A stretch of DNA of 64,000 bases from an uncultured Pseudomonadales bacterium (GTDB lineage Bacteria > Patescibacteriota > Microgenomatia > UBA1400 > MFAQ01): positions 6,380 to 70,379 of the forward strand of contig CAYHNG010000004.1 of assembly GCA_964357975.1 (NCBI GenBank), written 5' to 3'. Positions 1 to 64,000 of this stretch are shown here, one piece after another. Below the pieces are notes generated by a model, which saw only the letters and a program-made list of their open reading frames with translations, was not told the origin of the DNA and searched no databases. Positions within the stretch are counted from its first letter, which is position 1; each line of letters starts with the position of its first letter. A program made the translations under genes and the position numbers.

Positions 1-372
1 ACCAAGTGCCGTTTTGAAGATTGTAAATTGAATTGGATAAACTTCAAAGATTGTTCACTTTCGAGATGTGTGTTTCAGCACTGTTTACTGGAAGGGTGTT
101 CCTTTGAAAAACAAAAGCTTCCCGGTTGTCTTTTTCCAGAATCGGATCTAACAGCGGTATACTTTGCCAACTGCGACCTTTCCGGTATGAACCTCACCAG
201 GGTAAACCTAAAAAAAGCCGTCTTTGACTATTGCAAACTAAAAGGAACCAACTTTACGGATTCAAACACTACTGGTGTCTCTTTTCAGGCTTGTCAAATT
301 GGTAAGACAATTCTCGACCTTGAAGGATTCATCCAGTTCGGTCTATCCAAAGGATTTGTTCTTCAGAGCTGA
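1..372 (+). CDS. pentapeptide-repeat protein (5' partial; the reading frame is open to position 1)
   Basis: Runs of 5-residue repeats such as CVFQHCLLEGCSFEK, AVYFANCDLSGMNLTRVNL and AVFDYCKLKGTNFTD. The frame continues upstream of the annotated TTG at 28 without a stop. Confidence 0.55.
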   Translation, partial: TKCRFEDCKLNWINFKDCSLSRCVFQHCLLEGCSFEKQKLPGCLFPESDLTAVYFANCDLSGMNLTRVNLKKAVFDYCKLKGTNFTDSNTTGVSFQACQIGKTILDLEGFIQFGLSKGFVLQS

Positions 373-385
373 TAAAATTGTGCAC

Positions 386-754
386 ATGTCGTCATCTCTT
401 TCCAAAGAAATGCTTCTTTCGTCGGTAATTTCCGGTGAAGTGGGCAAACTAAGTTCCAAACTGTCGTTCTGGCAGACCAATGTCGCGGCGGCACAAACCT
501 TGTGGGAATCGCCCGATTCGCTTTCATTGGAATCTGTACTGGACTCCATCGATCCGGAGGAAGATCTCCTTGAATCGGTTGACTTGGCTTTACTATATGG
601 CATGGGTTGGGAATTCATCTGGGGCAAAAAACCGCCTGAGGTTGTTAGCCAGCTACGTCGAGAAATCGTTCAGAAAGCCAGAGAGGGCATGGCTCTAAGC
701 GAATTGGAAACCTTGTGGTACCGGCTAATCTGTGTGGATACCGATATGTTTTAG
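386..754 (+). CDS. hypothetical protein
   Basis: ORF 275..754. An internal ATG at 386 (MSSSLSKEM...) avoids overlap with the upstream gene. No recognisable motif. Confidence 0.3.
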   Translation: MSSSLSKEMLLSSVISGEVGKLSSKLSFWQTNVAAAQTLWESPDSLSLESVLDSIDPEEDLLESVDLALLYGMGWEFIWGKKPPEVVSQLRREIVQKAREGMALSELETLWYRLICVDTDMF

Positions 755-1543
755 CGTCGAATAAGTGTCCCGTGATGTTTTTCTCCTAAGATCGCCTTCG
801 TTAGCTCGTTCGGCCTGTTTCCGTTGATAATAATTGTTTCAAAACCTCGATCGGCCATTGCCAAACTCTCTCTCACTTTGTGAATCATTCCCCCCGTCAC
901 ATCAACCTTACCGGATGGGATAATATATTTTTCCACCTTCTTACTGTTTTTGCGGTTTATTTCCACAATAGTTTTTCCTGTTGAGTCGTATACCCCGTCG
1001 GTATCTGTACAATAAACAAAACTAATTATAAATTTCTTGGCCAATTTCCCTGCCAGAGCTCCCAGCACCAGCTCGGTCGAATAAATACAGGCGCCTACTT
1101 TCTTATCAAAAATAACGTCACCGTATAACACCGGTAAATAGCCTATCTTCAAAGCTTGTTCAATTGGGTCACAAAAAACCTCTTCGACTTTGAAGTTATT
1201 TGCCAGAATGCAACTCTCGGGAGAAAACGATACCACCGGTAACTTCTGGTCAAGAAATGACCTTATTACCACCCTATTTAGTTCAATTGCCCGGTCGGCG
1301 ACGATCGGGAAGCCCTTGAATTGTAACGATCCTTTGATACCCTCCTTCACTTTGAATTCTACTGCCGGCCTGTGGGCAAAAGATCCGGCACCGTGTGCCA
1401 CTATTATTTTTCCATCGAAGTTCCTCCGGACCTTTTTCAGCTCTCCAGCCAGCCGCTCTATCGTTTCCGGTCTGGATGTCCGGTCCTTGTTTTTGTCAGT
1501 GATCAGACTTCCACCCAGTTTAACTAATGCAAGTTTTTCCATC
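751..1543 (-). CDS. isopentenyl phosphate kinase-like (amino-acid kinase family; alternatively FomA-like)
   Basis: Start at the internal Met, MEKLALVKLGGSLITDK. Motifs IVAHGAGSFAH, VYCTDTDGVYD, DVTGGM and NGNRPNELTKAILGE are as in archaeal IPKs (ILKLGGS / VHGGGAFGH / ATDVDGV / DVTGGM / NGNK). Confidence 0.55.
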
Positions 1544-1576
1544 ACTGATAGTTTATCAAAGATATAATAGTAATTA

Positions 1577-2164
1577 ATGAAAACCATCACTTTCGTCACT
1601 GGCAATGATACTAAGGTCCGCCATGCCAGAGAAGCCATGAAAGGCTTTGAAATTGAACTAGTTGGCAGAAGACTTGATATCATCGAACCGCGAGAGGAGG
1701 ACCCTGAAAAAGTCGTCCGCGAAAAAGCACTGCAAGCGGCCAAAATAGTTAGCCTGCCATTGATGGTTGAAGACTCCGGTATTTTTATTCAGGCTTTGGG
1801 AGGGTTTCCTAAGACCTTTGTTCACTTTGCCGAAGAAACACTCGGTATTGCCAATATTTTGAAAATGATGGAGGGCGTAAAAAATCGTCATGTTGAATTT
1901 CGTCAGTCTCTTGCCTACTTCGAGCCCGGTATGGCTGAGCCCAAAATTTTTAGTTATATCGACGGAAATTTTACTCTAGCCGATAAAATCTGGGAGCCGG
2001 AATTTGGAGACACCGATGACTTTAATAAAATTCTAATTCCACCCGGAAAAAACAAAGCTCTCAGTACTTTTAGCCTGGAATGGCAGGCCGAAAGAGACAC
2101 TGAAGCAAACAAGGACACCATTCACTATCGGCAATTGGCCAAGTGGTTAGCGTCTAGGCTTTAG
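1577..2164 (+). CDS. Ham1/ITPase-family non-canonical NTP pyrophosphatase
   Basis: N-terminal ITFVTGNDTKVRHA and central LPLMVEDSGIFIQALGGFPKTF match RdgB/Ham1 motifs (ATGN.GK ; DDSGL.VD.LGG.PG). Confidence 0.6.
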   Translation: MKTITFVTGNDTKVRHAREAMKGFEIELVGRRLDIIEPREEDPEKVVREKALQAAKIVSLPLMVEDSGIFIQALGGFPKTFVHFAEETLGIANILKMMEGVKNRHVEFRQSLAYFEPGMAEPKIFSYIDGNFTLADKIWEPEFGDTDDFNKILIPPGKNKALSTFSLEWQAERDTEANKDTIHYRQLAKWLASRL

Positions 2165-2207
2165 CAGTCGACTTGACGGAGTGCCAAAGTAGTTGTATTA
2201 TTTTTTT

Positions 2208-4334
2208 ATGGAAAATCCAAAACAAGAAGAGGGGAAACTCCTGGAGAAATATACCGTCAATCTCACAACCAAAGCTAAATCCCACCGGCTCGATCCGGTT
2301 ATTGGTCGGGACATGGAAATTCGTCGTGTCATGCAAGTTCTTTCTCGCCGTACTAAAAATAATCCCGTTTTGATCGGAGACCCCGGTGTTGGCAAAACTG
2401 CTCTCGTCGAAGGGCTCGCCAACCGTATCGCCGGTGGCGACGTTCCTGACTCGATCAAGGATAAAGATCTTTTGGTCTTGGATATGGCTAGTGTTCTCGC
2501 CGGTGCATCCTACCGAGGTGAGTTCGAACAAAGAATGAAAGGGTTGGTCGATGAAGTAATAAAAGGTGAAGGGAAATATATTCTATTTATTGATGAGCTA
2601 CACACCCTAGTTGGCGCCGGTGCCGCCGAAGGGGCTGTCGATGCCGCCAATATTTTGAAGCCGGCACTGGCGAGGGGAGAACTCCATCTCATTGGTGCCA
2701 CCACCATTGATGAGTATCGCAAGTATATCGAAAAGGACGCGGCTCTCGAACGGCGTTTCCAGCCCATCCTTGTGGAAGAACCCAGTCAAGAGGATACCAT
2801 TGCCATTCTCAGAGGGATCAAAGAAAAATACGAAATACATCATAAATTAAGAATTAGCGATGATGCTCTCATCGCGGCTGTTAATCTTTCGGTCCGCTAC
2901 CTTCCGGATCGCTTCCTGCCGGACAAGGCCATCGATCTGATCGATGAAGCCGCTTCTTCTCTCAAAATAGAAATTGAGTCCATGCCTGCCGTCCTGGATC
3001 TTCTCAAAAGAAAAATTACCCAAATCGACATCGAGCTTGCTGCCCTCAAGAAAGAAAACTCCGACTCGGCCAAGTCCCGCCGTGAAATTCTGGAAAAAGA
3101 CCGGGAGGATAAAAAGGTTGAAGCCGCCAAAATCGAAATTGCTTGGAAACAACAAAAAGGCATAATCGAAGAGATAAATAAAATCCAGTTTGAAATCGAC
3201 CAATCAAAAATTAAGCTAGACACGGCTGAAAAGGAAATACATCTGGAAGAGGCTGCACAGCTGAAGTATGGAACACTGCCCAAACTTCTGGAAAAATTAA
3301 ATGAAAAACAAAAGGAATGGAGCAGTATTCTGCCGAAAGATCGGGTATTGCAGCTGGAAGTCGATACCGAAGATATTGCTAAAGTTATCTCCCGCTGGGC
3401 GGGTATACCCATTACTCGCTTACTTGATTCCGAGTCTTCGAAACTCATTCATTTGGAAGAAGAACTAGCCAAGAGAGTCGTCGGTCAAGATAATGCCATC
3501 AAGGGTGTCGCCAATGCCATCCGCAGGTCGCGTGCAGGCATTTCTGACGAGAATAGGCCAATAGCTTCGTTCCTCTTTTTGGGGCCAACGGGTGTAGGTA
3601 AAACCGAGACCGCCAAAGCTTTAGCGCAAGAACTTTTTAGTGATGAGAAGGCACTGATTCGGATCGACATGACGGAATATACCGAGAGTCACTCAATTGC
3701 CCGTTTGATAGGTGCTCCACCAGGCTATGTAGGGTACGAAGAAGGAGGTCAGCTTACTGAGGCCGTTCGGAGAAAACCATACTCGGTTATTCTTTTTGAT
3801 GAAATCGAAAAAGCTCATCCTCAAATTTTTAGTGCCTTTTTGCAAATTTTGGATGATGGTCGTCTTACGGACGGCAAGGGGCACACTGTTAATTTTAAGA
3901 ATACAGTCATTATCATGACCAGTAATCTCGGCGGAAGTTTTGTCACCGATGAAACTTTAGATGAAGCAGACAAAGAAGCTAAAATGTTCGAGATATTGAG
4001 GGCCAGCTTCCGGCCGGAGTTTTTGAATCGCATCGATCAAATCATCACCTTCAAGCGTTTGGGTATGGATGAGGTGGCCAAGATTGTCGAAATACAGCTT
4101 GGGGAACTATCTCTTCGTTTGGCCGACAAAGGCTTTAATATTATCTTTGACAAATCAGTGAAGGATTACGTCGCCCTTTTTGGCTTCGATAAGATTTACG
4201 GCGCCCGCCCGGTGAAAAGAGTTATCCAAAATAAAATAGAGGATGAACTGGCCCTTCAGATTATTGAAGGAAAGCTCAAACCAGGTGTCGAGATCACTCT
4301 TTCAATAGCGTCAGGAAAACTCAGCATCAAATAA
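2208..4334 (+). CDS. clpB: ClpB-like AAA+ disaggregase lacking the N-terminal domain
   Basis: Two AAA+ modules are present. NBD1 has [15 protein letters not shown] (Walker A) and [14 protein letters not shown]. There is a coiled-coil middle domain. NBD2 has [18 protein letters not shown] and [10 protein letters not shown]. The ATG at 2208 is preferred over the TTG at 2193. Confidence 0.85.
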
Positions 4335-4370
4335 TTTCTTTTGAGAATATCTATTTGTTAAAATAGACGC

Positions 4371-5258
4371 ATGCAAAGAAAAATCAGACGGGCAGTGATT
4401 ACTGCGGCCGGACTGGGTACACGCTTTTTACCGGCCACCAAAAACCTTCCGAAGGAAATGCTACCCATAGTAGACACTCCGATCATCCATTATTTGGTGG
4501 CCGAATGTGTTGAAGCCGGTATCGAGGATATCATTATCGTCATTCGTCCCGGAAATGAAGCTGTCATGAACTATTTCACCCCAAACAAGCAATTGGAAAA
4601 GTCACTTGTAGAAGCCGGCAAGGAAAAGCAGTTGAAGAATTATCTTGAGGTAGTTAATGAGGCTAATTTTATTTTTGTCCACCAAAGACCGGATCTTCCA
4701 TATGGAAACGGTAGCCCCATCCTTACAGTTAAAAGCTTGGTCAAAGACGAGCCTTTTGTTTTGTGCTGGGGGGATGATTTACTTTTAAACCCGGGTGGGG
4801 AAGGTGGGGTTAAACAGGTGGTCGACTTTTTTGTGTCACATCCTGATGCCTATGGTGTCATGGGTACGACCGAAGTTAACAAAGAGGAAATGGTTAGGTA
4901 TGGCATGGTGGAACTGGTTAGTGGTGGACATGAGGGGAGAATCAAGAAAATAATCGAAAAACCTAAGCCGAGTGAAATCACCAGTAACTTAGCCGAGTTT
5001 GGCAGAATGGTCCTGACTCCGGAAATTTTTAAATATTTGGTGGCTACGAATACGGGAAAAGACGGCGAGCTTTGGCTAATGGATTCCATCGAACAACTTC
5101 TCACCAAAAAACCGGTCTACGCCAAAAAAATTCAAGGTGAATTCTTAACGACAGGCGATCCACTTAGATTTCTGATCGCTTCTTTCAAGTATGCTTTGCA
5201 GAGGCCCGACCTGGCCACAGACCTGAAAAGCTTCCTAAGAAAAGAGATTTGCCCATGA
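4371..5258 (+). CDS. galU: UTP--glucose-1-phosphate uridylyltransferase
   Basis: KAVITAAGLGTRFLPATK..PKEMLPIVD is the GalU N-terminal signature; length 295 aa. Confidence 0.8.
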   Translation: MQRKIRRAVITAAGLGTRFLPATKNLPKEMLPIVDTPIIHYLVAECVEAGIEDIIIVIRPGNEAVMNYFTPNKQLEKSLVEAGKEKQLKNYLEVVNEANFIFVHQRPDLPYGNGSPILTVKSLVKDEPFVLCWGDDLLLNPGGEGGVKQVVDFFVSHPDAYGVMGTTEVNKEEMVRYGMVELVSGGHEGRIKKIIEKPKPSEITSNLAEFGRMVLTPEIFKYLVATNTGKDGELWLMDSIEQLLTKKPVYAKKIQGEFLTTGDPLRFLIASFKYALQRPDLATDLKSFLRKEICP

Positions 5259-5310
5259 TCAGTTACAAGCTTAACCAAAAAATAACCCGGAAATATCCGG
5301 GTTATCCTTC

Positions 5311-5643
5311 TTAGCAAACCAATTTAAGAACATTACTGAGATTTGACTGATGCCCCTTTTCATTGATGCTTTTCATCCAACGTTCAATACTCTCAAAATC
5401 ATTCCAATTACGGGCATTTTTCACAATATCAATGCTACCGTAGAAAGTTGAAATAGACAAAGACACTTCGTTGTTTCGTAGGTCTAGTGTGTAAACAATT
5501 TCGTCTTTATGTCGGTCACCTCGACAGTTGCCCTGTAAAACCAAATTTCTTGTAGCCCCCACCACAGGAATATTGCCAGAGACTAAGCGATCAATCAGTT
5601 TTGTCAAAGCACGCTTTTCTTCAGTTGGAGCCAGAGTGTACAT
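5311..5643 (-). CDS. hypothetical small protein
   Basis: 110-aa ORF with no recognisable motif. Sits in a low-density patch with the next ORF. Confidence 0.3.
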   Translation of the reverse strand: MYTLAPTEEKRALTKLIDRLVSGNIPVVGATRNLVLQGNCRGDRHKDEIVYTLDLRNNEVSLSISTFYGSIDIVKNARNWNDFESIERWMKSINEKGHQSNLSNVLKLVC

Positions 5644-5723
5644 TGCCTCTCCTTGTATCTTAAGTTTACATTCACGTTACCAGACCAAGAGGTGTGACGA
5701 CTTTCGTAACAAGATCTGGTGTG

Positions 5724-6014
5724 TTATTTCAAATTATCGCTAACCAAGTTCCAAATTTCTGCCATGAGCTTCATGGATTCCGGCGACAATTTTGTTTTGG
5801 CGTCAATTACCCATACAGGATTCGCTATATCAAGACCCTTAACTTTTTCAAAGTGGTTTGGTGTATGAAGAATGTAATGAAGTTCGCCCCACCAAATTGT
5901 GTACGGTTGAGGCTGATTATCTTTGATGTGTGACATTCCTACACCACTTTTGTTTAACAAGTTAAATAGTTCTCGTAGTTCTTCTTCGGTTTCATCGGGT
6001 TGAACGTTGACCAT
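5724..6014 (-). CDS. hypothetical small protein
   Basis: 96-aa ORF, acidic N-terminus, no motif. Confidence 0.3.
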   Translation of the reverse strand: MVNVQPDETEEELRELFNLLNKSGVGMSHIKDNQPQPYTIWWGELHYILHTPNHFEKVKGLDIANPVWVIDAKTKLSPESMKLMAEIWNLVSDNLK

Positions 6015-6112
6015 GACTCCTCCAATTAAGGTTCAGACCGTTAAGTCTACCCCATATTATATACCAAGAACACACTTTAGACTAATATTTGATATACTAG
6101 TTGAGGCTAAAT

Positions 6113-7477
6113 ATGATCAATCTCAAAATTACCAAACTCGAAAAAAGCTATAACCAGCCTTTGCTGGATGATATTACGCTAACTCATACCGGCAACGGAG
6201 TGGTGGCTTTAATTGGAGACAACGGTTCCGGCAAATCGACTCTGCTAAAAATCCTCATGGGGCTGGAAGAGCAGGATAGCGGCAAGATCGAGTGGGGTGG
6301 GGAGGTACGAATTGGGTATCTTCAACAGGAGATTGATTCACTTCCAACCTTGTCCGGTGGCCAAAAGAAAATCGCTCTCTTAGCCGATCTCATCTACTCC
6401 AATCTTTACGACGTGCTACTACTGGACGAGCCGGACAACCATCTGGACATCGAAAACAAGCAGTGGTTGGCCAGCGCTATCGAGTCTTTTGACGGACTAG
6501 TTATCATGATTTCTCACGACCGACACCTCCTCAAACAAATTACTACTCATACTTGGCTGGTGGAGGATAGGGAAATTCGCACTTATCCGTTTGGATACGA
6601 AAAATTTGTCAATGAATACGAAAGAGAGCGGGAAAGTATGGAGCACCTCTTTCATGTTCAGGAAAAAGAACACAAAAGACTAAAAGAGCTGGTTAACGTA
6701 TTTAAGGCGAGAGCATCCAGTGGTCCCAAAATGGCTCGCTATTATCACGCTTTAGAAAAGCGCTTGGCCCGTTTTGAAGCTGAGATGGTAAAAGATCCCA
6801 AAAAACACGATGCTCATATTCAGCTTAGTACCGCTGTTTCCGGCAAACAAATCAAGCATAAAATTGCCATTATGGTGAAGGAACTGGATTTCTCATATCC
6901 GGATAATTCTGTTTTCGAAAATGCCGAGCTGTACGTTGAGGTGGGGGAAAAGGTGGCTCTAATCTCTCCCAACGGCACCGGCAAGTCGACACTCATCAAA
7001 TTAATTCTTGACCAACTCATACCCGCCAGCGGTGTAGCCAGAACGGGTGAAAATCTCAAAGTAGGTTATTACTCTCAGGAACATCTTGAGGCGTTGGACA
7101 AAGATTCTTCACCTATCGACTGCTTTACCCAAAGATTCCCTATAGCCGATTACGAAGCCGCCGCAGTCCTCCGTAAGTTTTATTTTAGTAAACATACCAT
7201 CAAGTCCAAGATTTGGACCCTTTCCGGTGGCCAGAAGGCTCGTTTGCAATTGGCTCTTTTCCTATATACAAATCCGGACATTCTAATTTTGGACGAACCC
7301 ACCAACCACTTGGATCTGAAATCGGTGGCGGCCCTCGAGGAATTTTTGGTCGATTACGAAGGTACGATACTTTTGATTTCCCACGACCACGATCTTCTCA
7401 ACAATGTCTGCGACATTGCCTATGAAGTCAAAAACAAAAAAATCGCCCTCAGCCCCAACTTCCTCAACGAAAACTAA
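6113..7477 (+). CDS. ABC-F family ATPase (tandem ABC domains, no membrane domain)
   Basis: Domain 1: GDNGSGKSTLLKIL, LSGGQKKIALLADL, LLLDEPDNHLD. Domain 2: SPNGTGKSTLIKLI, LSGGQKARLQLA, ILDEPTNHLD. ATG at 6113 sits 5 nt after a GAGG motif. Confidence 0.75.
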   Translation: MINLKITKLEKSYNQPLLDDITLTHTGNGVVALIGDNGSGKSTLLKILMGLEEQDSGKIEWGGEVRIGYLQQEIDSLPTLSGGQKKIALLADLIYSNLYDVLLLDEPDNHLDIENKQWLASAIESFDGLVIMISHDRHLLKQITTHTWLVEDREIRTYPFGYEKFVNEYERERESMEHLFHVQEKEHKRLKELVNVFKARASSGPKMARYYHALEKRLARFEAEMVKDPKKHDAHIQLSTAVSGKQIKHKIAIMVKELDFSYPDNSVFENAELYVEVGEKVALISPNGTGKSTLIKLILDQLIPASGVARTGENLKVGYYSQEHLEALDKDSSPIDCFTQRFPIADYEAAAVLRKFYFSKHTIKSKIWTLSGGQKARLQLALFLYTNPDILILDEPTNHLDLKSVAALEEFLVDYEGTILLISHDHDLLNNVCDIAYEVKNKKIALSPNFLNEN

Positions 7478-7523
7478 CCACAAAAAAGGCACTCTGTAGT
7501 CAGAGTGCCGAGTTACAAGAAAA

Positions 7524-7775
7524 CTAGTCATAATGGAAAGCACGGCGTTCTTCGAGCTGGCTCTCCATTGGCAAAGAAAGTGAGTACACTTCCATCACTT
7601 TTTGCATGGGTTTGGCTTTTTCCTCCTCTGCTTTCTTTCGGGCATCCTCATTGGGCAACACATACACAGGAAAATCCTCATAGTCAAAGGTGTCACACAC
7701 GATAATCATATGTGTGGCGCTTTTTGTTTTTCCTTCATCAAACCAACGAGCTATTTCCTCTCTTGTAACGGCCAT
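7524..7775 (-). CDS. hypothetical small protein
   Basis: 83-aa ORF, charged C-terminus, no motif. Confidence 0.3.
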   Translation of the reverse strand: MAVTREEIARWFDEGKTKSATHMIIVCDTFDYEDFPVYVLPNEDARKKAEEEKAKPMQKVMEVYSLSLPMESQLEERRAFHYD

Positions 7776-7808
7776 GTTCTACACTCCTTCGGCAGGGTGT
7801 CTGCCAGG

Positions 7809-8102
7809 TTAAGCTTTTTTTGTCGGGAACATCAGGATCAAAATGATCATCATGTAGCAACCGGGGATAAACCAGACCAGCCAGGTTGAGGCTACAAAGT
7901 AGTAGGCGATCAAGGACTTCACTGCAAAACTGCAAACTATGGCCATCGGTATGGTTGCGACCCAATTAGGAATCATTTCACGCTTTCTTAAAAGGACCAC
8001 GAGATAGTGAAGCAAGCTCACGGGTATCCCATACCACCCCCATGCCCAGATCGGCAATATCAAAAATGAAAGCCCAAACAATACGGCATAAACGTCTTTC
8101 AT
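7809..8102 (-). CDS. small integral membrane protein
   Basis: Three hydrophobic segments (LFGLSFLILPIWAW, IPMAIVCSFAV, WLVWFIPGCYMMIILILMF). Confidence 0.35.
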   Translation of the reverse strand: MKDVYAVLFGLSFLILPIWAWGWYGIPVSLLHYLVVLLRKREMIPNWVATIPMAIVCSFAVKSLIAYYFVASTWLVWFIPGCYMMIILILMFPTKKA

Positions 8103-8126
8103 TCATACCTCCAATTCAATGTACTT

Positions 8127-8510
8127 ATGGGATATTGTACCATGCACCTTCCCTGCACAGAAAATCCTGCTAAAATTGGATTTGTGCACAAAGTAACCGT
8201 TACCACTGACGACGTCAAAAAAATTGCCAAACTGGCCAACCTCAAACTTCAAAAAGACGAAGTTGATCTCTTTGCTGGGCAGTTTACAGAAACTGTAGAC
8301 GTGATTAATCGGTTAAACGAAATCGACACCTCTGACATTCCTGCCACGTATCAGGTAACCGGTCTAACCAACATATCCCGAGATGACATCGTAGATCATA
8401 AAAGAATACTTCCCCAAGAGGTCGCTCTCAGAGAGGCCAAACTTACCAATAACGGTTTTTTTGTTGTCCCTCGAGTTATAGACACGGACGAAACAGAAAG
8501 TGTTATCTAA
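8127..8510 (+). CDS. gatC: Asp/Glu-tRNA amidotransferase subunit C (true start probably internal, near 8142 or later)
   Basis: VTTDDVKKIAKLANLKLQKDEV..FAGQFTETVDVINRLNEIDTSDIPATYQV is a typical GatC. Immediately followed by gatA and gatB. Confidence 0.6.
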   Translation: MGYCTMHLPCTENPAKIGFVHKVTVTTDDVKKIAKLANLKLQKDEVDLFAGQFTETVDVINRLNEIDTSDIPATYQVTGLTNISRDDIVDHKRILPQEVALREAKLTNNGFFVVPRVIDTDETESVI

Positions 8511-9934
8511 TGAAACAACTACACGAGTTAACTATCAAAGAAGTTCATGAGGGGTACCGTTCTAAAAGTTTTTCCTGTGTTGACTTGGTTAAACACTTTT
8601 TGAGCCGCATCGAAAAATATAATCCCAAACTAAAAACCTTTTTGGCTCTGAACGAACACGCTCTGGAACAAGCGGCTGCCATCGACAAAGAAATCGCGGA
8701 GAAGGGGATTGATAGGGAGCTGCTCGGTATTCCCATGGCCATAAAAGATAATTTCCTTACCATTGGCATTTCCACCACAGCCAGTTCTCATATTCTTGAG
8801 GGTTATATGCCTCAATACGAGTCATCTGTTACGAGTAAACTGTTAGCGGCTGGTGCCATCTTTTTGGGTAAAACCAATATGGATTCTTTTGCACATGGTA
8901 GTAGCACCGAGACATCCGATTTTGGTCCCACTCATAATCCCTGGAACCCAGACAAACTTCCCGGAGGTTCTTCCGGTGGCTCTGCCGCCGCCGTATCTGC
9001 ACAACTAGCGACCGCCGCTCTTGGCAGTGAGACAGCTGGCTCTATTCGCCAACCGGCTGCTTGGTGTGGTGTCACCGGTTTTAAGCCCACTTATGGTCGT
9101 GCCGGGCGCTATGGTTGTATTGCTATGGCCAGCTCCACCGACTCACCCGGCCCCCTTGCCAAGACCGTTGAGGATGCGGCTTTAATCACCAAAGTAATTT
9201 CCGGGAAAGATCCTTTTGACGCAACGACCAGTCAGTTGGACGTTGAGAACTATCCAGACTTTTTGGGAAAAACAAACCTGAATGGTATTAAAATTGGTCT
9301 AGTCAAAGAATATTTGCTGGCAGACATGAGAGATGATGTCAAAAAGTTAATTCTGGATGCCGCCGAAAAATTTCGTTCACTAGGAGCCACTGTTGAAGAA
9401 GTCTCTTTGATGGATCCTAAATACGCCATTGGTGTCTACACCGTAGTTCAACGTTCGGAGGTTAGTTCCAACCTGGCCAGATTCGATGGCATTCGTTTTG
9501 GTCACACTCGCGGTTCTTTTGGTGAGGAAACTAAACGACGCATTATGCTCGGCACATATACTTTGTCTTCCGGCTACTATGATGCCTATTACAAAAAAGC
9601 CCAAGCTGTTCGAACTAAGATGATTGATCAGTTTGCCGAAATCTTTAAAACCTATGACGCGGTCATCGGTGCGGTCTCTCCCGGTCCGGCTCTTTCGATT
9701 GGTGCCACCAAAAACCAACCCATGTTTGGTGAGATGGAAGACATTCTCGTCGAGCAAAGTTCCGTCGCCGGACTGACTAGCGCCGGCGTCCCTTGCGGTT
9801 TTGTCGATGGTCTGCCCATTGGACTGCAGGTTACTTGCGACCAGTTTCAAGAGGCCAAAGCTTTGATGATCGCCGATTGTTACCAGAAAAACACTTCCTT
9901 TAATCAATTCCCAGACCTAGATAAAACTCTATGA
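8510..9934 (+). CDS. gatA: Glu-tRNA(Gln)/Asp-tRNA(Asn) amidotransferase subunit A
   Basis: Amidase signature GGSSGGSAAAVSA. Start overlaps the gatC stop (ATGA). Confidence 0.9.
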   Translation: MKQLHELTIKEVHEGYRSKSFSCVDLVKHFLSRIEKYNPKLKTFLALNEHALEQAAAIDKEIAEKGIDRELLGIPMAIKDNFLTIGISTTASSHILEGYMPQYESSVTSKLLAAGAIFLGKTNMDSFAHGSSTETSDFGPTHNPWNPDKLPGGSSGGSAAAVSAQLATAALGSETAGSIRQPAAWCGVTGFKPTYGRAGRYGCIAMASSTDSPGPLAKTVEDAALITKVISGKDPFDATTSQLDVENYPDFLGKTNLNGIKIGLVKEYLLADMRDDVKKLILDAAEKFRSLGATVEEVSLMDPKYAIGVYTVVQRSEVSSNLARFDGIRFGHTRGSFGEETKRRIMLGTYTLSSGYYDAYYKKAQAVRTKMIDQFAEIFKTYDAVIGAVSPGPALSIGATKNQPMFGEMEDILVEQSSVAGLTSAGVPCGFVDGLPIGLQVTCDQFQEAKALMIADCYQKNTSFNQFPDLDKTL

Positions 9935-11250
9935 AAATTACTCCTCTAATTGGTCTCGAAGTACACGTAGAGCTGGAGACAAAATCCAAAATGTTTTGTG
10001 GATGTCCGGCCGATCACTTTGGAAAAGCGCCAAATACTCAAACTTGTCCTGTTTGTCTGGGCTTGCCCGGCGCTCTACCGGTCCCCAACAAAAAGGCGAT
10101 TGAGAGTTGTCTCAAAATTGGCCTTGCCATTAATTGCTCTACAAATCGCCTCTCGAAATTCGATCGCAAACAATATTTTTACCCTGATCTCTCTAAGGGT
10201 TATCAAATTAGTCAATACGATCAACCCTTTTGCTCGGAAGGCTTTGTAAGTCTTGATTCCGGAAAAAAGATTGGCATCGAAAGAGTTCATCAAGAAGAAG
10301 ACACCGGCAAGCTCCAGCACACTGCTATCAACGGAGAAAAGGTAACTTTGGTAGACTTCAATCGTTCCGGTGTCCCTTTGGTCGAAATAGTCTCTAAGCC
10401 TGATATGACCAGTAGTGCTGAAGCCAAAGAATACTTAAAAAAGATTCATGAAATCATTAGGGCCATTGGTGTTTCCAATGCCGACATGGAAAAGGGTCAG
10501 ATGCGACTAGAGCCAACAGTCAACGTATGCGTTGAGAATGAAACGGGTATTCACTACACTCCTCTGGTAGAGGTCAAAAATATCAACTCTTTTAATTTTG
10601 CAGTTCAGGCCATTGAATTTGAAATCAAGCGTCAGGTCGAAGAGTTTGAAAGAAGCGGCGTCGAAAAGAGTCCAACCAACAAAACCACCAGAGGGTACGA
10701 TTCGGTCAAAAAGGTTACCTTCTTGCAAAGGACCAAAGAAGAAGCCAAAGATTATCGGTATTTTCCTGAGCCGGACATCCCCCCATTTATTATTGAGGAT
10801 GATTTTGTAGAAAAAATTAAGAAAGAACTTCCTCTGCTACCCGATCAGGAAATATCTTCATTGGAAATGCTCGGTGTGGATAAAAAAGATGCCAAGATCC
10901 TCGTCAGTACCGACAATCAAGTCGCTATTCAAATTATTCATGATTACGCCGACGATGATCGGGTTGAACCCAAGAAACTTGCCAGTTTGATTGTCAACGG
11001 CAAACTTGACCCGGCAGAACACATTCTTGTTCGATATCAAGAACTTACCAAAGTTGGCAATACCGATAGGGGAGAGCTGGAAAAAGTTATTCAAGGACTT
11101 ATGCTAGCTAACCCAGTTCTAGTGGCAGACTTCAAAGGCGGCAAGGTCGCCGTAGCCGGCTTTTTTGTTGGTCAAGCCATGAAAGAAACCAAAGGTACCG
11201 CCGACCCCAAGACCCTCAGTGAAGTTGTGTTGGACCTACTCAACAAATAA
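9931..11250 (+). CDS. gatB: Glu-tRNA(Gln)/Asp-tRNA(Asn) amidotransferase subunit B
   Basis: MKITPLIGLEVHVELETKSKMFCGC is the GatB N-terminus. Start overlaps the gatA stop. Confidence 0.9.
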   Translation: MKITPLIGLEVHVELETKSKMFCGCPADHFGKAPNTQTCPVCLGLPGALPVPNKKAIESCLKIGLAINCSTNRLSKFDRKQYFYPDLSKGYQISQYDQPFCSEGFVSLDSGKKIGIERVHQEEDTGKLQHTAINGEKVTLVDFNRSGVPLVEIVSKPDMTSSAEAKEYLKKIHEIIRAIGVSNADMEKGQMRLEPTVNVCVENETGIHYTPLVEVKNINSFNFAVQAIEFEIKRQVEEFERSGVEKSPTNKTTRGYDSVKKVTFLQRTKEEAKDYRYFPEPDIPPFIIEDDFVEKIKKELPLLPDQEISSLEMLGVDKKDAKILVSTDNQVAIQIIHDYADDDRVEPKKLASLIVNGKLDPAEHILVRYQELTKVGNTDRGELEKVIQGLMLANPVLVADFKGGKVAVAGFFVGQAMKETKGTADPKTLSEVVLDLLNK

Positions 11251-11553
11251 GCAGAGCTTTTTTGGGAATCCAACGATTTTCCCTCTCTTCACCACTACCC
11301 CTTCCGCTCGAAGTAATCTAATTTTCTGTTGAATTTCTTCACCAGAGGTTTTTCCCATAAATCCCCCAATACTTCCATCGCTTCGAACTACTCTATGGCA
11401 AGGAACTTCGGGAGCGTACGGGTTATGTTTTAAAGCCTGACCAACGGCTCTGTAAGCTTTGGTGCCTAATTTTTCACCCAACACCTTATACGTCGTCACT
11501 TGTCCTTTGGGTACACTTTTTAGAATTTTGTAAACTTCATCAGCGAAACTCAT
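11236..11553 (-). CDS. minimal methylated-DNA-protein-cysteine methyltransferase DNA-binding domain protein (MGMT/Ogt C-terminal domain only)
   Basis: PCHRVV active-site motif with the Cys retained. 105 aa, so the N-terminal domain is absent. Confidence 0.6.
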   Translation of the reverse strand: MSFADEVYKILKSVPKGQVTTYKVLGEKLGTKAYRAVGQALKHNPYAPEVPCHRVVRSDGSIGGFMGKTSGEEIQQKIRLLRAEGVVVKRGKIVGFPKKLCLFVE

Positions 11554-11580
11554 ACATATAGTATACTATAGGCAGAAAAT

Positions 11581-12216
11581 ATGGAAAAAATCACCCACCG
11601 AAACCCAGACTTAGACAAGGAACAGACCAAATATAGGCACGATGTGGCCCAGTTGGAGGTCACAGAAGGTTATGCCTTGCTTTCTGAAGACCAAAGAGCA
11701 ATTATTCGTAGTACTCTAATTGTTCAGATAAGAGCCGAAAGAGACATGGATCCGACACACAAAAACGATCCTTGGTATTATGACTGGCTCAAAAACAGAG
11801 GTCACCGGCCAAAATATCAAAAAAGTCTTGAACATGTAAAACAATGGTACTGTCACGCGGCTGTGGCAGCTCTCGAAGGTCAAGGTCTATCCGGTACCAG
11901 ACCACCAAACTGTCAAGTAGATTTCTTTGACGGAGCATATCTTCCTATTGACCAGGAATTTGAGTTGAGGAAGGCGGTTGAGTTTTTTGGCTTTCCTTGC
12001 GTTGTTCATGTTAGTACCGAACTTGGCAACTCAAGCGGAGAAAAAACGAAATATCACACCTTATTGGCACTGGGACATGATCCGGAAGGTCAGATTGTGG
12101 TCTGGGAAAAGCAAAGAATCGGACTTCCGTATAGAATAACCCAATTGAGTCAGGTGTACGAAGATTACAGACACGTTCATTGTTGGGGTTTTCGAAAACT
12201 GCGGTCCTCTACTTGA
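11581..12216 (+). CDS. hypothetical protein (possible Cys/His hydrolase)
   Basis: 211 aa. WYCHAAVAAL and KYHTLLALGHD could form a Cys-His dyad. This is speculative. Confidence 0.3.
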   Translation: MEKITHRNPDLDKEQTKYRHDVAQLEVTEGYALLSEDQRAIIRSTLIVQIRAERDMDPTHKNDPWYYDWLKNRGHRPKYQKSLEHVKQWYCHAAVAALEGQGLSGTRPPNCQVDFFDGAYLPIDQEFELRKAVEFFGFPCVVHVSTELGNSSGEKTKYHTLLALGHDPEGQIVVWEKQRIGLPYRITQLSQVYEDYRHVHCWGFRKLRSST

Positions 12217-12249
12217 AATATTCGCAAATAACCCTGAAGATAACAGTGC

Positions 12250-15200
12250 ATGCCAAAGTTCATCCATCTTCATACTCACACCGAATTTTCCCTCTTGGAT
12301 GGATTAAGTAAAATTAGCAAACTCGTCGCCAAAACCAAGGAGTTTGGTCAAAATGCTGTTGCTATCACCGATCATGGTTCCATGTATGGTGCTATAGAGT
12401 TCTACAAAAAAGCCACCAAAGAAGAGATAAAGCCCATCATTGGTTGCGAAATTTATCTAGCCAAGAATTCCAGATTTGACAAGAACAAATCGGATGCCAA
12501 CCACCTGATATTATTAGCCGAAGACTTTGAAGGATATCAGAATTTACTCAAAATCGTCACCATCGGCCAAACGGAAGGCTTTTACTACAAGCCAAGAGTC
12601 GACAAGGAAACGCTTGCCAAATACTCCAAAGGCCTCATTTGTACAACTGCTTGTCCGACAGGAAGGGTGCAAAGGTTATTACTCGAAGAAGGTTTGGAGT
12701 CGGCTAAGAAGGAACTGCTTGAATACGAGCAGATCTTTGGCTCAAAAAACATCTTTATCGAACTCCAGCGACATCATTACGACCGATATGCCCTCCACCC
12801 ATCGGTTCCGACCGAAATCAAACCCAAACTTTTGGATTTCTTTCAAAACGAAAGGAAGGCGGAAGAAGGACTGATTAAACTTTCTCGGGAACTGGGGATA
12901 CCTTTGATCGCCACCAATGATTCACATTATATAAATCAGGAAGACGCTGCAGCCCAGGACGCCCTAGTCTGCGTCCAGACGGGTAAAATGCTCGAAGACA
13001 CTAATCGTATGCGGTATGTCGACACTCCGGACTTCTATCTAAAAAGTCCCGACGAAATGACTACCGAGTTTCAAGATTTACCGGAAGCACTGGAAAATAC
13101 TCAAAAAATAGCCGATCGTTGCGCCGTTACCATTAAGTTGGGAGAGTGGTATTTTCCAAAGTTAGATCTTCCTGTCGGAAAATCAGCTGGAGAAGTACTC
13201 CGAGAAAAAGCATATACCGGTTGCCGGGAGATCTTTGGGTCTGTTAACGAAGAACAAAAAACACGCTTGGATTATGAACTGGATATTATCGAAAAAAAGG
13301 GTTATTCACCATATTTTTTACTCGAGTCGGGCATCGTCAACTATGCAAACGATACAGGTATTTATACAAACACCAGAGGCTCAGCGGCCGGCTCATTAGT
13401 TTCATATTGTGTGGGGATTACCACCGTCGACCCCTTGTATTTTAGATTACCGTTCGAACGGTTTTTAAATCCGTTTCGACCATCACCACCGGATATTGAT
13501 CTTGATGTTGCCGATATTCATCGTGATGCTCTAATTCACTACTTGGCCAAAACTTATGGACATGAGAAAGTCGGTCAGATTTGTACCTTTGGAACCATGA
13601 AAGCCAGAGCTGCAGTTCGAGATATTGGCCGGGTAATGGGACTCCCGTATTCTCAAGTTGACAAGATCTCCAAAACAATACCGGAGGGTAGTCAGGGCTT
13701 TCCCATGACTCTAAAGAAGGCTTTAGAGACCACACCAGAGCTTCAAAAGATGAAAGACGATAATCCAGAGGTCAAACGTCTCTTAGATATGGCTCAAAAA
13801 GTGGAAGGCAATGCGCGCCATATTTCAGTACATGCCGCCGCCGTTATCGTTGGTCCGGAAAATTTAGTTAAGTTCACCCCGCTTCAGCAAGAAACACGTG
13901 GAGGAGACCGAGTAATTACCCAATACGAGATGCACGCCTGTGAAGACGTGGGTTTGATCAAACTGGATATTCTAGGAATTGCCAATCTCACCATTTTGGC
14001 CAACGCAGTTAGGCTGGTCGAAAAACTTTCTCAAATCAAAATAAACATCAAAAAAATTCCCCTTGACGACGCTCCTACTTTTGAAATGTTGGCCAGAGGA
14101 GAAACCTTTGGTGTTTTTCAGCTCTCGGGAGGTGGTATGACTAAGTACTTAGTTGACCTCAAACCGGAAAGAATTGAAGATGTGATGGCCATGGTGGCAC
14201 TTTATCGACCAGGACCCATGGGCAGTATTCCTGAATACATTGCTCGAAAGCATGATCCGAGCAAGGTTGCCTATTTTGTACCCGGACTAGAAACAATTCT
14301 CGATCAATCATATGGCATCATTACTTACCAAGACGACGTGCTTTTTATGGCTATTCAGTTGGCTGGATATAATTGGGAAGAGGCAGATAAGTTTAGAAAA
14401 GCGATCGGTAAAAAAATTGTCTCCGAGATGGAGGCTCAGCATTCTAAGTTTGTCGAAGGCTGTATAAGAAACTCTGCTATCCCCAAAGAAAAAGCCGAAG
14501 AGTTGTTTAAACAAATAGAAACCTTTGCCGCTTATGGTTTTAATAAAGCTCATGCCGCTTCGTACGGTATTGTCGCTTACTGGACGGCATATATCAAAGC
14601 CCATTATCCGGTTGAATATATGACTGCCTTAATGTCGGTGGAAGCAGGAGATACCGACAAAATAGTTCAAGCTATCTCGGAATGTGAAAAACTAGGCATT
14701 AAGGTCTTACCACCGGATGTGAATGAGTCTCTCACCGATTTTACCGTTGTTGATTTACAGGAAGACCAGTGGCTTCCGGAAGGTCGGGCCAGAGACTCCG
14801 GAAAGGCTATTCGTTTTGGGCTGTCCGCGATCAAAAATGTTGGCTCATCTGCCATAACTACCATTCTCGAGGCCAGACAAGAAAATTTGTTTCAATCATT
14901 TACCGATTTCCTCAAAAGAGTGGATCTTCAAAAAGTAAACAAGAGGGTTGCTGAATCGTTAATCAAAGCAGGGGCTCTGGATCGCTACGGCAATCGAGCC
15001 CAGCTCATCTCCGCCTTGCCGATTATTCGGGATAGCTCAGTTAGATTACAAAAAAGACAGGGAGAAAGCCAGGTCAGCTTATTTGGTAATGCTTCAGTAG
15101 ATAATATTACCGACAATCTTCCCAATATTCCGGAAATGCCATTGGAAGACAAACTAAAGATGGAAAAGGAGCTCTTGGGGTTCTACCTTTCGGATAATCC

Positions 15201-15753
15201 GGTAAAAAAGATCGTCCGGATTGTCTCGGATTTGATAACTCACAAGATTGCTCATCTGGATCCGACACTTCATCTCAACCAGATCGTCACCCTAGCGGGA
15301 GTTATCAGCCGTGAAAAGCTTGTCAATACTAAGAAGAACAACTCCAAAATGGCCTTTGTCACCCTTCAGGACGATACCGGAACCATCGATTGCATCATTT
15401 TCCCCAAACTTTACGCCGAAAACCCCGAACTTTGGCACGAAGACTCTCCACTTCTTATTAAAGGCAAGGTCGACAATCGAGAGGATAAGCTTCAGATCGT
15501 GGTCGAATCAGGCACCATTATTGACACCAAGCTGACCCCGAGAGATATGATCCACGAAATCTTCATCAAGTCAGGTACCCCGAAGGAAGTCATGCAACAG
15601 ATTAGTGATCTTCTTAAAGGTCATCCGGGAGACCACGAAATTGTCGTGGCCATTGAATCCGGGAACAATCTAAAAAAGATAACTTTACCTTATAAGGTGG
15701 ATTACACTCCGGTTTTGGAGAAACAGGTGGAAAAAACCCTTCACGGCTGGTAA
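12250..15753 (+). CDS. dnaE: DNA polymerase III alpha subunit
   Basis: PHP domain FIHLHTHTEFSLLDG at the N-terminus. 1167 aa with polymerase core and OB-fold regions. Confidence 0.95.
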   Translation: MPKFIHLHTHTEFSLLDGLSKISKLVAKTKEFGQNAVAITDHGSMYGAIEFYKKATKEEIKPIIGCEIYLAKNSRFDKNKSDANHLILLAEDFEGYQNLLKIVTIGQTEGFYYKPRVDKETLAKYSKGLICTTACPTGRVQRLLLEEGLESAKKELLEYEQIFGSKNIFIELQRHHYDRYALHPSVPTEIKPKLLDFFQNERKAEEGLIKLSRELGIPLIATNDSHYINQEDAAAQDALVCVQTGKMLEDTNRMRYVDTPDFYLKSPDEMTTEFQDLPEALENTQKIADRCAVTIKLGEWYFPKLDLPVGKSAGEVLREKAYTGCREIFGSVNEEQKTRLDYELDIIEKKGYSPYFLLESGIVNYANDTGIYTNTRGSAAGSLVSYCVGITTVDPLYFRLPFERFLNPFRPSPPDIDLDVADIHRDALIHYLAKTYGHEKVGQICTFGTMKARAAVRDIGRVMGLPYSQVDKISKTIPEGSQGFPMTLKKALETTPELQKMKDDNPEVKRLLDMAQKVEGNARHISVHAAAVIVGPENLVKFTPLQQETRGGDRVITQYEMHACEDVGLIKLDILGIANLTILANAVRLVEKLSQIKINIKKIPLDDAPTFEMLARGETFGVFQLSGGGMTKYLVDLKPERIEDVMAMVALYRPGPMGSIPEYIARKHDPSKVAYFVPGLETILDQSYGIITYQDDVLFMAIQLAGYNWEEADKFRKAIGKKIVSEMEAQHSKFVEGCIRNSAIPKEKAEELFKQIETFAAYGFNKAHAASYGIVAYWTAYIKAHYPVEYMTALMSVEAGDTDKIVQAISECEKLGIKVLPPDVNESLTDFTVVDLQEDQWLPEGRARDSGKAIRFGLSAIKNVGSSAITTILEARQENLFQSFTDFLKRVDLQKVNKRVAESLIKAGALDRYGNRAQLISALPIIRDSSVRLQKRQGESQVSLFGNASVDNITDNLPNIPEMPLEDKLKMEKELLGFYLSDNPVKKIVRIVSDLITHKIAHLDPTLHLNQIVTLAGVISREKLVNTKKNNSKMAFVTLQDDTGTIDCIIFPKLYAENPELWHEDSPLLIKGKVDNREDKLQIVVESGTIIDTKLTPRDMIHEIFIKSGTPKEVMQQISDLLKGHPGDHEIVVAIESGNNLKKITLPYKVDYTPVLEKQVEKTLHGW

Positions 15754-15763
15754 AATCAACGTA

Positions 15764-15781
15764 TTCGTTGTCCTCGCGCAG
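15764..15781 (+). terminator. CCTCGC-GCAG-GCGAGG hairpin downstream of dnaE (no U-tract)
   Basis: Perfect 6-7 bp inverted repeat right after the dnaE stop. The same stem theme recurs at 31487..31502. Confidence 0.3.
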
Positions 15782-15811
15782 GCGAGGAACTATATAAATA
15801 ACCTACATAAT

Positions 15812-16339
15812 ATGGCAAATCAAATCAAATGGCAGGACAAAATCGGCTTCGGAGTCGGGGACACTATCAAAGTCTCTCTGGCTGTCAAAGAAGGAGAGAA
15901 GACCCGTATCCAGATTTTTCAGGGTATTGTGATCGCCATTCGTGGTACCGGCGAAGGTAAAAACTTCATTGTTCGCAAAATTGCCACCGGAGGCGTTGGT
16001 GTCGAGAAAATTCTCCCCATCAACACTCCCACCATCACCGGTATCGAAATTGTCAAAAAAGGCAAGGTCAGACGAGCCAAGCTTTACTATCTCCGAGACC
16101 TACTTGGTAAGAAAGCTACCAAAATCAAAGATGTTTTTGTTAAGAAGGGCCAGAAGGCCGAAGTGGAGGTTCCCGTCGAGGCCACTTTCGAGAAGCCTGA
16201 GACTGGCGTAAAAGAAGAAAAAGCCAGACCGGAAGCGGTTAAGGTCAAAAACGCTCCTAAAGTCGAGGTTGTCAAAGTCAAAAAGGTCAAAAAGGGCCCC
16301 AAAAAGATTGTTCGCAAAGAAAAGGTTTTTGTCCGTTAA
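15812..16339 (+). CDS. rplS: 50S ribosomal protein L19 with Lys-rich C-terminal extension
   Basis: GDTIKVSLAVKEGEKTRIQIFQGIVIAIRG...FIVRKIATGGVGVEKILPINTP...RRAKLYYLRD is L19. The tail is KVKKVKKGPKKIVRKEK. Confidence 0.85.
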   Translation: MANQIKWQDKIGFGVGDTIKVSLAVKEGEKTRIQIFQGIVIAIRGTGEGKNFIVRKIATGGVGVEKILPINTPTITGIEIVKKGKVRRAKLYYLRDLLGKKATKIKDVFVKKGQKAEVEVPVEATFEKPETGVKEEKARPEAVKVKNAPKVEVVKVKKVKKGPKKIVRKEKVFVR

Positions 16340-16357
16340 TCCTTTGACGGATTCCAC

Positions 16358-16385
16358 AATAAAAACCCCCGATATCTCGGGGGTT
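16358..16385. terminator. rho-independent terminator between convergent rplS and a membrane-protein gene
   Basis: AATAAAAA-CCCCCGA-TATC-TCGGGGG-TT. The 7-bp GC stem is flanked by an A-run (U-run for the minus gene) and TT. Confidence 0.5.
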
Positions 16386-16396
16386 AGCTTTCCAAC

Positions 16397-16711
16397 CTAC
16401 TTGCTCAGGTTGGCATGTTCTACTGCTTCCTCAGCTTCAATCTCTAAATCCTCAAGTTCCATCTGACGAAGCTTACGTTCGTGCCGCAAATTGATGTAAT
16501 CAATCCAGGCCGGAGAGGTGATTGCCACGAGCAAGACCGGCAAGATCCATTGGGCTGCGAACATATACCACAGATTCCCGCTTTGGCACGCAGCATAAAC
16601 TACTCCAAAGCACATGCCAATAAAGGGGGCAAATGTTACGATTAGCGCGGACAAGGCCCAGACGCAAAATACCAAAATGGCAAACCATTTAAGAACCATC
16701 TTCCAGTTCAT
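16397..16711 (-). CDS. small membrane protein
   Basis: Two or three hydrophobic helices (WFAILVFCVWALSALIVTFAPFIGMCFGVVYAA ; WILPVLLVAITSPAWI). Confidence 0.35.
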   Translation of the reverse strand: MNWKMVLKWFAILVFCVWALSALIVTFAPFIGMCFGVVYAACQSGNLWYMFAAQWILPVLLVAITSPAWIDYINLRHERKLRQMELEDLEIEAEEAVEHANLSK

Positions 16712-16761
16712 CGTAACCTCCAGGGTTTGGGATGATGTTAAACTACAGGCATATTATATAC

Positions 16762-17451
16762 CTAGTCGGTGATGATCACCTTTTTGTTCTTGAAGCTGTA
16801 CAGCATGGCTGGACGGTGGGCAATTCCTTCCAGCTTCTTTCCAGAAGCCACAATCAGGCCAGTGGATAGGATCTTTTTTCTGAAATTCCTTTTATCTATC
16901 GTAGTTTTAAGAATAATTTCGTATATTTTCTGTAAATCAGTAAGAGTAAAAGATCCCGGTAAAAGCCCCAAAACTATATTGGTATACCCCAGTTTGTTCC
17001 TTAGTCTTTGTAGTCCATATTTAAGGATCTCGGCGTGATCAAAGGCCAATTTTGGCAGTTTGTCTATGGAGAAAAAATCGGCGGCATTGGCGTCGCCTGT
17101 AGACTTCAGTTTCCATTCTGCTTTCGCGGCTAGGGCCATATAGGTTACTGTAATTACTCTAGTTCTGGGATCTCTTTTGGGATTACCAAACGTATATAGC
17201 TGTTCCAGATACAATCCTTTAACGCCGGTTTCTTCCACCAGCTCTCTCGTAGCCGCCTCATCCAGCGATTCATTCATATGCACGAACCCACCCGGTAGGG
17301 CCCAAGAGCTTTCGAAAGGAGCTTCATTCCTCTTAACCAGTAGGATTCTTAATTCACCCTTCTCGACGGTGAAAAGTAATACATCTACCGTTACTGAGGG
17401 TCTATCATATTGGGTCACATCATATTTTGCGGGCATGTGTCTATTATACAC
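16762..17451 (-). CDS. nrtR: NrtR-family Nudix-related transcriptional regulator
   Basis: Nudix box GGFVHMNESLDEAATRELVEETGV fits Gx5Ex7REUxEExGU. The C-terminal LAFDHAEILKYGLQRLRNKLGYTNIVLGLLPGSFTLTDLQKIYEIIL..DKRNFRKKILSTGLI matches the NrtR winged-helix domain. Confidence 0.7.
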   Translation of the reverse strand: MYNRHMPAKYDVTQYDRPSVTVDVLLFTVEKGELRILLVKRNEAPFESSWALPGGFVHMNESLDEAATRELVEETGVKGLYLEQLYTFGNPKRDPRTRVITVTYMALAAKAEWKLKSTGDANAADFFSIDKLPKLAFDHAEILKYGLQRLRNKLGYTNIVLGLLPGSFTLTDLQKIYEIILKTTIDKRNFRKKILSTGLIVASGKKLEGIAHRPAMLYSFKNKKVIITD

Positions 17452-17501
17452 TTTCGTGCGCCGTTTCTTTCTGGCCGGAAAAAATATTCTATACTTAAAC
17501 G

Positions 17502-19160
17502 ATGTTGGTTTTATTACTCATATCGTTTATCTCAGGACTTCTCACAATTTTCGCCCCTTGTATCTGGCCCATACTGCCGATTGTTCTGTCTACCTCAACA
17601 GGAGGCCCAAAACGACCATTAGGTGTCACTATCGGCATTCTACTTAGTTTTTCCGTACTTACTCTCAGTCTTTCCTATCTGGTCAAAATTTTTCATTTTG
17701 ACCCGGACAGTCTTCGTTTGATGGCCGTTGCCATTATCGGTTTTCTGGGAGTTGTTCTCATCTTTCCACGACTTTCAGCCAGACTGGAAGGATTTACCTC
17801 CAGGATCGGAAATATCTTTGGCGGAAGGTTTTCTTCGAGCTCCGGTTTTTGGGGCGGTCTCCTCGCTGGCGTTAGTCTGGGAATAGTCTGGGCCCCGTGT
17901 GCGGGCCCCATTCTGGCTACCATCGCCGCCCTATCCGCTACTAGATCCGTTAACTCACAGGTCGTATTAATTACCGTGGTTTATATGCTGGGAACCGGTA
18001 TTCCCTTACTTTTGTTTGCTGTTTTTGGAAGGAATCTGCTCCTCAACAGCCGTCGTCTTTCTCCCTATACCGGCCGACTTCAGCAATTTCTTGGCGCTGT
18101 CATGGTTGCGACAGCGATGTTAATTTGGTCAGGTTATGACCGAGTCTTGCAGGCCAAATTATTAAACTTATTCCCTGTCTATAGTAACTTTATATATCAA
18201 ATAGAACAAACCGATCAAGTTCAAAAGGAACTAAAACGGCTGCAGGGTAAAGATCCAGCCATCACTCCTTTACCCAAATCATTTCTACCTGACTTAGGAA
18301 AAACTCCAGAAATAAAGGGAATTTCCAACTGGTTAAACAGTCCTCCTTTGGAAATCTCATCACTCAAGGGCAAGGTTGTTTTGGTAGATTTCTGGACCTA
18401 TTCGTGTATAAACTGCATCAGGACACTTCCATTTGTCACAGCTTGGTACGAAAAGTATAAGGATCATGGATTCGTGGTCATCGGAGTTCACACACCAGAG
18501 TTTGAATTCGAAAAGAAAACAGACAATGTTCGAAATGCCCTTAAGATGTTCGGGGTCAACTATCCGGTAGCCCAGGACAATAGCTATTCTACTTGGAATA
18601 GCTTCAACAATGTTTATTGGCCGGCTAAGTATCTCGTCGACAAAGATGGTCATCTCAGGTATCAGCACAGTGGCGAAGGCATGTATGCCGAAACTGAGAA
18701 GGCGATTCAAACATTATTGGCTGAAACCGGTCAACTCGTGCCACAGGAGATTCTCTCCATGCCCGATCAAACGCCCCGAACAAGATTGACACCGGAAACC
18801 TATCTCGGGAAAAGCAGGATGAAAAAATTCTCACCGGCTTTTAAGTATTTAGGAGAATGGATAATCGAAAACGAGTTTGGAGAAAGTAGTCCCGGCTCAT
18901 CACTTGAATTAGATTTTTATGCCAATAAAGTTTTTCTGGTTATCATCCCTGATAGCTCAACGGACATTATTACGTTGACCCTTGACGGCATGCCCCTCCG
19001 TAGCGATGTCGCCGGAAAGGATGTTGTCAACGGTAAGGTGCTCTTAACCATACCGCGACTTTATGAACTTATCGACCTTCGTGGAAACCCTGGTGAGCAC
19101 ATTCTTCGCCTAGACTTTGGACACAAGGGGACTAAGGTCTTCGCCTTCACTTTTGGCTAA
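17502..19160 (+). CDS. DipZ/DsbD-like thiol:disulfide interchange protein (CcdA membrane domain fused to thioredoxin-like domain)
   Basis: N-terminal CcdA-type transmembrane helices, including TIFAPCIWPILP with Cys. C-terminal redoxin with WTYSCINC (CxxC) and VIGVHTPEFEFEK. Confidence 0.7.
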   Translation: MLVLLLISFISGLLTIFAPCIWPILPIVLSTSTGGPKRPLGVTIGILLSFSVLTLSLSYLVKIFHFDPDSLRLMAVAIIGFLGVVLIFPRLSARLEGFTSRIGNIFGGRFSSSSGFWGGLLAGVSLGIVWAPCAGPILATIAALSATRSVNSQVVLITVVYMLGTGIPLLLFAVFGRNLLLNSRRLSPYTGRLQQFLGAVMVATAMLIWSGYDRVLQAKLLNLFPVYSNFIYQIEQTDQVQKELKRLQGKDPAITPLPKSFLPDLGKTPEIKGISNWLNSPPLEISSLKGKVVLVDFWTYSCINCIRTLPFVTAWYEKYKDHGFVVIGVHTPEFEFEKKTDNVRNALKMFGVNYPVAQDNSYSTWNSFNNVYWPAKYLVDKDGHLRYQHSGEGMYAETEKAIQTLLAETGQLVPQEILSMPDQTPRTRLTPETYLGKSRMKKFSPAFKYLGEWIIENEFGESSPGSSLELDFYANKVFLVIIPDSSTDIITLTLDGMPLRSDVAGKDVVNGKVLLTIPRLYELIDLRGNPGEHILRLDFGHKGTKVFAFTFG

Positions 19161-19182
19161 TCTGCTATATTTATTACATCGG

Positions 19183-20253
19183 ATGAGGAAATTATTGATC
19201 GGTTTAATTGTTATTTTTATCTTGGTGTGGGTATCTGCTTCTGGTCAGAAAAGTCCGGCGACTTCACCACCGACGACACCGACCGGCTCGGACAAAACAA
19301 TCATCGCCGACAAATTACAGATACCTTGGTCGCTGGTATTCCTACCCAATGGCAGCATACTGTTTACCGAACGACCGGGAAGAGTCAGACAAATTACAGT
19401 TTCTGGTAAATTAGATTCAAACCCCGTTGAGACCGTATATGATGTCAAAGCCATAGGGGAGGGGGGTCTGCTAGGAATTGAGATTCACCCCAGTTTTGAA
19501 AAGAATGGCTTTCTTTATCTTTACTATACCTATGCAGGAGATGAAAACCGGACCTTAAATAAAGTTGTTCGTTATGTTTTTGACGGCACTCGCCTCTCCG
19601 CACCGAAAATTATCGTCGCCGGTATTCCGGGAAACTCTAATCATAACGGTGGCAGATTAAAGTTCGGCCCCGATGGGTATCTATACATTACCACGGGTGA
19701 TTCACAGAACCCTTCTTTGGCCCAGGACAAGAGCTCTTTGGCCGGTAAGATACTCCGTGTGACCGATGAAGGAAAGCCTGCACCGGGAAATCCGTTCAAC
19801 AATGAGATATATTCATATGGTCATCGGAATCCTCAAGGTCTTGCTTGGGATGAATCCGGACGTCTTTGGGAAACAGAACACGGCTCATCGACGGGAGACG
19901 AGATCAATCTTATTGAAAAGGGTAATAATTATGGTTGGCCAACTATCACCAAAACACAAGCCAAAGAAGGGATGTTAACTCCGGTACTTAATTCGGAAAA
20001 TGAAACTTGGGCCCCTTCGGGATTGGCCTTTGTTAAACCGTTTTTGTATTTCGCGGGCTTACGGAGCAATACTTTGTTTAGGCTTGGCACTACCACTATG
20101 AAATTCGACCGGCTCTTAAAGGGGGAATATGGCCGGCTCCGGGATGTCGTACTGGGGCCCGATGGCAATCTGTACCTTACAACCAGCAATCTCGATGGTC
20201 GATCGCTAACCCATCTGGATGGGGACAAAATAATACGTCTGACTCTTCCCTAA
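19183..20253 (+). CDS. PQQ-dependent soluble sugar (aldose/sorbosone) dehydrogenase, secreted
   Basis: Signal peptide MRKLLIGLIVIFILVWVSASG. Motifs PWSLVFLPNGSILFTERPGRV and HNGGRLKFGPDGYLYITTGD are as in YliI/Asd. Confidence 0.75.
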   Translation: MRKLLIGLIVIFILVWVSASGQKSPATSPPTTPTGSDKTIIADKLQIPWSLVFLPNGSILFTERPGRVRQITVSGKLDSNPVETVYDVKAIGEGGLLGIEIHPSFEKNGFLYLYYTYAGDENRTLNKVVRYVFDGTRLSAPKIIVAGIPGNSNHNGGRLKFGPDGYLYITTGDSQNPSLAQDKSSLAGKILRVTDEGKPAPGNPFNNEIYSYGHRNPQGLAWDESGRLWETEHGSSTGDEINLIEKGNNYGWPTITKTQAKEGMLTPVLNSENETWAPSGLAFVKPFLYFAGLRSNTLFRLGTTTMKFDRLLKGEYGRLRDVVLGPDGNLYLTTSNLDGRSLTHLDGDKIIRLTLP

Positions 20254-20279
20254 AAACTTCGATTATCCAAAAACATATA

Positions 20280-20846
20280 ATGAAAACATTAACAAAACTT
20301 CTCAACAATAACATGAAAAGTTATGAAATACGTGTTCGCCCGACCGTTCTGCCGATATTTTTTGAGAAATGGGCTTCGATGCTCTTTCTCCCCTTACGCG
20401 TTTGGCTCGGTTGGGAGTGGTTGACATCAGGCTATCACAAGCTATTTAATCCTGCCTGGATGGTCAGTGGAGAAGCCTTAAAGGGTTTCTGGGCCAAAGC
20501 TGTCGTTGTTGATGATGGCAAAGGCGCCATTACTTACGATTGGTACCGTTCATTCATTCAGTATCTGTTCGATATTCAGGCTTATACCTGGTTTGCCAAG
20601 TTGGTCGCCTGCGGAGAAATTATGGTCGGTATCGCTCTTATTATCGGGGCCTTTGTCGGCGTGGCCGCCTTCTTCGGTGCCTTAATGAACTGGAACTTTA
20701 TGATGGCCGGAAGTGCATCGACCAACCCCATGTTGTTTTTGGTCTCCATTTTTCTTATTCTGGGTTGGAGGGTTGCCGGCTATATCGGCGCAGACTACTT
20801 TCTACTGGCTTGGCTCCGCCAACGGCTCCATCCAATTTATCGCTAA
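20280..20846 (+). CDS. DoxX-family membrane protein
   Basis: LPLRVWLGWEWLTSGYHKL plus four hydrophobic helices. Confidence 0.45.
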   Translation: MKTLTKLLNNNMKSYEIRVRPTVLPIFFEKWASMLFLPLRVWLGWEWLTSGYHKLFNPAWMVSGEALKGFWAKAVVVDDGKGAITYDWYRSFIQYLFDIQAYTWFAKLVACGEIMVGIALIIGAFVGVAAFFGALMNWNFMMAGSASTNPMLFLVSIFLILGWRVAGYIGADYFLLAWLRQRLHPIYR

Positions 20847-20906
20847 TTTTTCTCTCTACTTTTCTCAAATATCGTCCACCATGCAAACTAGTCATATAAT
20901 TATGCT

Positions 20907-22154
20907 ATGAACATAGAGTTTGAAAATAAATTCGAAGAGGAGGTCATCTATCTGGGTCTGGGCGAAAAAGCATATCTGGAAACTCTTCAATCTTCCCCGA
21001 CAATCAAAGAAAGATTAAGAATTCTTCATGCAGATCCCAAGAACGTCGAAGCTCGACAGCGGATGCTACGGGCAGTTCTGAGACTTGATTATGTTTTGAC
21101 AGAAAAAGATCAACAAAATGATAAACGGTCATACGATGTACTATTAGTGGAAGAAGTCAGGCAAATTGCTTTGGATATGGTCCAGGCCCTCCCTGCGGAA
21201 AAACAAGAAGAGGCTCTCCAATTTATCAAGATTCTTGATGAGTCTCCCTGGCTATATTTTCATCTTGATAGAACCGGTAAGTCTATTGTAGATTTTTTTG
21301 AAAACACCAAACAGGCCATCAACGGAGAGAGTGTGTTGTTAACTGCAAGACAAATAGACCTTATGGAGTTTGTTGGGAGGACTCATGATATTGGCAAATT
21401 ACTTGGTTCTCTTAACGCCCAAATTGACCCCGATCATGAAATCATTTACCGTGAAATTATCGGTAAACATCTCGAAGGTAAGACTTTCGTAACTCACGAC
21501 GGACGGAAAATAGTCTTTAGCGCCAATGATGTTCAATTTATTACCGGTGTGGTTTCCTTACATGAAGATAATTGGCGGGAAGAAGGCTTCGCCCATCAAG
21601 CGGAGTTTCTGAGAAAATCAAACGATATCCGCAATCCGGAAGTGGCTCCTGCACGAGGTAGATCCATTCTTCACTTCATTGATATCTTTGGTGACGCGGT
21701 CAGATTTCAAGACGGAACTCTAAAAATCGTCGACGAAAAAGCCTTTGAGAAACGCTTTATCGATCTCTTCAGACGCCACATTAAGCTCCCCATCGTCTCG
21801 AGCGAGACCAAGTTGGTTGCGGTGGACGGTGAGCTAAAAGAGGAAAAGTTTTTTACAGATTGGTCACTTGGGAAAGTCCTTCGTCCGCAATGGGGAGAGC
21901 ACGGAGTCGCAGGATTGACCTGGACCTTCGGCATTCTCAAAGAAGAATGGGGTATAGATATTGATCCCGGTCTTATCCCGGCAGTTCAAGAAGGGATCGT
22001 TCGGGTTCTCCGGGAAGCGGAGGCGGCCATCAAAGGGGTCAGACAGAAAAATCCAAAATATAGCTACAAACAGGTAACCGACCCCGAAACCATACAGGAC
22101 GAACTTACCCTCGACCTGGAAAAGATTCAGCACTCCCTTTCGGCTCTGAGATAA
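20907..22154 (+). CDS. hypothetical protein with possible HD phosphohydrolase motif
   Basis: FVGRTHDIGKLLG resembles the HD-domain H..HD.GK motif. The rest is unrecognised. Confidence 0.3.
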   Translation: MNIEFENKFEEEVIYLGLGEKAYLETLQSSPTIKERLRILHADPKNVEARQRMLRAVLRLDYVLTEKDQQNDKRSYDVLLVEEVRQIALDMVQALPAEKQEEALQFIKILDESPWLYFHLDRTGKSIVDFFENTKQAINGESVLLTARQIDLMEFVGRTHDIGKLLGSLNAQIDPDHEIIYREIIGKHLEGKTFVTHDGRKIVFSANDVQFITGVVSLHEDNWREEGFAHQAEFLRKSNDIRNPEVAPARGRSILHFIDIFGDAVRFQDGTLKIVDEKAFEKRFIDLFRRHIKLPIVSSETKLVAVDGELKEEKFFTDWSLGKVLRPQWGEHGVAGLTWTFGILKEEWGIDIDPGLIPAVQEGIVRVLREAEAAIKGVRQKNPKYSYKQVTDPETIQDELTLDLEKIQHSLSALR

Positions 22155-22459
22155 AATCATAGAGAAATCTCCTGTACTTATCGACGTTTTATGTATAATC
22201 CTGCTATGGCCACGAGTAACGAATCACACGCTAATGACATTCTCGATGTATCGGGTGCTTGCTAAAGCTCATCTACCATTCATTTGTGAATCGCTATACA
22301 GAACGCCACAGGCTCAATTTTCAAATGAAAATAACTATTTCGAACCTCAAGTCTTAGAGGTTCGTAATAATACCCTACTATAATTTGACGACGAAATCTT
22401 GTTTTCCTGATAGTAATCATTCACCCCCCCCAGAGAGAGGGAGGTGATATGATCGGGAT

Positions 22460-23869
22460 TTACTGCTCGCAGTTTACAAACCCTTTGAATGTAGCAGTAA
22501 TTTTGTTAGTTCCTGGTTTATCGTTGCAGGAATTCACGGAACCACCAGATTTCTTACCGGCAAGATCATAACTATCTATACGTACCTTGGCATAATTCCA
22601 AGTTTTGTATTGATTATTGCTACCACCTTGGCAGGATGAAACATCCCATACAGGGATGATGATATCCCTAGTTTTCAGCTTATCAAGGGCTGATCCAACA
22701 CCAGAGGAATTGCTTACACCCGGCTTAGTCTTAATCCAGTCTCCAACTGATAAGGTGTGATCGTTAGCGTTATTTGGATTTACGTAGGTTTTGCTATCGC
22801 CTGGAGGTGTAAGACTAGTTGAAAGTGTAGGCTCACTAACACTTCCTGCCCAAGTAAGCCAACCGAAGCTACCACTACCGGTTCCGTTCCATATGTCGGA
22901 TAGAACCTGACCAGGTCTCGCGTTGGCAACGGTATCCTTGTTTAGGGCGATAGGATAAAGGTCACACTTGACTACAACTGGCTTTTCGGGACACTTCAGT
23001 GTCATAACGTAATCGTCACCTGGCCAAGCGGCTCTGGTGTAATGTTTCCATGTCGACGATCCACTCGTCCAGACGATTTCATCACCACCAGCAGCAGCTA
23101 AATTAGAAATATTATTAAATTCCGGAGGTGTTGTCCATTGGCCATCAAATGGGTAATCCACACCGTGGACTGGTGAGCCACCATTGGTCAAATAAGGCTG
23201 ATCAGGAGCGATTCGAAGATCTCCGTTGGTAAACGCAACTGTAGTAGCTCCAGTCAGGCTCATGACAGCATCGATACCCTGAAAAGGCCTTTTGGGAGCG
23301 GGTATCTCTTCAACGGCTGAAATGGCGTGAGCAATAACGATCCTACCATCTCCAATTCTTGTTAATCCAAGACCACGTACTTTAAGACTTGATCTGTAAC
23401 CTGGATTATCGTGGATCCAAACTCCGTTGGCGTCAGTCAAAGGTATCATCGCCAGATCCCCATAATTTTTGAAAGGTGCACCGGTGGAGTCACCGACCCA
23501 GCCAACACTGGTTATGGGTTGGACGGTTTCACAGAGGCGACCTTCTTTGCAATAAGTTCCGGTGTAATCGACCTTGAGAAAGACTTGTCTCTTACAAGCG
23601 GGAATCGAAGCGGAACCGGCTAGAAGTTTATTGTCGCTTGCAGTGATGCCAACATTAAGGTCACCGGCGGCACCACCACCATATACTTCAATGCATTCAC
23701 CTTCTGAATTGGGAGTACATTTTACCTCAGCAGCCTTACCCCTAAGATCTTTTTCTTGTTGCGCTCCGTAAACAACCACTCCTAATATTGAAACTGCCAA
23801 TATCCCCAGAAATAACTTCGCGAAAATAAGGAATGGTTTCTTTTGTTTGTTGTAGCTCTTTTGTGGCAT
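22460..23869 (-). CDS. secreted or surface-anchored Cys/Gly/Ser/Thr-rich hypothetical protein
   Basis: N-terminal signal-anchor (FLIFAKLFLGILAVSILGVVVYGA). About 20 cysteines are spread over 469 aa. No catalytic motif recognised. Composition differs from its neighbours. Confidence 0.5.
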   Translation of the reverse strand: MPQKSYNKQKKPFLIFAKLFLGILAVSILGVVVYGAQQEKDLRGKAAEVKCTPNSEGECIEVYGGGAAGDLNVGITASDNKLLAGSASIPACKRQVFLKVDYTGTYCKEGRLCETVQPITSVGWVGDSTGAPFKNYGDLAMIPLTDANGVWIHDNPGYRSSLKVRGLGLTRIGDGRIVIAHAISAVEEIPAPKRPFQGIDAVMSLTGATTVAFTNGDLRIAPDQPYLTNGGSPVHGVDYPFDGQWTTPPEFNNISNLAAAGGDEIVWTSGSSTWKHYTRAAWPGDDYVMTLKCPEKPVVVKCDLYPIALNKDTVANARPGQVLSDIWNGTGSGSFGWLTWAGSVSEPTLSTSLTPPGDSKTYVNPNNANDHTLSVGDWIKTKPGVSNSSGVGSALDKLKTRDIIIPVWDVSSCQGGSNNQYKTWNYAKVRIDSYDLAGKKSGGSVNSCNDKPGTNKITATFKGFVNCEQ

Positions 23870-23980
23870 AGCTTTTAACTGATACTAATTATAAATAATA
23901 CTAAGTCCCAAAAATCAGTTTGTCAAATATGTGTATGAGTCGCATACATATTATTTTTTTCTGCGGCCCACATTCCTACG

Positions 23981-24147
23981 TCATCTCGAGCGAAGTCGAG
24001 AGATCTCACTCCATTCCAATTCGGTCGGGATGTTCTTGTCATTCCCGCGAAGGCGGGAATCCATCAAATTATTCACCACAACTTCGCATTGAGCGAATCA
24101 TTGAGACAGCATTTGGCCTGTCGGCCAAAGTGCCTGCTTCGCAGGCA
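23981..24147. repeat. array of five short GC hairpins in a 298-bp intergenic region; the first unit belongs to a dispersed 34-bp repeat family
   Basis: Hairpins: CTCGA-gcgaag-TCGAG; ATTCCCGC-gaag-GCGGGAAT; TTCGC-attga-GCGAA; TGGCC-tgtc-GGCCA; TGCCTGC-ttc-GCAGGCA. Unit 23981..24014 is 28/34 identical to 42716..42749. Confidence 0.5.
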
Positions 24148-24167
24148 ATAAAACACTTGATAAACTT

Positions 24168-24434
24168 TCAAAAATCTTTTCTATCCCTAATTCTCCCGTC
24201 TCTTCCGTGAATAAAAAGCGATGATCCTTGATTCTTAGCCATAATCTCTGCCGTATTTTTTGCCTCTTGTTGAGTACCGAAGATCTTCGCAGCACGTTGA
24301 GATCCGGCTTTCTTTACAATCCAAGCTCCATTTTTTGGAAGTACATGCTGGCTTTCTCTACCCTTTTGGACAGCCTCTTTGTAAGACTTAATTTGAGGGT
24401 GATTCTGGTCTGTGGTAAGTGTGATTTTCCGCAT
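24168..24434 (-). CDS. DUF2188-family small protein
   Basis: KNGAWIVKKAGSQRAAKIFGTQQEAKNTAEIMAKNQGSSLFIHGRDGRIRD matches the DUF2188 pattern (..GW.V...G..RA...F.TQ.EA...A...A.N....L.IHG.DGRIR). Confidence 0.55.
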   Translation of the reverse strand: MRKITLTTDQNHPQIKSYKEAVQKGRESQHVLPKNGAWIVKKAGSQRAAKIFGTQQEAKNTAEIMAKNQGSSLFIHGRDGRIRDRKDF

Positions 24435-24568
24435 ACTATCCGATTAACTGCTCATTAACAATTTTGATTATATCAGCTTCACTCATCTGTATCTTATTAA
24501 GGTATTGCAATAATTCTTGACGATCATTGAACAAAAGTTCCTTAAAAACCATTTTTTGACTTCTCGTA

Positions 24569-25045
24569 TTAAGAGCTCTCAATTAAATTGATTTCTAAAT
24601 CTGGGAAATTCTCTGAGATCCAAAGTAATGTTTTTCTTGATCCGGAATGTGTCCTGTAAAAATGTGAAGAGCTGAATCTTCTGTCTCTGTGTAGAAATGC
24701 ACTGAAAGCTCTTCCGAGATCATCGGGAATAACCGAAAAAATCACAGGCTCTTTACCAGATTTAATAATCTTCTCTATTTTTATCCTTGCCCCTTCAGGC
24801 GTTTGAAGAGTTCCGTCAAAAATAATGTATTGACGATTTCCTAGTTGCGTCATCAAAAACTCTGTTTTTCCTGAGGCTGAGCCGCCGTTCAGTAAAACCA
24901 CCTTGTTAATACTACTAGTCTTCAATACACTCGCAAATTCCTTATCGGCTTTCTTGGCCGAGACAGAATGAAATTCTTCAGCCTTTGCCGGAGAATAATT
25001 GGGAAGTGATTTCTTTATTTCATCAGCTGAAATGATTACTGCCAT
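24569..25045 (-). CDS. short P-loop NTPase with zeta-toxin/AAA_33-like kinase features
   Basis: Walker A VVLLNGGSASGKTEF followed by YIIFDGTLQT, compare zeta toxin LLGGQSGAGKT ... LLIEGTLRT. Only ~158 aa, and the region is AT-rich. Confidence 0.4.
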   Translation of the reverse strand: MAVIISADEIKKSLPNYSPAKAEEFHSVSAKKADKEFASVLKTSSINKVVLLNGGSASGKTEFLMTQLGNRQYIIFDGTLQTPEGARIKIEKIIKSGKEPVIFSVIPDDLGRAFSAFLHRDRRFSSSHFYRTHSGSRKTLLWISENFPDLEINLIESS

Positions 25046-25070
25046 AATATAATTATAGATACTAACAATT

Positions 25071-25475
25071 ATGAGCAACAAAACAGACGATTTTGATTTT
25101 CAAGTCTTCACCAAGGCTGGACAAGTTGGTAAAAAATTTAGATATTACGTCCTATTCACCACAATCAATGATAAAAAACTAACTGATCATGACAAAGAGA
25201 TTATTGAATATACTCTCGATTTAGTAGACAAAAGATATAAGAGCAAAGTCGAATCTATTTCATATGGTGATGACACTTACGTTCATCTACATTGGCTAAT
25301 CCCAGACAATGTCGCCGAACAAGCAATATGTGATCTATTCCTAGATGCTGTTTCATCTAAATTCTGTATTCTAAACTATCATTTTAATAGTTCAAACATA
25401 GACGATTTTACAAAACAAGACATCATCAAATACAAAAAATTCTTAAAAACCATTAAGAATGAGAGGGATGACTAG
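25071..25475 (+). CDS. hypothetical protein (AT-rich; divergent from, and overlapping, the P-loop ORF start)
   Basis: 134-aa ORF, Lys/Asp-rich, no motif. Confidence 0.3.
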   Translation: MSNKTDDFDFQVFTKAGQVGKKFRYYVLFTTINDKKLTDHDKEIIEYTLDLVDKRYKSKVESISYGDDTYVHLHWLIPDNVAEQAICDLFLDAVSSKFCILNYHFNSSNIDDFTKQDIIKYKKFLKTIKNERDD

Positions 25476-25558
25476 TCTTTTGAAGTGACTTTCTGAGAAA
25501 AGGAAGCCAAATCTCTACCTTTTAAGATCCCAGAAATCTGGGCGAAATTTATTTAAGG

Positions 25559-25631
25559 TGACCCCGGCGGGACTCGAACCCGCGATATTCAGGATGAAAA
25601 CCTGACGTCCTAACCACTAGACGACGGGGCC
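25559..25631 (-). tRNA. tRNA-Glu (anticodon TTC)
   Basis: Reverse complement is GGCCCCGTCGTCTAGTGGTTAGGACGTCAGGTTTTCATCCTGA...GGTTCGAGTCCCGCCGGGGTCA. Cloverleaf has a 7-bp acceptor stem and anticodon loop TTTTCAT. No encoded CCA. Confidence 0.85.
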
Positions 25632-25645
25632 AAATGTTAACAAAG

Positions 25646-25718
25646 TGGGTCAGGCGGGACTCGAACCCGCGACACCCTGCTTAAAAGGCAGGTGCTCTAA
25701 CCGACTGAGCTACTGACC
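25646..25718 (-). tRNA. tRNA-Lys (anticodon TTT)
   Basis: Reverse complement is GGGTCAGTAGCTCAGTCGGTTAGAGCACCTGCCTTTTAAGCAGG...GGTTCGAGTCCCGCCTGACCCA. Anticodon loop is CTTTTAA. Confidence 0.85.
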
Positions 25719-25926
25719 CATGATAACTTACAAGATTATTTTAAGGTAATTTTGGGATCTAGATAAGGTGCCTTTTGAGCTACCCGCCTGCAGTAGTTAT
25801 CGCTACAGCGATTGCGGGCAGGCTGACCCAAGAACCACGCTCATATTTTATCATTTACAGGGTACAAAATAAACCTGAAAAGGTAACTGGTACTTATTGG
25901 GCTTTCTGTGGCTGTACAATCAAATT

Positions 25927-26397
25927 ATGAAGATTTTAGGTATCGATCCCGGAACGGGCAGGGTAGGGTGGGGGATAGTCAATCACAATAAAGGGGTTGA
26001 CACTTTTGTAGACTGTGGCTGTTTCGAGACCAAAACCAACTCGGAACTCCCGGATCGATTGGCTCGAGTTTATGAGTTTATCGAAAACCTCATCAATCAG
26101 CATCATCCGGACGCTTTTGCCGTAGAATCGCTCTTTTTTGAAAAAAATGCCAAAACTGCGATCGACGTGGCCGCCGCCAGAGGAGTTATTCTATTAGCGG
26201 GGCAACAAGCTCTTCTACCAATTTTCCAGTACACCCCACTTCAAATTAAATCAGCCCTTACTGGCTATGGCAAAGCAGAAAAAAGCCAAGTGGAGTTCAT
26301 GGTGGGAAAGATATTGCATCTAAAAGAGAAAATAAAACCGGATGATGCTGCCGATGCGGTGGCCATTGCTCTTACTCACGCCTTTCGGGTTCGGTAA
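25927..26397 (+). CDS. ruvC: Holliday junction resolvase RuvC
   Basis: MKILGIDPGTGRVGWGIV. Also DAFAVESLFFEKNAKTAIDVAAARG and DAADAVAIALTHA. Confidence 0.85.
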   Translation: MKILGIDPGTGRVGWGIVNHNKGVDTFVDCGCFETKTNSELPDRLARVYEFIENLINQHHPDAFAVESLFFEKNAKTAIDVAAARGVILLAGQQALLPIFQYTPLQIKSALTGYGKAEKSQVEFMVGKILHLKEKIKPDDAADAVAIALTHAFRVR

Positions 26398-26417
26398 GGG
26401 TCTGCTAGAATGGGTCT

Positions 26418-26975
26418 ATGATTGGCTATCTGGAAGGCGAAATCAAATATGCGAGCAAGGGCAGAATAATTCTTTTTGCCAACGGTATCGGCTTTACGGT
26501 ATTTATACCCCAAAGCTTAGTCTTTTTAGAAAAAGATTTTGCCAAGCTTTTTATTCACACCCATTTACGTGAAGACAATCTATCTTTATTTGGCTTTTCC
26601 ACCGCTACCGACCTAGATCTGTTCGAACTTCTTATTAGCGTTTCCGGCGTTGGTCCCAAGATTGGACTTGCCATCTTTACCGCTACCGATGCTCCCAATA
26701 TTATCAAGGCCATCAAAACCAGTAATCTTAGTTTTTTCAACTCAATTTCCGGTGTCGGAAAGAAGACCGCTCAAAAAATAATCTTGGATTTAAAATCAAA
26801 AGTTGGTAAGGGAGAAATAAATATGAAAAATCTGGAAGGATCATCGGAATTGATTGATTCTTTGGCTTCACTTGGGTTTCAAAAACAAGAAATTCTACCC
26901 ATTATCGTGGAGATTGACAGTTCGCAACCGTTACCCGCACAAATTAAATCGGCCCTCAAATTACTTAGAAAATGA
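26418..26975 (+). CDS. ruvA: Holliday junction branch migration protein RuvA
   Basis: MIGYLEGEI...GIGFTVFIP, and LISVSGVGPKIGLAI (HhH). Confidence 0.85.
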   Translation: MIGYLEGEIKYASKGRIILFANGIGFTVFIPQSLVFLEKDFAKLFIHTHLREDNLSLFGFSTATDLDLFELLISVSGVGPKIGLAIFTATDAPNIIKAIKTSNLSFFNSISGVGKKTAQKIILDLKSKVGKGEINMKNLEGSSELIDSLASLGFQKQEILPIIVEIDSSQPLPAQIKSALKLLRK

Positions 26976-27931
26976 TAAATCAATTCGAGTCAACTAGACC
27001 ATCCACTTGGCTTGATTTCTCCGGACAACCTCAAGTAGTCAAATCCCTGAAGATTGCCATCTCCGCCGCCAAGTCCAGAAACGAGCCAATGGAGCACACA
27101 CTTCTTTACGGTCCTCCTGGTCTTGGTAAAACAACTCTCGCCCACATTATTGCCAATGAAATGGGTGTCAATCTCAAAATAACTTCCGGACCGGCCCTTA
27201 CCCGCGCCGGGGACCTTGCCTCAATCCTGACTGCCCTAGAGCCCGGAGACGTTCTGTTTATTGACGAGATACATCGCTTAAACAAAACTGTCGAAGAGGC
27301 GCTTTATCCGGCCATGGAAGATTACGCGGTAGACATAATCTTGGGAAAAGGTCCGGCCGCAAAAAATCTCAGACTGGACCTGAATCCTTTTACCTTAGTG
27401 GGAGCCACTACCCAAGCCGGGAAAATCAGTTCACCCCTTCGTGACCGTTTCGGTATCGTTCACCGTCTGAGATTCTATGTTCCCGAAGAACTTCAGGGTA
27501 TCATTCAAAACGCCGCCGAAAAAATTAATCTCCGGTTGGATGATCAGTCTACTTTGGAAATAGCTAAACGTTCTCGAGGAACCGCACGTATTGCTCTCAA
27601 GTTGCTTCGTCGTGTTCGTGATTACACCCTAGTCGAAAACAACTCTATCACCTCACCGGACAATATCAAAACATCGCTGGATTTCTATCAAGTGGATCAA
27701 GAGGGTTTAGACGAAACGGATAGAAGGCTGCTTCGGGCTATTATCGAGCAGCATGCCGGAGGGCCGGTCGGCCTGGAAACTCTCGCCGCCCTTATTTCCG
27801 AGTCTGTCGATACCATCACCGATCTTTACGAACCTTATTTGCTTCAATCGGGTTTTATTTCCAAGACCGCCAAGGGGAGAGTCGCTACTCCCAAAGCCTA
27901 CGATCATCTTGGACTAAAATCAAAGACGTAA
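26972..27931 (+). CDS. ruvB: Holliday junction ATPase RuvB
   Basis: LLYGPPGLGKTTLAHIIANEMG, VLFIDEIHRL, GATTQAGKISSPLRDRFG. Confidence 0.9.
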   Translation: MINQFESTRPSTWLDFSGQPQVVKSLKIAISAAKSRNEPMEHTLLYGPPGLGKTTLAHIIANEMGVNLKITSGPALTRAGDLASILTALEPGDVLFIDEIHRLNKTVEEALYPAMEDYAVDIILGKGPAAKNLRLDLNPFTLVGATTQAGKISSPLRDRFGIVHRLRFYVPEELQGIIQNAAEKINLRLDDQSTLEIAKRSRGTARIALKLLRRVRDYTLVENNSITSPDNIKTSLDFYQVDQEGLDETDRRLLRAIIEQHAGGPVGLETLAALISESVDTITDLYEPYLLQSGFISKTAKGRVATPKAYDHLGLKSKT

Positions 27932-27957
27932 ATAATTGAGATTGATATAATCTTGGT

Positions 27958-29094
27958 GTGCGCACTCTTTTGTTTATTATCGGTACCTTTATCTATCTAT
28001 CATCCGTGACCTCTGTCTCGGCAATTTACGACCCCTTTTCTGTTTCCAACAACAAAATGGGTATTCATATTCTCTTTCCGTCAGAGCTTCACACAGCCGC
28101 TCAAATGATCAATAACGCGGATAAAGGCTCTTGGGGTTATGTCACCATCCCAATTCAAGCTTCGGACAGAAATCGTAAAAAATGGCAGGATTTTCTAAAT
28201 CAGTGCTCAATCGAACGAATTATTCCCCTAATTCGTGTCGCGACCGTACCCGATGGATCAAATTGGCAAGAACCAAACAATTATGATTTAGTTGATTTTG
28301 CCAACTTTCTGAGCGACTTAAAATGGCCAATTCAAAACCGCTACATAATAATATTTAACGAGGTTAATAGACCAGATGAATACGGAGGCATGGCTAATCC
28401 GGAAAGGTATGCAGATATCCTGAACAATGCGGTTGATATTTTTAAGGCAAGATCTCCCGATTTTTTCATATTACCGGCCGGCCTGGACAACGCCGCCATT
28501 TCTCGAGGTGGAGCTTTACATTGGAGCACCTTTCTTAGTCGCATGCATCAACAACAGCCTGATATTTTTAATAAAATCGATGGCTGGACTTCCCATGCTT
28601 ACCCGAATCCGGATTTTTCGGCTCGACCAAATCTCTCCGGTAGTAATAAAATCGATTCTTTCCGCTATGACCTTCAGTTTCTGAAAAGATATACCATCAA
28701 GAAGTTACCCGTATTTATTACCGAAGCGGGCTGGTCGAACAAAAACCTTTCGGATATTCAAGTTTCCTATTACTATCAATACGCTTTTTCCAAAGTCTGG
28801 TCCGATCCACGCATCGTTGCCGTCACTCCGTTTCTGCTCAACGCCCAAGATGGTCCTTTCAAACAGTTTTCTTTTCTCAATCAAAAACAGGAAAAAAAAG
28901 AGTTTGCTAACACTATTTCGGTTCTTGCACAAAACGGACTGCCCATTATTCCGGCTGCCGAAACACCTCCCGAATTGAAAGAAGAATCTGTCGTCATTAC
29001 TCAATTTGACCCGGTAACCTCTCAAACAGACCCCTATTTAAACCTTAAATCGTTCTACAATAACCTTAAGTCATTATTTGGCATCATAGATTAA
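27958..29094 (+). CDS. secreted glycoside-hydrolase-like protein (clan GH-A TIM-barrel features)
   Basis: Signal peptide present. IIFNEVNRPDEY (NE acid/base motif) and FITEAGWS (nucleophile Glu) are spaced about 120 aa apart. Confidence 0.4.
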   Translation: MRTLLFIIGTFIYLSSVTSVSAIYDPFSVSNNKMGIHILFPSELHTAAQMINNADKGSWGYVTIPIQASDRNRKKWQDFLNQCSIERIIPLIRVATVPDGSNWQEPNNYDLVDFANFLSDLKWPIQNRYIIIFNEVNRPDEYGGMANPERYADILNNAVDIFKARSPDFFILPAGLDNAAISRGGALHWSTFLSRMHQQQPDIFNKIDGWTSHAYPNPDFSARPNLSGSNKIDSFRYDLQFLKRYTIKKLPVFITEAGWSNKNLSDIQVSYYYQYAFSKVWSDPRIVAVTPFLLNAQDGPFKQFSFLNQKQEKKEFANTISVLAQNGLPIIPAAETPPELKEESVVITQFDPVTSQTDPYLNLKSFYNNLKSLFGIID

Positions 29095-29778
29095 ATGCAA
29101 ATTATTCACGGAGAGGATACGGCATCTTCATACAAAAGACTGACCGAAGTTATTGATAGCTTCAAGAGTGATAGTTTTGAGGTCATTATCAAAGACGGCA
29201 GTGACCTGGATCCAACCGGCCTCCGGCAAGAGATGCAACCCTCGAACCTTTTTGGTACCGAAAAATGTTTAATTATTAAGAATCTCTTGTCCGGTAGTAA
29301 GGCCAAATCAAAAGATATTCTCCTTAATACTCTTTCCCGGTCTTCAGGAACAAACATCGTCCTTTTTGAAACAAAGAAGATCTCCGAGACGGCGCTCAAA
29401 CCCTTTTCCGGAGCCAAAATTGAACCATACAATATCAATCCCGTAATTTTTAAATTTTTGGACCTTCTTCGTCCCGGTAACACCAAAAGCCTCCTTGCGG
29501 GTTGGAACCGTCTGCTGGTCCTCAACCATGAACCGGAGTACATTTTTATCATGTTAGTTAGACAAATCCGTCTTCTTATCCAAGCCAAATCCGGTCCTTC
29601 ATATCTTAAGCTCAGCCCTTACCCCAAAAAATTGGTCACTGCGCAGTCCGCACTATTCGACCTTTCACATCTCCTGGATTTGCACGAGTTGCTTTACGCT
29701 ATTGATAAAAAAATCAAAACCGGCTCGTCTTCTTTACCCATCGACCAGCTCATTCTTCAGTTTTTCCTCAAAGTCTAG
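29095..29778 (+). CDS. holA: DNA polymerase III delta subunit-like protein
   Basis: N-terminal MQIIHGEDTASSYKRLTEVI...LFGTEKCLIIKN resembles HolA. Short at 227 aa. Start overlaps the preceding stop. Confidence 0.4.
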   Translation: MQIIHGEDTASSYKRLTEVIDSFKSDSFEVIIKDGSDLDPTGLRQEMQPSNLFGTEKCLIIKNLLSGSKAKSKDILLNTLSRSSGTNIVLFETKKISETALKPFSGAKIEPYNINPVIFKFLDLLRPGNTKSLLAGWNRLLVLNHEPEYIFIMLVRQIRLLIQAKSGPSYLKLSPYPKKLVTAQSALFDLSHLLDLHELLYAIDKKIKTGSSSLPIDQLILQFFLKV

Positions 29779-29818
29779 TACAATCTAGCCGTAAGTACTT
29801 GAATTAAGGAGGCTCAAC

Positions 29819-30133
29819 ATGTGTTGTGGCGGAATGTACCCAAATTTCCTAGGTATACTAATTAGCCAGCTAAAGCCAGGTGACCAGGTGATTATCTTAA
29901 AAGGAGAGGGCTACCCTCCAGTTCAGAATGAAACTACTGACATTATCTGGAAAGTAGATCTGTTTTCAGCTCTCACTGCTGGGGGTATTTCTCTCAACTG
30001 TATGACGATTTCGGACCTACCTTTAACCGGCACCTCTTTCGAAGAATATCTTGTTTCCGAAGAGGCAAAAGCTATTTGGAAGGATATTCAAGCCCTCAAG
30101 GATTCGGAAGAACCTGACTCCGAGCCTGAATAA
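29819..30133 (+). CDS. hypothetical small protein
   Basis: Good RBS, AAGGAGG, 8 nt upstream. Acidic C-terminus. Followed by a strong terminator. Confidence 0.35.
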   Translation: MCCGGMYPNFLGILISQLKPGDQVIILKGEGYPPVQNETTDIIWKVDLFSALTAGGISLNCMTISDLPLTGTSFEEYLVSEEAKAIWKDIQALKDSEEPDSEPE

Positions 30134-30142
30134 ACCGCAATG

Positions 30143-30169
30143 CCCCGCCAACTGGCGGGGTTTTCTTTT
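30143..30169 (+). terminator. rho-independent terminator
   Basis: CCCCGCCAACTGGCGGGG hairpin followed by TTTTCTTTT. Confidence 0.6.
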
Positions 30170-30285
30170 ATGTGGTACAATAACCCATAATTGTTCTTAG
30201 GTAGAGCTGTTAGCTCTGAGGTAGACTCGATCTCGATTGTCTAGCTTAATTTTCCAGAGGACAATCGGGGAAATCCCCACCAAAC

Positions 30286-31482
30286 ATGTTTAATTCACGT
30301 CCTTCTTATGGCCGTAGGCCCGCTAGTCGTGGCTTTCGACCTTCGGGAAGTAATTTCCGAAGACCCAATCGTTTTATGCCCAAATCTCTTGACCCGAGAT
30401 TCTTTGTCTGTGCCGCCACACCGGTAACCGAGTCTGAGGCTATTATCAGCCACGCCTTTGCGGACTTCGACCTGCATCCTCAAGTTCATCTCAATCTTGC
30501 CGGTAGAGGTATGGTTACGCCAACCCAGATTCAAGATCAGGCTTTGGAACACGCTCTCTCCGGCAAAGATATCATTGGTTTAGCTGATACCGGCACCGGT
30601 AAGACCGCCACCTTTGCCTTACCTGTCATTCAAAAACTCTTGACCAACCCCAACGAAACATGTTTAATCGTCGCTCCGACACGGGAACTGGCCGTCCAAA
30701 TCAGAGACGAAATTCGTGGCTTAGCTGCCAATCTACCCATCTACTCCTGTGTTTTGATTGGAGGTTCGGACATCCGACGTCAGCTAGAGGATCTCCGTCG
30801 ACGCCCACATATCTATATCGGTACACCGGGCAGACTCAGAGACCTTTACAATCGACGTGCCCTAAATCTTCAAAATACCAAAACAGTTGTCTTGGACGAA
30901 GTTGACCGAATGTTAGACATGGGTTTTGTCAAAGAGATTACCGAACTGATGTCCTTCTTGCCCAAAGAGAGACAAACTTTATTGTTCTCAGCCACCCTCG
31001 ATCCTAAAGTTGAGGACATTGCCCGAAGGTTTCTGACGAGTCCTTTAAAGATTTCCGTCAAGAACGGGGAAACTTCTCACAATGTCGAACAAAATATTAT
31101 TCGCACTCACGGAAACAAGATGGAAGTCTTAAGCGACTTGCTGAGAAAAGAAGAGTTCAAAAAGGTTCTTATCTTTGGCCGTACCAAACATGGTGTTGAA
31201 AAAATCTCCATCGCTTTACAAAATGCCGGCTTTCCCGCCGATGCGATTCATGGGGACAAACGCCAGAATCAACGCGAAAACGTGCTCAGAAAATTTAAGG
31301 CAAACCAAATCAGTATTCTGATCGCAACCGATGTAGCAGCGAGAGGCATAGATGTCAAAGATATTTCACACGTCATCAACTACGATGAGCCCGCCACCTT
31401 TGAAGACTATACTCATCGAATTGGACGAACCGGTAGAGCCGGGAAACAGGGTATGGCGCTTACCTTTGTAGAAAACATCTAA
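30286..31482 (+). CDS. DEAD-box ATP-dependent RNA helicase with Arg-rich N-terminal extension
   Basis: ADTGTGKTATFALP (motif I), VLDEVDRM (DEAD), SAT, HRIGRTGRAG (motif VI). Confidence 0.9.
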   Translation: MFNSRPSYGRRPASRGFRPSGSNFRRPNRFMPKSLDPRFFVCAATPVTESEAIISHAFADFDLHPQVHLNLAGRGMVTPTQIQDQALEHALSGKDIIGLADTGTGKTATFALPVIQKLLTNPNETCLIVAPTRELAVQIRDEIRGLAANLPIYSCVLIGGSDIRRQLEDLRRRPHIYIGTPGRLRDLYNRRALNLQNTKTVVLDEVDRMLDMGFVKEITELMSFLPKERQTLLFSATLDPKVEDIARRFLTSPLKISVKNGETSHNVEQNIIRTHGNKMEVLSDLLRKEEFKKVLIFGRTKHGVEKISIALQNAGFPADAIHGDKRQNQRENVLRKFKANQISILIATDVAARGIDVKDISHVINYDEPATFEDYTHRIGRTGRAGKQGMALTFVENI

Positions 31483-31486
31483 TACA

Positions 31487-31502
31487 CCTCGTCATTGCGA
31501 GG
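31487..31502 (+). repeat. CCTCG-TCATTG-CGAGG hairpin immediately after the helicase stop
   Basis: 5-bp perfect stem. Related in stem sequence to the hairpin after dnaE (15764..15781) and, loosely, to the GTCATT...GAATC repeat family. Confidence 0.3.
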
Positions 31503-31535
31503 AGTGAAAGCGACGTGGCAATCTATAATTTTGTT

Positions 31536-31560
31536 ATAGTTATGTAAGAAACATAACTAT
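31536..31560. promoter_or_regulatory. perfect 10-5-10 inverted repeat ATAGTTATGT-AAGAA-ACATAACTAT overlapping the P-type ATPase start codon
   Basis: Read directly from the sequence. The ATG at 31559 lies inside the right arm. Confidence 0.4.
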
Positions 31561-33979
31561 GAAATATACCGGTTTAGATACTTCGGAGGTGATAGCCTTG
31601 CAGAAGAGGTATGGGCCCAACACCCTCCCCGAAGAAAAACAGCTACATGCTCTGTCTATTCTTTTTTCACAGTTAAAAAGTCCGCTAATATATATCCTCT
31701 TTGGTGTCATCGCCATCTCTCTTATCTTTAGGGAATTTTTGGATGTGCTCCTTATTTCTGCGATAGTTTTTCTCAACGTTGTCATGGGTTTTTCTCAAGA
31801 GTATAGTGCCCAAAAAACTCTCGGGGCGCTAAAAAAAATCATTAAACCATTCACTATCGTCATTCGTTCCGGTATCCGTCGCTCTGTCGAAGTATCCGGT
31901 CTTGTCCCTGGTGATATCGTCATTTTGGGCTCCGGCGACAGCGTCCCGGCAGACGGCGTCTTGCTTGAGGGGGTAGACATGCTTATTAACGAATCAATTC
32001 TGACCGGAGAATCCGAGTCTGTGGTAAAAACTCAAGGAAAAAAAACGGGTGGCCTGTTTATGGGCACTACCGTGGTTGCCGGACGAGGTACCATGCTTGT
32101 CGGGAAAACAGGTACCCAAACAGAGATCGGGAAAATAGGCAAAAGTATCACCCAGATTAAAGAGCCCCAGACTCCTTTGCAAATCAAACTCGAAAAATTT
32201 TCTCGAACTTTGGTAATCATCATTGCCGCCATCTCGGTAGTGATTTTTTTAGTCGGTCTACTTCTCCGTCATGGTCTTTGGGAAATGTTTCGATACTCCA
32301 TTGTCTTGTCGGTCGCCGCCATTCCCGAAGGACTTCCCATCGCCGTAACCGTTATTCTATCGCTCGGTGTCAGAAGAATACTTAAAAAAGAAGGTTTGGT
32401 AAAGAGACTTCTTTCCATCGAGACACTCGGAGCCACTTCGGTAATTTGTACAGATAAGACCGGGACTCTGACTGAAGGAGTTATGCAGGTAGTAAAAACG
32501 AGTTTTAAAAATCACCGAGAAGCCATCAGAGGCTTAATTTTTTTAAACACGCAGAGATCCAGCTTGGAAATCGCCATCTGGAGCTTTCTCAAGAAAGAAT
32601 TGGGGAAAGATCCTCAAGTAATCCTCGATAATGTAAAAATTTTACACGAAGAAGCCTTTGAGAGTGACAAAAAGTTTGCCAAAACCATTGTTCGGTCAGG
32701 TTCAAAAGTCACCGGCTATATGATTGGAGCCCCGGAGGTGATCCTTAACTTCTGTTCCGGAACCAAAACAGAAAAGAAGCGGATACTTTATCAGTTTGAA
32801 AGCTGGGCTCGATCCGGACTTCGTGTAGTTGGTTTGTGTGAGAAATCGAACGCCAGCATAACGAGCCAATCCGGTTATCTATGGTCAGGCTTGATCGGGA
32901 TTAATGATCCTGTCAGAAAAACTGTCTCCGAATCTATTACCAAAGCCAAATCAGCCGGCATTCGTACTATTATCGTTACGGGGGATTATTTACACACAGC
33001 TCTTAAAGTGGCCAAAGAAGTAGGGCTCGACATTCCCGAAGGTGGCGCTATCGAAGGTCCGGAGTTGGATAAGATCCCTGCGGCAGATTTGCAAACCAGA
33101 ATAAAAAGTCTTTCTCTATTCGCCAGAGTCGCCCCAATCCAAAAACTAAAAATTATTGAGGCGCTTCAGGCAAACGGAGAAGTCGTGGCCATGACCGGAG
33201 ACGGCGTCAACGACGGTCCGGCGCTCAAGAAAGCAAACATTGGGATTGCCGTTGGCTCTGCTACCGATGTTGCCAAGTCCGCCGCCGATATTATTTTACT
33301 CAACAGCAATTTCCAAACCATTGTCTCGGCCATCGAAGAGGGTAGAATTATCTTTGCCAATATCAAGAAAGTTGTTTCTTATGTTCTCTCCAATTCGTTT
33401 GCCGAAATTGTTTTGATCATGGGTGCTCTGATGCTCAATATTCCCATACCTCTCACAATTGTCCAGATTCTTTGGGTTCATCTTATTTGCGATGGTCCAC
33501 CGGACATCGTCCTCGGATTTGAACCCAAAGAGACCGGTATTATGGATGAAAAACCGCGTAAATTAATTCAGGAAAGCATTCTCGAGCCACCCATGATTTT
33601 GTTAATCGTTGCCATAAGTCTGACAGCTGGACTCACGGCTTTATTTGCGTTTCACCACATTTACAATGGTAGTAATCCCCGGCTGGCTCAAACCGTTGCG
33701 TTTGCGGTCATCGGCTCAATCGACTTAACCTACATCTTTTCCTATAAAGACCTAAAAAAACCGATCTTTCAAATGAATTTATTCGACAATAAATTTCTGC
33801 TGGGGGCCGTGTTTTATGGCTTTGCCCTGTTAACTTTTGGCATTTACCACCCTCTGGCCAACAAATTACTAGGAACGATACCACTAAGTTTAAATTACTG
33901 GATCTATCCGTTATTGGCTTCCATAGCCACCATTATTTGGGTGGAGATAGTTAAGCTATTAAGACCAAATCGAACCTAA
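31559..33979 (+). CDS. cation-transporting P-type ATPase (P2-type, Ca2+/Mg2+-like)
   Basis: ICTDKTGTLT (phosphorylation site), TGDGVNDGPAL, MTGDG. About ten transmembrane segments. Confidence 0.9.
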   Translation: MKYTGLDTSEVIALQKRYGPNTLPEEKQLHALSILFSQLKSPLIYILFGVIAISLIFREFLDVLLISAIVFLNVVMGFSQEYSAQKTLGALKKIIKPFTIVIRSGIRRSVEVSGLVPGDIVILGSGDSVPADGVLLEGVDMLINESILTGESESVVKTQGKKTGGLFMGTTVVAGRGTMLVGKTGTQTEIGKIGKSITQIKEPQTPLQIKLEKFSRTLVIIIAAISVVIFLVGLLLRHGLWEMFRYSIVLSVAAIPEGLPIAVTVILSLGVRRILKKEGLVKRLLSIETLGATSVICTDKTGTLTEGVMQVVKTSFKNHREAIRGLIFLNTQRSSLEIAIWSFLKKELGKDPQVILDNVKILHEEAFESDKKFAKTIVRSGSKVTGYMIGAPEVILNFCSGTKTEKKRILYQFESWARSGLRVVGLCEKSNASITSQSGYLWSGLIGINDPVRKTVSESITKAKSAGIRTIIVTGDYLHTALKVAKEVGLDIPEGGAIEGPELDKIPAADLQTRIKSLSLFARVAPIQKLKIIEALQANGEVVAMTGDGVNDGPALKKANIGIAVGSATDVAKSAADIILLNSNFQTIVSAIEEGRIIFANIKKVVSYVLSNSFAEIVLIMGALMLNIPIPLTIVQILWVHLICDGPPDIVLGFEPKETGIMDEKPRKLIQESILEPPMILLIVAISLTAGLTALFAFHHIYNGSNPRLAQTVAFAVIGSIDLTYIFSYKDLKKPIFQMNLFDNKFLLGAVFYGFALLTFGIYHPLANKLLGTIPLSLNYWIYPLLASIATIIWVEIVKLLRPNRT

Positions 33980-33990
33980 AATCGACCCAT

Positions 33991-34009
33991 TAGTGTACCA
34001 GACACACTA
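33991..34009. promoter_or_regulatory. palindrome TAGTGT-N7-ACACTA just upstream of a TATAAT box before pncB; candidate NrtR operator
   Basis: TAGTGTACCAGACACACTA followed by TGTGTTATAAT (34011..34020). An NrtR homolog is encoded at 16762..17451. Confidence 0.3.
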
Positions 34010-34066
34010 TGTGTTATAATACCCTGTAGAAATTGTAAGTACCCTAAAATAAGCATAATCCTATAT

Positions 34067-35341
34067 ATGTTAGGAGGCATAATGACGCACAGAAGCTCCG
34101 GAAATGAGATCATCCGCGACATCCTTGAGAATGACGTTTATGACGATTCCATGTGTAACGGATTCCGTACTTTATATCCCAAAGCATGGGGTCATTACGA
34201 GTTTAACGACCGTGACGATACCATTTATCCACCCGGCTATGCCGGTTTGCTTACCGAAAAAGTCCAAGATTTAAAGCTTGTCGGCTCCGATCCGGATAAA
34301 ATGAAATTTTTCCGAAATGCTTGGTCTTTCGTTCCCAAGTGTTATTTTGACTGGAGAGAAACGTTTAAGTACAATCCTGAGTTAGTGAAATTTCGGCAAG
34401 ACAATGAAGGCCACTTACACGGTACTGTTATTGGTCCCATCGAAAAGGGCATATTCTTTGAAACTCCACTTCTCGCCATTAACTCTCAAACTTTCAACGA
34501 GGAAAACAACTGGCTTCCGGACGACAACTGGCACGAAGTGCTCTATCAAAGTATCGATCGGATGAAAGAGGCCAGATTACAGGTGGCGGAATTTGCTATG
34601 CGACGTAGAGCATACAATTGGATGCACGACGAGGCAACTTCTATTCTCTATAAAAGAGGTGGATCTTTCAAGAACGGTGGAATATATGTGGGTGCCAGTG
34701 TGCCCTACCATTCCTACTTCTCCGGCTTGGCCCCCAAGGGTACTGTCGCACATCAGTGGCCCATGTTTCACGCGGCTGTCTTTGGCATAGAATGGGCCAA
34801 TCAGACGGCCAACGCTGCATGGAGAGCTGTATATGGAGACAACGTCGCTACTGCTCTTATGGATACCTTTACCGACGAGTTTTTCTGGGCAACCCTTACA
34901 CCGGAACTAGCTCACCTGTTCAAAAGTTTTCGCTTTGATAGCGGTAATATGATTAGACAGTTAAACCTGGCCAATTGTTTTTTGACTCATCCTTCAGTTG
35001 GTGTTGATCCCACTGCGGTCACCTTAATGCCCACAGATTCTCTCGACGAACACGAGGCAATCAGACTAAGTAAGCACATTCGGAATCTGGGATACAAAGA
35101 TGCTTTTGGCATTGGCGGGCACTTCACTAACAATAAAGACTTCTTCAAAAAGACTCCTGCTTACCGACCACTCAGAACTGTCATTAAGCTGGTAGCTGTA
35201 AGTTTAAATGAAGGAGAAACTTGGTTAAAGACAGCCAAACTTTCCAACACACCGGGAAAGTACACCGGTGAGACAAACAAGATAGCCGAGTATCTACGAC
35301 ACATCCAAAAACATCCCTTCCCGTTTCCGTTTTCCGGCTAA
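34067..35341 (+). CDS. pncB: nicotinate phosphoribosyltransferase-like protein
   Basis: GTVAHQW, LMDTFTDEF (the DTY region) and FRFDSGNM (NAPRTase R.DSGD phospho-His loop). Length 424 aa. Confidence 0.55.
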   Translation: MLGGIMTHRSSGNEIIRDILENDVYDDSMCNGFRTLYPKAWGHYEFNDRDDTIYPPGYAGLLTEKVQDLKLVGSDPDKMKFFRNAWSFVPKCYFDWRETFKYNPELVKFRQDNEGHLHGTVIGPIEKGIFFETPLLAINSQTFNEENNWLPDDNWHEVLYQSIDRMKEARLQVAEFAMRRRAYNWMHDEATSILYKRGGSFKNGGIYVGASVPYHSYFSGLAPKGTVAHQWPMFHAAVFGIEWANQTANAAWRAVYGDNVATALMDTFTDEFFWATLTPELAHLFKSFRFDSGNMIRQLNLANCFLTHPSVGVDPTAVTLMPTDSLDEHEAIRLSKHIRNLGYKDAFGIGGHFTNNKDFFKKTPAYRPLRTVIKLVAVSLNEGETWLKTAKLSNTPGKYTGETNKIAEYLRHIQKHPFPFPFSG

Positions 35342-35369
35342 CTCCTAGCCTGTTTCGAGGGTGTTTTTC

Positions 35370-35398
35370 TTGACAACTAGGCACAAGACCTATATAAT
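35370..35398 (+). promoter_or_regulatory. near-perfect sigma70 promoter TTGACA-N17-TATAAT
   Basis: TTGACA at 35370..35375, 17-nt spacer, TATAAT at 35393..35398. A GGAGG RBS lies 5 nt before the ATG at 35434. Confidence 0.5.
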
Positions 35399-35433
35399 AC
35401 TTCTTTTCGGCAACTTACAGACTTGGAGGCTAT

Positions 35434-35685
35434 ATGGCACTAAACAGTTACGATACTTTATACGCAACCGTCAAAGAGACCGTTGTGTCGGCCATGAAAG
35501 AAAAAGGCGGTGGTCTGGTAGAAGTCCCGCTTGAACAATTCCACACCTACTTTTCTGCTGATTGGACGGCCCGCATTGTTCATCAGCTTAGAAGAGAACT
35601 GGCGGAGGAGTTTGGGATTACCAAAGTGCACTCTCGCAGTGCCGATCCGCAACACGAAGTGAAAGCCTGTATCATTATCGAGTGA
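35434..35685 (+). CDS. hypothetical small protein (83 aa), likely highly expressed
   Basis: Consensus promoter, strong RBS and strong terminator. No motif recognised. Confidence 0.45.
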   Translation: MALNSYDTLYATVKETVVSAMKEKGGGLVEVPLEQFHTYFSADWTARIVHQLRRELAEEFGITKVHSRSADPQHEVKACIIIE

Positions 35686-35690
35686 AACTC

Positions 35691-35721
35691 GGACCCCATT
35701 AATTTGGGGTCCCTTTTTTTT
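35691..35721 (+). terminator. rho-independent terminator
   Basis: GGACCCC-attaattt-GGGGTCC followed by CTTTTTTTT. Confidence 0.65.
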
Positions 35722-35727
35722 CGAAAA

Positions 35728-36375
35728 TCAATCTTCGGAAAGTTCCAGATCGTATCCAACCTTTTTCTTTTTAAGCATTGATCGAAGTTGGTCGTTCCTT
35801 TGGTGAGAAGAAATAATCGTCGCCACTACTTGTCCGTTTTTAACGGATCTGGAACGTACGTCGGCTCCTAATCTACTCAGAATCACTTCCAGTTTCCTTT
35901 CGTCTTTTGGCTTTACTTTCAGTAAATAGTAGTCACCTTTAAGACCGTATTTATATTGAAACACCGCAATTGGGTTTAACAGCAAAACCAGGCAAACAGC
36001 AACTATCGCCGGTAAGTATAGTCCCGCACCGATACTAATTCCGATAGCCGCCGTTGTCCAGATAGTTGCCGCCGTCGTTACTCCCAACACCTTATTACCG
36101 TTTTTTAGAATCACCCCGGCTCCCAGAAAACCGACACCCGTGATTACCTGTGCCATGAGACGTGCCGGATCGGCGTCAGGAACTCCGTACCATTTACCCA
36201 AAAAAACGGAAATACCGGCCATAAGTGCCGACCCAACACAAACCAGCATCTGCGTTCTGATGCCCGCAGCCTTTCCACTTCTTTCTCTATCAAATCCAAT
36301 AATTACACCTGCCACAAACGCCACCAAAACACGCATTATAATTCTTACCTGAAATTCGTCGGTACCCAAAATCAT
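35728..36375 (-). CDS. mgtC: MgtC/SapB-family membrane protein
   Basis: VAFVAGVIIGFDRERSGKAAGIRTQMLVCVGSALM is the MgtC signature. The C-terminal soluble domain is present. Confidence 0.75.
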   Translation of the reverse strand: MILGTDEFQVRIIMRVLVAFVAGVIIGFDRERSGKAAGIRTQMLVCVGSALMAGISVFLGKWYGVPDADPARLMAQVITGVGFLGAGVILKNGNKVLGVTTAATIWTTAAIGISIGAGLYLPAIVAVCLVLLLNPIAVFQYKYGLKGDYYLLKVKPKDERKLEVILSRLGADVRSRSVKNGQVVATIISSHQRNDQLRSMLKKKKVGYDLELSED

Positions 36376-36413
36376 ATTCGTAGTCTACCACTTCTTTTCC
36401 GTATGTAAACGTT

Positions 36414-37847
36414 TCAATTCAGAAAATCAAGATTCACACAAAGTTGGTCTTTCCAAATCATATCCGGGTACTGGTGGAGCATCTTGTTCACGTATGCCTT
36501 TCTTTCGTTAAATATCTTTTGGCTTTTTGCCTCAAATTTGATGGTGATGTAAGGACCGTTTTGTGAATAACGAAAAACCATCATACCGTCGTCAAAATCC
36601 GCTCGTACCCCGTCGTCACCCGGTATTACGGAATCATCGGTAATCTGGGCTCCAGGAAAGTCGGCCATAAATCTTTTGGCTAGATCTTTGACTACCGCAA
36701 TCTTCTTTTCATCAGGGCAGCCAATTTTTATTTCCGGAGATGAAATATAGGTTGGAAAACTTTCGTACAACTGAGAAAGAGATACGTTTTTCTCCGACAA
36801 GTACTCCAAGATTCTGAGCGCCGCATAAGCTCCATCATCATGACCGTAAGCGTTATCGGCAAAGAAAAAGTGACCGGATAACTCACCTCCGAAGGCTGCC
36901 CTCTCTTCCGCAATTTTGCTTTTGATAAAAGCATGGCCTGTTTTCCAGATAATCGGAGTACCTCCATGCATCTTGACTACTTCGCGTACCACTTGCGAAC
37001 ATAAAGTATTGTAGATAATTTTTGATCCGGGAAATCTTTCCAATATTTCTTCGGCAAAAATAGCTACAGCTACATCGTTCCATAACACGCGCCCTTTTTC
37101 GTCTACCAAGCCAATTCGATCACCGTCTCCATCAAAAGCCAAGCCCAAATCCGCTTTATTTGTTCTGACTACCTGAGCCAAAGATTCCATCAGCTTACTA
37201 TCCGTTGGATCCGGCGTACCGGCCGGGAAGGATCCATCAACTTTTGCGTTCAATTCCACTACTTCACATCCTGCTCTTCGTAATATTTCCGGGAGATAAA
37301 TACCTGTAGTGCCACAATGTGAGTCAACCACTACCTTATAAGACTTCTTCACGTTTACTCTCTTCAACAAGTCAAGAATATAGTCCTCTTTGACATTCGC
37401 TTTTGAAATTATTCCTTTTGTCTTGGATACTTTGAAGTCATTATTCTCAACATAATTTCTTAGCTCCTGAACTTCTTCCGGGCCGGTTGTTTGAGAGTAT
37501 CCAACTCCCAATTTAAAGCCGTTAAAATTTTTTGGGTTATGGGAGGCGGTTAGTATGGCTCCACCGTTCGTTTGGAATCTGTACTGGCCAAAATACATCA
37601 TTTGAGTCATGATCATCCCCAAGTCAATGATGTTTACTCCGGTACTGATGACACCTTTCATAAAAGCTTTTTGAAACTCCGGTCCGGAAAGGCGGCAGTC
37701 TCTTCCACAAACCATCTGTCCAATCTTGCGTCTCCTAAGAAAAGTTCCATAGGCCTTCCCTAGAGCTTCAACCTTCTTTGCGTCTAGATCAACGTCCACC
37801 ACACCACGGATATCGTAATTTCTAAAAATTAAGGGGTTAATTTTCAT
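36414..37847 (-). CDS. phosphoglucomutase/phosphomannomutase (alpha-D-phosphohexomutase)
   Basis: NPLIFRNYDIRG, active-site TASHNPKNFNGFKL, and GDGDRIGLVDEKG for the metal loop. Confidence 0.85.
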   Translation of the reverse strand: MKINPLIFRNYDIRGVVDVDLDAKKVEALGKAYGTFLRRRKIGQMVCGRDCRLSGPEFQKAFMKGVISTGVNIIDLGMIMTQMMYFGQYRFQTNGGAILTASHNPKNFNGFKLGVGYSQTTGPEEVQELRNYVENNDFKVSKTKGIISKANVKEDYILDLLKRVNVKKSYKVVVDSHCGTTGIYLPEILRRAGCEVVELNAKVDGSFPAGTPDPTDSKLMESLAQVVRTNKADLGLAFDGDGDRIGLVDEKGRVLWNDVAVAIFAEEILERFPGSKIIYNTLCSQVVREVVKMHGGTPIIWKTGHAFIKSKIAEERAAFGGELSGHFFFADNAYGHDDGAYAALRILEYLSEKNVSLSQLYESFPTYISSPEIKIGCPDEKKIAVVKDLAKRFMADFPGAQITDDSVIPGDDGVRADFDDGMMVFRYSQNGPYITIKFEAKSQKIFNERKAYVNKMLHQYPDMIWKDQLCVNLDFLN

Positions 37848-37921
37848 AGTTCATCATTAATAGTTATTTGAGTATATATCAGGTAGTATGGGAATCAAGC
37901 GTGTGTTGCTATACTAAATTA

Positions 37922-39328
37922 ATGCAGTTAAATCCGTACATTTTTCGTGGATACGATATTCGAGGAATCGCTGGCGAAGATTTATCGGAAGAGGCTGTTT
38001 ATTTGATCGGGCGAGGCTTTGCTACCTTTTTAGTTGAGAGACGGATTCAGCTTTGTCCCGTTGGTCGGGATAATCGAAAAAGTAGCCAAGCACTGTCCAA
38101 ATCATTTATCAGAGGGCTTAACGATGGCGGTATTGACACTATCGACATTGGTCTTTCCTTGAGTCAAATTGTCTATTTTTCTTCGTACCATTTTTTAACC
38201 AAAGCCTGTGCCATGATCACTGCTTCACACAACCCCAAAGAGTTTAATGGCTTGAAATTAGGCATTGGTTATTCCAAAACCATGTCGGGGGTCGAAATCC
38301 AAGACTTAAGAAAAATTATTGAAAGTGACCGTTATTCCATTGGCTACGGCCAAAATCGGACTCAAAATATCTTTCCGGCATATCGGAAGCATCTTCTTCA
38401 TTATTTCAAATTAAAAAGGAAATGGAGAATTGTTATTAATACCTTAAATACTTCTTCGGGGCGATTTTATCCAAGCATTTTTCGCCAGGCCGGCTGTCGG
38501 GTTATCACCCAAAACGAACGGCTTGATGACCATTTCCCTCATGGAACCGATCCTACAGACATTAGAGTTCTTACTGCACTAGGTAAGAAAGTTGTCAAAG
38601 AGCGCGCGGATCTTGGTTTTGCCTTCGACGCCGACGGAGATCGCTTGGGAGTTGTAGACGAAAACGGTCGTTTGCACTGGATGGATATCATAGTCGCCGT
38701 CTTTGCCATCGATATTTTGGAAAATTTACCCGGTGCCACCATCATCTATAACAATCTTTGCTCTCAGGTAGTTCCTGAGACCATCAAAAAGATGGGAGGC
38801 ATTCCTTTAATGTGGAGAACCGGTCACTCCTTTATCAAATCCAAGATCTTGGAAACGGGTGCCATGTTGGGGGGAGAACTTTCGGGTCATGTATTTTTCA
38901 TGGATAATTATTTCGGGCACGATGATGCGGCCTTTGCTTGTTTAAGGTTACTGTCTTTCTTGGAAAAACACGAAGAGACTCTCTCGGAAGTCACTTCCTC
39001 TTTCGAAACTCGTCTGGGCAGCCCGGAAATTAAGCTTGGAGTGAGAGATGAAATCAAGTTTGATTTAATTGAAAACAAGCTGAGACATGATCTTGTCACC
39101 ACTTGGCCGGATGCCAAAACAAATGAGTTGGACGGTATCCGGTTGGACTCCGGTGATTTTATGGTTGTTGTTCGTGCCTCGCAAAACGGGCCATACATTA
39201 CTATCAGATTTGAAGGAAGTAATGAGAAAGTCTACAATGAAGTCAGAGACAAACTAAAAGAAATTCTTCACCGGTATCCGACCATCAACTGGGATATCGG
39301 TATCAACACTTACGCATTTAATATCTAA
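37922..39328 (+). CDS. phosphoglucomutase/phosphomannomutase paralog
   Basis: NPYIFRGYDIRG, ITASHNPKEFNGLKL, ADGDRLGVVDENG. Start at the internal ATG at 37922 (MQLNPY). Confidence 0.85.
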   Translation: MQLNPYIFRGYDIRGIAGEDLSEEAVYLIGRGFATFLVERRIQLCPVGRDNRKSSQALSKSFIRGLNDGGIDTIDIGLSLSQIVYFSSYHFLTKACAMITASHNPKEFNGLKLGIGYSKTMSGVEIQDLRKIIESDRYSIGYGQNRTQNIFPAYRKHLLHYFKLKRKWRIVINTLNTSSGRFYPSIFRQAGCRVITQNERLDDHFPHGTDPTDIRVLTALGKKVVKERADLGFAFDADGDRLGVVDENGRLHWMDIIVAVFAIDILENLPGATIIYNNLCSQVVPETIKKMGGIPLMWRTGHSFIKSKILETGAMLGGELSGHVFFMDNYFGHDDAAFACLRLLSFLEKHEETLSEVTSSFETRLGSPEIKLGVRDEIKFDLIENKLRHDLVTTWPDAKTNELDGIRLDSGDFMVVVRASQNGPYITIRFEGSNEKVYNEVRDKLKEILHRYPTINWDIGINTYAFNI

Positions 39329-39329
39329 G

Positions 39330-40406
39330 ATGAACTATCTAGACAACCACAAGAGCTATCGGCAGCAGGACCCGGATAATATTTATGATTCTCTATCCAA
39401 ATTCGGTAGACAAATCGAGTCCGGTTGGCATCATGCCGAATTCGCCAATCTCGATTTCGATCCGGATAATATCCAAAACATCGTTTTTACCGGTATGGGT
39501 GGTAGCAATCTTTCGGCTGAAGTAGTTCACTCTCTGGCACCCTTTCTGCTATCAATTCCCTTTGAAATTGTCGCGAACTATCGTTTACCTTCGTATGCCG
39601 GTAAAAAGACACTTGTCATTCTCTCCAGTTATTCAGGGAACACGGAAGAAATTATCTCCTGTGCACAGGACGCTTCCATGAGAAGCTGCCCGTCGGTTTG
39701 TCTTACAACAGGTGGTAAGCTCAAAGAAGTTTCTCAAACTCAACAGTTACCACTTATTGAGCTTGACGAAAAATTTAATCCCTCCCGATCTCCCAGAGCT
39801 GGTATTTGTTTGTCGTTGGGTGCTGTAATTGGCCTTCTGCTTCGCTTAAATCCTCCAGCCAAAAAATACTTCAACAAAAAAGATATTATCCAAACAGTCG
39901 ACCGCATCATTGATATGGTCAATATTCACAAAGACACTCAGGAAAATCCGGCCAAATCACTCGCTCAGAAGCACAAAGGACAAGGAATCATTTTTCTCTC
40001 GGCCAATCACCTTTCCGGGTTAGGTAAGGTATTTGGCAACTATCTCAACGAGACTGCTAAGACGTTTGCTGTTCACCATAGTTTCCCTGATCTCAACCAT
40101 CATTTTCTGGAGGGACTCTTATACCCCACCTCTCTCAAAGACGATCTCTCTTTTCTGATTCTTAATTCAGGTGTTTTTCCGGAAGTCATCCAAAAAAGAA
40201 TTAGGATTACCCGCGATGTTTTACTCAAGCAGAAATATCGGGTCACTGTTATTAAGCCGGAAACCGCCGATCCGGTGCTTCAAATCTTTGAGTCACTGGT
40301 CTTTTTGATGATGTTTGGTTATTATTTAGGTATAGTTAACAAAGTCAATCCGGCCAGTAATCCGTGGGTAGACTACCTAAAAAGCCAGTTATCATCTTCA
40401 AACTGA
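39330..40406 (+). CDS. bifunctional phosphoglucose/phosphomannose isomerase-type SIS-domain protein
   Basis: IVFTGMGGSNLSAEVV, then ILSSYSGNTEEI, arranged as in archaeal-type PGI/PMI. Adjacent to the phosphohexomutase. Confidence 0.55.
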   Translation: MNYLDNHKSYRQQDPDNIYDSLSKFGRQIESGWHHAEFANLDFDPDNIQNIVFTGMGGSNLSAEVVHSLAPFLLSIPFEIVANYRLPSYAGKKTLVILSSYSGNTEEIISCAQDASMRSCPSVCLTTGGKLKEVSQTQQLPLIELDEKFNPSRSPRAGICLSLGAVIGLLLRLNPPAKKYFNKKDIIQTVDRIIDMVNIHKDTQENPAKSLAQKHKGQGIIFLSANHLSGLGKVFGNYLNETAKTFAVHHSFPDLNHHFLEGLLYPTSLKDDLSFLILNSGVFPEVIQKRIRITRDVLLKQKYRVTVIKPETADPVLQIFESLVFLMMFGYYLGIVNKVNPASNPWVDYLKSQLSSSN

Positions 40407-40424
40407 AATATACAATATAAAATT
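40404..40424 (+). promoter_or_regulatory. motif TGAAATATACAATATAAAAT upstream of ppsA, shared with the eno upstream region
   Basis: Compare 42758..42777, TGAAATTTACAATATAAAAT, which is 19/20 identical. Confidence 0.4.
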
Positions 40425-40435
40425 TAAAATCCAAA

Positions 40436-42712
40436 ATGCCCCAAATGCCTGCCCTGGTACTTCCGTTTAGTAAAATCAGAAAAGAGGATATTCCCCTGGT
40501 CGGAGGGAAGGGGGCTAATCTGGGCGAAATGTATAACTATGGCATTCCTGTTCCAAACGGATTTGTCGTTACTGCCCATGCCTATCAATACGTTATTGAC
40601 CACAATGCTCTCCAGCCGGTCATCAGGGAAATCATTAGGCAAACTGAAGTCACGAATCAAAAAGAACTTGAAAAAGCTTCCATCAAGATCCAGCGTTTAA
40701 TTAATACCGCCGATATACCTTCGGAGCTAACATCAGAAATCTTCAGTCGCTATCAGTCTCTTAAACCGGGAGAGAAGCAACCCTTAGTTGCTGTTCGTTC
40801 GTCCGCCACCGCCGAAGATTTACCGGATGCCTCTTTCGCCGGTCAACAAGAATCCTACTTGGATATCAAAGGGGAGTCCAATGTTTTACAGGCAGTTCGC
40901 AAAGCGTGGGCTTCCCTCTGGGGTGCCAGAGCTATCTTCTATCGAGCAACAAAGGGTTACGATCATTTCAAAGTCCAGTTGGCCGTACCGGTACAGCTCA
41001 TGATTCAATCGGAGGTTTCCGGAGTCGTCTTTTCGGTCAATCCCGTAAGCCGTAACAAAAATCAGGTTGTCGTTGAGGCGGTTTGGGGGTTAGGTGATTA
41101 CATGGTTCAAGGGGTCGTTAATCCCGATCACTATATAGTGAACAAGGATTCTATGACCATTCACTCTCGCCAGTTTGTTCCTCAAACCATTATGGAAATA
41201 ATGCAATATCCCAGCGGTGTTAAAAAAGTAAATGTTCCCAAAGAAAAAATAAATTTGAGGAAACTAACCGACGAACAGGTAATCGAGGTTGCCAAACTCT
41301 CTGCCAAAGTCCACCAACACTATTTCTTTCCTCAAGATAGCGAGTTTGCAGTAGAAGGTGGCAAGATATATTTAGTTCAAACCCGGCCTATCACTACACT
41401 GGATATGGGAAAAGGGGCCAAACATATCTCCGAAGACCAAATCCTGAAACTTACCCAAGTACTACAAGGCGAACCGGCTTCTTTTGGAATAGGTTTCGGT
41501 AAAGTTGTCAAAATTAAGTCAGCGAGTGAGATCAACAAGGTCAAGGAAGGTGACGTCTTGGTGACGGAAATGACCTCACCCGATTTCGTTCCGGCCATGA
41601 AAAGAGCTGCGGCCATAGTTACCGACAAGGGTGGTCAAACTTCACATGCCGCTATTGTTTCTCGCGAACTTGGCGTTCCCGCTGTGGTTGGAACCAAAAT
41701 AGCCACCAAAACGCTCAAGGACGATCAGATAATCACCGTCAACGGATCTACGGGGACTATTTATAACGGCGTCCCCGAAAAGGGGAAGGCTGTCGAACAA
41801 AAAGATTTCAAAGAGGCGGAGTTTCCCAAGACCGCCACTCGAGTCTATGTCAATCTGGGAGAGCCGGACTTGGCTCCGGTGGTCGCGCAAGGTAATGCAG
41901 ACGGCGTCGGCCTGCTCAGAGCCGAGTTTATGATGGCCCAAATCGGAGTCCATCCCAAAAAGATGATTCACGACGGAAAAGAAAAAATCTTTATCGAAAA
42001 ACTAGCCGAAAGTTTAGCCAAATTCACGTATAGTTTTGGAGACAGACCTATTGTTTACCGCGCCTCCGATTTTAAAACCAACGAATACCGCAATTTGGTC
42101 GGTGGCCAAGCGTATGAACCCATTGAACCAAACCCCATGCTTGGCTTTCGAGGAGCCTACCGTTATATTAGCGATGAGTCGGTTTTCAATTTGGAGCTCG
42201 AAGCCATCAAAACCGTTAGAAACAAAATGGGTCACAAGAATCTTCATCTTATGATTCCTTTTGTTCGTACCGTAGATGAATTAATTAAGGTCAAACGCAT
42301 TGTTTCGGCTTCCGGGTTAACCAGATCAAATACCTTTAAGCTTTGGATGATGGTGGAGATTCCTTCTAATGTCATCTTACTCGAAGATTTTATTCAGGTC
42401 GGTATCGACGGAGTCTCTATTGGCAGTAACGACCTCACCATGCTCATACTCGGCACCGACCGAGATAATGAAACTGTGGCGCCTGAGTTTGATGAAAGAA
42501 ATCCTGCCGTAACCTGGGCTTTGGAACATGTTGTCAAAACGGCCGCCAAACACCACATCACCAGCTCACTTTGTGGTCAAGCCGCCAGTTTATATCCCGA
42601 TTTGGTCGAAAAATTGGTCGGCTGGGGAATTTCTTCAGTCTCAGTCAGTCCGGATGCCGTAGATAACACTCGTCGTGTAATTGCCCAAATCGAAAAGCGC
42701 CTATTAAAATAG
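40436..42712 (+). CDS. ppsA: phosphoenolpyruvate synthase (pyruvate, water dikinase)
   Basis: N-terminal ATP-grasp IPLVGGKGANLGEM. The central phospho-His domain has GGQTSHAAIVSRELGVPAVVG. C-terminal PEP-utilising TIM barrel. 758 aa. Confidence 0.85.
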   Translation: MPQMPALVLPFSKIRKEDIPLVGGKGANLGEMYNYGIPVPNGFVVTAHAYQYVIDHNALQPVIREIIRQTEVTNQKELEKASIKIQRLINTADIPSELTSEIFSRYQSLKPGEKQPLVAVRSSATAEDLPDASFAGQQESYLDIKGESNVLQAVRKAWASLWGARAIFYRATKGYDHFKVQLAVPVQLMIQSEVSGVVFSVNPVSRNKNQVVVEAVWGLGDYMVQGVVNPDHYIVNKDSMTIHSRQFVPQTIMEIMQYPSGVKKVNVPKEKINLRKLTDEQVIEVAKLSAKVHQHYFFPQDSEFAVEGGKIYLVQTRPITTLDMGKGAKHISEDQILKLTQVLQGEPASFGIGFGKVVKIKSASEINKVKEGDVLVTEMTSPDFVPAMKRAAAIVTDKGGQTSHAAIVSRELGVPAVVGTKIATKTLKDDQIITVNGSTGTIYNGVPEKGKAVEQKDFKEAEFPKTATRVYVNLGEPDLAPVVAQGNADGVGLLRAEFMMAQIGVHPKKMIHDGKEKIFIEKLAESLAKFTYSFGDRPIVYRASDFKTNEYRNLVGGQAYEPIEPNPMLGFRGAYRYISDESVFNLELEAIKTVRNKMGHKNLHLMIPFVRTVDELIKVKRIVSASGLTRSNTFKLWMMVEIPSNVILLEDFIQVGIDGVSIGSNDLTMLILGTDRDNETVAPEFDERNPAVTWALEHVVKTAAKHHITSSLCGQAASLYPDLVEKLVGWGISSVSVSPDAVDNTRRVIAQIEKRLLK

Positions 42713-42715
42713 TTG

Positions 42716-42749
42716 TCATTCCGACCGAAGTGGAGGAATCTCACTCCAT
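42716..42749 (+). repeat. second copy of the 34-bp dispersed repeat, immediately after the ppsA stop
   Basis: TCATTCCGACCGAAGTGGAGGAATCTCACTCCAT versus 23981..24014, TCATCTCGAGCGAAGTCGAGAGATCTCACTCCAT. Confidence 0.5.
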
Positions 42750-42757
42750 AAATAAAT

Positions 42758-42777
42758 CTGAAATTTACAATATAAAA
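42758..42777 (+). promoter_or_regulatory. motif TGAAATTTACAATATAAAAT upstream of eno, shared with the ppsA upstream region
   Basis: See 40404..40424. TACAAT may serve as a -10 element. Confidence 0.4.
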
Positions 42778-42793
42778 TATACAATATTCTGTA

Positions 42794-44068
42794 ATGCCCA
42801 AAATCAAATCAGTCTACGCCAGAGAAATCCTGGATTCTCGGGGAAACCCGACCATCGAAACCACCATCTGGTCAGACTCCAATCATGGTGCGGTAGCGTC
42901 AATTCCCAGCGGGGCTTCAACCGGACGGCTCGAAGCCTATGAACTACGAGATGGTGACCCCAATCGCTTTGGTGGCATGGGGGTTTTGAAAGCTTGCGCC
43001 AGCGTCAATCAAATTCTTAGTAAATATCTGATTGGATTAGATCCGCTCAAGCAAAACGAAATTGACCAAGTCTTGCTCAATCTTGATGGCACGGCCAATA
43101 AATCTAAGCTAGGTGCCAACGCGATTCTCTCGGTCTCTCAGGCCTCTTTTGAGCTGGGAGCGGCCTGTGCCCAAATGCCTACCTTCGAATATGCCGCACA
43201 AAAATATGGCCTGGCCACACCCTCAGCCCTACATTTACCTACACCCATCTTCAATATGGTCAACGGAGGCAAACACGGAGCCGGAAACTTGGACTTTCAG
43301 GAATACCATTGTATTCCATCCAGTCGAAAAAAATTTTCCGACGCACTGGAGATGGGAAGCGAACTTTATCATCTTCTAAAAAGGGTTCTTACCGAAAAGA
43401 AGGCCATTCACTCGGTCGGCGACGAAGGAGGCTATGCTCCAAATTTGTTTTCCAATACGGACGCGATAGAGCTTTTGGTAGAAACGATAGAATCCAGCAA
43501 GTACAAACTTAATGAGGATGTCTATCTAGGACTAGACGTCGCCGCCTCATCTTTTTTTAGTAGTGGAAAATACCAAGTTAGCGACGTCAAAGAATCCCTA
43601 ACCGGCACTCAGTTTGGAGATTTCCTGATTGACTTGGTCAAAAAATACAATCTTCTTTCGATCGAGGATCCTTTTGATCAAGACGCTTGGGGAGACTGGG
43701 AAAACTTTACAACCAGCGTGGGAAAACAGCTCATGGTCGTCGGAGATGATTTGTTGGTTACCAACAAAAGTCGGCTTGAAGAGGCTATCAAGAGGAACGC
43801 GTGTAACACGGTTCTCATCAAACCAAACCAAATCGGTACGATATCGGAAACCGTCTCGGTGATTAAGTTAGCCCGAAAAAACGAAATGTCTATCATCGTT
43901 TCTCACCGTTCCGGTGATACCGACGAAGATTTTCTCGCAGATTTCGCAGTGGGTATGGGGGCCGACTTCGTAAAGTTTGGCGCTCCGGGTAGGGGAGAGA
44001 GGGTAACAAAATACAACCGGCTACTTTTTATTCAAGAATACCTCGAGAGCCTCAACGCACAGTCATGA
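42794..44068 (+). CDS. eno: enolase
   Basis: SVYAREILDSRGNPTIETTI, the SIPSGASTG loop and IKPNQIGT. Confidence 0.95.
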   Translation: MPKIKSVYAREILDSRGNPTIETTIWSDSNHGAVASIPSGASTGRLEAYELRDGDPNRFGGMGVLKACASVNQILSKYLIGLDPLKQNEIDQVLLNLDGTANKSKLGANAILSVSQASFELGAACAQMPTFEYAAQKYGLATPSALHLPTPIFNMVNGGKHGAGNLDFQEYHCIPSSRKKFSDALEMGSELYHLLKRVLTEKKAIHSVGDEGGYAPNLFSNTDAIELLVETIESSKYKLNEDVYLGLDVAASSFFSSGKYQVSDVKESLTGTQFGDFLIDLVKKYNLLSIEDPFDQDAWGDWENFTTSVGKQLMVVGDDLLVTNKSRLEEAIKRNACNTVLIKPNQIGTISETVSVIKLARKNEMSIIVSHRSGDTDEDFLADFAVGMGADFVKFGAPGRGERVTKYNRLLFIQEYLESLNAQS

Positions 44069-44101
44069 ACCACGCCATAAATTCGTCATCTCATTCCACT
44101 T

Positions 44102-45610
44102 ATGAATAAACGTGTCATCCTCTGCATTCTCGACGGCTGGGGTATTGCCCCGGATTCGCCGGGTAACGCGATTAGCCAGTCAAACCCCCAAACCTTCAAT
44201 TACCTTACGGAAAACTTTCCCCACACTCAACTTCTGGCGGCAGGACCTGCTGTCGGACTGCCTGAGGGTATGGACGGAAACAGCGAAACCGGACATCTCA
44301 ATATTGGCGCCGGTCGAGTGGTTTACCAAGATCTGGCGCTCATCAATATGGCCATTGCCGACGGCAGTTTCTTTACCAACAAGGCTCTTTTGGATACCGT
44401 TAAACATCTCAATTCTTTTGGCTCAAGACTTCATTTACTGGGCATGATTGGCTCTTCAGGGGTCCATTCCTTCAACGAGCATCTTTTTGCTCTTCTACTT
44501 TTTGCCAAGAATCAAAATGTTAAGCATGTTTTTCTTCATCTAATCATGGATGGTCGCGATAGTCCTCCGGATGAGGGGCTTTCTCAAATTAAGAAAATTC
44601 AAGAAGAAATCAAACGGCTTGGGGTGGGGGAAATCGTCTCAGTTCTGGGAAGATATTACGCCATGGATAGAGACAAACGCTGGGACAGAACCCAAATGGC
44701 TTTTGATTGTCTGGTCGGCTCGGACAGGGGAGTCGCCAACGATCCTCTCAACGTCATTCAAAATAGTTATAGTCAAGGTATCTATGACGAGTTTATCAAG
44801 CCGATTGCCTTAGGAGATAACTCTTCGGAATCTAGAATCAAGGCCGGAGACGATGTCGTCTTTTTTAATTTCAGAACCGATCGACCGAGACAGTTGACGG
44901 AATTATTTCTCAATTCGGGTATCCCAAACATGAGATTTGTCACCATGACTCAATATCGCAAATCATTTTCTAATCCTGTCATGTTTTCTACTACTACAGT
45001 TACCCAAACTCTGGGAGAAATAGTGTCTGACAATCATTTGCTTCAGTTGAGGGCCGCGGAGACCGAAAAGATTGCTATGGTTACCTACTATTTTAACGGT
45101 CAAAGCGAATCTACCTTCCCCGGTGAAGCCAGGTTATTTGTTGACTCACTTAAGATAGCGACTTACGATCTTCAACCCAGAATGTCCACCGATAAACTTA
45201 TTGCTGAATTTTCATACCAATATATAAAATATGACTTTAGTTTGGCAGTCATTAATATTGCTTGCCCTGATATGGTTGCCCATACCGGGAAAATTATGGA
45301 AACCAAAGAAGCTATCAAAGCCGCAGATGAGGCCCTTAATTCGCTTGTCAACCTTTCAAAAGATACCGGTAGCTATTTATTGATTACTGCCGATCATGGC
45401 AACGCCGAAGAATTGATAAATCTCCAAACCGGTGGGGTAGATACCGAACACTCCAACTTACCGGTGCCTTTTATACTTTTTCACCCCTCCGATTACCAGC
45501 TTCAGCTTCAGTCCGGCAAGCTAGGGGACATCGCCCCAACCATTCTAAACCTTTTAGAGCTTCCCCAACCTCCAGAAATGAACGGCAAAAACCTCATAAT
45601 TCGGCAATAG
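44102..45610 (+). CDS. gpmI: 2,3-bisphosphoglycerate-independent phosphoglycerate mutase
   Basis: ILCILDGWGIAPDSPGNAIS, NSETGHLNIGAGRVVYQDL, TADHGNAE. Confidence 0.9.
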   Translation: MNKRVILCILDGWGIAPDSPGNAISQSNPQTFNYLTENFPHTQLLAAGPAVGLPEGMDGNSETGHLNIGAGRVVYQDLALINMAIADGSFFTNKALLDTVKHLNSFGSRLHLLGMIGSSGVHSFNEHLFALLLFAKNQNVKHVFLHLIMDGRDSPPDEGLSQIKKIQEEIKRLGVGEIVSVLGRYYAMDRDKRWDRTQMAFDCLVGSDRGVANDPLNVIQNSYSQGIYDEFIKPIALGDNSSESRIKAGDDVVFFNFRTDRPRQLTELFLNSGIPNMRFVTMTQYRKSFSNPVMFSTTTVTQTLGEIVSDNHLLQLRAAETEKIAMVTYYFNGQSESTFPGEARLFVDSLKIATYDLQPRMSTDKLIAEFSYQYIKYDFSLAVINIACPDMVAHTGKIMETKEAIKAADEALNSLVNLSKDTGSYLLITADHGNAEELINLQTGGVDTEHSNLPVPFILFHPSDYQLQLQSGKLGDIAPTILNLLELPQPPEMNGKNLIIRQ

Positions 45611-45688
45611 CCATGATTATGTCTTGACTTTTGTTCTTCTAGACTTATAATACACCCAGTCAAACCATAGCACCTTAACGGAGGTAGA

Positions 45689-46156
45689 ATGAGTTTTCTA
45701 AATGCCAAACGTTTGTTGGTCAGAGCCACCGGTATAAACACCTATCGAACTATAAGAATTTCTACGACCGGAAATATTCTTCGTATCGTTCCTTTGAAAA
45801 ATAAACAGCTTTGGCAACATAATCTCCCGGCCTTTGAGAAACTATTCCAATTGGCCAGGAAACATGGGGTGGTTAATAATCTCTCTACTTTCACGTCCTA
45901 TCTTAAACGCTCCCTTGATGATCTCAGGGAAGAGCGTCCCATTGAAAATAGTTGGGACCAACTTTATAGACTTATCGTACTGGCGATTCACTATTATTTG
46001 TTGACGTACACCGAGACCATTACCTACGAAACCGATCCGGAATGGCATATTGGTGGTTCCGATGAAAAACACAATTGGATCAACGACGTAAATTCCACTA
46101 CCAGGCTTATCGGCCAGATGTTAGGCGAAAGCCCTCTTCTCTTTTATTCTGCATAA
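45689..46156 (+). CDS. hypothetical protein
   Basis: 155-aa ORF, no motif. Confidence 0.3.
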   Translation: MSFLNAKRLLVRATGINTYRTIRISTTGNILRIVPLKNKQLWQHNLPAFEKLFQLARKHGVVNNLSTFTSYLKRSLDDLREERPIENSWDQLYRLIVLAIHYYLLTYTETITYETDPEWHIGGSDEKHNWINDVNSTTRLIGQMLGESPLLFYSA

Positions 46157-46178
46157 ATCCCCTGAGGGGGATTTTTTG
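46157..46178. terminator. bidirectional rho-independent terminator between convergent genes
   Basis: AATCCCC-tgag-GGGGATT followed by TTTTT. Confidence 0.55.
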
Positions 46179-46181
46179 TAA

Positions 46182-46883
46182 CTAAACCAAAGACACCACC
46201 ATTGTCGACTCACCTTTAAGTTTGGTATTTCTCACCATCTCCAGAATCTCTACAATCGAACCCCTAAATATTTTTTCCGATACTTTTGTGAGATCTACAG
46301 CTAGACACATTCGAACGTCTTCGCCAAAAATCTCCATCATCTCGCCGATAATTTTTTCAAGTCTCACAGTAGATTCGTAGATCACAATCGACAAGTTCAT
46401 CGTTTTCGACACGCCTTTTATATTATTCAGCATCTCCGCTCTTTTTCCTGGTTTCTTCGGTAAAAATCCAACAAATAAATACTTATCTGTAGGTAGACCA
46501 GAGATAGCCAGAGCGGCACTTTCTGCCGTAGGACCGGGCACTACACTAACATCCCATCCAAGAGCAAGCCCTTCGTGCACCAGTTTGTATCCTGGGTCGG
46601 AAATCAAAGGCATACCTGCATCACTTACCAGCACCGCTTCCTCCAACCCATTCATTTCCTGCAACAAAGAGGGGAGTACTCGGTACTCGTTAAAATCATT
46701 GACAAACTTTAGTCTAGGTTTACTCACCTGGACTTTCCCTAGTGACACTAGTTTGGTCCACAAATTGCTAAACATTCTGGTGTCCTCACAAACAATAAAC
46801 TTCGTCTCAGATAGAGCTTTTAGTGCCCGAGCCGAAATATCCTCTACGTTGCCAATGGGCAAGCCTACGATAGTCAGTTTCAT
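46182..46883 (-). CDS. rsmI: 16S rRNA (cytidine1402-2'-O)-methyltransferase
   Basis: MKLTIVGLPIGNVEDISARALKALSETKFIVCEDTR is the RsmI N-terminus (tetrapyrrole-methylase fold). Confidence 0.8.
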   Translation of the reverse strand: MKLTIVGLPIGNVEDISARALKALSETKFIVCEDTRMFSNLWTKLVSLGKVQVSKPRLKFVNDFNEYRVLPSLLQEMNGLEEAVLVSDAGMPLISDPGYKLVHEGLALGWDVSVVPGPTAESAALAISGLPTDKYLFVGFLPKKPGKRAEMLNNIKGVSKTMNLSIVIYESTVRLEKIIGEMMEIFGEDVRMCLAVDLTKVSEKIFRGSIVEILEMVRNTKLKGESTMVVSLV

Positions 46884-46931
46884 TGATGTATTATAATACC
46901 TTAAGATATTGCACCCTGACCTTATAAGGAG

Positions 46932-47156
46932 TTGATGATGCCCAACAAGCCTTTTATTCAGTTTGTATTTTCAAGCCTTGATGATGAAATAGTAAAAAAC
47001 GCTTCGGAGCACAAAGTGGCGGAACTAGTAAAGGCAGGCTATTCAGTAAAGGTCTTTAAAGAGAACTATCTTTCTGTTTGGGACAACGGTACCACTCATA
47101 TGATTATCCAAACGACTGTAATGGCAACCATGACTGATAAAGTTGAAATAAACTAA
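46932..47156 (+). CDS. hypothetical small protein
   Basis: 74-aa ORF. Confidence 0.3.
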   Translation: MMMPNKPFIQFVFSSLDDEIVKNASEHKVAELVKAGYSVKVFKENYLSVWDNGTTHMIIQTTVMATMTDKVEIN

Positions 47157-47170
47157 AGTGGCACTCGACA

Positions 47171-47194
47171 AAACCCCTCTAATTTGAGGGGTTT
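47171..47194. terminator. rho-independent terminator (stem AACCCCTC/GAGGGGTT)
   Basis: 8-bp perfect stem, 6-nt loop, followed by TTCC. Lies between convergent genes. Confidence 0.5.
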
Positions 47195-47197
47195 TCC

Positions 47198-47818
47198 TTA
47201 GGCGTATTTCCTTATCACACCCACACATTTTCCCTGAACTTTTACGTTTATGGCAAAAATTGGAGACATGGAAGAGTTTGCAGGCTCAAGACGTACTCGG
47301 GTTCTTTCCCGAAAAAACCTCTTTAGAGTGGCGAGTCCGTTTTCCAATAGTGCCACAACAATATCGCCATCTTTTACAGCCCCTATTTCACACTCTTCAA
47401 TCAGTACAAAGTCATGGTCAAATATTCCTTCCTCAATCATCGAATCCCCTTTCACTTGAAGCACAAAGGCCCTTTTCTTACCAGAAACCATTGACGAAGA
47501 AACCCTCATGGTGGCATTTGGATCAGTTAGTGGCTCAATCGGTCGTCCTGCTGCAATATAGCCCAAAATAGGGAGTTCTAAAGACGCCAATTCCACACTC
47601 GGCCTATCTACCACTTCAATCCCACGAATAGCTCCATCAAACTTTCGAATGATCCCTTTCTTTTCCAGGGCCTGTAAATGTTCGTGGATAGTAGCTAAAG
47701 AGGAGACGCCAATTGCATTTGCAATTTCCGAAAGAGTAGGGGAGTAGCCGTTCTTTTGAATAAACTGAGAAATAAATTCAACAATCTGTCTTTGTCTTTT
47801 GTATAGTGTTACGGCCAT
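47198..47818 (-). CDS. lexA: LexA repressor
   Basis: N-terminal wHTH (LSEIANAIGVSSLATIHEHLQALEKKGII). Cleavage-site region LGYIAAGRP. S24 peptidase VKGDSM...GDIVVA...KRF. Start at the internal ATG (MAVTLYKRQ). Confidence 0.85.
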   Translation of the reverse strand: MAVTLYKRQRQIVEFISQFIQKNGYSPTLSEIANAIGVSSLATIHEHLQALEKKGIIRKFDGAIRGIEVVDRPSVELASLELPILGYIAAGRPIEPLTDPNATMRVSSSMVSGKKRAFVLQVKGDSMIEEGIFDHDFVLIEECEIGAVKDGDIVVALLENGLATLKRFFRERTRVRLEPANSSMSPIFAINVKVQGKCVGVIRKYA

Positions 47819-47927
47819 AGATTCATTATTACCAAACAATACCCAAATGTCAACTAATAAAATCCAAACCATCAACAGCTAGTTTATTGTTCCTCAGCTT
47901 CGGCTGGGGCATTTCTATGCCTGCGAT

Positions 47928-47956
47928 TTGACAACTCAGCCTCAATATGGTATTAT
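47928..47956 (+). promoter_or_regulatory. near-consensus sigma70 promoter TTGACA-N17-TATTAT driving the zinc-ribbon gene divergent from lexA
   Basis: TTGACA at 47928..47933 and TATTAT at 47951..47956. An AGGAGA RBS lies before the ATG at 48004. Confidence 0.45.
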
Positions 47957-48003
47957 ATAGGACGTACCTTCAATTCAAGCTGCATCCGATAGGAGATAAT
48001 CTT

Positions 48004-48342
48004 ATGAAAAAGTGCCCCAATTGTTCGTATTCGAACCCTGATGTCAAGTTCTGCGCCGAGTGTGGCACCGATCTTCGAACTGTTGAAGTCAAGAAAACCT
48101 GCTACATAGCCATGAAAAGTGAGGACGGTGTATATACAGTCCGTGGAGAGCGCTATCCCACCCGTGAGGCATTTGAGGATGCTCACCTTAACATGATGCA
48201 CAACCTTGATGGCATCTTCGTCATCCACGCCTTTGTGGATGATCTGGTTACCGGTCAACCATTTACTCCGATCGGTATAGACAAGATCGTCAACTTCGGC
48301 ACCTTCCGCCGCTACGATCCATTCCCAATCACGCTCTCCTGA
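48004..48342 (+). CDS. zinc-ribbon protein (CPNC...CAEC)
   Basis: MKKCPNCSYSNPDVKFCAECG is a Cys4 ribbon. The rest is unrecognised. Located between lexA and uvrB. Confidence 0.4.
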   Translation: MKKCPNCSYSNPDVKFCAECGTDLRTVEVKKTCYIAMKSEDGVYTVRGERYPTREAFEDAHLNMMHNLDGIFVIHAFVDDLVTGQPFTPIGIDKIVNFGTFRRYDPFPITLS

Positions 48343-48374
48343 AAGGGAGAGCTTTTTATGCGAAAATAGACCCA

Positions 48375-50423
48375 ATGGACTTTCAACTAGAATCAACCTA
48401 CCGCCCAACTGGAGACCAGCCTAATGCCATTGAAAAATTGGCTATTTCTATCGACCAACAAAACCCGCATCAAACTTTAGTAGGGGTTACTGGTAGTGGC
48501 AAGACGTTTACCATAGCGAACGTCATCCAGAAAACTCAGCTTCCCACCCTAGTCATGTGTCACAACAAAACGCTTGCTTCTCAGCTATACCAAGAGTTTC
48601 GGGACTTTTTCCCTCACAACGCCGTTTCCTATTTTGTTTCTTACTACGATTACTACCAGCCGGAGGCCTACATTCCCCAAACCGACACATATATCGAGAA
48701 GGAAGCCGACATCAATCCAGAAATCGACAAATTTCGCCTGACTACCACGGCTAATCTTTTATCTCGCCCGGACAGTATCGTGGTCGCCTCGGTTTCCTGT
48801 ATTTATAATATCGGCTCTCCGCTCGATCAGGAGCAAAACCTTTTGCCCTTAGCCCGTGGACAAGTAATCTCCCGGGATACTGTTCTTATGCGTCTTTCGG
48901 ACCTTCAATATACCAGGACAGCTTCCGAGCTCACGCGAGGCATGTACCGGGCAGTTGGTAGTACCGTACAACTATATCCTTCCTACAAAGATATTATTAT
49001 TTCCATGAGTTTTGAGGGGAATACGCTCGCCAATATCGAGATTCTTGATCCCTATAACTACACCCCTATCATCGACGAAGACTTGGAAAATACCGGCTTT
49101 CTGACTATTCATCCGGCTAAACTCTTTATCACTAACCCCAAAACTCAGGGGGACGCCATAGCCATAATTAGAAAAGACTTGGAAACCCAAGTAAAAGCTT
49201 TTAAAGATGCCGGTAAGATTATCGAAGCCCATCGGATAGAGCAAAAGGTCAATTACGATCTCTCCATGCTCGAAGAGGTTGGCTATGTCAGTGGAATCGA
49301 AAATTATTCTCGATACTTTGATGGTCGTGTAGCTGGATCTGCCCCATACTCCTTGTTTGAATATTTCCATTACAACGCCAAGAAATTTAACAAACCTGGC
49401 TTTCTGACGGTCATTGACGAGTCTCATATTTCTCTACCTCAAATCAGAGGTATGTATAACGGTGATCAAGCGCGCAAAGAAAATCTTATCAATTTTGGTT
49501 TTCGTCTCCCCAGCGCCAAAGACAACCGCCCGCTAACTTATACCGAGTGGCAGTCCAGAACTCCTATCAAACTTTACTGTTCCGCTACGCCCACCGAACA
49601 CGAACTCTCGCTTTCGCGTGGTAGTGTAATTCCCACAGTGGCTGAACAGCTTATTCGACCTACCGGTTTACTCGACCCGGAGATACGGGTTTTTCCTACT
49701 AAAGGTCAAATAGATCACCTCACTCAAGAGGTTATCAAAAGAAAAGAAAAGGGTGAAAGGACTTTAATTCTTACAATGACCAAAAGAATGGCCGAAGATC
49801 TTGCGGACCATTTAAAAGTAAAATACAACCTAAAAGTAGAATATCTTCACTCGGATATCCATACCATGGACCGGGCTGACATTTTGGACAAACTTCGCTT
49901 GGGAGACTTCGATTGCCTTGTCGGTATCAATCTCTTAAGAGAAGGGCTTGATTTACCGGAAGTGTCACTAGTAGCCATTCTCGATGCCGACAAAGAGGGT
50001 TTCTTGCGTACTTCAACGGCACTCATCCAAACCATGGGTCGAGCCGCCAGACACGTTAACGGAGAAGTCTATTTGTACGCCGATCGCATCTCAGACTCTA
50101 TGAAAATCGCTATGAGCGAAACTCTTCGCCGCAGGAAGATTCAAATGGATTACAACTCTGCGCACGGAATCACCCCTCAGGGCATTATTAAGCCCATTAG
50201 AGATCGTCTCTTTAAGCAAGAAAGCCAAAGCCCGGCACCGCGTATCAAAGAGCTGGCCGAACATGGCTGGACCGAAATTGACGATATAAATCCCGAAGCC
50301 CTTACACCTCAGAAAAAAAAGATTCTCGTTGTCAAGCTCAAAAAAATGATGAACCAAGCCGCCAACTCCTGGAACTTCGAGCTCGCCGCCCGCTACCGCG
50401 ACACCATCAAGAAACTACAATAA
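48375..50423 (+). CDS. uvrB: excinuclease ABC subunit B
   Basis: GVTGSGKTFTIANVI, DESHISLPQIRGMYNGDQARK, and the C-terminal UVR domain (ELAARYRDTIKKLQ). Confidence 0.95.
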   Translation: MDFQLESTYRPTGDQPNAIEKLAISIDQQNPHQTLVGVTGSGKTFTIANVIQKTQLPTLVMCHNKTLASQLYQEFRDFFPHNAVSYFVSYYDYYQPEAYIPQTDTYIEKEADINPEIDKFRLTTTANLLSRPDSIVVASVSCIYNIGSPLDQEQNLLPLARGQVISRDTVLMRLSDLQYTRTASELTRGMYRAVGSTVQLYPSYKDIIISMSFEGNTLANIEILDPYNYTPIIDEDLENTGFLTIHPAKLFITNPKTQGDAIAIIRKDLETQVKAFKDAGKIIEAHRIEQKVNYDLSMLEEVGYVSGIENYSRYFDGRVAGSAPYSLFEYFHYNAKKFNKPGFLTVIDESHISLPQIRGMYNGDQARKENLINFGFRLPSAKDNRPLTYTEWQSRTPIKLYCSATPTEHELSLSRGSVIPTVAEQLIRPTGLLDPEIRVFPTKGQIDHLTQEVIKRKEKGERTLILTMTKRMAEDLADHLKVKYNLKVEYLHSDIHTMDRADILDKLRLGDFDCLVGINLLREGLDLPEVSLVAILDADKEGFLRTSTALIQTMGRAARHVNGEVYLYADRISDSMKIAMSETLRRRKIQMDYNSAHGITPQGIIKPIRDRLFKQESQSPAPRIKELAEHGWTEIDDINPEALTPQKKKILVVKLKKMMNQAANSWNFELAARYRDTIKKLQ

Positions 50424-50425
50424 CA

Positions 50426-51067
50426 CTATTTTAGTTTCTTTCCTTTGAACACTGTTCCCCCTACTGCATCTTTAGACCGACTTGTGTCAATAACTCTTCC
50501 ATCTAGATCTGATAAATCATCTTGAACAATTCCATTCTCTTTAAGAAACCGTCTGATTATTCTTCTTGCCTCTTCCCCATACTGTCGACTTTCGTTCGTT
50601 CGGTTATCAAGCAGTATGTATATTATGGTTCCTTGACGGATAAATTTTTCCAACTGGCCAAGTAAATCATCCTCGACAATATTTCTAGGGTTTGGAGCGA
50701 TCATCATGATTAGATCTGCCTTAAACGAGGGAATGACTTCCACCTCACCAGGAACAAGTACTCTTTCTGCACCCATTTCGACTCGACGATCACCTCTTGC
50801 GACCTTCTGGTCAATAAAATATCCAAGTGCGACGTCCGCCCCAATCCACACATCGCCCGATCTTTGATCAACTGATAATCCTGGTGGTCTAAAACCTGGA
50901 CCCACATCCAGCACCCTGAATTTACTTCTTTCAATAATTTCCATAATTTGTGCCTTGCTCGCATCAAAAGTTTTTAGTCTAAAATCCAAAACTCTAGCAG
51001 AGAGCAGAGTGTCTGTTACTCTCTCTTTACCTAAATTGAATTCAGCAACAGCTGGGGATCCGATCAT
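50426..51067 (-). CDS. hypothetical protein, possible SAM-dependent methyltransferase fold
   Basis: FRVLDVGPGF resembles MTase motif I. Otherwise unrecognised. Confidence 0.3.
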   Translation of the reverse strand: MIGSPAVAEFNLGKERVTDTLLSARVLDFRLKTFDASKAQIMEIIERSKFRVLDVGPGFRPPGLSVDQRSGDVWIGADVALGYFIDQKVARGDRRVEMGAERVLVPGEVEVIPSFKADLIMMIAPNPRNIVEDDLLGQLEKFIRQGTIIYILLDNRTNESRQYGEEARRIIRRFLKENGIVQDDLSDLDGRVIDTSRSKDAVGGTVFKGKKLK

Positions 51068-51150
51068 ATCTTCAGATTATAGCGAATATAATAACCACAT
51101 GGACGAAACAAAATTAGTCAGCAATACATGGATCGAAAAAGGGGTGGCCA

Positions 51151-51650
51151 TGAAATTTACTTGGTACCCAGGAGAGAATCTGGAACAGTTTCAGCCATTT
51201 AATCAAGTTTATGGTGTCGTCTTTAATGCAGACGGTCAAATGCTCATTCAAAGAAGGGGGTTAAGACCTTGGTGCCTGGCCGGAGGGACCGTTGAAGTAG
51301 GGGAGACCGCCGAAGAAACTCTCAGGCGCGAACTAATTGAAGAAGCCGATGTTACCGTCAAGAATCCCATTTTGCTCGGCGGGCAAAGAGTGCAATTTCC
51401 CGGCGGGCATAATCCTAATCCCGGCAAACGTGGTGGTGGTGATGATTTCTATCAACTCCGCTATTACTGCGAAGTTGACGAGGTGTTACCTCAAACACCC
51501 GATCCTGATCACGACATCATTAACGATCGCCTCTTTGTTCCCCAAACAGAGATAAATAATTATCTTAACTGGGGCATTACCGGACAAGTTATCTTCGACC
51601 AAGCCATCGCCCTCTGGCTTTCACTTCATCCAGTGCCGCTTGGTGGATAA
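51151..51650 (+). CDS. Nudix hydrolase
   Basis: Nudix box region GGTVEVGETAEETLRRELIEEADV. ATG at 51151 has an AAAGGGG RBS. An alternative start is at 51099. Confidence 0.55.
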
Positions 51651-52176
51651 ACCCGTAGACCTTACCATAATCTCCCCAAGAGAACTTTCCACCCGGGTGT
51701 TCAAAGAAATTATCACTGGCTAATCCAAAATAATTTGCTACGAGCTGACGATATTCGGCTTCGTCCATCCTGACCACATCGGAAACGTCATCTCCCGAAA
51801 TCAATTCCTTCATTCCAAGCGGGAGGTAATAAACAAAAGCCGTATGAGAAAATTTTTCTTCTTTAAAAGCACCCTCAACATTTACCCGAATCAACGGGAC
51901 AAATTTCTCTGCCGGTTCCTTAATACCAAGTTCTTCTTCAGTTTCTCTGATAGCTGCAGAAAGGACATCTTCACCGTCGTTAATTCCGCCACCAATCATT
52001 CTCACAATCCCTTCCGGGTAAAATCCCTTCTTGTCTCCCAAGATAAATTTTCCGGAACCATCTTTTCCCAGAATCAAGACAGTTCTATCCCGATATCGTA
52101 AATTTTCAAAAGGTAAATGAGATAGTTCAACCTTACAATCAATTTCTTTAAACATAATCAAATTATAATATTTCAA
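51589..52176 (-). CDS. Nudix hydrolase
   Basis: GGGINDGEDVLSAAIRETEEELGI matches the Nudix box. 3' end overlaps the convergent Nudix gene. Confidence 0.55.
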   Translation of the reverse strand: MKYYNLIMFKEIDCKVELSHLPFENLRYRDRTVLILGKDGSGKFILGDKKGFYPEGIVRMIGGGINDGEDVLSAAIRETEEELGIKEPAEKFVPLIRVNVEGAFKEEKFSHTAFVYYLPLGMKELISGDDVSDVVRMDEAEYRQLVANYFGLASDNFFEHPGGKFSWGDYGKVYGFIHQAALDEVKARGRWLGRR

Positions 52177-52178
52177 AA

Positions 52179-52748
52179 CTATTTACCGACATCCAACAAT
52201 TTCGTTAATTTCTGATAGTCGGTAATTCCGTTCTCCAAAACTGCTTTATAAATATCCGTACTGGAAACTCGATTCTTGTCGTCTCCTTCCATTTCTCTTA
52301 TTTGCTTAAGTCTCAATATTGCCAGTTTACTTTCAGGCGTCAGACTTTTTGCGTATCGTAAATCTCTCTCTGTTTTATCCTGTGGATATTTATCGACAAA
52401 CCAAATTTCTGTCTCCCATTTCACTCCATTTATTTCCGAGATCAAAACCACAATGAAACCCTTGAGTCGGCCCATTCTTGGAAATTTCACAAAATCCCCA
52501 TACTGATATTTTTGAAACTGCCTCTCTTCAATCAGCATTTTCATGACATTTACGGAGGCATGTCTTGGATCGCCGGTTTCCACTACGATATCGATATCCG
52601 GGCCGTACATCAAATTCAGACTCAAACTACCTATGATCGAGCATTTTCCATATTTTGAAAGCAGGGGAATCAATCCGGAGTCAGCCAGTATCCTATTGGC
52701 AATATCTTTTTGGCTTTCAGAATAATTCAGCAATTCAGCGTCGTTCAT
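52179..52748 (-). CDS. Pol-beta-superfamily nucleotidyltransferase-like protein
   Basis: GSLSLNLMYGPDIDIVVET resembles the G[SG]-x9-13-D.D NTase motif. Confidence 0.4.
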   Translation of the reverse strand: MNDAELLNYSESQKDIANRILADSGLIPLLSKYGKCSIIGSLSLNLMYGPDIDIVVETGDPRHASVNVMKMLIEERQFQKYQYGDFVKFPRMGRLKGFIVVLISEINGVKWETEIWFVDKYPQDKTERDLRYAKSLTPESKLAILRLKQIREMEGDDKNRVSSTDIYKAVLENGITDYQKLTKLLDVGK

Positions 52749-52928
52749 TGTCTCATTTTACTCCAGTGCCAAGCCTACCGCGACCGAAGTAAAAGGGTCA
52801 AACTCGGTTACTTTCTCTTTTCCAGACATTTCAACGATCATTGATCCAAACCCGTCTGCATGATAAATTTGATCCTGACTAATATGCTTAGAAAGTCATC
52901 GTTCAGTGGTAAGACAGGGAACTTACAT

Positions 52929-53510
52929 TTAGATGTTACCGTAGCCCTTGTCACTTTTGAGTGCTCTGATGATTAGGTCCCGTATCAATTCAGATTTTGA
53001 TACACCCAACTCGTTTGATTTCCAGTCTAGGTACCCGTTTTCCAGGTTTTGAAGCACCAGGTTAAATCTTACTTTCTCAGAAAATTTTTTAGCCAGGGTG
53101 TTCTTTAAAATTTTGGCAACATCTTCCTTGGTATTGTAATAATTTACCGAAATTCGACTATCATCAACAAAATTAATCAACTTATTCTTCAAAATCTCCT
53201 TTGCGGACTCTTTGTAGAATATAAAAACAGGCTTGTTTTTTTGTAGAGCCAATGAAATCTGAAACCCAGTACTTAGGCCACCATTGGTCCCCTCAACAAC
53301 CACAATATCTGATCTAAGCAGATCTGAAGAGACAGATTTGTTGATCTTAGAGAAATCTAGAGTCGTCAGCCCCCTATATGCCTCTTTAGCCTCACCAATC
53401 CAGTCCCTTGTCAGGACGTTTCCAGTCTCAATAATGGCATCCTTTACAGCCATAATGTCTGGCATCCTAGCCTCAAAATTGTCTGTGGAGGTGGCAAAAA
53501 ATACTTTCAT
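52929..53510 (-). CDS. fusion of a nucleoside 2-deoxyribosyltransferase-like Rossmann domain with a C-terminal ribbon-helix-helix DNA-binding domain
   Basis: N-terminal MKVFFATS...DIVVVEGTNGGLSTGFQISLALQKNKPVFIFY (NDT-like). C-terminal RFNLVLQNLENGYLDWKSNELGVSKSELIRDLIIRAL has the RHH pattern (beta-strand + ..SRSELIREAI..). Confidence 0.45.
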   Translation of the reverse strand: MKVFFATSTDNFEARMPDIMAVKDAIIETGNVLTRDWIGEAKEAYRGLTTLDFSKINKSVSSDLLRSDIVVVEGTNGGLSTGFQISLALQKNKPVFIFYKESAKEILKNKLINFVDDSRISVNYYNTKEDVAKILKNTLAKKFSEKVRFNLVLQNLENGYLDWKSNELGVSKSELIRDLIIRALKSDKGYGNI

Positions 53511-53587
53511 CGTATTATAGAGTTGCTATTGACAAATTATAACATATAGGTTATCATGCACACGAATGCGCATATTAATTAAAGCTT

Positions 53588-54013
53588 ATGAAAATAACTA
53601 AAAGCTTTTCTTTTGCAATGGGTCATCGTTTACCCCTTCACTCGGGTAAATGTTCCAACTTTCATGGTCATAACTATGACGTGACTATTACTCTCGATTT
53701 TGAAACCGGCCAGAGCTTCATAGAAGGGGTCGGTTTTTTAATAGATTTTGGAGATATAAAAAAGTATGTTGACGAACGTTTTGATCATAAGTTCGTCATG
53801 CAGTCTTCAGATCCGTACTTGAAATCCATCGCACCGCTAGAGATACCCGGCTTGGTAGTGGTAGATTACGCCCCAACCGCCGAAAATTTGGCTACAGATA
53901 TTTCTCAAGGACTAAAACAATATATTTCAACACAAGGATTTAGTTCAAATCAGTTCAAGGTCATAGTCAAACTATGGGAAACCAGTAATTCATTTGTAAC
54001 TCAAATAGCCTAA
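53588..54013 (+). CDS. queD: 6-carboxy-5,6,7,8-tetrahydropterin synthase (QueD/PTPS family)
   Basis: FSFAMGHRLPLHSGKCSNFHGHNYDVTITL is the QueD Cys/His zinc motif. Confidence 0.8.
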   Translation: MKITKSFSFAMGHRLPLHSGKCSNFHGHNYDVTITLDFETGQSFIEGVGFLIDFGDIKKYVDERFDHKFVMQSSDPYLKSIAPLEIPGLVVVDYAPTAENLATDISQGLKQYISTQGFSSNQFKVIVKLWETSNSFVTQIA

Positions 54014-54015
54014 AA

Positions 54016-54825
54016 ATGAAAATTCTTAAGGCGAGCGATATAACCACAAAATACTCCCCGACAAAAGAAGATCTTTCCAATCTAATAAAAAAGGACAACA
54101 CCTTTAAACTCTCTGGTGATCGCATCTTTCACACAATTCAAGGGGAAGGGGCAACACTGGGTAAACCAGCAACTTTTGTCAGACTACACTTCTGTAACTT
54201 ATCATGTTCCTGGTGTGACACCTGGTATACCTGGCACCGGGATACCGAACAGTATTACAAAGAACCTTTTGATATGAGCGTCTCCGAACTTCACCGGGGG
54301 ATTAGAAATGCACAAGCCGCAAAAGGTGTCTCTGAAGAAAATCACGTCTATCGAGTGATTTTTACCGGGGGTGAACCAATGCTTCAGCAAAATGAAATTG
54401 CCCAATTCTTAATCGAGAACCCGGTATACATCTGCGAAATAGAAACCAATGGAACCATAGCCCCAAATGAATTTCTGCAGAAGCTTTGCAAAGAGGACAG
54501 AATACGGTTCAACTGTTCCCCTAAATTGGCGAATTCAGGAAATAATTCAAAAATTGCCTTTAACCAAAACGTTCTGAAAATACTGGCAAGTTTCCCAACA
54601 ACGATATTTAAATTTGTCTGTAATAAACCCAATGACATCGATGAAATTCTGGAAAAATTCAACTTTTTACCTAGAGGGCAAATTGTCATTATGCCAGAGG
54701 GGGTTACAAAAGAAGAAAATGCCGGCGCTTACGAAAGGATTATTAACAAAATAATCGAGCTCAGTTTAACTACTTACCCAAGATTACAAAATATCTGCTT
54801 TGACGGGTCAAAGCGGGGTGTTTAA
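54016..54825 (+). CDS. queE: 7-carboxy-7-deazaguanine synthase (radical SAM)
   Basis: IQGEGATLGKPATFVRLHFCNLSCSWCDTWYTW has the CxxxCxxC cluster motif in QueE context. Confidence 0.8.
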   Translation: MKILKASDITTKYSPTKEDLSNLIKKDNTFKLSGDRIFHTIQGEGATLGKPATFVRLHFCNLSCSWCDTWYTWHRDTEQYYKEPFDMSVSELHRGIRNAQAAKGVSEENHVYRVIFTGGEPMLQQNEIAQFLIENPVYICEIETNGTIAPNEFLQKLCKEDRIRFNCSPKLANSGNNSKIAFNQNVLKILASFPTTIFKFVCNKPNDIDEILEKFNFLPRGQIVIMPEGVTKEENAGAYERIINKIIELSLTTYPRLQNICFDGSKRGV

Positions 54826-54830
54826 AAACA

Positions 54831-55379
54831 ATGACACAATCAAAAATTGAAGATGCGTTTAAAAAGGTCGTCTCGGAATTAAATCCAAATTGGGAAAGTG
54901 ATCCCGATATGAGGGAAACGCCTCACCGACTTGGTCGCTTCTACATGCATTTTTTCCGCAATGAGGATCCAAATGCTCACATGGGGAAACGTTTTCCAAC
55001 AAAAAACAGGAATTTCGTTATTGTCAAAAACATTGAATGTTTCGGTATGTGTCCTCATCATCTAACTCCTGTAATTTACAAAATAAATATTGGTTACCTT
55101 CCCGAAAAATGGGCACTTGGTTTAAGTAAGCTTGCTCGTGTCGCAGTTGCCTGTGCCAGTAGTCCCAAATTGCAAGAAAATCTTACCTCCGATATTGTTG
55201 ATTGTGTCTACAAGCAATTAAAACCAAACGGTGTTATTGCAACAGTAGAAGGTGTTCATGGTTGTATGAGATGTCGCGGCGTTGAACAAGATACATCGGC
55301 CGTAACGGTTGATTACCGAGGTAAAAAAATGAATGATCTTAAGATAAAAAACGAGTTTTATACTTTACTAAAAATATAA
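54831..55379 (+). CDS. folE: GTP cyclohydrolase I
   Basis: FGMCPHHLTPVIYKINIGYLP compares with the FolE CEHHLVPF motif. 182 aa. Confidence 0.85.
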   Translation: MTQSKIEDAFKKVVSELNPNWESDPDMRETPHRLGRFYMHFFRNEDPNAHMGKRFPTKNRNFVIVKNIECFGMCPHHLTPVIYKINIGYLPEKWALGLSKLARVAVACASSPKLQENLTSDIVDCVYKQLKPNGVIATVEGVHGCMRCRGVEQDTSAVTVDYRGKKMNDLKIKNEFYTLLKI

Positions 55380-55864
55380 TGACTCCGATAATTCATAACT
55401 TTAGTTGGCAAGACATCTCCATCCTCTGTCAAAATATATCTAGAAAAATCGAGGCTGACAACTTTCAACCAGACATAATAGTTACTCCTCAAAGAGGAGG
55501 TTTTGTGCCAACGGCTATATTATCCCACCTATTAAGGTGCAGAGAGGTTATTGTCGTCGACATAAAAAGAACGTTGTCGGATGAAATTCATGCTGCCAAG
55601 ACCCCCCCGACCTTGACCAGTGATATCGACACGGAAAGACTTAAGGATAAAAAGATTCTTGTTATCGACGACATTATAGGGAGTGGAGAAACACTCCATT
55701 TTCTATTAAATATATTGGGAAAATGCAAGCCCAAAGCCATTAAGACCTCAATATTGGTCCAGAATGATGAGAATTTTGAAAAATCATTATTAAGAAACAA
55801 TTTGAAGCCTGATTACCTGGGCAAGAACGTTAGGGGTTGGGTAATATTTCCATGGGAGAAATAA
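55379..55864 (+). CDS. Gpt-like (xanthine/guanine-type) phosphoribosyltransferase, candidate 7-deazapurine-base PRTase
   Basis: PRPP loop KILVIDDIIGSGETL. N-terminal ISWQDI...IIVTPQRGGFVPTAILSHLL and C-terminal GWVIFPWEK parallel E. coli Gpt (VTWDML...IIAVSRGGLVPGALLAREL ... TWIEQPWDM). Start overlaps the folE stop. Confidence 0.65.
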   Translation: MTPIIHNFSWQDISILCQNISRKIEADNFQPDIIVTPQRGGFVPTAILSHLLRCREVIVVDIKRTLSDEIHAAKTPPTLTSDIDTERLKDKKILVIDDIIGSGETLHFLLNILGKCKPKAIKTSILVQNDENFEKSLLRNNLKPDYLGKNVRGWVIFPWEK

Positions 55865-56412
55865 ATCTAACCTACAAGACAAAGCCCTTTGTCTTGACCG
55901 GCGGACCGGGAGTCGGGAAGACTATGACGGCAATAGGGCTTGAACTAAAAGGATATTTTGTAATTCCTGAGGTGGCTGAATCATACATAAAGCTGCAACA
56001 ACATCTTGGAGATAAATATCCGTGGGAGGACAAGAATTTTGAAGCCATCGTCCTGAGGTATCAGCTTCAAAAAGAATCCGTATTGAAGGAATTAAGGAAT
56101 GTCGGTCCGGTTTTTATTGATCGCGGTAATTTAGATGCACTTGCATATTATCAATATTATGATCGACCCATCAGTCCTTTAATGAAACAAGTGATTGCTT
56201 GCCACGAAAAAACCAAAATCTATAACAAGATATTCTTGCTAGAACAACTAGGAGGTGAAAAGACTACAGAAATACGAAAAGAAAATAGTTTTGAGTCTAA
56301 GTCTCTCGAATTGCTACAGGAAAAAAACTACCGAGATTTTGGATATGAAGTTATCAGAATACCAGCCCTGCCGTTAGCGGAACGGGTTAAATTAGTTATT
56401 TCGAAAATATAA
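55852..56412 (+). CDS. P-loop nucleoside/nucleotide kinase-like protein
   Basis: Walker A LTGGPGVGKTM and DRGNLDALAY (DR-type motif of NMP/dN kinases). Overlaps the PRTase 3' end. Confidence 0.5.
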   Translation: MGEINLTYKTKPFVLTGGPGVGKTMTAIGLELKGYFVIPEVAESYIKLQQHLGDKYPWEDKNFEAIVLRYQLQKESVLKELRNVGPVFIDRGNLDALAYYQYYDRPISPLMKQVIACHEKTKIYNKIFLLEQLGGEKTTEIRKENSFESKSLELLQEKNYRDFGYEVIRIPALPLAERVKLVISKI

Positions 56413-56419
56413 ACATACA

Positions 56420-57712
56420 GTGAACAATTACAAAAAATTGATCTTTATTGGGGCTGGTCCAGCCTCGTTATTGGCGGGAAACATTCTTTGGAAAAACGGA
56501 TTCCATGATTTCTTAATATTGGAAAAAGGATTGGGTGTACATGAAAGAAATAAATATGACAAAAACGAAAATATCTGTTCCAGTATCAACGGAATTGGCG
56601 GTGCTGGTTTATTCTCGGACGGTAAGTTGAATTTCTCTCCTCAAATCGGCGGTCTACCGCTTAAGATCATGTCTAGTGACAGATATCAAAAATGGTCAGA
56701 AGAGCTAAAAAACCTAATTCCTGCGAAAATTGTCGAAACCGACTTTTCCGGTATTGAAAACTTCAATAAATCGAACAAAGACATAAATTTTTTAGCTATC
56801 GAACAGCGCCATGTCGGTACCGATTATTTACCTGCTATCGTAGATAGGTTAATCGATGGTTTCGAGAAAAATATCCTTACCGACGTAGACGTAACAGATG
56901 TGACAAAAAAAGATTTTGGCTTTGAAATAATTCTAGCTGACGGAAGAACTTTGGAATGTGAAGAACTAGTGGTAGCTACCGGACAAAGAGGTGCGGCTTT
57001 TGCTAAAAAATTGGCTGTAAAAATGGGTGTAAATGTCTCCTCTGTTGTCGCCGATATTGGTGTCCGTCTAGAAACAGAAAAAAATATGTTTAAGGCCTTA
57101 ATCGACTTACAATATGATCCAAAGATTTATTTTAAATTTGGAAATAAGCCTACGGTTAGAACATTCTGTACTAATCCCGGAGGAGACGTTATCGTAGAAA
57201 ATAAAGGAGATTACGTCACAATAAATGGCCATGCAAGTATTACGGATCAGACAGACTTTACAAATACCGCACTCATGTGTCGCATTGAAAATCTCGAAAA
57301 TCCAAAAGAATACACGGAAAAACTCTGTCGTCGCATTTCTAGTGTCACCGGAAACAAGATAGGAGTTCAGGATATTTCTGAACTAATTGACACTAAACCC
57401 TGCAGTTTCAAGATTCGCATACCCTATGTGAAAATGGATATCCGTGAATATTACGATTCCTTAGCATATGAACCAATAGTTGAAACTTTAAAAAAACTCA
57501 ATAAAATTTTGGATAAAAAACTAGAGGGATACATCTATTTCCCCGAAGTAAAACTCTATAACGATCACATAGATATCAAAAAGGATAGTTTAGAAGCTCA
57601 GGGAACAAAAGGACTTTACTTTTTAGGTGATTGTTGCGGTGTTATCCACGGACTTACAAACGCATGCTTAGCCGGTCAATCGTTTGCTCATACTTATTTG
57701 GAAAATATATGA
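56420..57712 (+). CDS. FAD-dependent oxidoreductase (COG2509-like)
   Basis: N-terminal dinucleotide fold LIFIGAGPASLLAGNIL. C-terminal GLYFLGDCCGVIHGLTNACLAGQ. Confidence 0.55.
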   Translation: MNNYKKLIFIGAGPASLLAGNILWKNGFHDFLILEKGLGVHERNKYDKNENICSSINGIGGAGLFSDGKLNFSPQIGGLPLKIMSSDRYQKWSEELKNLIPAKIVETDFSGIENFNKSNKDINFLAIEQRHVGTDYLPAIVDRLIDGFEKNILTDVDVTDVTKKDFGFEIILADGRTLECEELVVATGQRGAAFAKKLAVKMGVNVSSVVADIGVRLETEKNMFKALIDLQYDPKIYFKFGNKPTVRTFCTNPGGDVIVENKGDYVTINGHASITDQTDFTNTALMCRIENLENPKEYTEKLCRRISSVTGNKIGVQDISELIDTKPCSFKIRIPYVKMDIREYYDSLAYEPIVETLKKLNKILDKKLEGYIYFPEVKLYNDHIDIKKDSLEAQGTKGLYFLGDCCGVIHGLTNACLAGQSFAHTYLENI

Positions 57713-58533
57713 AAATCAACTCTGAAAAATCGGAAATGACTTTCAATTTAGAAAGATTGGCAGAAACTTCAAATTCTCTCGTACTTGTCACAGCCGCCAA
57801 TATGTTAATTGAGAATTCAGCTGTTACGATTCAGCCTTCAAAAGAAGTAACTGAAAAACTTCTTTCTCTTTTAGATGCACTCGAGGAAATGCCTGCAATA
57901 AACGCCTTTGCAATTGAAGGGGTCAGAGGTTCTGGTAAAACGACTCAGATCGGTCTTCTCGAAAACGGTGATTTTGCTGTCTCAGGAAGCCGGTTAATAA
58001 CTCCACTATATACAGATTTTATTCAGCCTCAGAAAAAAGACGTGTACATGACGATGTTTGGAGGAGAGGGAAGACCCACCGGAAGCATCATTGACTCACT
58101 AATAATCGCCGCTTTTCACGCTGATCGGTTAACAAGAGTTCAGGCTATCAGTTATAACAAGCCCTTATTGATTGATAGACATTGGCTTTCATTTTATGCC
58201 ATTGAGAGGGCTAAAATGATCCAATCCGGGTTAGATGCTGAAATAGCTGAAAACATTGTCGCCAAAATTGTAACGACTTGGAACCAGGTTAATCTTACCT
58301 TAGTACTTCATAATGTTCTCGTAGCTGTCGGTGAAAATAGAATCATACAACGTGGAGAGGCGGTTCGAAGTGAAAACGAAATACAGATTGAGACTCTAGT
58401 ATCAGAGACGATTGAACTCTTTTGTGGCGGAAAATCCCTCATACCCAAATTTAACAATACCACCAAATTTTTTGATGCCCAAAAATCTGCCGAGGTTTTG
58501 CACGAAGAAATTAAACAGTACTTTATAAAATGA
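57709..58533 (+). CDS. thymidylate-kinase-family (d)NMP kinase with N-terminal extension
   Basis: FAIEGVRGSGKTTQIGLL (Tmk P-loop IEG.DGSGKTTQ) and LLIDRHWLSFYAIE (Tmk DR..S..YQ motif). ATGA overlap with the preceding stop. Confidence 0.55.
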   Translation: MKINSEKSEMTFNLERLAETSNSLVLVTAANMLIENSAVTIQPSKEVTEKLLSLLDALEEMPAINAFAIEGVRGSGKTTQIGLLENGDFAVSGSRLITPLYTDFIQPQKKDVYMTMFGGEGRPTGSIIDSLIIAAFHADRLTRVQAISYNKPLLIDRHWLSFYAIERAKMIQSGLDAEIAENIVAKIVTTWNQVNLTLVLHNVLVAVGENRIIQRGEAVRSENEIQIETLVSETIELFCGGKSLIPKFNNTTKFFDAQKSAEVLHEEIKQYFIK

Positions 58534-59177
58534 AAAAAATAGAACTTGAAATTGACGAACTAAAAAAACGTTGGAACGAACGAGCATCAAGTTGGGATAA
58601 TGACTTAAAAGATCCGGAGCATTATTCAAATTTTGAACATTCTTATGAAAGAACCGATAGATTCACTTTAAAATATTTAAATCAGATATTTTCAATTAAT
58701 AAAGCAAATAATTCTCTCGATTTAGGATGTGGTACGGGAGAAAGTACTGTGAAACTAATACCTTATGCCCACAATATTTTTGGGGTAGATATCTCCGGAA
58801 ATATGATCCTAAATGCTATTTCAAAAAAATATCCCATCGAATTTACCTGTCAAAACGCAATGTCATTAAGCTTCCCAGATCAAATGTTTGATCTGGTAAT
58901 ATCTCGCGGCATCATGATCTCCCATGTACCTCTTGGGGGACAGGAAGATGTTGTTAGGGAAGTTGCCAGAATCACCCATAAGGGATCTGTAATCATCCTT
59001 GACTTTCTTCACGATATCGAAACAAAGAAGAAATATACAAAGTATTCTTCACCAAAAGCGCATTATAATGAAGAATCGATTATTTTACTTCTTAAGAGTG
59101 TGAATATAACGGGTAAATATTATTATGGTGGCACAAAAACCGAACGAGTAAATCGTATAGCAATTATTCGAGATTAA
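58530..59177 (+). CDS. class I SAM-dependent methyltransferase
   Basis: Motif I LDLGCGTGEST, and post-I LVISRGIMISHVP. Start overlaps the preceding stop. Confidence 0.65.
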   Translation: MKKIELEIDELKKRWNERASSWDNDLKDPEHYSNFEHSYERTDRFTLKYLNQIFSINKANNSLDLGCGTGESTVKLIPYAHNIFGVDISGNMILNAISKKYPIEFTCQNAMSLSFPDQMFDLVISRGIMISHVPLGGQEDVVREVARITHKGSVIILDFLHDIETKKKYTKYSSPKAHYNEESIILLLKSVNITGKYYYGGTKTERVNRIAIIRD

Positions 59178-59178
59178 A

Positions 59179-59736
59179 ATGAAACAAATTCACTTCGCTA
59201 CAACTAATGAATATAAAATCAAATTTGCTAACAATCTTTTAAGAACTCATGACTGGGAATGTGTACCAGGAAAAGTAAATTTAATTGAGCCGCAATCAAT
59301 GACACAAGAAGAAATATCCCAATACAAAGTGTTACAGGCATATGAGCAATTAAAAGTTCCTGTAATTACAATGGATTCAGGAATTTTTATTAGTGCTCTA
59401 AAAGGATTCCCAGGCATATACACTGCTGATTTTTTCAAATCTCTGAATAATGACCAGATTCTTCAGCTAATGGAAAAAGAATCTGACCGCAGCGCTTATA
59501 TCCAGCAAACATTATCGATAAATAACGGCGAGGAAATAAAATCTTTCACTAGTAAATCAGAAGGAGTCATTGTTCAATCTACGGAGGCAGGCGAAGGTTA
59601 CGCTTTCGACGCTTTTTTTAAACCAAATATTACAGGTAAGATAATGGCTAAGATGACAGAAGGTGAAAAGAGTTTAATCTGGGGTGAAGCGTGGAACAAA
59701 TTGGGTGATTTCCTAAACAGCTCATCATTACAATAG
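59179..59736 (+). CDS. Ham1/ITPase-family NTP pyrophosphatase (second paralog)
   Basis: IHFATTNEYKIKFA and VITMDSGIFISALKGFPGIYTADF match RdgB motifs. It starts 1 nt after the methyltransferase stop. Confidence 0.6.
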   Translation: MKQIHFATTNEYKIKFANNLLRTHDWECVPGKVNLIEPQSMTQEEISQYKVLQAYEQLKVPVITMDSGIFISALKGFPGIYTADFFKSLNNDQILQLMEKESDRSAYIQQTLSINNGEEIKSFTSKSEGVIVQSTEAGEGYAFDAFFKPNITGKIMAKMTEGEKSLIWGEAWNKLGDFLNSSSLQ

Positions 59737-59789
59737 TTTATTTAAACTCTTCGGGTATTTTAGGGTGATTTGGCGTATAATAAACAGTC

Positions 59790-62714
59790 ATGTCCGGCAC
59801 ATCACCTTCCACTCATTTGATCATCAAGGGAGCTCGTCAGCATAACCTCAAGAACATCAATCTGACACTACCCAAGAACAAACTCGTCGTTTTCACCGGT
59901 GTTTCGGGTAGCGGAAAGTCCAGCATGGCCCACGATACCATCTACGCTGAAGGTCAACGACGCTATGTCGAGTCTCTCTCCTCCTATGCGCGACAATTTT
60001 TAGGGGTCATGGACAAGCCCGATGTCGATCAGATTGAAGGACTTTCCCCGGCCATCCTCATCGACCAAAAGCAGGGGAGCCACAATCCTCGCAGTACCGT
60101 CGGCACCGTCACCGAGATCTATGACTATCTCCGTCTTCTCTTTGCCCGTATTGGGCACCCTCACTGCCCCCAATGCGGTCGTGAAATCATGCCTCAGGAT
60201 ATTAACCAAATCTACAAAGCGGTCATCGATCTGGCCGTCAGTCACCCCAGCTATCAAAAGCAAAAGGGTGTGCGTTTACTAATCCTGGCTCCCATTGTCA
60301 AAAATCAGAAAGGTGAATTCAAAGAGCTTTTTCCGGGCTTGGTCAAGCAGGGGATAGCCGAAGTCAGAGTCGACCGCAAAATCCTCTCCACTCAATCCAC
60401 CCTTTCTCTCTTCAAAAATAATCGACACAATGTCGAGGCCGTTATCGACAAGATCATCATTGGCCAGGTCGGTGGTAGTCCGGAGTATGAAAAACAAAGA
60501 TTGGTCGATTCTTTAGAACAAGCTCTCAAAATTTCCGATGGCGAAGTCTATGTCAGCATTGTAATCGATCCTTCGCTTTCCTTTCCCACCGATCCTGAAG
60601 ATATGGAAGATCATTTGTTCTCTCAGAAGCTCGCTTGTCCGATCGACAACATATCTATACCCGAAATAGAACCACGTTATTTTTCTTTCAATGCTCCCGA
60701 GGGCGCCTGTCCGGAATGCACCGGACTAGGAACCAAAATGGTCTTGGACACTGACTCGGTTGTATCTCCTTCATTAAGTTTTCTTGAGGGTGCCATTATT
60801 CCTCTGGCTTCTCAATTCGAAAGCAGAACCTGGTTAGCTAAATTAATTCTTGAAGCCATGGAATCAGTGGGCTTTCCTGGAAACAAACCTCTCTTTGATA
60901 TGACGGAAGAACAAAAGAATTTTCTCTTTAAAGGCACCGCCGAAAAAAACTTTTCCATCAAGGGCATTAACCGGCACGGCAAGCACGTCCTTCGAAGGAT
61001 GACCTTTGGTGGACTTTCCAAAGAGTTCGAGAGACGCTATGAAGAGTCTTCTTCGGAATCTTTTAAGGAAGAAATCTCCAAGTATTTAATCCGCAAAACC
61101 TGCCCGGTTTGTTTTGGAACCCGTCTCAAGCCGGAAGTCTTGGCCGTTCACGTAGACAACCAATCAATTAGTGAGATTACCTCTTGGTCAACCGCCAAAT
61201 CTTTCACTTTTTTCCAAGATTTATTCAAAAAACTTACAGCCACCGAAAAGCAAATCAGTGAGCCAATTGTCAAGGAAATCGGGGATCGGCTAAGTTTCCT
61301 AATGTCCGTTGGGCTTGACTATATTACTTTGGCTCGGGAATCCGGCACTCTTTCCGGTGGTGAGCTTCAAAGAATTCGTCTGGCTAGCCAAATTGGTTCT
61401 CGACTAACCGGCATTCTCTATGTTTTAGACGAGCCCACCATTGGCTTACACCAGCGCGACAACGCTAAACTTATCAAAACTCTTCAGGACCTCGTATCGC
61501 TCGGAAATTCCTTAGTTGTTGTTGAGCACGATCAACAAACCATGGAGTGTGCTGATCACATCGTCGAATTTGGACCAAAAGCGGGTTATTTGGGTGGAAA
61601 GATTACTTTTGAAGGTACGGTGGAAGAGATGAAAACTTCTGACTGTCTTACTGGACAATATCTTTCCGGCAAGAAAGCCGTTGTCGCCACAATACCGAAA
61701 GAACCCACAGAAAGTCCGGCTTCCATTCGGCTTACCGGCTGCACTCACCACAATTTAAAAAACATTGAGGTTGATTTTCCCCTGAACAAATTTGTTGCGG
61801 TTACCGGCGTTTCCGGATCAGGAAAATCATCACTGGTGGTAGACACTTTGTATGAAGCTCTGTCTCAAAAACTTAACCCTTTACACCATAAAGAAGATAT
61901 TCAATTTGGCACTATCACTATTCCGGATATTGTCAGAAGGGTTTCTTTGATAGACCAAAGTCCCATCGGCAAAACTCCCAGAAGTAATCCGGCTACCTAT
62001 ACCAAAGTCTTCGACTATATTAGACAGTTATTTGCCAACACCCAAGAAGCCAGATATCGCGGATACGGACCTGGACGTTTTAGTTTTAATGTCAAAGGCG
62101 GCCGCTGCGAAACCTGCGAGGGAGATGGTCAGATTAAAATTGAGATGCAGTTTCTAGGTGACATCTATATTACGTGCGAAACCTGCAAAGGCACCCGTTT
62201 TAATGATCCTACTTTGGAAGTTGAATACAAAGGTAAAAATATTGCTCAGGTTCTTGGTATGACTATGGACGAAGCCAGTGACTTTTTTAGAAACGTCCCC
62301 GCGATCAACAAAAAAATTGAAACTATTAAAAAAGTTGGACTTGGATATATCAAGTTGGGACAAAGCGCCCCTACACTTTCAGGGGGAGAGGCCCAGCGTG
62401 TCAAGTTGGCCACCGAACTCGCCAAAACCGGTAGTGGTCACACGGTTTATATCCTCGACGAACCCACCACCGGACTTCACTTTGAAGACCTTAGTAAGCT
62501 CGTTCAGACCCTCGTTGACTTGGTCAATCAAAATAATACGGTTATTGTTATCGAACATAATCTAGACGTTATCAAGAATGCCGACTATATTATTGACATT
62601 GGGCCTGAGGGAGGAGATTTGGGAGGTGAACTGATTGCCAAAGGTAAACCATCTCATGTTTCCGCAAAATACGACACCCCAACGGCTCAAGAGTTAAAAA
62701 AGCTAGTCTTCTAA
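59790..62714 (+). CDS. uvrA: excinuclease ABC subunit A
   Basis: Two ABC modules ([12 protein letters not shown] ; [12 protein letters not shown]), LSGGE signatures, and zinc-finger cysteines (CPQCGREI ; CPECTGLG ; [14 protein letters not shown]). Confidence 0.95.
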
Positions 62715-62715
62715 A

Positions 62716-64000
62716 TTGCCATATAAAATTACTACCACTTTCTTAATATTTCTAGGAATTCTTTTTCTAATTTTTCCCGAAAAATCTTTGGCGTTGGCCA
62801 AGTTTAATACCAACTATCAGATTTACTATCAAGTAGAAGATACGGGTAAGACTCACGTCAAATTTGTCATCAATCAAAAAAACAACTTATCTGTTGTTTA
62901 TGCGACCAATTACGGCTTGAGTGTCAACGAGACTAAGATCGAAAACATTAAGGTCATGGATGAGGGTAATCCTGTTTCTCCTGATGTAATCAAAAGTCTC
63001 AACCAAACCTCAATATCCTTTCCTTTCACTAGTAAGATTGTGGGAAAAGATAAAAACCACACTTTCACCATTGAATACAACACAACTGATATAACGACCA
63101 AGTCAGGCAACACCTGGCAAATTGACATTCCTCGTTTAGAACCTGATGAAAATGTTACAGAGCAGACCGTCATTCTAACTGTCCCGTCGGGATTTGCACC
63201 GCCGGCATATATCGACCCCAAGCCCGACATTATCAATGGAAATGTCTACTACTTCAGTGGCCAAAAAATCGCCAACAAATCCATTAGTGCTATCTTTGGA
63301 AAAACTCAGTACTATCAGGGTAAACTCAACTATCATTTGGTCAATAACGAAAGAGAGAAGCTTCGGACGGAGATTGCTCTACCACCCGATACTTCTTATC
63401 AAACGGTTTTTTATCAAAGCATCAATCCTCCACCGGAGGAAATTGTCAGTGATCGAGACGGAAACTATCTAGCAAAATATACTCTTGCACCCGGTGAAAA
63501 AAAGGATATTCTGGTAAATCTGGTCGTCAAACTCGACTTTATTCCCAAACCCACGAATCTTCAGCCTTCGGATAATATGATATTAAAAAATTCTATTTGG
63601 AACTATGACAATGGGGCTTTTGACATTCCAGAGATAAGAAGCCTAAAAACTCCCAAATCAATCTATGACTACGTCACCGATAAACTGAAATACGACTACG
63701 AAAAACTGAATCGCGAAAGACCTACAAGATCGCCTGCAGCCGAATCTCTCATCAATAGCCAGAGTGCTATCTGTACCGATTTTACCAATATCTTTGTCTC
63801 GATCGCCAGAAAGTCAGGCATTCCATCGCGGGAATTGGAAGGCTACGCCATCTCCGAAAACCCGGATCTAAAACCATTATCTCTGACTCAAGATGTTCTT
63901 CATGCATGGCCAGAATACTTTGACAAAACAAAAAGTACCTGGACTCAAATCGATCCGACTTGGGCCAACACTACAAGAGGCATTGATTATTTTAATAAGC
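62716..64000 (+). CDS. secreted transglutaminase-like cysteine protease-fold protein (3' partial, continues past the window end)
   Basis: Open frame from the TTG at 62716 to the window end, with no stop. It is absent from the supplied ORF track, probably for that reason. N-terminal hydrophobic segment FLIFLGILFLIF. Core SAICTDFTNIFVSIARKSGIPSRELEGYA...HAWPEYF...WTQIDPTW gives a Cys-His-Asp transglutaminase-like triad. Confidence 0.5.
   Translation, partial: MPYKITTTFLIFLGILFLIFPEKSLALAKFNTNYQIYYQVEDTGKTHVKFVINQKNNLSVVYATNYGLSVNETKIENIKVMDEGNPVSPDVIKSLNQTSISFPFTSKIVGKDKNHTFTIEYNTTDITTKSGNTWQIDIPRLEPDENVTEQTVILTVPSGFAPPAYIDPKPDIINGNVYYFSGQKIANKSISAIFGKTQYYQGKLNYHLVNNEREKLRTEIALPPDTSYQTVFYQSINPPPEEIVSDRDGNYLAKYTLAPGEKKDILVNLVVKLDFIPKPTNLQPSDNMILKNSIWNYDNGAFDIPEIRSLKTPKSIYDYVTDKLKYDYEKLNRERPTRSPAAESLINSQSAICTDFTNIFVSIARKSGIPSRELEGYAISENPDLKPLSLTQDVLHAWPEYFDKTKSTWTQIDPTWANTTRGIDYFNK

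Follow-up and report, generated by a model that had tools for sequence, protein, structure and literature searches.

A strain-specific low-GC insert between uvrB and uvrA of a groundwater Collierbacteria strain carries an operon predicted to make a 7-deazapurine nucleotide

The uvrB-uvrA spacer of a groundwater Collierbacteria strain contains, just upstream of uvrA, a low-GC insert of 6,968 bp (positions 52782 to 59749 of the 64-kb window, the whole stretch of DNA that was analyzed). Only this segment is the true island, and it is strain specific among the compared loci. We consider it probable, the two propositions being taken jointly, that the insert is a self-contained gene module, gained by horizontal transfer, in a variable spacer and that its operon, as predicted from the gene families, makes a nucleotide or nucleoside derived from 7-carboxy-7-deazaguanine (CDG), an antimetabolite of the cadeguomycin/tubercidin type.

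RESULTS

Composition of the uvrB-uvrA interval

The initial annotation placed the landmark genes correctly (lexA, 47198 to 47875; uvrB, 48375 to 50423; uvrA, 59790 to 62714) and described a lower-GC block filling the 9.3 kb between the two uvr genes. The low-GC block is real, far beyond chance. In 1-kb windows, the stretch from ∼51.5 to 59.5 kb has a GC content of 0.33 to 0.40 compared to 0.44 to 0.47 in both flanks, for which 45 to 50% had been claimed; the first 40 kb of the window ranges from 0.39 to 0.46 (2-kb windows). The 13 open reading frames (ORFs) within 50424 to 59789 have a mean GC of 0.387 and a GC3 of 0.365, whereas the 41 ORFs elsewhere in the window average 0.440 (SD 0.031) and 0.445, respectively (Mann-Whitney P of ∼2e-5 to 3e-5). 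The drop affects all three codon positions, GC3 included.

The left edge, however, lies at 52782 by both composition and comparison, not at 50424. The segment from 52782 to 59749 has a GC content of 0.377 compared to 0.440 for the remaining window, in which all other 6,968-bp windows are at 0.423 or above. It stands at a tetranucleotide distance of 0.247 from the remaining DNA (maximum for other chunks, 0.133); its GC-normalized dinucleotide bias does not set it apart. The first 2.4 kb after uvrB (50424 to 52781) is only slightly low, at 0.419.

The insert lies in a recurrent variable hot spot

We compared the region with six "Candidatus Collierbacteria" loci that represent five distinct arrangements and whose UvrB proteins are 83 to 95% identical. 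The operon is missing from the same site in all six. Contrary to the picture of one island landing between two adjacent uvr genes, uvrB and uvrA are separated in these close relatives as well. The spacer is a recurrent variable hot spot in the lineage, measuring 0.6 kb in L174, 3.2 kb in L173, 4.1 kb in L171 and L172, 4.7 kb with an ABC transporter in L169 and L170, and >9.5 kb in L175, where the cargo is different (radical-SAM/HSP70). In distant Candidate Phyla Radiation (CPR) bacteria and Firmicutes, adjacency is usual, with gaps of ∼30 to 120 bp.

The boundaries of the insert are sharp. The blastn match to L171 ends at 52781 and restarts at 59750, and L171 has 55 bp of intervening DNA where this strain has 6,968 bp. 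On the left, the backbone is anchored by uvrB (forward strand), identified by its Pfam domains and by 91 to 95% identity to Collierbacteria UvrB. Directly 3′ of it is orf213 (50426 to 51067, reverse strand), a small variable gene outside the low-GC insert, in a stretch with a GC content of 0.413; it has no Pfam or NCBIfam match and no tblastn match in the relatives, which have other ORFs there. Next come Nudix hydrolase 1 (51099 to 51650, forward; PF00293, E = 7e-15), which is 77 to 89% identical in L169 to L172 and 61% in L173, and Nudix hydrolase 2 (51589 to 52176, reverse; PF00293, E = 1e-9), which is 84 to 85% identical in L169 to L172. They are followed by orf189 (52179 to 52748, reverse), a possible nucleotidyltransferase-fold protein that is 77% identical in L171 and L172, has DUF4269 as its sole, weak Pfam match (E = 0.16), and shows a GS...DIDIV motif when its translation is read by eye. 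The Nudix and nucleotidyltransferase-like genes, which the initial annotation had counted in the island, are therefore conserved backbone (77 to 89% amino acid identity in relatives); the ribbon-helix-helix gene does belong to the new DNA, together with the operon. On the right, similarity to all relatives restarts exactly at 59750, and the anchor (59750 to 62714, forward) comprises the conserved uvrA promoter region (59750 to 59789) and uvrA, whose product is 91 to 95% identical. This promoter region has a TATAAT at about 59776 to 59781 and is retained beside the insert.

Neither an integrase, a tRNA, nor a convincing flanking repeat is present at the edges, as had been noted from the outset for integrase and repeats. 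Because integrase and repeats are lacking, the most likely route of acquisition would be recombination through the conserved flanks. The horizontal origin itself, proposed earlier for the whole 9.3 kb, holds for the 7-deazapurine operon, which the relatives lack at this site, which deviates in composition, and which has kin with the same gene order on contigs of 0.32 to 0.35 GC. The neighborhood was also described as one of SOS and repair genes, but nothing connects the cargo functionally to SOS repair.

Nine tightly packed genes

The operon consists of nine ORFs, all on the forward strand, that overlap or are separated by at most 7 nt. The first three are queD (6-carboxytetrahydropterin synthase; 53588 to 54013; PF01242, E = 2e-24; TIGR03367, E = 1e-21), queE (radical-SAM CDG synthase; 54016 to 54825; Pfam Radical_SAM and five NCBIfam QueE models), and folE (GTP cyclohydrolase I; 54831 to 55379; PF01227, E = 4e-42; NCBIfam FolE, E = 3e-43), and the last is a gene for a Ham1/RdgB-family noncanonical purine NTP pyrophosphatase (59179 to 59736; PF01725, E = 7e-28; NF011396 XTP/dITP diphosphatase, E = 1e-37). 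The NCBIfam scores of these four proteins all fall under the curated cutoffs, so they are divergent members of their families. QueD retains, as CSNFHGH, the CxxxHGH motif that marks active QueD, unlike DpdL (PMC10516641), and QueE best matches the phage QueE family phrog_2076 in PHROGs (E = 1e-51). The fourth gene encodes a purine-type phosphoribosyltransferase (PRTase; 55379 to 55864; PF00156, E = 6e-19) predicted to couple CDG to PRPP. Its best PDB matches are the archaeal purine PRTases 4z1o and 1vdm, and such a gene stands beside folE, queD, and queE in every related cluster looked up.

An AAA_28 P-loop kinase of the NadR ribosylnicotinamide-kinase-like family (55852 to 56412, start per the gene call; PF13521, E = 3e-23) is followed by an FAD-dependent enzyme of a COG2509/PF21688 sub-clade (56420 to 57712; Pfam; PDB 3nlc, E = 1e-8). 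This sub-clade is specific to 7-deazapurine clusters, judged on five members: all five that were looked up lie in such clusters, compared to 0 of 80 loci for the general family. The product of orf274 (57709 to 58533) is a putative thymidylate-kinase-like P-loop protein, an identity suggested by its only PDB and Pfam matches, which are weak and all to thymidylate kinases (E = 0.01 to 0.06), and by the motifs EGVRGSGKTTQ and IDRHWLS kept in the alignment with its homologues; the AlphaFold model, with a pLDDT of 50, could not be used. The family is very rare: a single homologue was found among 5.8e9 proteins, and five representatives were found among 1.84e9. A class I SAM-dependent methyltransferase (58530 to 59177; Methyltransf_25/11, E of about 1e-16) precedes ham1, and its NCBIfam matches (UbiE, BioC, Tam, and others) point to no particular substrate. 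QueC and UbiD were not found in the 64-kb window by tblastn, and the insert contains no TGT/DpdA, exporter, or dedicated phosphatase; genes for QueC, TGT, or DpdA may be located outside these 64 kb.

A predicted nucleotide-sensing regulator

Divergent from queD is orf193 (52929 to 53510, reverse strand), a predicted regulator with a DNPH1/Rcl-like domain and a C-terminal ribbon-helix-helix segment. Its N-terminal 140 residues resemble the 2′-deoxynucleoside 5′-phosphate N-hydrolase DNPH1/Rcl in sequence (phmmer against PDB, E = 0.003 to 0.009) and in predicted fold (Foldseek, E = 4e-4, on a low-confidence model with a pLDDT of 57.6). In the best PDB match, 8qhq, GVGYQLG aligns with GFQIS of the query, while other DNPH1 entries read GYELG; orf193 thus has Gln in place of the catalytic Glu, like the substrate-trapping mutant E104Q (8qhq). 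It also differs from DNPH1/Rcl by the added C-terminal segment, which RHH_1 matches at residues 165 to 184 under the Pfam cutoff (E = 0.015). Because of the Gln and the added segment, orf193 is predicted to be an inactive-looking, DNPH1-like nucleotide-binding regulator and not a hydrolase.

The best promoter-like site of the region (53529 to 53557, forward) lies 30 nt upstream of queD and matches 11 of 12 positions (TTGACA, 17 nt, TATCAT). Within it is a palindrome, ATAAC-N6-GTTAT (53539 to 53554), whose arms are only 5 nt long and which we infer may be the operator of the operon. Transcribed away from the operon promoter, orf193 would use its inactive-looking DNPH1-like domain to sense a nucleoside monophosphate and its ribbon-helix-helix to bind DNA and thereby control the operon.

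DISCUSSION

A pathway of the tubercidin kind with new tailoring and phosphorylation-control enzymes is, together with horizontal acquisition, the reading that we favor as the best and as a likely one. FolE, QueD, and QueE would convert GTP to CDG, since these families have established roles. With QueC and UbiD missing, the PRTase would then join CDG to PRPP and yield 7-carboxy-7-deazaguanosine 5′-monophosphate, the reaction of TubE on the way to tubercidin; the PRTase family and its conserved gene linkage suggest this coupling. TubE has CDG and PRPP as its substrates, and the Tub pathway is also without QueC (PMC6112128; preprint 10.64898/2026.04.15.718813). The flavoenzyme, which in related UbiD-containing clusters fills the slot of the GMP reductase TubD, and the methyltransferase would tailor the ribotide. 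Its phosphorylation state would be raised by the AAA_28 kinase and the thymidylate-kinase-like protein, and Ham1 would return a purine-like NTP to the monophosphate. Jointly, these enzymes would either determine how much of a triphosphate product is present or prevent the analogue from entering the NTP pool of the producer. The product might target competitors, phages, or the host cell; an intracellular nucleotide fits better than a secreted antibiotic because the insert, unlike the Tub cluster, has neither an exporter nor a dedicated phosphatase.

Two kinases and a Ham1 protein in one operon appear futile unless their substrates differ, which, like the missing exporter and phosphatase, counts against this pathway. 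The same combination, without an exporter, would suit a cassette derived from phage DNA hypermodification, in which the kinases bring a 7-carboxy (or methyl-ester) 7-deaza-(d)GTP analogue to the triphosphate for incorporation into DNA or RNA by a polymerase while Ham1 clears a competing purine NTP. The phage-like QueE, 50% identical to a phage-contig QueE, speaks for this, as do related PRTases that have queE/folE as neighbors (at least 36 of 80 IMG/VR loci, one of these PRTases adjoining a family-A DNA polymerase), the rarity of QueC in those loci (2 of 80), and a Dam-class DNA methyltransferase bordering the L082 cluster. However, the insert has no polymerase, ribonucleotide reductase, or other phage gene, and no viral-contig relatives were found for the flavoenzyme, orf274, or Ham1. 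In every known case of 7-deazaguanine DNA modification, a DpdA transglycosylase inserts the base into DNA that has already been replicated (PMC10516641), and a cell would find it hard to tolerate a new island that rewrites the G content of its genome. We regard incorporation into nucleic acid as unlikely. A role in antiphage defense, with an intracellular 7-deazapurine nucleotide analogue poisoning the polymerases of phages in the manner of the ddhNTPs made by prokaryotic viperins (pVips) and with self-harm limited by Ham1 and the regulator, is quite doubtful. Such a defense would fit the hot-spot location, where relatives hold other accessory cargo, the proximity of the kinase genes to a radical-SAM enzyme, which is also a feature of kinase-associated pVips, the lack of an exporter, and the predicted nucleotide sensor. 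Yet PADLOC reported nothing specific, QueE matches pVip models only through the generic radical-SAM core (E = 5e-7, compared to 1e-51 as QueE), a phage-sensing component is not evident, and no defense genes were seen nearby.

Supply of preQ0 or CDG to a TGT enzyme for queuosine- or archaeosine-type tRNA modification would account for the first three enzymes. It is very improbable, as QueC, QueF, Tgt, QueA, and QueG are absent from the insert and were not found among the scanned ORFs of the window, the PRTase, kinases, flavoenzyme, and Ham1 have no place in that pathway, and close relatives lack the operon. Equally improbable is a native, vertically inherited region that owes its low GC to gene function or expression level and whose operon the relatives lost. 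The edges without integrase, tRNA, or repeats and the host-like dinucleotide bias would agree with it. Vertical inheritance is already contradicted by the synteny data, in which five different arrangements all lack the operon and the breakpoint falls within 55 bp; the GC drop at all codon positions, the 37 to 69% identity of the nearest relatives of the insert genes, and the L082, L083, and L256 contigs, which hold no Collierbacteria backbone gene, also stand against it.

The same gene combination occurs, among the contigs looked up, on only three other short ones, L256, L083, and L082 (Logan assemblies SRR33674923, SRR22387916, and SRR22388083), which have low GC (0.32 to 0.35) and whose gene order is mostly that of the insert, queD-queE-folE-prt-(AAA_28)-fad-TMK-like-(MTase)-ham1, at 31 to 69% amino acid identity. 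L256 (queD-queE-folE-prt-fad-orf268-MTase-ham1; 44 to 66%) lacks AAA_28 and has a 54% identical methyltransferase. L083 keeps the order, including a 57% identical AAA_28 kinase, but lacks the methyltransferase and has QueC. Ham1 is 66 to 69% identical in these two. L082 is a variant without AAA_28 or either insert-type kinase that has QueC, the Dam-class enzyme, and an AAA_17 protein. Clusters L084 to L088 combine FolE, QueD, QueE, PRTase, UbiD, and Nudix/MFS or PfkB with the insert-type flavoenzyme and have no GMP reductase.

The tubercidin cluster of Streptomyces tubercidicus (tubA-I; PMC6112128) likewise proceeds through FolE, QueD, and QueE to CDG without QueC, encodes a PRTase shown to couple CDG to PRPP, and includes nucleotide-phosphate enzymes. 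It has a UbiD decarboxylase (TubF), the GMP reductase TubD, and an MFS exporter (TubI), all three missing from the insert, whose predicted product would retain the 7-carboxyl group. The insert in turn has the COG2509 flavoenzyme, methyltransferase, two P-loop kinases, Ham1, and DNPH1-like/RHH regulator; its neighboring Nudix genes are host backbone and not cargo, and it resides in a CPR bacterium, whereas the Tub cluster belongs to an actinomycete. In the toyocamycin/sangivamycin cluster (toy) of Streptomyces rimosus, a PRTase (ToyH) also attaches a GTP-derived 7-deazapurine base to ribose phosphate, and tailoring is at the nucleotide level. That cluster needs QueC (ToyM) for preQ0, ToyE/F/G, and a nitrile hydratase, none of which the insert has; the QueC-bearing L082 and L083 are closer to its logic. 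The Dpd and phage systems of 7-deazaguanine DNA modification (PMC6884629, PMC10516641) share FolE, QueD, and QueE, and the QueE of the insert is most like that of phages. Their defining component is a DpdA/TGT-family transglycosylase, which exchanges the base in DNA once replication has taken place, whereas the insert, which has no such enzyme, would act through its PRTase on free nucleotides.

Composition and boundaries of the insert

The sequence comes from a groundwater metagenome (0.1-um-filtered; Hain_H41_01um, ENA ERZ1292624), and the landmarks of the initial annotation, lexA (47198-47875), uvrB (48375-50423), and uvrA (59790-62714), were borne out. That annotation had described the entire interval between uvrB and uvrA as a low-GC block. 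The drop is real, as the GC content in 1-kb windows was 0.33 to 0.40 from about 51.5 to 59.5 kb compared to 0.44 to 0.47 on both flanks; the left 2.4 kb of the interval, however, was barely low (0.419). The first 40 kb of the window ranged from 0.39 to 0.46 (2-kb windows). The 13 ORFs within 50424-59789 had a mean GC of 0.387 and a GC3 of 0.365, compared to 0.440 (SD, 0.031) and 0.445, respectively, for the 41 ORFs outside (Mann-Whitney P, ~2e-5 to 3e-5). Refined to 52782-59749 (6,968 bp), the insert had a GC content of 0.377 against 0.440 for the remainder of the window, every other 6,968-bp window being at 0.423 or higher, and it was a tetranucleotide outlier (distance of 0.247 versus a maximum of 0.133). 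GC-normalized dinucleotide relative abundance did not separate it from the host. The suspected compositional deviation was thus confirmed in GC, GC3, and tetranucleotides, and not in dinucleotide bias. The GC content of the insert is intermediate between that of contigs carrying related operons (0.32 to 0.35) and that of the host (0.44).

No marks of mobility were found, in agreement with the earlier remark that integrase and direct repeats are missing at the edges. There was no integrase domain among the insert proteins (Pfam) and no tRNA within 24 kb of the insert, and the flanking repeats were short and of low identity. A 15-nt inverted match between 47141 and 59734 was judged to be due to chance. 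A second, small low-GC spot lies at 24569-25719 (ORF GC, 0.32 to 0.37), where a zeta-toxin-like ORF (24569-25081, minus strand) and an ORF without assignment (25071-25475) adjoin tRNA-Glu and tRNA-Lys directly upstream of ruvC-ruvA-ruvB.

The uvrB-uvrA spacer in relatives

Two sets of relatives were compared. A scan of GTDB species representatives with UvrB gave relatives at 47 to 53% identity among the matches listed, which were used for deep synteny alone. In these CPR and Firmicutes genomes, uvrB mostly leads directly to uvrA with gaps of ~30 to 120 bp, and the window's intervening genes were found in none of them. Close Candidatus Collierbacteria relatives, with UvrB 83 to 95% identical, came from a large protein database search. 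The expectation that uvrB and uvrA would be adjacent where the island is absent did not hold in this set, as the spacers are 0.6 to >9.5 kb long. For instance, locus L174 (UvrB 88%) has a 0.6-kb spacer with one small ORF, and L173 (91%) has 3.2 kb with a 499-aa ORF, one Nudix gene, and an acetyltransferase. L171 and L172 (94%) have 4.1 kb with two ORFs without assignment, two Nudix genes, and orf190, and L169 and L170 (95%) have 4.7 kb with one ORF without assignment, two Nudix genes, and a three-gene ABC transporter. In L175 (83%), uvrA lies beyond 9.5 kb, and the spacer holds two Nudix genes, an HSP70-like gene, a pyrophosphatase, two radical-SAM genes, a CofC/Nudix fusion, and a CYTH gene. 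With five different contents, the spacer between uvrB and uvrA is, in this lineage, a hot spot at which accessory genes recur.

Part of the spacer is a common backbone. Nudix1 is 77 to 89% and Nudix2 84 to 85% identical at the amino acid level in the relatives, and orf189 is 77% identical in L171. The proposal that the whole 9.3 kb is a single island was therefore rejected, since only 52782-59749 is new. In a blastn comparison with L171, homology ended at 52781 and restarted at 59750, with 55 bp in L171 replaced by 6,968 bp in the window. The right breakpoint at 59750 was identical against all relatives and lies directly 5′ of the conserved uvrA promoter region (tataat, ~59776-59781). The operon was absent at the orthologous site in all of L169 to L175. 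For the insert, then, the idea of a horizontally acquired island is supported by an empty orthologous site and deviant composition, and acquisition by horizontal transfer is very probable. The likeliest mode of entry would be recombination through the conserved flanks. Vertical inheritance of the insert is contradicted by synteny and gene content, and a functional link of the island to its SOS/repair neighborhood was rejected.

Several other features of this neighborhood varied. In L169 and L170 (the closest relative), the ABC transporter (an ATPase and two ABC2_membrane_6 proteins; L169:14111-16677) stands in place of orf189 and the insert, with a right breakpoint ahead of the uvrA promoter identical to that in the window. 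L175 carries a different cargo after the Nudix pair (L175:12057-21572), including the CofC/DUF2064-Nudix fusion, which looks like another nucleotide-related module. Directly after uvrB, orf213 (50426-51067, minus strand) matched no family and has no equivalent in the relatives, where unrelated ORFs of 170 to 499 aa stand instead; here the spacer has a second variable slot, of smaller size. Between lexA and uvrB, a zinc-ribbon ORF (47947-48342) was 82% identical in L171 and 31% in L173 and was undetected in L169 and L170. In UvrA, residues ~330 to 430 had no tblastn counterpart in six CPR genomes (L002, L004, L013, L018, L043, and L047), in which matches covered only residues 10 to 330 and 433 to 973. 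Those genomes therefore either lack this segment or carry a far more diverged version of it.

Gene content of the operon and its control region

The insert carries nine plus-strand genes with gaps of at most 7 nt or overlaps, in the order queD, queE, folE, PRTase (purine-type phosphoribosyltransferase), AAA_28 kinase, FAD enzyme, orf274, class I SAM methyltransferase, and Ham1/RdgB. FolE, QueD, and QueE are encoded together (PF01227, PF01242, and PF04055); the NCBIfam models for all three matched under their cut-offs. The CxxxHGH motif of QueD is intact, and QueE best fits a phage QueE family (phrog_2076; E, 1e-51). The PRTase (PF00156) has archaeal purine PRTases as its best PDB matches, and its gene was linked to genes for 7-carboxy-7-deazaguanine (CDG) in every related cluster looked up. 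The 430-aa FAD enzyme belongs to the COG2509/PF21688 family and matches PDB entry 3nlc; a literature search on COG2509 found no functional information. A protein of great rarity is orf274: one homologue was found among 5.8 billion proteins, and a set of 1.84 billion contained five representatives. Its weak matches were to thymidylate kinases alone (E, 0.01 to 0.06), and the motifs EGVRGSGKTTQ and IDRHWLS are kept in both aligned members. Its AlphaFold model, built from a two-sequence alignment, had a pLDDT of 50 and was kept out of the fold search.

Certain genes of known 7-deazapurine pathways were missing. QueC (PF06508) and UbiD (PF01977) were not found among the insert proteins, nor did tblastn with two QueC queries and a UbiD sequence match anywhere in the 64-kb window. 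GMP reductase (PF00478) and transporter domains (Pfam) were likewise not found in the insert, and the TGT family was found neither there nor among the window ORFs scanned.

The divergent orf193 (52929-53510, minus strand) encodes a DNPH1/Rcl-like protein with a weak C-terminal RHH_1 match (E, 0.015). A sequence search of the PDB matched DNPH1/Rcl nucleotide N-hydrolases (E, 0.003 to 0.009), the best match being the substrate-trapping E104Q mutant of DNPH1. Where DNPH1 has GYELG, orf193 has GFQIS, and the catalytic Glu is therefore replaced by Gln. DNPH1 was also retrieved first in a fold search with the AlphaFold model, which is of low confidence (pLDDT, 57.6) and was used solely alongside the independent sequence match. 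These matches suggest that orf193 may be a regulator sensing a nucleoside monophosphate. Of the promoter-like sites in the region, the best (TTGACA-17 nt-TATCAT, 11 of 12 positions) lies in the 77-bp gap between orf193 and queD; inside it is an ATAAC-N6-GTTAT palindrome, which is weak, its arms being 5 nt. No terminator-like structure was found between the ham1 stop and uvrA (59737-59789); read-through may therefore reach uvrA in addition to its own conserved promoter.

Relatives of the operon and of the flavoenzyme

The closest homologues of the flavoenzyme are rare and 33 to 54% identical, and all five sub-clade members looked up lie in 7-deazapurine clusters. Three contigs carry the closest operons. 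L256 (44 to 66% identity; GC, 0.323) has queD-queE-folE-prt-fad-orf268-MTase-ham1, and L083 (36 to 69%; GC, 0.353) has folE-queD-queE-prt-AAA_28-fad-orf292-ham1 plus queC. L082 (GC, 0.33) has queE-folE-prt-fad-queC-ham1 with a Dam-class MTase, AAA_17, and queD. Two further types, folE-Nudix-MFS-fad-prt-queD-queE-ubiD-ubiX (L084:7621-15174; also L085 and L086) and folE-prt-fad-ubiD-pfkB-queD-queE (L087:8345-14583; also L088), amount to the tubercidin gene set with one exchange, the flavoenzyme for the GMP reductase TubD. This may be a non-orthologous replacement, or the redox tailoring may be of another kind. L084 and L085 have in common the cluster and a right flank with an rve transposase and differ in their left flanks, so that the cluster looks mobile. 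In contrast, none of the 80 metagenome loci listed for the general COG2509 family (27 to 33% identity) had deazapurine neighbors, which makes the deazapurine link specific to the flavoenzyme sub-clade. A metagenome scan with the flavoenzyme alignment gave no further operon copies among the 80 loci listed. One contig (P0246) is 2 kb long, and its gene context was uninformative.

Proposed pathway and alternatives

FolE, QueD, and QueE convert GTP to CDG. Without QueC, the building block would be CDG rather than preQ0, and the PRTase would join it to PRPP, giving 7-carboxy-7-deazaguanosine 5′-monophosphate, the product expected from the gene content and the conserved linkage. A precedent is tubercidin synthesis, where the base that TubE joins to PRPP is CDG and not 7-deazaguanine, and where QueC has no part (PMC6112128). 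Because UbiD is missing, the carboxyl group should be retained. Its esterification, or methylation at another position, could be the role of the methyltransferase, and the flavoenzyme would perform a tailoring step. With two kinases and Ham1 in the operon, the di- and triphosphate level should matter; either the triphosphate would be the active product or Ham1 would shield the pool of the producer. With neither an exporter nor a dedicated phosphatase encoded, an intracellular nucleotide is more plausible than a secreted antibiotic. We consider the CDG-ribotide chemistry probable. The fuller statement, in which the pathway resembles that of tubercidin in passing through a CDG ribotide, has new tailoring, and ends in an antimetabolite, is favored with less assurance.

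One alternative is that the product enters DNA or RNA as a modified nucleotide. Besides the phage affinity of QueE, it draws on IMG/VR contigs, where at least 36 of 80 loci have PRTases of the operon family (23 to 31% identical over most of the protein) adjoining queE and folE, and sometimes queD as well (for example, L184:6654-9105 and L237:9102-11629). A family-A DNA polymerase carrying an intein precedes the module in L184. QueC occurred in just 2 of the 80 loci, no scanned ORF of the viral PRTase contigs matched Pfam TGT, and the two main phage 7-deazaguanine papers (including PMC10516641) do not mention a PRTase. The insert itself, however, encodes neither a polymerase nor a ribonucleotide reductase and carries no phage gene, and no viral relatives were found for the flavoenzyme, orf274, or Ham1. 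Neither scans of viral sequences with alignments of the flavoenzyme and Ham1 nor tblastn searches of GenBank phages, for which the flavoenzyme and PRTase were the queries, gave specific relatives. Moreover, the known 7-deazaguanine DNA modifications all proceed through DpdA, after replication (PMC10516641). Incorporation is therefore unlikely.

An anti-phage nucleotide poison would fit the hot-spot location and the absence of an exporter, but PADLOC gave no defense-system assignment, and we regard this reading as decidedly improbable. The pVip models of PADLOC reached QueE (E, 5e-7) through the generic radical-SAM core alone, the QueE models scoring far higher; QueE is thus not a prokaryotic viperin, and the insert has no viperin-family radical-SAM enzyme. 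A speculative view, quite unlikely in our estimate, joins the operon and the phage PRTase-QueE-FolE modules in a pre-replicative route at the level of the nucleotide pool. The PRTase would ribosylate CDG, phosphorylation would yield a (d)NTP analogue that is incorporated into DNA or RNA by a polymerase or acts as an antiviral polymerase poison, and Ham1 would edit the pool. If true, this would be the first path of 7-deazaguanines into nucleic acids without a TGT/DpdA transglycosylase.

Significance

CPR/Patescibacteria have tiny genomes, and to our knowledge, few specialized-metabolite pathways have been described from these bacteria. If real, a pathway of this kind, intact and recently acquired, would suggest that CPR episymbionts engage in chemical antagonism or manipulate nucleotide pools. 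No literature linking Collierbacteria or Patescibacteria to 7-deazapurines was found. According to a 2026 preprint that mined ~2 million genomes (10.64898/2026.04.15.718813), putative 7-deazapurine clusters are mainly from Streptomyces, and a term search of its main text yielded no Patescibacteria, FAD, kinase, or Ham1; the operon apparently lies outside current genome-mining surveys. Cadeguomycin (7-carboxy-7-deazaguanosine, the CDG riboside) is listed without a gene cluster (PMC12648386), and the operon is a possible gene source for compounds of this type. It also offers new candidates: the COG2509 flavoenzyme sub-clade, confined to 7-deazapurine clusters among the members looked up, the putative thymidylate-kinase-like family of orf274, and the predicted DNPH1-like sensor fused to a DNA-binding domain (orf193). 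The related modules in phage contigs provide a link to phage biology.

Comparison with known systems

The operon has the core logic of the Tub cluster of Streptomyces, with FolE, QueD, and QueE encoded together and no QueC. It differs in lacking the UbiD decarboxylase TubF and the GMP reductase TubD, and the Nudix phosphatase TubG and exporter TubI, which lie inside the Tub cluster, have no equivalents in the insert. The neighboring Nudix pair was discarded as a TubG equivalent, being outside the insert and conserved in relatives without the operon. Toyocamycin/sangivamycin clusters encode QueC (ToyM), the purine-salvage-like ToyE/F/G, and a nitrile hydratase, none of which is among the ten insert proteins. 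Dpd and phage DNA modification systems encode a DpdA/TGT-family transglycosylase with the deazaguanine genes; the insert has none. The queuosine pathway uses QueC, QueF, Tgt, and QueA/QueG, none of which was found in the insert or among the window ORFs scanned, and a queuosine supply role is contradicted by gene content and synteny. Compared to genomic islands in general, the insert shows absence at the orthologous site and deviant composition and lacks mobility marks. It is ordinary as a genomic island; its cargo is unusual and rare.

Follow-up and report, generated by a model that had tools for sequence, protein, structure and literature searches.

Gene content and history of the locus

The window, by which the whole analysed stretch of 64,000 nucleotides is meant, carries five open reading frames beside a nine-gene operon that begins with queD. 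Their positions, as well as the 77-bp divergent region with its TTGACA and the palindrome ATGCGCAT, were found as given in the initial annotation.

50426..51067, minus strand: 213-aa protein with a VLDVGPG motif, outside the island
51099..51650 (within ORF 50955-51650), plus strand: Nudix hydrolase, part of the conserved core, outside the island
51589..52176, minus strand: Nudix hydrolase, part of the conserved core; 188 aa from a start at 52155 in the source gene call
52179..52748, minus strand: small Pol-beta-fold nucleotidyltransferase (NTase) of 189 aa, part of the conserved core
52782..59749: low-GC island of 6,968 bp, in the NTase/uvrA divergent intergenic region
52929..53510, minus strand: fusion gene, a 193-aa predicted nucleotide-responsive repressor with a DNPH1/Rcl-like domain (residues 1-143) and a domain of the ribbon-helix-helix (RHH) type (about 146-186)
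53529..53557, plus strand: queD promoter TTGACA-17-TATCAT, matching at 11 of 12 positions and unsurpassed as a promoter-like site in 50300-53800
53536..53544, minus strand: candidate fusion-gene promoter with the extended -10 TGtTATAAT, a reading from the letters with no -35 match
53556..53573: candidate operator ATGCACAC-GA-ATGCGCAT, two ATRCRCA/TGYGYAT heptads 10 bp apart
53588..59736, plus strand: nine-gene operon queD...Ham1, the predicted target (Pfam, NCBIfam, PHROG)

The operon runs in the order queD, queE, folE, PRTase, AAA_28 kinase-like, FAD protein, P-loop/Tmk-like, SAM methyltransferase and Ham1, and queC is absent from it. Both flanking Nudix proteins belong to the Nudix family, as evident from Pfam PF00293 (E 7e-15 for the plus-strand and 1e-9 for the minus-strand protein) and from the Nudix boxes in the translations, GTVEVGETAEETLRRELIEEADV and GGINDGEDVLSAAIRETEEELGI, in which REx2EE is intact. 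The consensus GX5EX7REUXEEXGU is broken once, where the plus-strand protein has Asp for Gly. The domain of this protein spans residues 85-200 of ORF 50955-51650; its translation likely begins at M49 (51099) and yields 183 aa, in agreement with the source gene call. The two genes converge and share 62 bp (51589-51650).

The NTase was without a match in Pfam, NCBIfam and PHROG, and a single-sequence PDB search returned nothing significant. Among 24 homologues, G40, D51 and D53 are invariant and S41 is nearly so, which fits hG[GS]x9-13Dh[DE]h. The AF2 model (pLDDT 95) found its best Foldseek PDB matches in OAS1, TUTases, the CCA-adding enzyme and TdT/Pol mu, at modest E values of 9e-4 to 5e-2. 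By motif and modelled fold, the product of 52179-52748 is a Pol-beta-superfamily nucleotidyltransferase. The Nudix pair with its convergent overlap and the nucleotidyltransferase had been proposed in the initial annotation, and both proposals stand. Its further claim that every product acts on nucleosides or nucleotides is not supported for the 213-aa protein, to which no function can be assigned: Pfam, NCBIfam, PHROG and PADLOC gave no match for it and a single-sequence PDB search nothing significant. Its best PDB profile match is a SAM-dependent phosphoethanolamine N-methyltransferase (E 0.29), with VLDVGPG aligned to motif I. A match of this strength does not establish the possible methyltransferase of the initial annotation. 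Homologues of this protein exist (53-81% identity), and its gene is missing from the syntenic slot of the Ca. Collierbacteria loci L038 and L039.

These two loci display the arrangement uvrB...Nudix-Nudix-NTase-uvrA, with UvrA and UvrB of the window 93 and 94% identical to theirs, and both the queD operon and the fusion gene are missing from them (blastn, tblastn). The plus-strand Nudix protein is 89% identical to its syntenic counterpart in L038/L039, and the minus-strand one 84% to that of L038. Homology of the window to L038 ends at 52781 and restarts at 59750, with about 55 bp at that place in L038, and the region 52782-59749 contains exactly the fusion gene and the queD...Ham1 operon. The GC content is 0.31-0.42 within the island against 0.44-0.53 in the flanks. 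In relatives the NTase gene is directly divergent from uvrA, and L043 also has uvrA next to it; the NTase-Nudix-Nudix block lies between uvrB and uvrA in L038-L040 and L043, and beside uvrB in L041 and L043, the operon being absent in every case. The initial annotation had led one to expect the flanking genes to accompany the queD-queE-folE-PRTase block in other genomes, and the comparison came out against linkage: the Nudix and NTase genes occur without that block in L038-L044.

On this comparison of sequences, the locus is composed of two units of different history, an older uvrB-uvrA block and an inserted island of about 7 kb. By the same synteny, the Nudix-Nudix-NTase block and the variable 213-aa gene are older than the queD operon and occur without it, and the island is a discrete, horizontally acquired unit, in which the 7-deazapurine operon and the divergent gene 52929-53510 came in together. 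Linkage to the operon does not hold for the Nudix and NTase genes, because the 6,968-bp insertion holds exactly the fusion gene and queD...Ham1, and they are not to be counted in the 7-deazapurine pathway. Inspection of the island ends revealed neither a target-site duplication nor a recombinase gene. A phage or defence origin was considered and rejected, as no relatives of the fusion protein were found in viral contigs or GenBank phages, and PADLOC was negative for the fusion, the NTase and the 213-aa protein. The island PRTase showed one weak phage match.

The fusion protein and its family

The N-terminal domain of the fusion protein matches DNPH1/Rcl with an E value of 3e-3 as a single sequence and of 1e-19 as a family profile (positions 3-142). 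The top 35 Foldseek matches of the domain are DNPH1/Rcl, followed by MilB (E 1e-5; TM up to 0.83 on the target). PF05014 is matched by 60 of the 126 family members over which residues were counted, the window protein itself having no Pfam match. Fold and sequence homology thus place the protein in the NDT/DNPH1 superfamily. It is a homologue but not a catalytic member, because all the Rcl catalytic positions are replaced (Tyr13 by Phe4, Asp69 by Val60 and Glu93 by Gln84). Across the family, the position of the nucleophile Glu93 is occupied by Q in 79 members, E in 14, L in 11 and I in 8, that of Asp69 by V, T or I, and an acidic residue (E or D) stands at E73 in 123 of 126. The 14 members that keep Glu may be enzymes. 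At the position aligned with the phosphate-binding Ser87 of Rcl, the family usually has Ser and the window protein Gly, which makes a nucleoside monophosphate (NMP) ligand uncertain. The domain is predicted to bind a nucleotide without hydrolysing it.

The C-terminal domain displays the beta-alpha-alpha order of an RHH fold, with the strand segment K146-V-R148-F-N150-L-V-L, predicted helices at 155-168 and 172-186, and the turn G169-V170-S171 before helix 2. R148, which is R or K in all 126 members, is followed on the predicted strand by F149 and N150 (115 of 126). Against the PDB, the domain profile matched TTHA0139 (E 5.5e-4), VapB26 being among the weak matches. In hhalign comparisons, CopG was matched with a probability of 81% (E 1.2e-5) and Arc weakly (13%), with a similar FN[LF] strand motif. 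The window protein scores 15.7 bits with Pfam RHH_1 (E 0.015), below the gathering cutoff of 20.5, and RHH_1 or RHH_3 is found at E<0.01 in only 13 of the 126 members. These features predict an Arc/CopG-type RHH domain that would bind DNA. Together with the DNPH1-like profile match, they uphold the NDT-like/RHH fusion described initially.

At E<=1e-3 the family counts 2,028 representatives, or some 2,000 clusters when grouped at 50% identity, and comes mostly from CPR/Patescibacteria metagenomes. Among the top 150 representatives, nearly all are full length with 180-215 aa. Members often stand first in a run of nucleotide-metabolism genes or diverge from one, and their neighbours encode a ThyA-like/methyltransferase fusion, CYTH, MazG, a GTP cyclohydrolase II-like protein, Cmk, Tmk, CTP synthase, RNR, Nudix and HD nucleotidase. 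The gene lies directly 5' of the thymidylate-synthase-like/methyltransferase fusion in at least 13 related loci. Wherever the motif can be read in these operons, the family member likewise shows Gln, as GHQ. One homologue adjoins an integrase and another lies near an AbiEii-like gene. No homologue was found beside queD, queE, folE and PRTase genes in about 35 loci from the genome and metagenome scans, a 10-sequence alignment serving as query for the metagenomes. The family is not queD-specific, its neighbourhoods being those of varied nucleotide metabolism, and the choice of the queD operon as a target thus comes from the window locus alone. As far as an incomplete literature search shows, which does not by itself prove novelty, no NDT/DNPH1-RHH regulator has been described. 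The family is large and unnamed, and is probably an undescribed regulator family of CPR bacteria.

Candidate operator and proposed regulation

The fusion gene and queD diverge from an intergenic region of 77 bp (53511-53587), with TTGACA at 53529-53534. The candidate fusion-gene promoter was missed by the promoter scan because it has no -35 match. ATGCGCAT (53566-53573) is half of the candidate operator, which overlaps the -10 and the start site of the strong queD promoter. A lone palindrome of 8 bp may well arise by chance within 77 bp; hence its significance comes only from comparative evidence. The relaxed heptad occurs nine times in the 64-kb window, the only cluster being at 53556-53573. 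The 18-bp operator pattern is unique in the 64 kb, a test that is circular because the pattern was derived from the window site. Rfam matches in the window are limited to two tRNAs, with none to a riboswitch near queD.

Upstream of fusion genes, ATACACA/TGTGTAT was found in 20 of 25 non-redundant regions (38 occurrences in 3,196 bp), as against 2 occurrences in 18,827 bp of 99 other intergenic regions of the same loci; these loci are phylogenetically related, and the counts overstate independence. The heptad is present even where the neighbouring genes are unrelated, and so goes along with the fusion gene itself. It recurs in two held-out loci, of which L047 has the ATACACA-N4-TGTGTAT layout of the window. 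The site of L015, ATGCGCAC-AT-ATGCGCAT, is nearly identical to that of the window, which differs from the majority heptad in being richer in GC (ATGCRCA).

Within this two-unit locus, the fusion gene of the island probably encodes a catalytically dead DNPH1/RHH protein acting as a nucleotide-responsive repressor of the queD operon and of itself. The sensor-repressor reading of the initial annotation has gained strength from the loss of catalytic residues, the large family of constant architecture, the upstream motif and the position of the site on the queD -10/+1. That the protein binds DNA, that it represses and which ligand it senses are inferences. The protein would dimerise via its RHH domain and bind the bipartite site at 53556-53573, thereby covering the -10/start of the queD promoter and the -35 region of its own extended -10 promoter. 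As the site overlaps both promoters, binding is proposed to repress both the operon and the regulator gene. A nucleoside 5'-monophosphate in the former active-site pocket would alter the DNA affinity, and the most economical candidate may be a 7-deazapurine NMP produced by the island PRTase, or its precursor.

The fusion protein could instead be an active MilB/DNPH1-type nucleotide N-glycosidase that frees or salvages a modified base, its RHH domain serving in oligomerisation or in a PutA-like bifunctional enzyme-repressor. Its nearest folds, DNPH1 and MilB, are true glycosidases, Glu is kept at the nucleophile position in the minority of members given above, E73 is nearly invariably acidic, and the gene directly precedes the ThyA-like/methyltransferase fusion, a pairing that recalls MilA/MilB of mildiomycin biosynthesis. 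However, the window protein has lost all three catalytic residues, the ThyA-like-operon members with a readable motif have Gln as well, and the conserved upstream palindromic motif points to DNA binding. The top single-sequence PDB match, DNPH1 8qhq, presumably a substrate-trapping mutant, is also aligned with Gln (GYQLG). An active enzyme is accordingly considered unlikely. It is highly improbable that the heptads serve promoters in general or are bound by a different factor, and that the fusion has nothing to do with the operon and is an RHH-type antitoxin or partition-like protein. Antitoxins commonly contain RHH domains, VapB26 is one of the weak matches, and the integrase and AbiEii-like neighbours would suit such a role; but a conserved toxin partner is absent, the RHH domain is C-terminal to a 143-residue domain of ligand-binding type, and nucleotide enzymes dominate the neighbourhood. 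The near absence of the heptad from the 99 other intergenic regions also shows that it is not a general promoter element.

The remaining alternative concerns the flanking genes, which the initial annotation had assigned to the operon as a nucleotide-processing set with TubG-like tailoring. TubG, a Nudix hydrolase, performs the last step of tubercidin synthesis (PMC6112128), and the two Nudix, NTase and 213-aa genes, being adjacent, might encode co-regulated tailoring or self-protection enzymes of the 7-deazapurine pathway. On its own strand the fusion gene is followed downstream by the NTase and minus-strand Nudix genes, and read-through co-transcription after insertion is possible, as neither a terminator nor a consensus promoter was detected in the 180-bp gap between the fusion and NTase genes. 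Synteny largely refutes this assignment: the block occupies the same uvrB...uvrA slot in operon-less relatives, both close and more distant, and the island boundary at 52781/52782 parts it from the operon. The island moreover already encodes its own NTP pyrophosphatase, Ham1, and the 213-aa protein offers no assignable function. Such a role is quite unlikely.

Beyond the repressor reading of the window, it is suggested tentatively, as a serious possibility, that DNPH1-like/RHH proteins are a new family of nucleotide-sensing transcription factors, among the more abundant of such families in CPR/Patescibacteria. Dead N-glycosidases would act as NMP/dNMP sensors, read TGTGTAT-type heptads and switch mobile nucleotide-modification islands, the 7-deazapurine PRTase product being the effector in the window. 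The recurrent ThyA-like/methyltransferase-CYTH-GTP cyclohydrolase II-like operon would be another such island. Almost nothing is known of transcriptional regulation in CPR bacteria, which rely on nucleotide salvage; if the proposal is true, the heptads provide a ready operator code for regulon prediction. The hypothesis is directly testable because the family is large and constant in architecture, the candidate operator recognisable and the candidate ligand class defined.

Comparison with known systems

The fusion protein shares its Rossmann-like fold with DNPH1/Rcl (2'-deoxynucleoside 5'-phosphate N-hydrolase; 5-hydroxymethyl-dUMP N-hydrolase) and MilB (PF05014), and its family keeps the G-x-G-[YHF]-x motif and, at family level, the Ser at the phosphate-binding position of DNPH1/Rcl. 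Unlike these enzymes, the window protein has Glu replaced by Gln, lacks the catalytic Asp, has Phe for Tyr and bears the added C-terminal RHH domain.

In B. subtilis PurR, a DNA-binding domain is joined to a PRTase-like one. The NrtR proteins are Nudix-related transcriptional regulators of NAD metabolism (PMC2330246). As in both, the fusion is predicted to join an enzyme-derived effector domain, typically inactivated and binding a nucleotide-type metabolite, to a DNA-binding domain, and its gene lies beside metabolic genes under its predicted control. In contrast to both, the effector domain is DNPH1-like rather than Nudix or PRTase, and the DNA-binding fold is RHH rather than winged HTH; the fusion also has no homology to NrtR and occurs mostly in CPR/Patescibacteria.

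NikR, MetJ and PutA are ligand-controlled RHH repressors, and the omega repressor of pSM19035 binds heptads; among these proteins, the N-terminal strand of the beta-alpha-alpha fold reads the DNA, short direct or inverted repeats span the promoters, and autoregulation is found. By analogy, strand recognition, promoter-spanning repeats and autoregulation are predicted for the fusion, and its family heptad ATACACA resembles the (A/T)ATCAC(A/T) of omega. The fusion differs in having its RHH domain C-terminal to the sensor, whose fold is new for RHH regulators.

The island defines the minimal gene set for asking which compound its 7-deazapurine operon makes. TubE of the tubercidin pathway is a CDG-specific PRTase, and the window operon resembles the tubercidin/toyocamycin clusters (TubA-C, TubE, TubG; PMC6112128) in encoding FolE, QueD, QueE and a purine-type PRTase, and in lacking QueC, as in the CDG-PRPP route of these clusters. 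Unlike them, it has neither a TubD/ToyE GMP-reductase-like gene nor a UbiD decarboxylase, its flanking Nudix genes lie outside the island, and its host is a CPR bacterium, not Streptomyces. The window operon carries instead two kinase-like P-loop proteins, an FAD protein, a methyltransferase and Ham1.

Conserved core and inserted island

The initial annotation had grouped the genes at 50426-53510 as a nucleotide-processing set flanking the queD operon, with the DNPH1-like/ribbon-helix-helix (RHH) fusion as its possible regulator. All of the claimed reading frames are present at the positions given for them.

Genes of the region and its surroundings
47198-50423 and 59790-62714, SOS/repair neighbourhood of the island
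50426-51067, 213-aa protein with no assigned function
50955-51650 (long ORF), plus strand, Nudix hydrolase (Pfam E 7e-15)
51589-52176, minus strand, Nudix hydrolase (Pfam E 1e-9)
52179-52748, minus strand, nucleotidyltransferase (NTase) of 189 aa, assigned from conserved residues and AF2/structure matches
52929-53510, minus strand, fusion gene (193 aa)
53588-59736, plus strand, queD operon (queD to Ham1)

The close relatives compared were three Collierbacteria loci (L038-L040, including GCA_003531665.1), whose UvrA and UvrB are 93 and 94% identical to those of the window. In them uvrB is followed by other small genes, then Nudix, a 110-aa ORF, Nudix and NTase, the last divergent from uvrA, and both the fusion gene and the queD operon are absent. 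The NTase-Nudix-Nudix arrangement beside uvrB is also found in the more distant loci L041 and L043, and proteins of Candidatus Collierbacteria, which belongs to the CPR, share 77% identity with the NTase. Nucleotide homology between the window and L038 ends at 52781 and restarts at 59750, with about 55 bp between these ends in L038 as against 6,968 bp in the window; this segment, the boundary of which was set by synteny, holds exactly the fusion gene and queD to Ham1. Since the relatives keep the core without the island, the homology breaks and the content of the island is so defined, the flagged genes are two units, an older Nudix/Nudix/NTase core and an inserted island of regulator and operon. 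This shows that the fusion gene and the queD operon were gained together. The view that the operon includes the Nudix, NTase and 213-aa genes is contradicted by the synteny of relatives that lack it, and the co-occurrence proposed as a check on the four flanking genes failed in the related loci. The 213-aa gene is missing from L038 and sits in a separate variable spot; its best match, a SAM methyltransferase, reaches only E 0.29.

The GC content is 0.31-0.42 within 52782-59749 as against 0.44-0.53 in the flanks. A GC minimum of 0.35-0.37 lies at 52001-52400, inside the Nudix/NTase genes of the conserved core, and low GC alone is thus no island marker. The island has SOS/repair surroundings: uvrA lies to one side of it, and lexA (47198-47875), uvrB and a zinc-ribbon ORF lie to the other. 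Between the window and L038, the uvrA promoter region (TATAAT at about 59776) stays conserved all the way to the junction. The fusion protein sequence recurs unchanged on a Hainich groundwater metagenome contig (well H41, 0.1-µm fraction).

The Pfam matches agree with both of the Nudix hydrolases claimed. The domain of the plus-strand protein starts at residue 85 of the long ORF and the source assembly annotates a 183-aa product, so translation probably starts at 51099, in which case the 5' end no longer overlaps 50426-51067. The two Nudix genes do overlap convergently at their 3' ends, by 62 bp. At this overlap, 51613-51623 of the window stands against about 380 bp in L038 (11141-11521), which the Collierbacteria relatives keep between the Nudix genes and which carries the 110-aa ORF; as this stretch is missing from the window, the minus-strand Nudix protein ends in a new tail of 10 residues. 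The NTase has no match in Pfam, NCBIfam, PHROG or PDB sequence searches. Among 24 homologues, no variation is seen at G40, D51 and D53 and almost none at S41, and the best structural matches of its AF2 model (pLDDT 95) are OAS1, TUTases, CCA-adding enzyme and TdT/Pol mu. The claimed nucleotidyltransferase is thereby backed, and the model supports a small enzyme of predicted Pol-beta fold.

Putative sensor and RHH domains of the fusion family

A single-sequence search with the fusion protein gave weak DNPH1/Rcl matches (E 3e-3), and the top PDB match was a DNPH1 entry with Gln at the nucleophile position (GYQLG). A word-indexed search returned 10 relatives of the same length, and a profile search of 1.84 billion representatives returned 2,028 with E<=1e-3, of which 131 reach E<=1e-30. 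Of the top 150 profile matches, nearly all are 180-215 aa long and aligned across the entire profile, which makes the two-domain architecture a stable and abundant family; of the nine fusion-family clusters inspected, not one is meaningfully named. A 126-sequence family profile matches Rcl/DNPH1 at E 1e-19, PF05014 is matched by 60 of the 126 members, and the solved structures closest to the AF2 model (pLDDT 81) are DNPH1/Rcl, followed by MilB. In the profile alignment, GVGYE(93)LG of Rcl is aligned with svGyQiala of the family. Where Rcl has its nucleophile, the window protein has Gln; of the 126 family members, 79 have Q there, 14 have E, 11 have L and 8 have I. The position of Rcl Asp69 is V, T or I, and that of Tyr13 is Phe in the window protein. 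This replacement of the Rcl catalytic positions makes the N-terminal domain look like a nucleotide-binding pseudo-enzyme.

The C-terminal domain bears an RHH signature, with the strand K146-V-R148-F-N150-L-V-L, a G-x-S turn before helix 2 and two predicted helices. In the strand, R or K is found in 126/126 members and N in 115/126. The Pfam RHH_1 score of the window protein is below threshold, and RHH_1 or RHH_3 is significant for 13 of the 126 members. The RHH profile aligns with CopG at 81% probability (hhalign) and, against the PDB, with TTHA0139 at E 5.5e-4, after which AvtR, VapB26 and a CopG-family regulator score non-significantly.

Candidate operator and proposed dual repression

The comparison set comprised 6 genome loci, 25 metagenome loci and several contigs with fusion homologues. 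The fusion genes share an element within their upstream 130 bp, typically GTGTGTAT-CAT-ATACACAC, about 63-73 bp before the ATG, and extra copies of the heptad ATACACA/TGTGTAT are often found across the -35 and spacer. The heptad occurs in 20 of 25 non-redundant upstream regions as against 1.3% of background 130-bp windows, and gives 38 matches in 3,196 bp upstream as against 2 in the 99 other intergenic regions of these loci (18,827 bp), counts which, the loci being related, are not independent events. It is kept in L001, L002, L004, L010, L011 and L014, the neighbour genes of which are mutually unrelated, and hence accompanies the fusion gene itself, the behaviour expected of an autoregulatory operator. 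It is also present in two loci fetched later, one of which (L047) has ATACACA-AATG-TGTGTAT.

Both elements claimed for the intergenic region 53511-53587, TTGACA and ATGCGCAT (53566-53573), are present. The window site at 53556-53573 is ATGCACAC-GA-ATGCGCAT, reading ATGCGCA-TTCG-TGTGCAT at -63/-52 on the sense strand of the fusion gene, and its heptads depart from the consensus by transitions. The 64 kb hold only 9 copies of the relaxed heptad ATRCRCA/TGYGYAT, and this site is the sole pair <=25 bp apart. As its layout is that of L047 and its sequence nearly that of L015 (L015/L016 carry ATGCGCAC-AT-ATGCGCAT), ATGCGCAT is, on comparative sequence grounds, half of a bipartite candidate site of the family operator type; the heptad evidence agrees with the significance attached to it earlier. 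L015 (3098-4266), which has the operator most like that of the window, adjoins a split tyrosine-recombinase (phage integrase) gene, a hint that such regulators travel on mobile islands.

The minor clade with the RHH strand RFNFFIS (L005, L035/L036, L006) lacks the TGTGTAT heptad upstream and has other palindromes instead, the inverted repeats being TGTCATG-AAA-CATGACA in L006 and CAAGTGC...GCACTTG in L005. This suggests that strand residues and putative operator co-vary in specificity.

The predicted start of queD is 53588, as the Pfam alignment begins at residue 2 of that protein and MKITKSFSFAMGHRL is a canonical QueD N-terminus; the intergenic region is then 77 bp, not the 107 bp implied by the source assembly, which starts at a later ATG, 10 codons shorter (131 aa; L007 9498-9893). 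The hexamers TTGACA-17-TATCAT (53529-53557) have 11/12 consensus matches, and the candidate site starts within the queD -10 (TATCAT, 53552-53557) and spans the expected start site. For the opposite strand, the site coincides with the -35 region of a promoter of the extended -10 type, TGtTATAAT (53536-53544, reverse complement), read by eye rather than by a prediction tool, which would drive the fusion gene. Since the site overlaps both promoters, an RHH oligomer bound there would repress both. DNPH1/Rcl and MilB bind nucleoside 5'-monophosphates, so the effector may be such a ligand, acting as either inducer or co-repressor. TubE makes 7-carboxy-7-deazaguanine ribonucleotide in tubercidin synthesis (PMC6112128). 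Given this precedent, and an island which carries FolE, QueD and QueE and in which QueC was not found, the island PRTase would make the same compound, and this monophosphate or a derivative would be the most economical effector candidate.

The 57631-58533 ORF (300 aa; annotated as 274 aa in the source assembly) contains a P-loop of thymidylate-kinase type, GVRGSGKTTQ; Pfam gave no match to it, and PHROG a weak one to thymidylate kinase. This protein and the AAA_28 protein (55837-56412) make a pair of kinase-like proteins in the island, a hint that the product is a di- or triphosphate rather than a free nucleoside. The insertion has left just 33 bp of the ancestral region upstream of the NTase, and no promoter or terminator consensus was detected in the 180-bp gap between fusion gene and NTase, so transcription of the fusion gene may read through into NTase and Nudix.

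Family neighbourhoods and known systems

No queD gene adjoins a fusion homologue in the homologue loci examined. In the commonest neighbourhood (at least 13 loci: L003, L017-L023, L025, L027, L029-L031; e.g. L019 3932-8404), the fusion gene is followed by a thymidylate-synthase-like/SAM-methyltransferase fusion of about 415 aa and then CYTH or MazG-like genes, and the methyltransferase half is homologous to the island methyltransferase (58530-59177; E about 1e-20 to 1e-28). In 8 loci the fusion gene has a divergent GTP cyclohydrolase II-like gene upstream, and 3 of these loci also have cytidylate kinase; on the opposite strand, several loci carry the cyclohydrolase-like protein, a small ORF and cytidylate kinase. 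This recurrent CPR cluster looks like an uncharacterised modified pyrimidine nucleotide pathway. Other neighbours are RNR, Nudix, DHH, HD 5'-nucleotidase, Tmk fusion, CTP synthase and Ppx/GppA, and plain housekeeping genes surround some homologues. The picture is consistent with a nucleotide-responsive local regulator recruited by varied modules of nucleotide metabolism and modification.

Of the initial annotation, the observation itself holds and the proposed regulator gains substantial comparative support, while the flanking genes fall outside the operon. The kind of mechanism is familiar; the family is large and unannotated and comes from a little-understood part of the tree, and its candidate operator and ligand class are now open to testing. 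No description of a DNPH1-like/RHH fusion was found in the searchable literature, which proves no novelty. The sensor domain is homologous to the NDT/DNPH1 superfamily but fails the test of catalytic residues. In functional design, the fusion protein resembles the ligand-controlled RHH repressors NikR and MetJ, and the heptads recall the logic of the omega repressor, which also uses heptads. The same design, an effector domain joined to a DNA-binding domain, is found in NrtR, in which the effector domain is Nudix-like (PMC2330246).

Follow-up and report, generated by a model that had tools for sequence, protein, structure and literature searches.

The families of FolE, QueD and QueE have an established chemistry, in which the free base 7-carboxy-7-deazaguanine (CDG) is made from GTP. 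In the toyocamycin/sangivamycin cluster of Streptomyces rimosus (toyA-M), ToyH is said to be the enzyme proposed for PRPP-dependent attachment of the base. This pathway attaches a 7-deazaguanine base with PRPP, tailors it at the nucleotide level and then dephosphorylates the product; its enzymes include QueC (preQ0), a GMP reductase, adenylosuccinate synthetase and lyase, and a HAD phosphatase. The tubercidin cluster of Streptomyces tubercidicus (tubA-I) displays clustered FolE, QueD and QueE genes, no QueC, a dedicated Gpt-fold phosphoribosyltransferase (PRT), a nearby Nudix hydrolase, a kinase gene (TubH) and no nucleic-acid transglycosylase (PMC6112128). The PRT, TubE, joins CDG to PRPP; it is specific for CDG in vitro and rejects 7-deazaguanine (PMC6112128).

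Other systems share parts of this logic. DpdA systems (dpd islands and phages 9g, CAjan, phiST and CP220) carry GTP-to-CDG genes on mobile DNA and transglycosylate the free base into finished DNA (PMC6884629, PMC10516641). Prokaryotic viperins form an antiviral nucleotide analogue at the NTP level (ddhNTP) and have a dedicated NMP kinase. In phage T4 (hmC) and phage S-2L (2-aminoadenine, or dZ; PurZ, MazZ, DatZ), modification occurs at the NMP level and is accompanied by a dNMP kinase and a pool-shaping NTP pyrophosphatase.

The operon described here was found in a 64-kb stretch of DNA, the window, from a very small groundwater bacterium of the CPR, Candidatus Collierbacteria. It most likely represents a rare and new version of the routes to nucleoside antibiotics of the tubercidin type. 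The island in which it lies shares the features listed for the tubercidin cluster, from the clustered FolE, QueD and QueE genes to the lack of a transglycosylase. It differs in lacking the UbiD decarboxylase, the GMP-reductase-like TubD, the MFS exporter and the LuxR regulator, in adding an AAA_28 kinase, a Tmk-like protein, a VP0956-type flavoprotein, a methyltransferase, Ham1 and a DNPH1-like/RHH protein, and in its host, which is not an actinomycete. With this gene content the product is something other than tubercidin, probably of the guanine type with a C7-carboxylated ring retained. PRPP-dependent attachment, nucleotide-level tailoring and dephosphorylation would be shared with toyocamycin, but the other toyocamycin enzymes named above are absent from the island. 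A PRT and kinases stand where DpdA systems transglycosylate. The likeness to viperins is one of principle: the chemistry differs, viperin is absent, and a defence role of the island is only proposed. The sequence-only reading knew of no described system of such composition. The variant is indeed rare, but it has relatives and is better placed within the tubercidin/toyocamycin logic, where it forms a new branch.

A nine-gene operon in a strain-specific island

Nine tightly packed open reading frames on the + strand span 53588-59736, in the following order.

53588..54013, +, QueD, 6-carboxytetrahydropterin synthase (Pfam PTPS, E 1.8e-24; NCBIfam QueD, E 1.2e-21; CxxxHGH motif in the translation)
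54016..54825, +, QueE-like radical SAM enzyme, 7-carboxy-7-deazaguanine synthase (Pfam Radical_SAM, E 5.7e-10; top five NCBIfam matches all QueE models, 2.3e-27 to 6e-14, each under cut-off; QGEG and CxxxCxxC motifs in the translation)
54831..55379, +, FolE, GTP cyclohydrolase I (Pfam GTP_cyclohydroI, E 4e-42, full length)
55379..55864, +, TubE-type, Gpt-fold PRT (Pfam Pribosyltran, E 6e-19; clade placement and residue signature)
55852..56412, +, AAA_28 P-loop kinase, NadR ribosylnicotinamide-kinase-like (Pfam AAA_28, E 3.3e-23, above cut-off)
56420..57712, +, FAD-dependent oxidoreductase of the uncharacterised VP0956/COG2509 family (Pfam Pyr_redox_3/FAD-depend_C; AF2 model and Foldseek)
57709..58533, +, rare P-loop protein of 274 aa, putative nucleotide kinase, Tmk-like (family profile against PDB)
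58530..59177, +, class I SAM-dependent methyltransferase (Pfam Methyltransf_25, E 2.5e-16; Methyltransf_11, E 6e-16)
59179..59736, +, Ham1/RdgB-type non-canonical purine NTP pyrophosphatase (Pfam Ham1p_like, E 6.5e-28; NCBIfam XTP/dITP diphosphatase, E 1.4e-37, under cut-off)

The identities first read for QueD and QueE agree with Pfam and the best NCBIfam matches, and those of FolE, the Gpt-type PRT, the P-loop kinase, the FAD oxidoreductase, the methyltransferase and Ham1 agree with Pfam; no QueE, FolE, QueD or Ham1 match reaches an NCBIfam equivalog cut-off. Spacers are 2 nt between QueD and QueE, 5 nt between QueE and FolE, 7 nt between the AAA_28 and FAD genes and 1 nt between the methyltransferase and Ham1 genes. 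FolE overlaps the PRT gene by 1 nt (TAATG at 55379) and the PRT gene overlaps AAA_28 by 13 nt (ATG at 55852); ATGA overlaps join the FAD gene to the Tmk-like gene (57709) and the latter to the methyltransferase gene (58530). Re-reading of coordinates and junctions confirms the packed, same-strand operon with overlapping or adjacent stop and start codons, and the nine genes are translationally coupled.

The operon is part of an insertion with further elements upstream.

~51614..59741, no strand, accessory island, strain-specific, ~8.1 kb (collinearity break relative to relatives)
51589..52176, -, Nudix hydrolase, candidate nucleotide phosphohydrolase (Pfam NUDIX, E 1e-9)
52179..52748, -, 189-aa protein with a minimal nucleotidyltransferase-type motif (GS-x10-DID, read from the translation)
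52757..52832, +, HSP70-family gene remnant, 76 nt (91% identity to L245 1047-1122)
52929..53510, -, 193-aa protein with a DNPH1/Rcl-like domain and an RHH-like tail (PDB phmmer, RHH_1)
53529..53557, +, promoter-like site, TTGACA-17-TATCAT (sigma-70-like consensus match)

Up to 51613, and then from 59742 onwards, the window is collinear with the assemblies of four related Collierbacteria, at 76-84% nucleotide identity. In these four close relatives, none of which has the island, the two points lie only ~550 bp apart, between uvrB and uvrA; a fifth relative has different content at the site. The island has a GC content of ~0.38, against 0.44 in the flanks, and no flanking repeats were found. The HSP70 remnant matches the 3′ end of an HSP70-family gene in another Collierbacteria genome (L245) and has the appearance of a rearrangement scar at a hot spot. 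In the best explanation, the island was acquired horizontally by its CPR host. The promoter-like site, directly upstream of queD, matches at 11 of 12 positions and is the single top-scoring sigma-70-like site in 50.3-60 kb.

Of the divergent genes, the Nudix gene is missing from the uvrB-uvrA interval of the relatives, and by analogy its product may have a TubG-like role. The gene for the 189-aa protein is island-specific relative to the Collierbacteria assemblies; the protein has no significant match in Pfam or PDB. The 193-aa protein matches DNPH1 (PDB phmmer, E 0.003-0.009), with the catalytic Glu replaced by Gln ('STGFQIS' versus wild-type 'GVGYELG'), and its C-terminal 53 aa match RHH_1 at E 0.003, under the Pfam cut-off. 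These motifs suggest that it is probably a nucleotide-sensing regulator.

FolE, QueD and QueE are also the first three enzymes of queuosine synthesis, as expected of an ordinary queuosine/preQ0 locus with unrelated neighbours. However, no QueC, QueF, Tgt, QueA or UbiD is encoded within the 64-kb window. The absence of QueC and Tgt noted earlier is thus borne out there, and a tblastn search of the window with E. coli Tgt, a query that would miss a divergent DpdA, detected no DpdA/Tgt homologue. QueC does occur in sibling clusters. Also contrary to a queuosine locus are the translational coupling of the nine genes, the co-occurrence of the accessory genes with the PRT across unrelated lineages, and the nature of the entire block, a low-GC insertion missing from close relatives. 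This explanation is hardly credible, and the conservation data already contradict it.

The phosphoribosyltransferase and its clade

The nearest solved structures to the PRT are archaeal GpT-2 4z1o (E 2e-17) and then 1vdm. In a neighbour-joining tree, computed without support values, the enzyme groups with bacterial sequences in a clade of 48. Although members were recruited by PRT motifs alone, all 48 have QueE, QueD or FolE within 9 kb; 40 archaeal and other Gpt homologues have no such linkage. Relative to archaeal Gpt, the clade is invariant for H50 (D), G101 (D) and N129 (K), and it has gained conserved R55 and K74. The same clade holds full tubercidin gene sets (FolE, QueD, QueE, PRT, UbiD, GMP reductase, and Nudix or HD). 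The view that this is not an ordinary Gpt is upheld by these data, and the PRT is predicted to convert CDG and PRPP to 7-carboxy-7-deaza-GMP.

It could be argued that the PRT instead salvages guanine or xanthine and that the kinases take GMP to GTP as precursor for FolE. On this reading the pathway would end in a free base derived from CDG, either released or taken up by a transglycosylase whose gene lies elsewhere. Reliance on salvage is general among CPR bacteria, and such an arrangement would suit a host without de novo purine synthesis. The fold and nearest structures are those of 6-oxopurine PRTs, and phage homologues lie in modules with Gat-QueC, where recycling of DpdA-displaced guanine is plausible. 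Against this, the Gpt-invariant D50, D101 and K129 are replaced and R55 and K74 gained, the clade has never been seen without deazapurine genes, and it includes tubercidin-type clusters, whose TubE uses CDG and rejects 7-deazaguanine (PMC6112128). Ham1, the flavoprotein and the DNPH1-like protein would also be left unexplained. Precursor supply is improbable.

Accessory genes and related loci

An independent metagenomic contig, L160, carries eight of the nine operon genes in the order FolE-QueD-QueE-PRT-AAA_28-FAD-TmkL-Ham1; FolE has moved from third to first place and the methyltransferase is absent. Because of this recurrence the operon arrangement is not due to chance. The flavoprotein, AAA_28, Tmk-like and Ham1 genes recur alongside clade PRTs in other architectures too; in relatives these genes are not dispersed. 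Among 78 non-viral QueE-linked loci, many of which are on short contigs, 43 have a gene for a P-loop kinase no more than 9 kb from the PRT. 'Type B' sibling clusters (L001, L010, L012, L164) have QueC and other tailoring genes.

AAA_28 homologues are found in L160 and, with 43% identity, in a cyanobacterial tubercidin-type cluster (L031). The 274-aa protein displays a Tmk-type Walker A, an invariant DRH motif and an Arg-rich lid-like stretch; it matches no Pfam family, and its AF2 model (pLDDT 50) is unusable. A five-member family profile matches Aquifex Tmk 5xb5 in PDB (E 1.4e-4) through the P-loop and C-terminus, but hhalign against bona fide cluster Tmk aligns the P-loop alone. The similarity behind the label thymidylate-kinase-like is weak, and the protein is probably a nucleotide kinase. 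Neither kinase is a housekeeping copy; the family of the 274-aa protein numbers ~5-6 matches among 1.84 billion representative proteins.

The flavoprotein, a candidate tailoring enzyme, has a confident AF2 model (pLDDT 93; best Foldseek match 3nlc, E 5e-23, TM 0.79). Its close homologues adjoin the PRT in four loci (L160, L161, L162, L163). No UbiD-type cluster combines the flavoprotein with GMP reductase (2 versus ~21 loci, the latter including 15 Dasytiphilus symbiont genomes). The methyltransferase, absent from L160, may provide optional tailoring. Ham1 adjoins the PRT in five further loci (L001, L012, L160, L161, L163), and CYTH stands in its place in the commonest architecture.

Proposed pathway and use of the product

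In the proposed pathway, FolE, QueD and QueE, whose family assignments are strong, would form CDG from GTP, and the TubE-type PRT would yield 7-carboxy-7-deazaguanosine 5′-monophosphate. With neither QueC nor UbiD, the C7 carboxyl would be retained or altered by the tailoring enzymes alone. The AAA_28 kinase and the Tmk-like protein may carry the nucleotide to the di- or triphosphate. As the flavoprotein also occurs in clusters with QueC or UbiD, it and the methyltransferase would act on the ring or sugar common to these nucleotides and not on the C7 substituent. Ham1 would return the NTP to the NMP, as a final biosynthetic step or as a safeguard against entry of the analogue into the nucleic acids of the cell itself. 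The DNPH1-like/RHH protein, the nucleotidyltransferase-like protein and Nudix may be co-inserted accessories for control, dephosphorylation or self-protection.

We consider it likely that the core of the island makes a 7-deazaguanine nucleotide. The earlier proposal of a PRPP-dependent, nucleotide-level 7-deazapurine pathway is supported by comparative genomics, with substrates, product and role inferred; the in silico comparisons suggested with it were all favourable and brought nothing to light against it. The triphosphate level and the roles proposed (replicative DNA modification, antiviral analogue or natural product) are more conjectural. It counts against the scheme that phosphorylation by the kinases and cleavage by an NTP pyrophosphatase of the same operon would run as a futile cycle if both worked on the same species. 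The most likely use is as a toxic nucleoside or nucleotide analogue that serves competition or defence against viruses, and less likely the supply of queuosine; pathway and end use taken together are somewhat favoured. The lack of an exporter gene on the island speaks against an antibiotic that is secreted. PADLOC gave no defence-system match; its sole match was the generic radical-SAM core of QueE (E 4.5e-7).

Pre-replicative modification is a minor possibility. The PRT and kinases would make a 7-deaza-(d)GTP analogue that polymerases insert into the cell's own DNA or RNA; the host ribonucleotide reductase would supply the deoxy form if needed, and Ham1 and the DNPH1-like protein would shape or sense the pool. 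Two kinases and an NTP pyrophosphatase fit phage hypermodification logic, the DNPH1 fold of the regulator-like protein binds 2′-deoxynucleoside 5′-phosphates, and sibling clusters encode YfbR-like 5′-deoxynucleotidases. The phages phiST, CP220 and immuto, in which dG is completely replaced (PMC10516641), have related PRTs; in phiST the PRT gene comes first, then a gene for a DNMK-like kinase, a single gene whose function is unknown and a ribonucleotide reductase gene. However, unlike T4 and S-2L, the island, in a cellular host, lacks a reductase, an enzyme that destroys dGTP or another canonical dNTP, and a dedicated polymerase. The viral PRTs form a clade separate from that of the window enzyme, and Ham1 would oppose NTP accumulation. 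Known 7-deazaguanine DNA modifications are currently viewed as all post-replicative, via DpdA (PMC10516641).

The cultured phages in which related PRTs were found are exactly those reported with all dG replaced by 7-deazaguanines (PMC10516641).

Gene content of the operon

Translation of the window places nine plus-strand open reading frames from 53588 to 59736, as the sequence-only reading had done. Their tight packing is borne out: neighbours are spaced by -13 to +7 nt, with an ATGA overlap at each of 57709 and 58530 and a TAATG at 55379. The gene identities proposed from sequence are upheld by Pfam and NCBIfam profile searches, with the exception that the 274-amino-acid protein has no Pfam family. 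In order, on the plus strand, the genes are:

QueD; profile match PTPS, E 1.8e-24
QueE-like radical SAM enzyme; its best five NCBIfam matches are QueE models
FolE; Pfam E 4e-42
55379-55864, Gpt-fold phosphoribosyltransferase (PRT); Pfam E 6e-19, 1-nt overlap with FolE
AAA_28 P-loop kinase; Pfam E 3e-23
56420-57712, flavoprotein of the VP0956/COG2509 family, sixth gene of the operon
274-amino-acid, Tmk-like protein; no Pfam family
class I methyltransferase, eighth gene of the operon
Ham1; Pfam E 6.5e-28 over residues 4-167, NCBIfam PRK14821 E 1.4e-37 over residues 3-180 but below the equivalog cut-off

FolE, QueD and QueE lie at adjacent coordinates and each has both a Pfam and an NCBIfam match. 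The last gene is matched full-length by the profile of the Ham1/RdgB non-canonical NTP pyrophosphatase family.

The top promoter-like site of the region is situated 31 nt upstream of queD. No riboswitch or other RNA element was found upstream of the operon, and within the window Rfam thresholds are reached by two tRNAs only. A LexA box of the Cheo type was looked for because lexA is nearby in the window and is directly upstream in L002, one of the loci gathered for comparison; the window has one chance-level match, far from the operon. PADLOC defence models show no specific match to any component. The matches are generic: pVip for the radical SAM core, PRTase models for the PRPP loop and mad2 for the methyltransferase.

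A lineage-specific island upstream of uvrA

At 90% identity, the window UvrA clusters with proteins of Candidatus Collierbacteria (Microgenomates, CPR), and the contig stems from the 0.1-µm fraction of groundwater. Ten further large open reading frames of the window are housekeeping genes. Collinearity of the window with four related Collierbacteria assemblies extends from 41.5 kb to 51613 and resumes at 59742, continuing to the window end. In these genomes the two points are ∼550 bp apart; the 8.1 kb between them is therefore a lineage-specific insertion. The island has a GC content of 0.38, versus 0.44 in the flanks. Direct or inverted repeats of at least 9 nt were not found at its junctions. 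Besides the operon, it carries three genes divergent to it:

51589-52176, minus strand, Nudix hydrolase, part of the insertion but not of the operon
minus strand, 189-amino-acid protein with a nucleotidyltransferase-type motif, GS...DID
minus strand, 193-amino-acid protein with a DNPH1/Rcl-like N-terminal part, Gln at the position of the catalytic Glu, and a weakly ribbon-helix-helix-like C-terminus

DNPH1/Rcl is a 2'-deoxynucleoside 5'-phosphate N-hydrolase. Another Nudix gene, at 51093-51650, was rejected as part of the island. It is conserved in the relatives that lack the island (83-84% nucleotide and ∼90% protein identity) and so is ancestral.

A fifth Collierbacteria relative (GCA_001774675.1; L245 1-9834) has a wholly different block of ∼9 kb upstream of uvrA, encoding two methyltransferases, three Nudix proteins, an NDK-like protein, glycosyltransferases, HAD and HSP70-family proteins and a CYTH protein. 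A 76-nt scar of one of these genes persists in the window at 52757-52832. Upstream of uvrA there is a variable recombination hot spot, rich in nucleotide-handling genes.

Two smaller features are found nearby. A 213-amino-acid open reading frame on the minus strand (50426-51067), directly after uvrB and outside the unique interval, has no family or structure match; this stretch has no nucleotide alignment with the relatives, whose open reading frame at this place encodes 111-156 amino acids. A second small lineage-specific insertion of 520 bp (47855-48374) is in the lexA-uvrB gap, which is ∼70 bp in the four collinear assemblies, and contains a 131-amino-acid zinc-ribbon open reading frame (47947-48342).

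The phosphoribosyltransferase clade

The nearest solved structures to the window PRT are archaeal 6-oxopurine PRTs, GpT-2 (4z1o, E 2e-17) and 1vdm. PRT motifs alone served to gather loci for comparison, from genomes, viral contigs and metagenomes. A neighbour-joining tree was made from sequences of genomes, viral contigs and protein look-ups, with the metagenome loci joined later, outside the tree. Three groups are seen. The first, which holds the window PRT, is a bacterial clade of 48 sequences, every one with QueE, QueD or FolE within 9 kb. The second consists of 40 archaeal and other sequences without QueE, QueD or FolE, several of them near an archaeal tRNA-guanine transglycosylase. The third is viral, and the majority of its members adjoin QueE and FolE.

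Residues H50, G101 and N129 are invariant in the bacterial clade, whereas the archaeal enzymes have D, D and K at these positions, invariant or nearly so. R55, D68 and K74 are also conserved in the bacterial clade. Some clade members belong to a complete tubercidin gene set: FolE, QueD, QueE, PRT, UbiD and GMP reductase, together with a Nudix, HD or HAD protein. The hosts are one cyanobacterium, several proteobacteria and the beetle symbiont Candidatus Dasytiphilus. TubE, the PRT of the tubercidin pathway, accepts 7-carboxy-7-deazaguanine (CDG) with PRPP and rejects 7-deazaguanine (PMC6112128). By its clade and gene context, the window PRT is thus classed as a TubE-type enzyme. The H50/G101/N129 signature, as opposed to D/D/K in archaeal Gpt, is indirect evidence for a putative preference for CDG or preQ0 over guanine.

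A rival role, in which the PRT and the kinases would serve guanine salvage or GTP supply, is disfavoured by these clade-specific residues, by the strict linkage of the PRT to deazapurine genes and by the TubE precedent.

Of separate interest are the loci of Candidatus Dasytiphilus stammeri (L032, L036, L040, L042 and others, PRT at ∼10001). The genomes are only 0.44-0.6 Mb, and they retain a full tubercidin-type set in the order QueE-FolE-QueD-GMP reductase-PRT-UbiD-HD nucleotidase. This suggests that the symbiont produces a 7-deazapurine nucleoside for its beetle host.

Comparison with known 7-deazapurine pathways

As in the tubercidin and toyocamycin clusters, the operon has clustered FolE, QueD and QueE with a dedicated PRT. 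It differs from them in two respects. Those clusters have a C7 enzyme, UbiD or QueC, and none is present in the operon or the window: UbiD and QueC queries from sibling clusters gave only tblastn E values above 0.2 in the window, and the operon has no Pfam match for either. Their GMP-reductase-type step toward an adenine-type ring has no counterpart in the island; the IMPDH/GMPR family is absent from the nine operon genes and the three divergent genes. Their terminal nucleotide phosphohydrolase is a Nudix or HAD protein; the Nudix gene of the island, situated outside the operon, may be a counterpart.

The queuosine/preQ1 pathway has QueC, QueF and Tgt beside FolE, QueD and QueE. These three, along with QueA and QueG of the queuosine route, are absent from the operon and from the 64-kb window, where E. 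coli Tgt and QueA queries and the sibling-cluster QueC and UbiD queries have no tblastn match. The absence of QueC and TGT noted from sequence thus holds within the window, by tblastn and by profiles. Neither the window nor any of the bacterial PRT-linked loci gave a Tgt-like match, E. coli Tgt being a weak probe for divergent DpdA, the transglycosylase that puts 7-deazaguanine bases into DNA. That the operon is a plain queuosine locus is contradicted by the conservation data.

Recurrence of accessory genes with the PRT

The accessory genes of the operon recur with the PRT in other loci. Clusters linked to the PRT fall into architectures termed types A, B and C; the more informative loci have the following gene orders:

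L160: FolE-QueD-QueE-PRT-AAA_28-flavoprotein-Tmk-like-Ham1, with QueC on the opposite strand
L161: FolE-PRT-flavoprotein-QueC-Ham1-Dam-AAA_17
L162: FolE-Nudix-MFS-flavoprotein-PRT-QueD-QueE-UbiD-UbiX, a tubercidin set with the flavoprotein replacing GMP reductase
L163: the L162 core plus Ham1, a molybdenum hydroxylase and two YfbR-like 5'-deoxynucleotidases
Type B (L001, L010, L012, L164): FolE-QueD-QueE-PRT-QueC-AAA_17 kinase-PLP decarboxylase-CDA-fold deaminase-Ham1
Type C, the commonest: PRT-methyltransferase-Tmk-viperin/MoaA-like radical SAM-DegT sugar aminotransferase-DEDD 3'-5' exonuclease-QueD-QueE-FolE-CYTH

Of the 78 non-viral QueE-linked loci, many of which are on short contigs, 43 have a P-loop kinase, and a triphosphate-acting enzyme (Ham1 or CYTH) is frequent among PRT-linked loci. 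This recurrence is the main support for a nucleotide carried past the monophosphate. The island's particular composition is common to one other contig only. JGI metagenomes yielded no further type A clusters, the matches being mainly type C and some type B.

Type C is widespread in actinomycetes and in soil metagenomes, with many contigs, and is also found in Ktedonobacteria, Clostridia and one MAG of the CPR Torokbacteria; its loci include L002 (10001-17519), L006, L013-L015, L018-L025, L171, L174, L186, L225 and L231. The DEDD exonuclease and CYTH protein suggest that its product is a sugar-modified, possibly chain-terminating nucleotide. Genes of the defence-island type adjoin two of the clusters. 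In L002 (1-8081) they encode NB-ARC/TPR, SNF2 and nSTAND-type helicase proteins, and in L162 (1-6326), which is also flanked by a transposase, NERD/UvrD-like helicase and AAA ATPase proteins.

The flavoprotein is found in QueC-containing and UbiD-containing clusters as well as in clusters that have neither enzyme, and therefore its target is probably not the C7 substituent but another feature. No UbiD-type cluster has both the flavoprotein and GMP reductase. The structural model is confident (pLDDT 93), and its one close fold match is the uncharacterized VP0956 structure 3nlc. An assignment of function from the fold was rejected, as the other matches are generic two-domain flavoproteins; a literature search on COG2509 function yielded nothing useful.

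Among 1.84 billion representative proteins, the family of the 274-amino-acid protein has ∼5 further members. Its sequence shows a Tmk-type P-loop, the invariant motif DRH and lid-like Arg211/215/220. The family profile matches Tmk in the PDB (E 1.4e-4) over two short stretches, and hhalign against a Tmk from a cluster aligns the P-loop alone (probability 47%). The AF2 model, made from a two-sequence alignment (pLDDT 50), was left out of the fold search.

Proposed pathway

The first steps, in which FolE, QueD and QueE would convert GTP to CDG, are well supported. From its clade, its context and the biochemistry of TubE, the PRT would then condense CDG with PRPP to 7-carboxy-7-deaza-GMP. Domain families and their recurrence suggest that the two P-loop proteins phosphorylate this nucleotide, that the flavoprotein and methyltransferase tailor it, and that Ham1 may cleave the NTP to NMP. 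The nucleotide-level 7-deazapurine pathway first proposed from sequence thus gains support from the PRT clade and context and from the recurring accessory genes.

Cadeguomycin, a known antibiotic, is the CDG riboside, and a 2025 review gives no gene cluster for it (PMC12648386). That the island product is an intracellular nucleotide, not a secreted nucleoside, is suggested by the lack of an exporter, by the two predicted kinases and the NTP pyrophosphatase, and by a regulator that may sense nucleotides. A regulated toxic analogue with self-protection built in is the favoured end use, and is the weakest part of the account.

In the sequence-only reading, no described system was known to have this composition. 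Full-text literature searches found no earlier description of a 7-deazapurine cluster with kinases or Ham1, and a 2026 preprint on >100 uncharacterized 7-deazapurine cluster families does not mention kinases, Ham1 or Patescibacteria. The system is a new and rare branch within an already known type of pathway.

If this reading holds, PRPP-dependent 7-deazapurine chemistry, hitherto that of a few Streptomyces antibiotics, reaches the ultra-small CPR bacteria and gains a form that continues to di- and triphosphates. Candidate functions would be provided for VP0956/COG2509 flavoproteins, the tiny Tmk-like family and the DNPH1-like/ribbon-helix-helix protein. The H50, G101 and N129 signature would part deazapurine PRTs from housekeeping Gpt and could be used in genome mining.

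Phage phosphoribosyltransferases

Related PRTs are also found in phages:

Campylobacter Firehammerviruses (CP220 and relatives), cultured
Cellulophaga phages phiST, phi13:1 and phi19:2, cultured
Flavobacterium immuto phages, cultured
two Brevundimonas phages and one Synechococcus phage, cultured
two uncultured 'Bacteriophage sp.' records from human faeces
two unannotated Escherichia and Salmonella phage fragments, matched by one of two queries

In IMG/VR, a Gpt-type PRT adjoins QueE and FolE in ∼40 of 68 contigs (viral loci L092-L159). In phiST (L247, 21224-35634) the PRT comes after RNase H and before a DNMK-like kinase (E 3e-5, below cut-off), which is followed by an unknown gene and then ribonucleotide reductase; the CP220 locus is L248 (156860-171249).

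In the CP220-like, phiST-like and immuto groups, all dG is reported to be replaced by dADG, dDG or fdPreQ1 (PMC10516641). These three PRT-bearing groups are exactly those reported with full replacement, and the partial-replacement phages 9g, CAjan, iggy, phiSM and HVTV-1 are not among the PRT search matches. Full replacement has been ascribed to the DpdA3 family, for which experimental validation was not achieved (PMC10516641). The accessible phage papers never mention a phosphoribosyltransferase; mention elsewhere in the literature is possible. The link between the phage PRT and full dG replacement is a lead, not a result.

A PRT-plus-kinase module might represent a pre-replicative route, by way of the nucleotide pool, to 7-deazaguanine in nucleic acids: polymerases would incorporate the base after its conversion to an NMP, phosphorylation and, where required, reduction. 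Such logic would explain a related PRT in all three full-replacement groups. All known 7-deazaguanine cases are post-replicative according to the accessible literature (PMC10516641), which holds no description of a pre-replicative route for these bases, and the proposal is considered rather unlikely. Should the nucleotide-level reading of the island hold, the phage data would make the question of a nucleotide-pool versus a DpdA base-exchange origin of 7-deazaguanine DNA modification testable.

A further set of phage matches (H53-H57; Vibrio phages 033B, GH32, 1.207.B and others) involves the last 55 residues of the phiST PRT, at E ∼1e-3. These fall within or beside genes annotated as FolE and may represent a FolE-PRT fusion or a mis-annotated small open reading frame.
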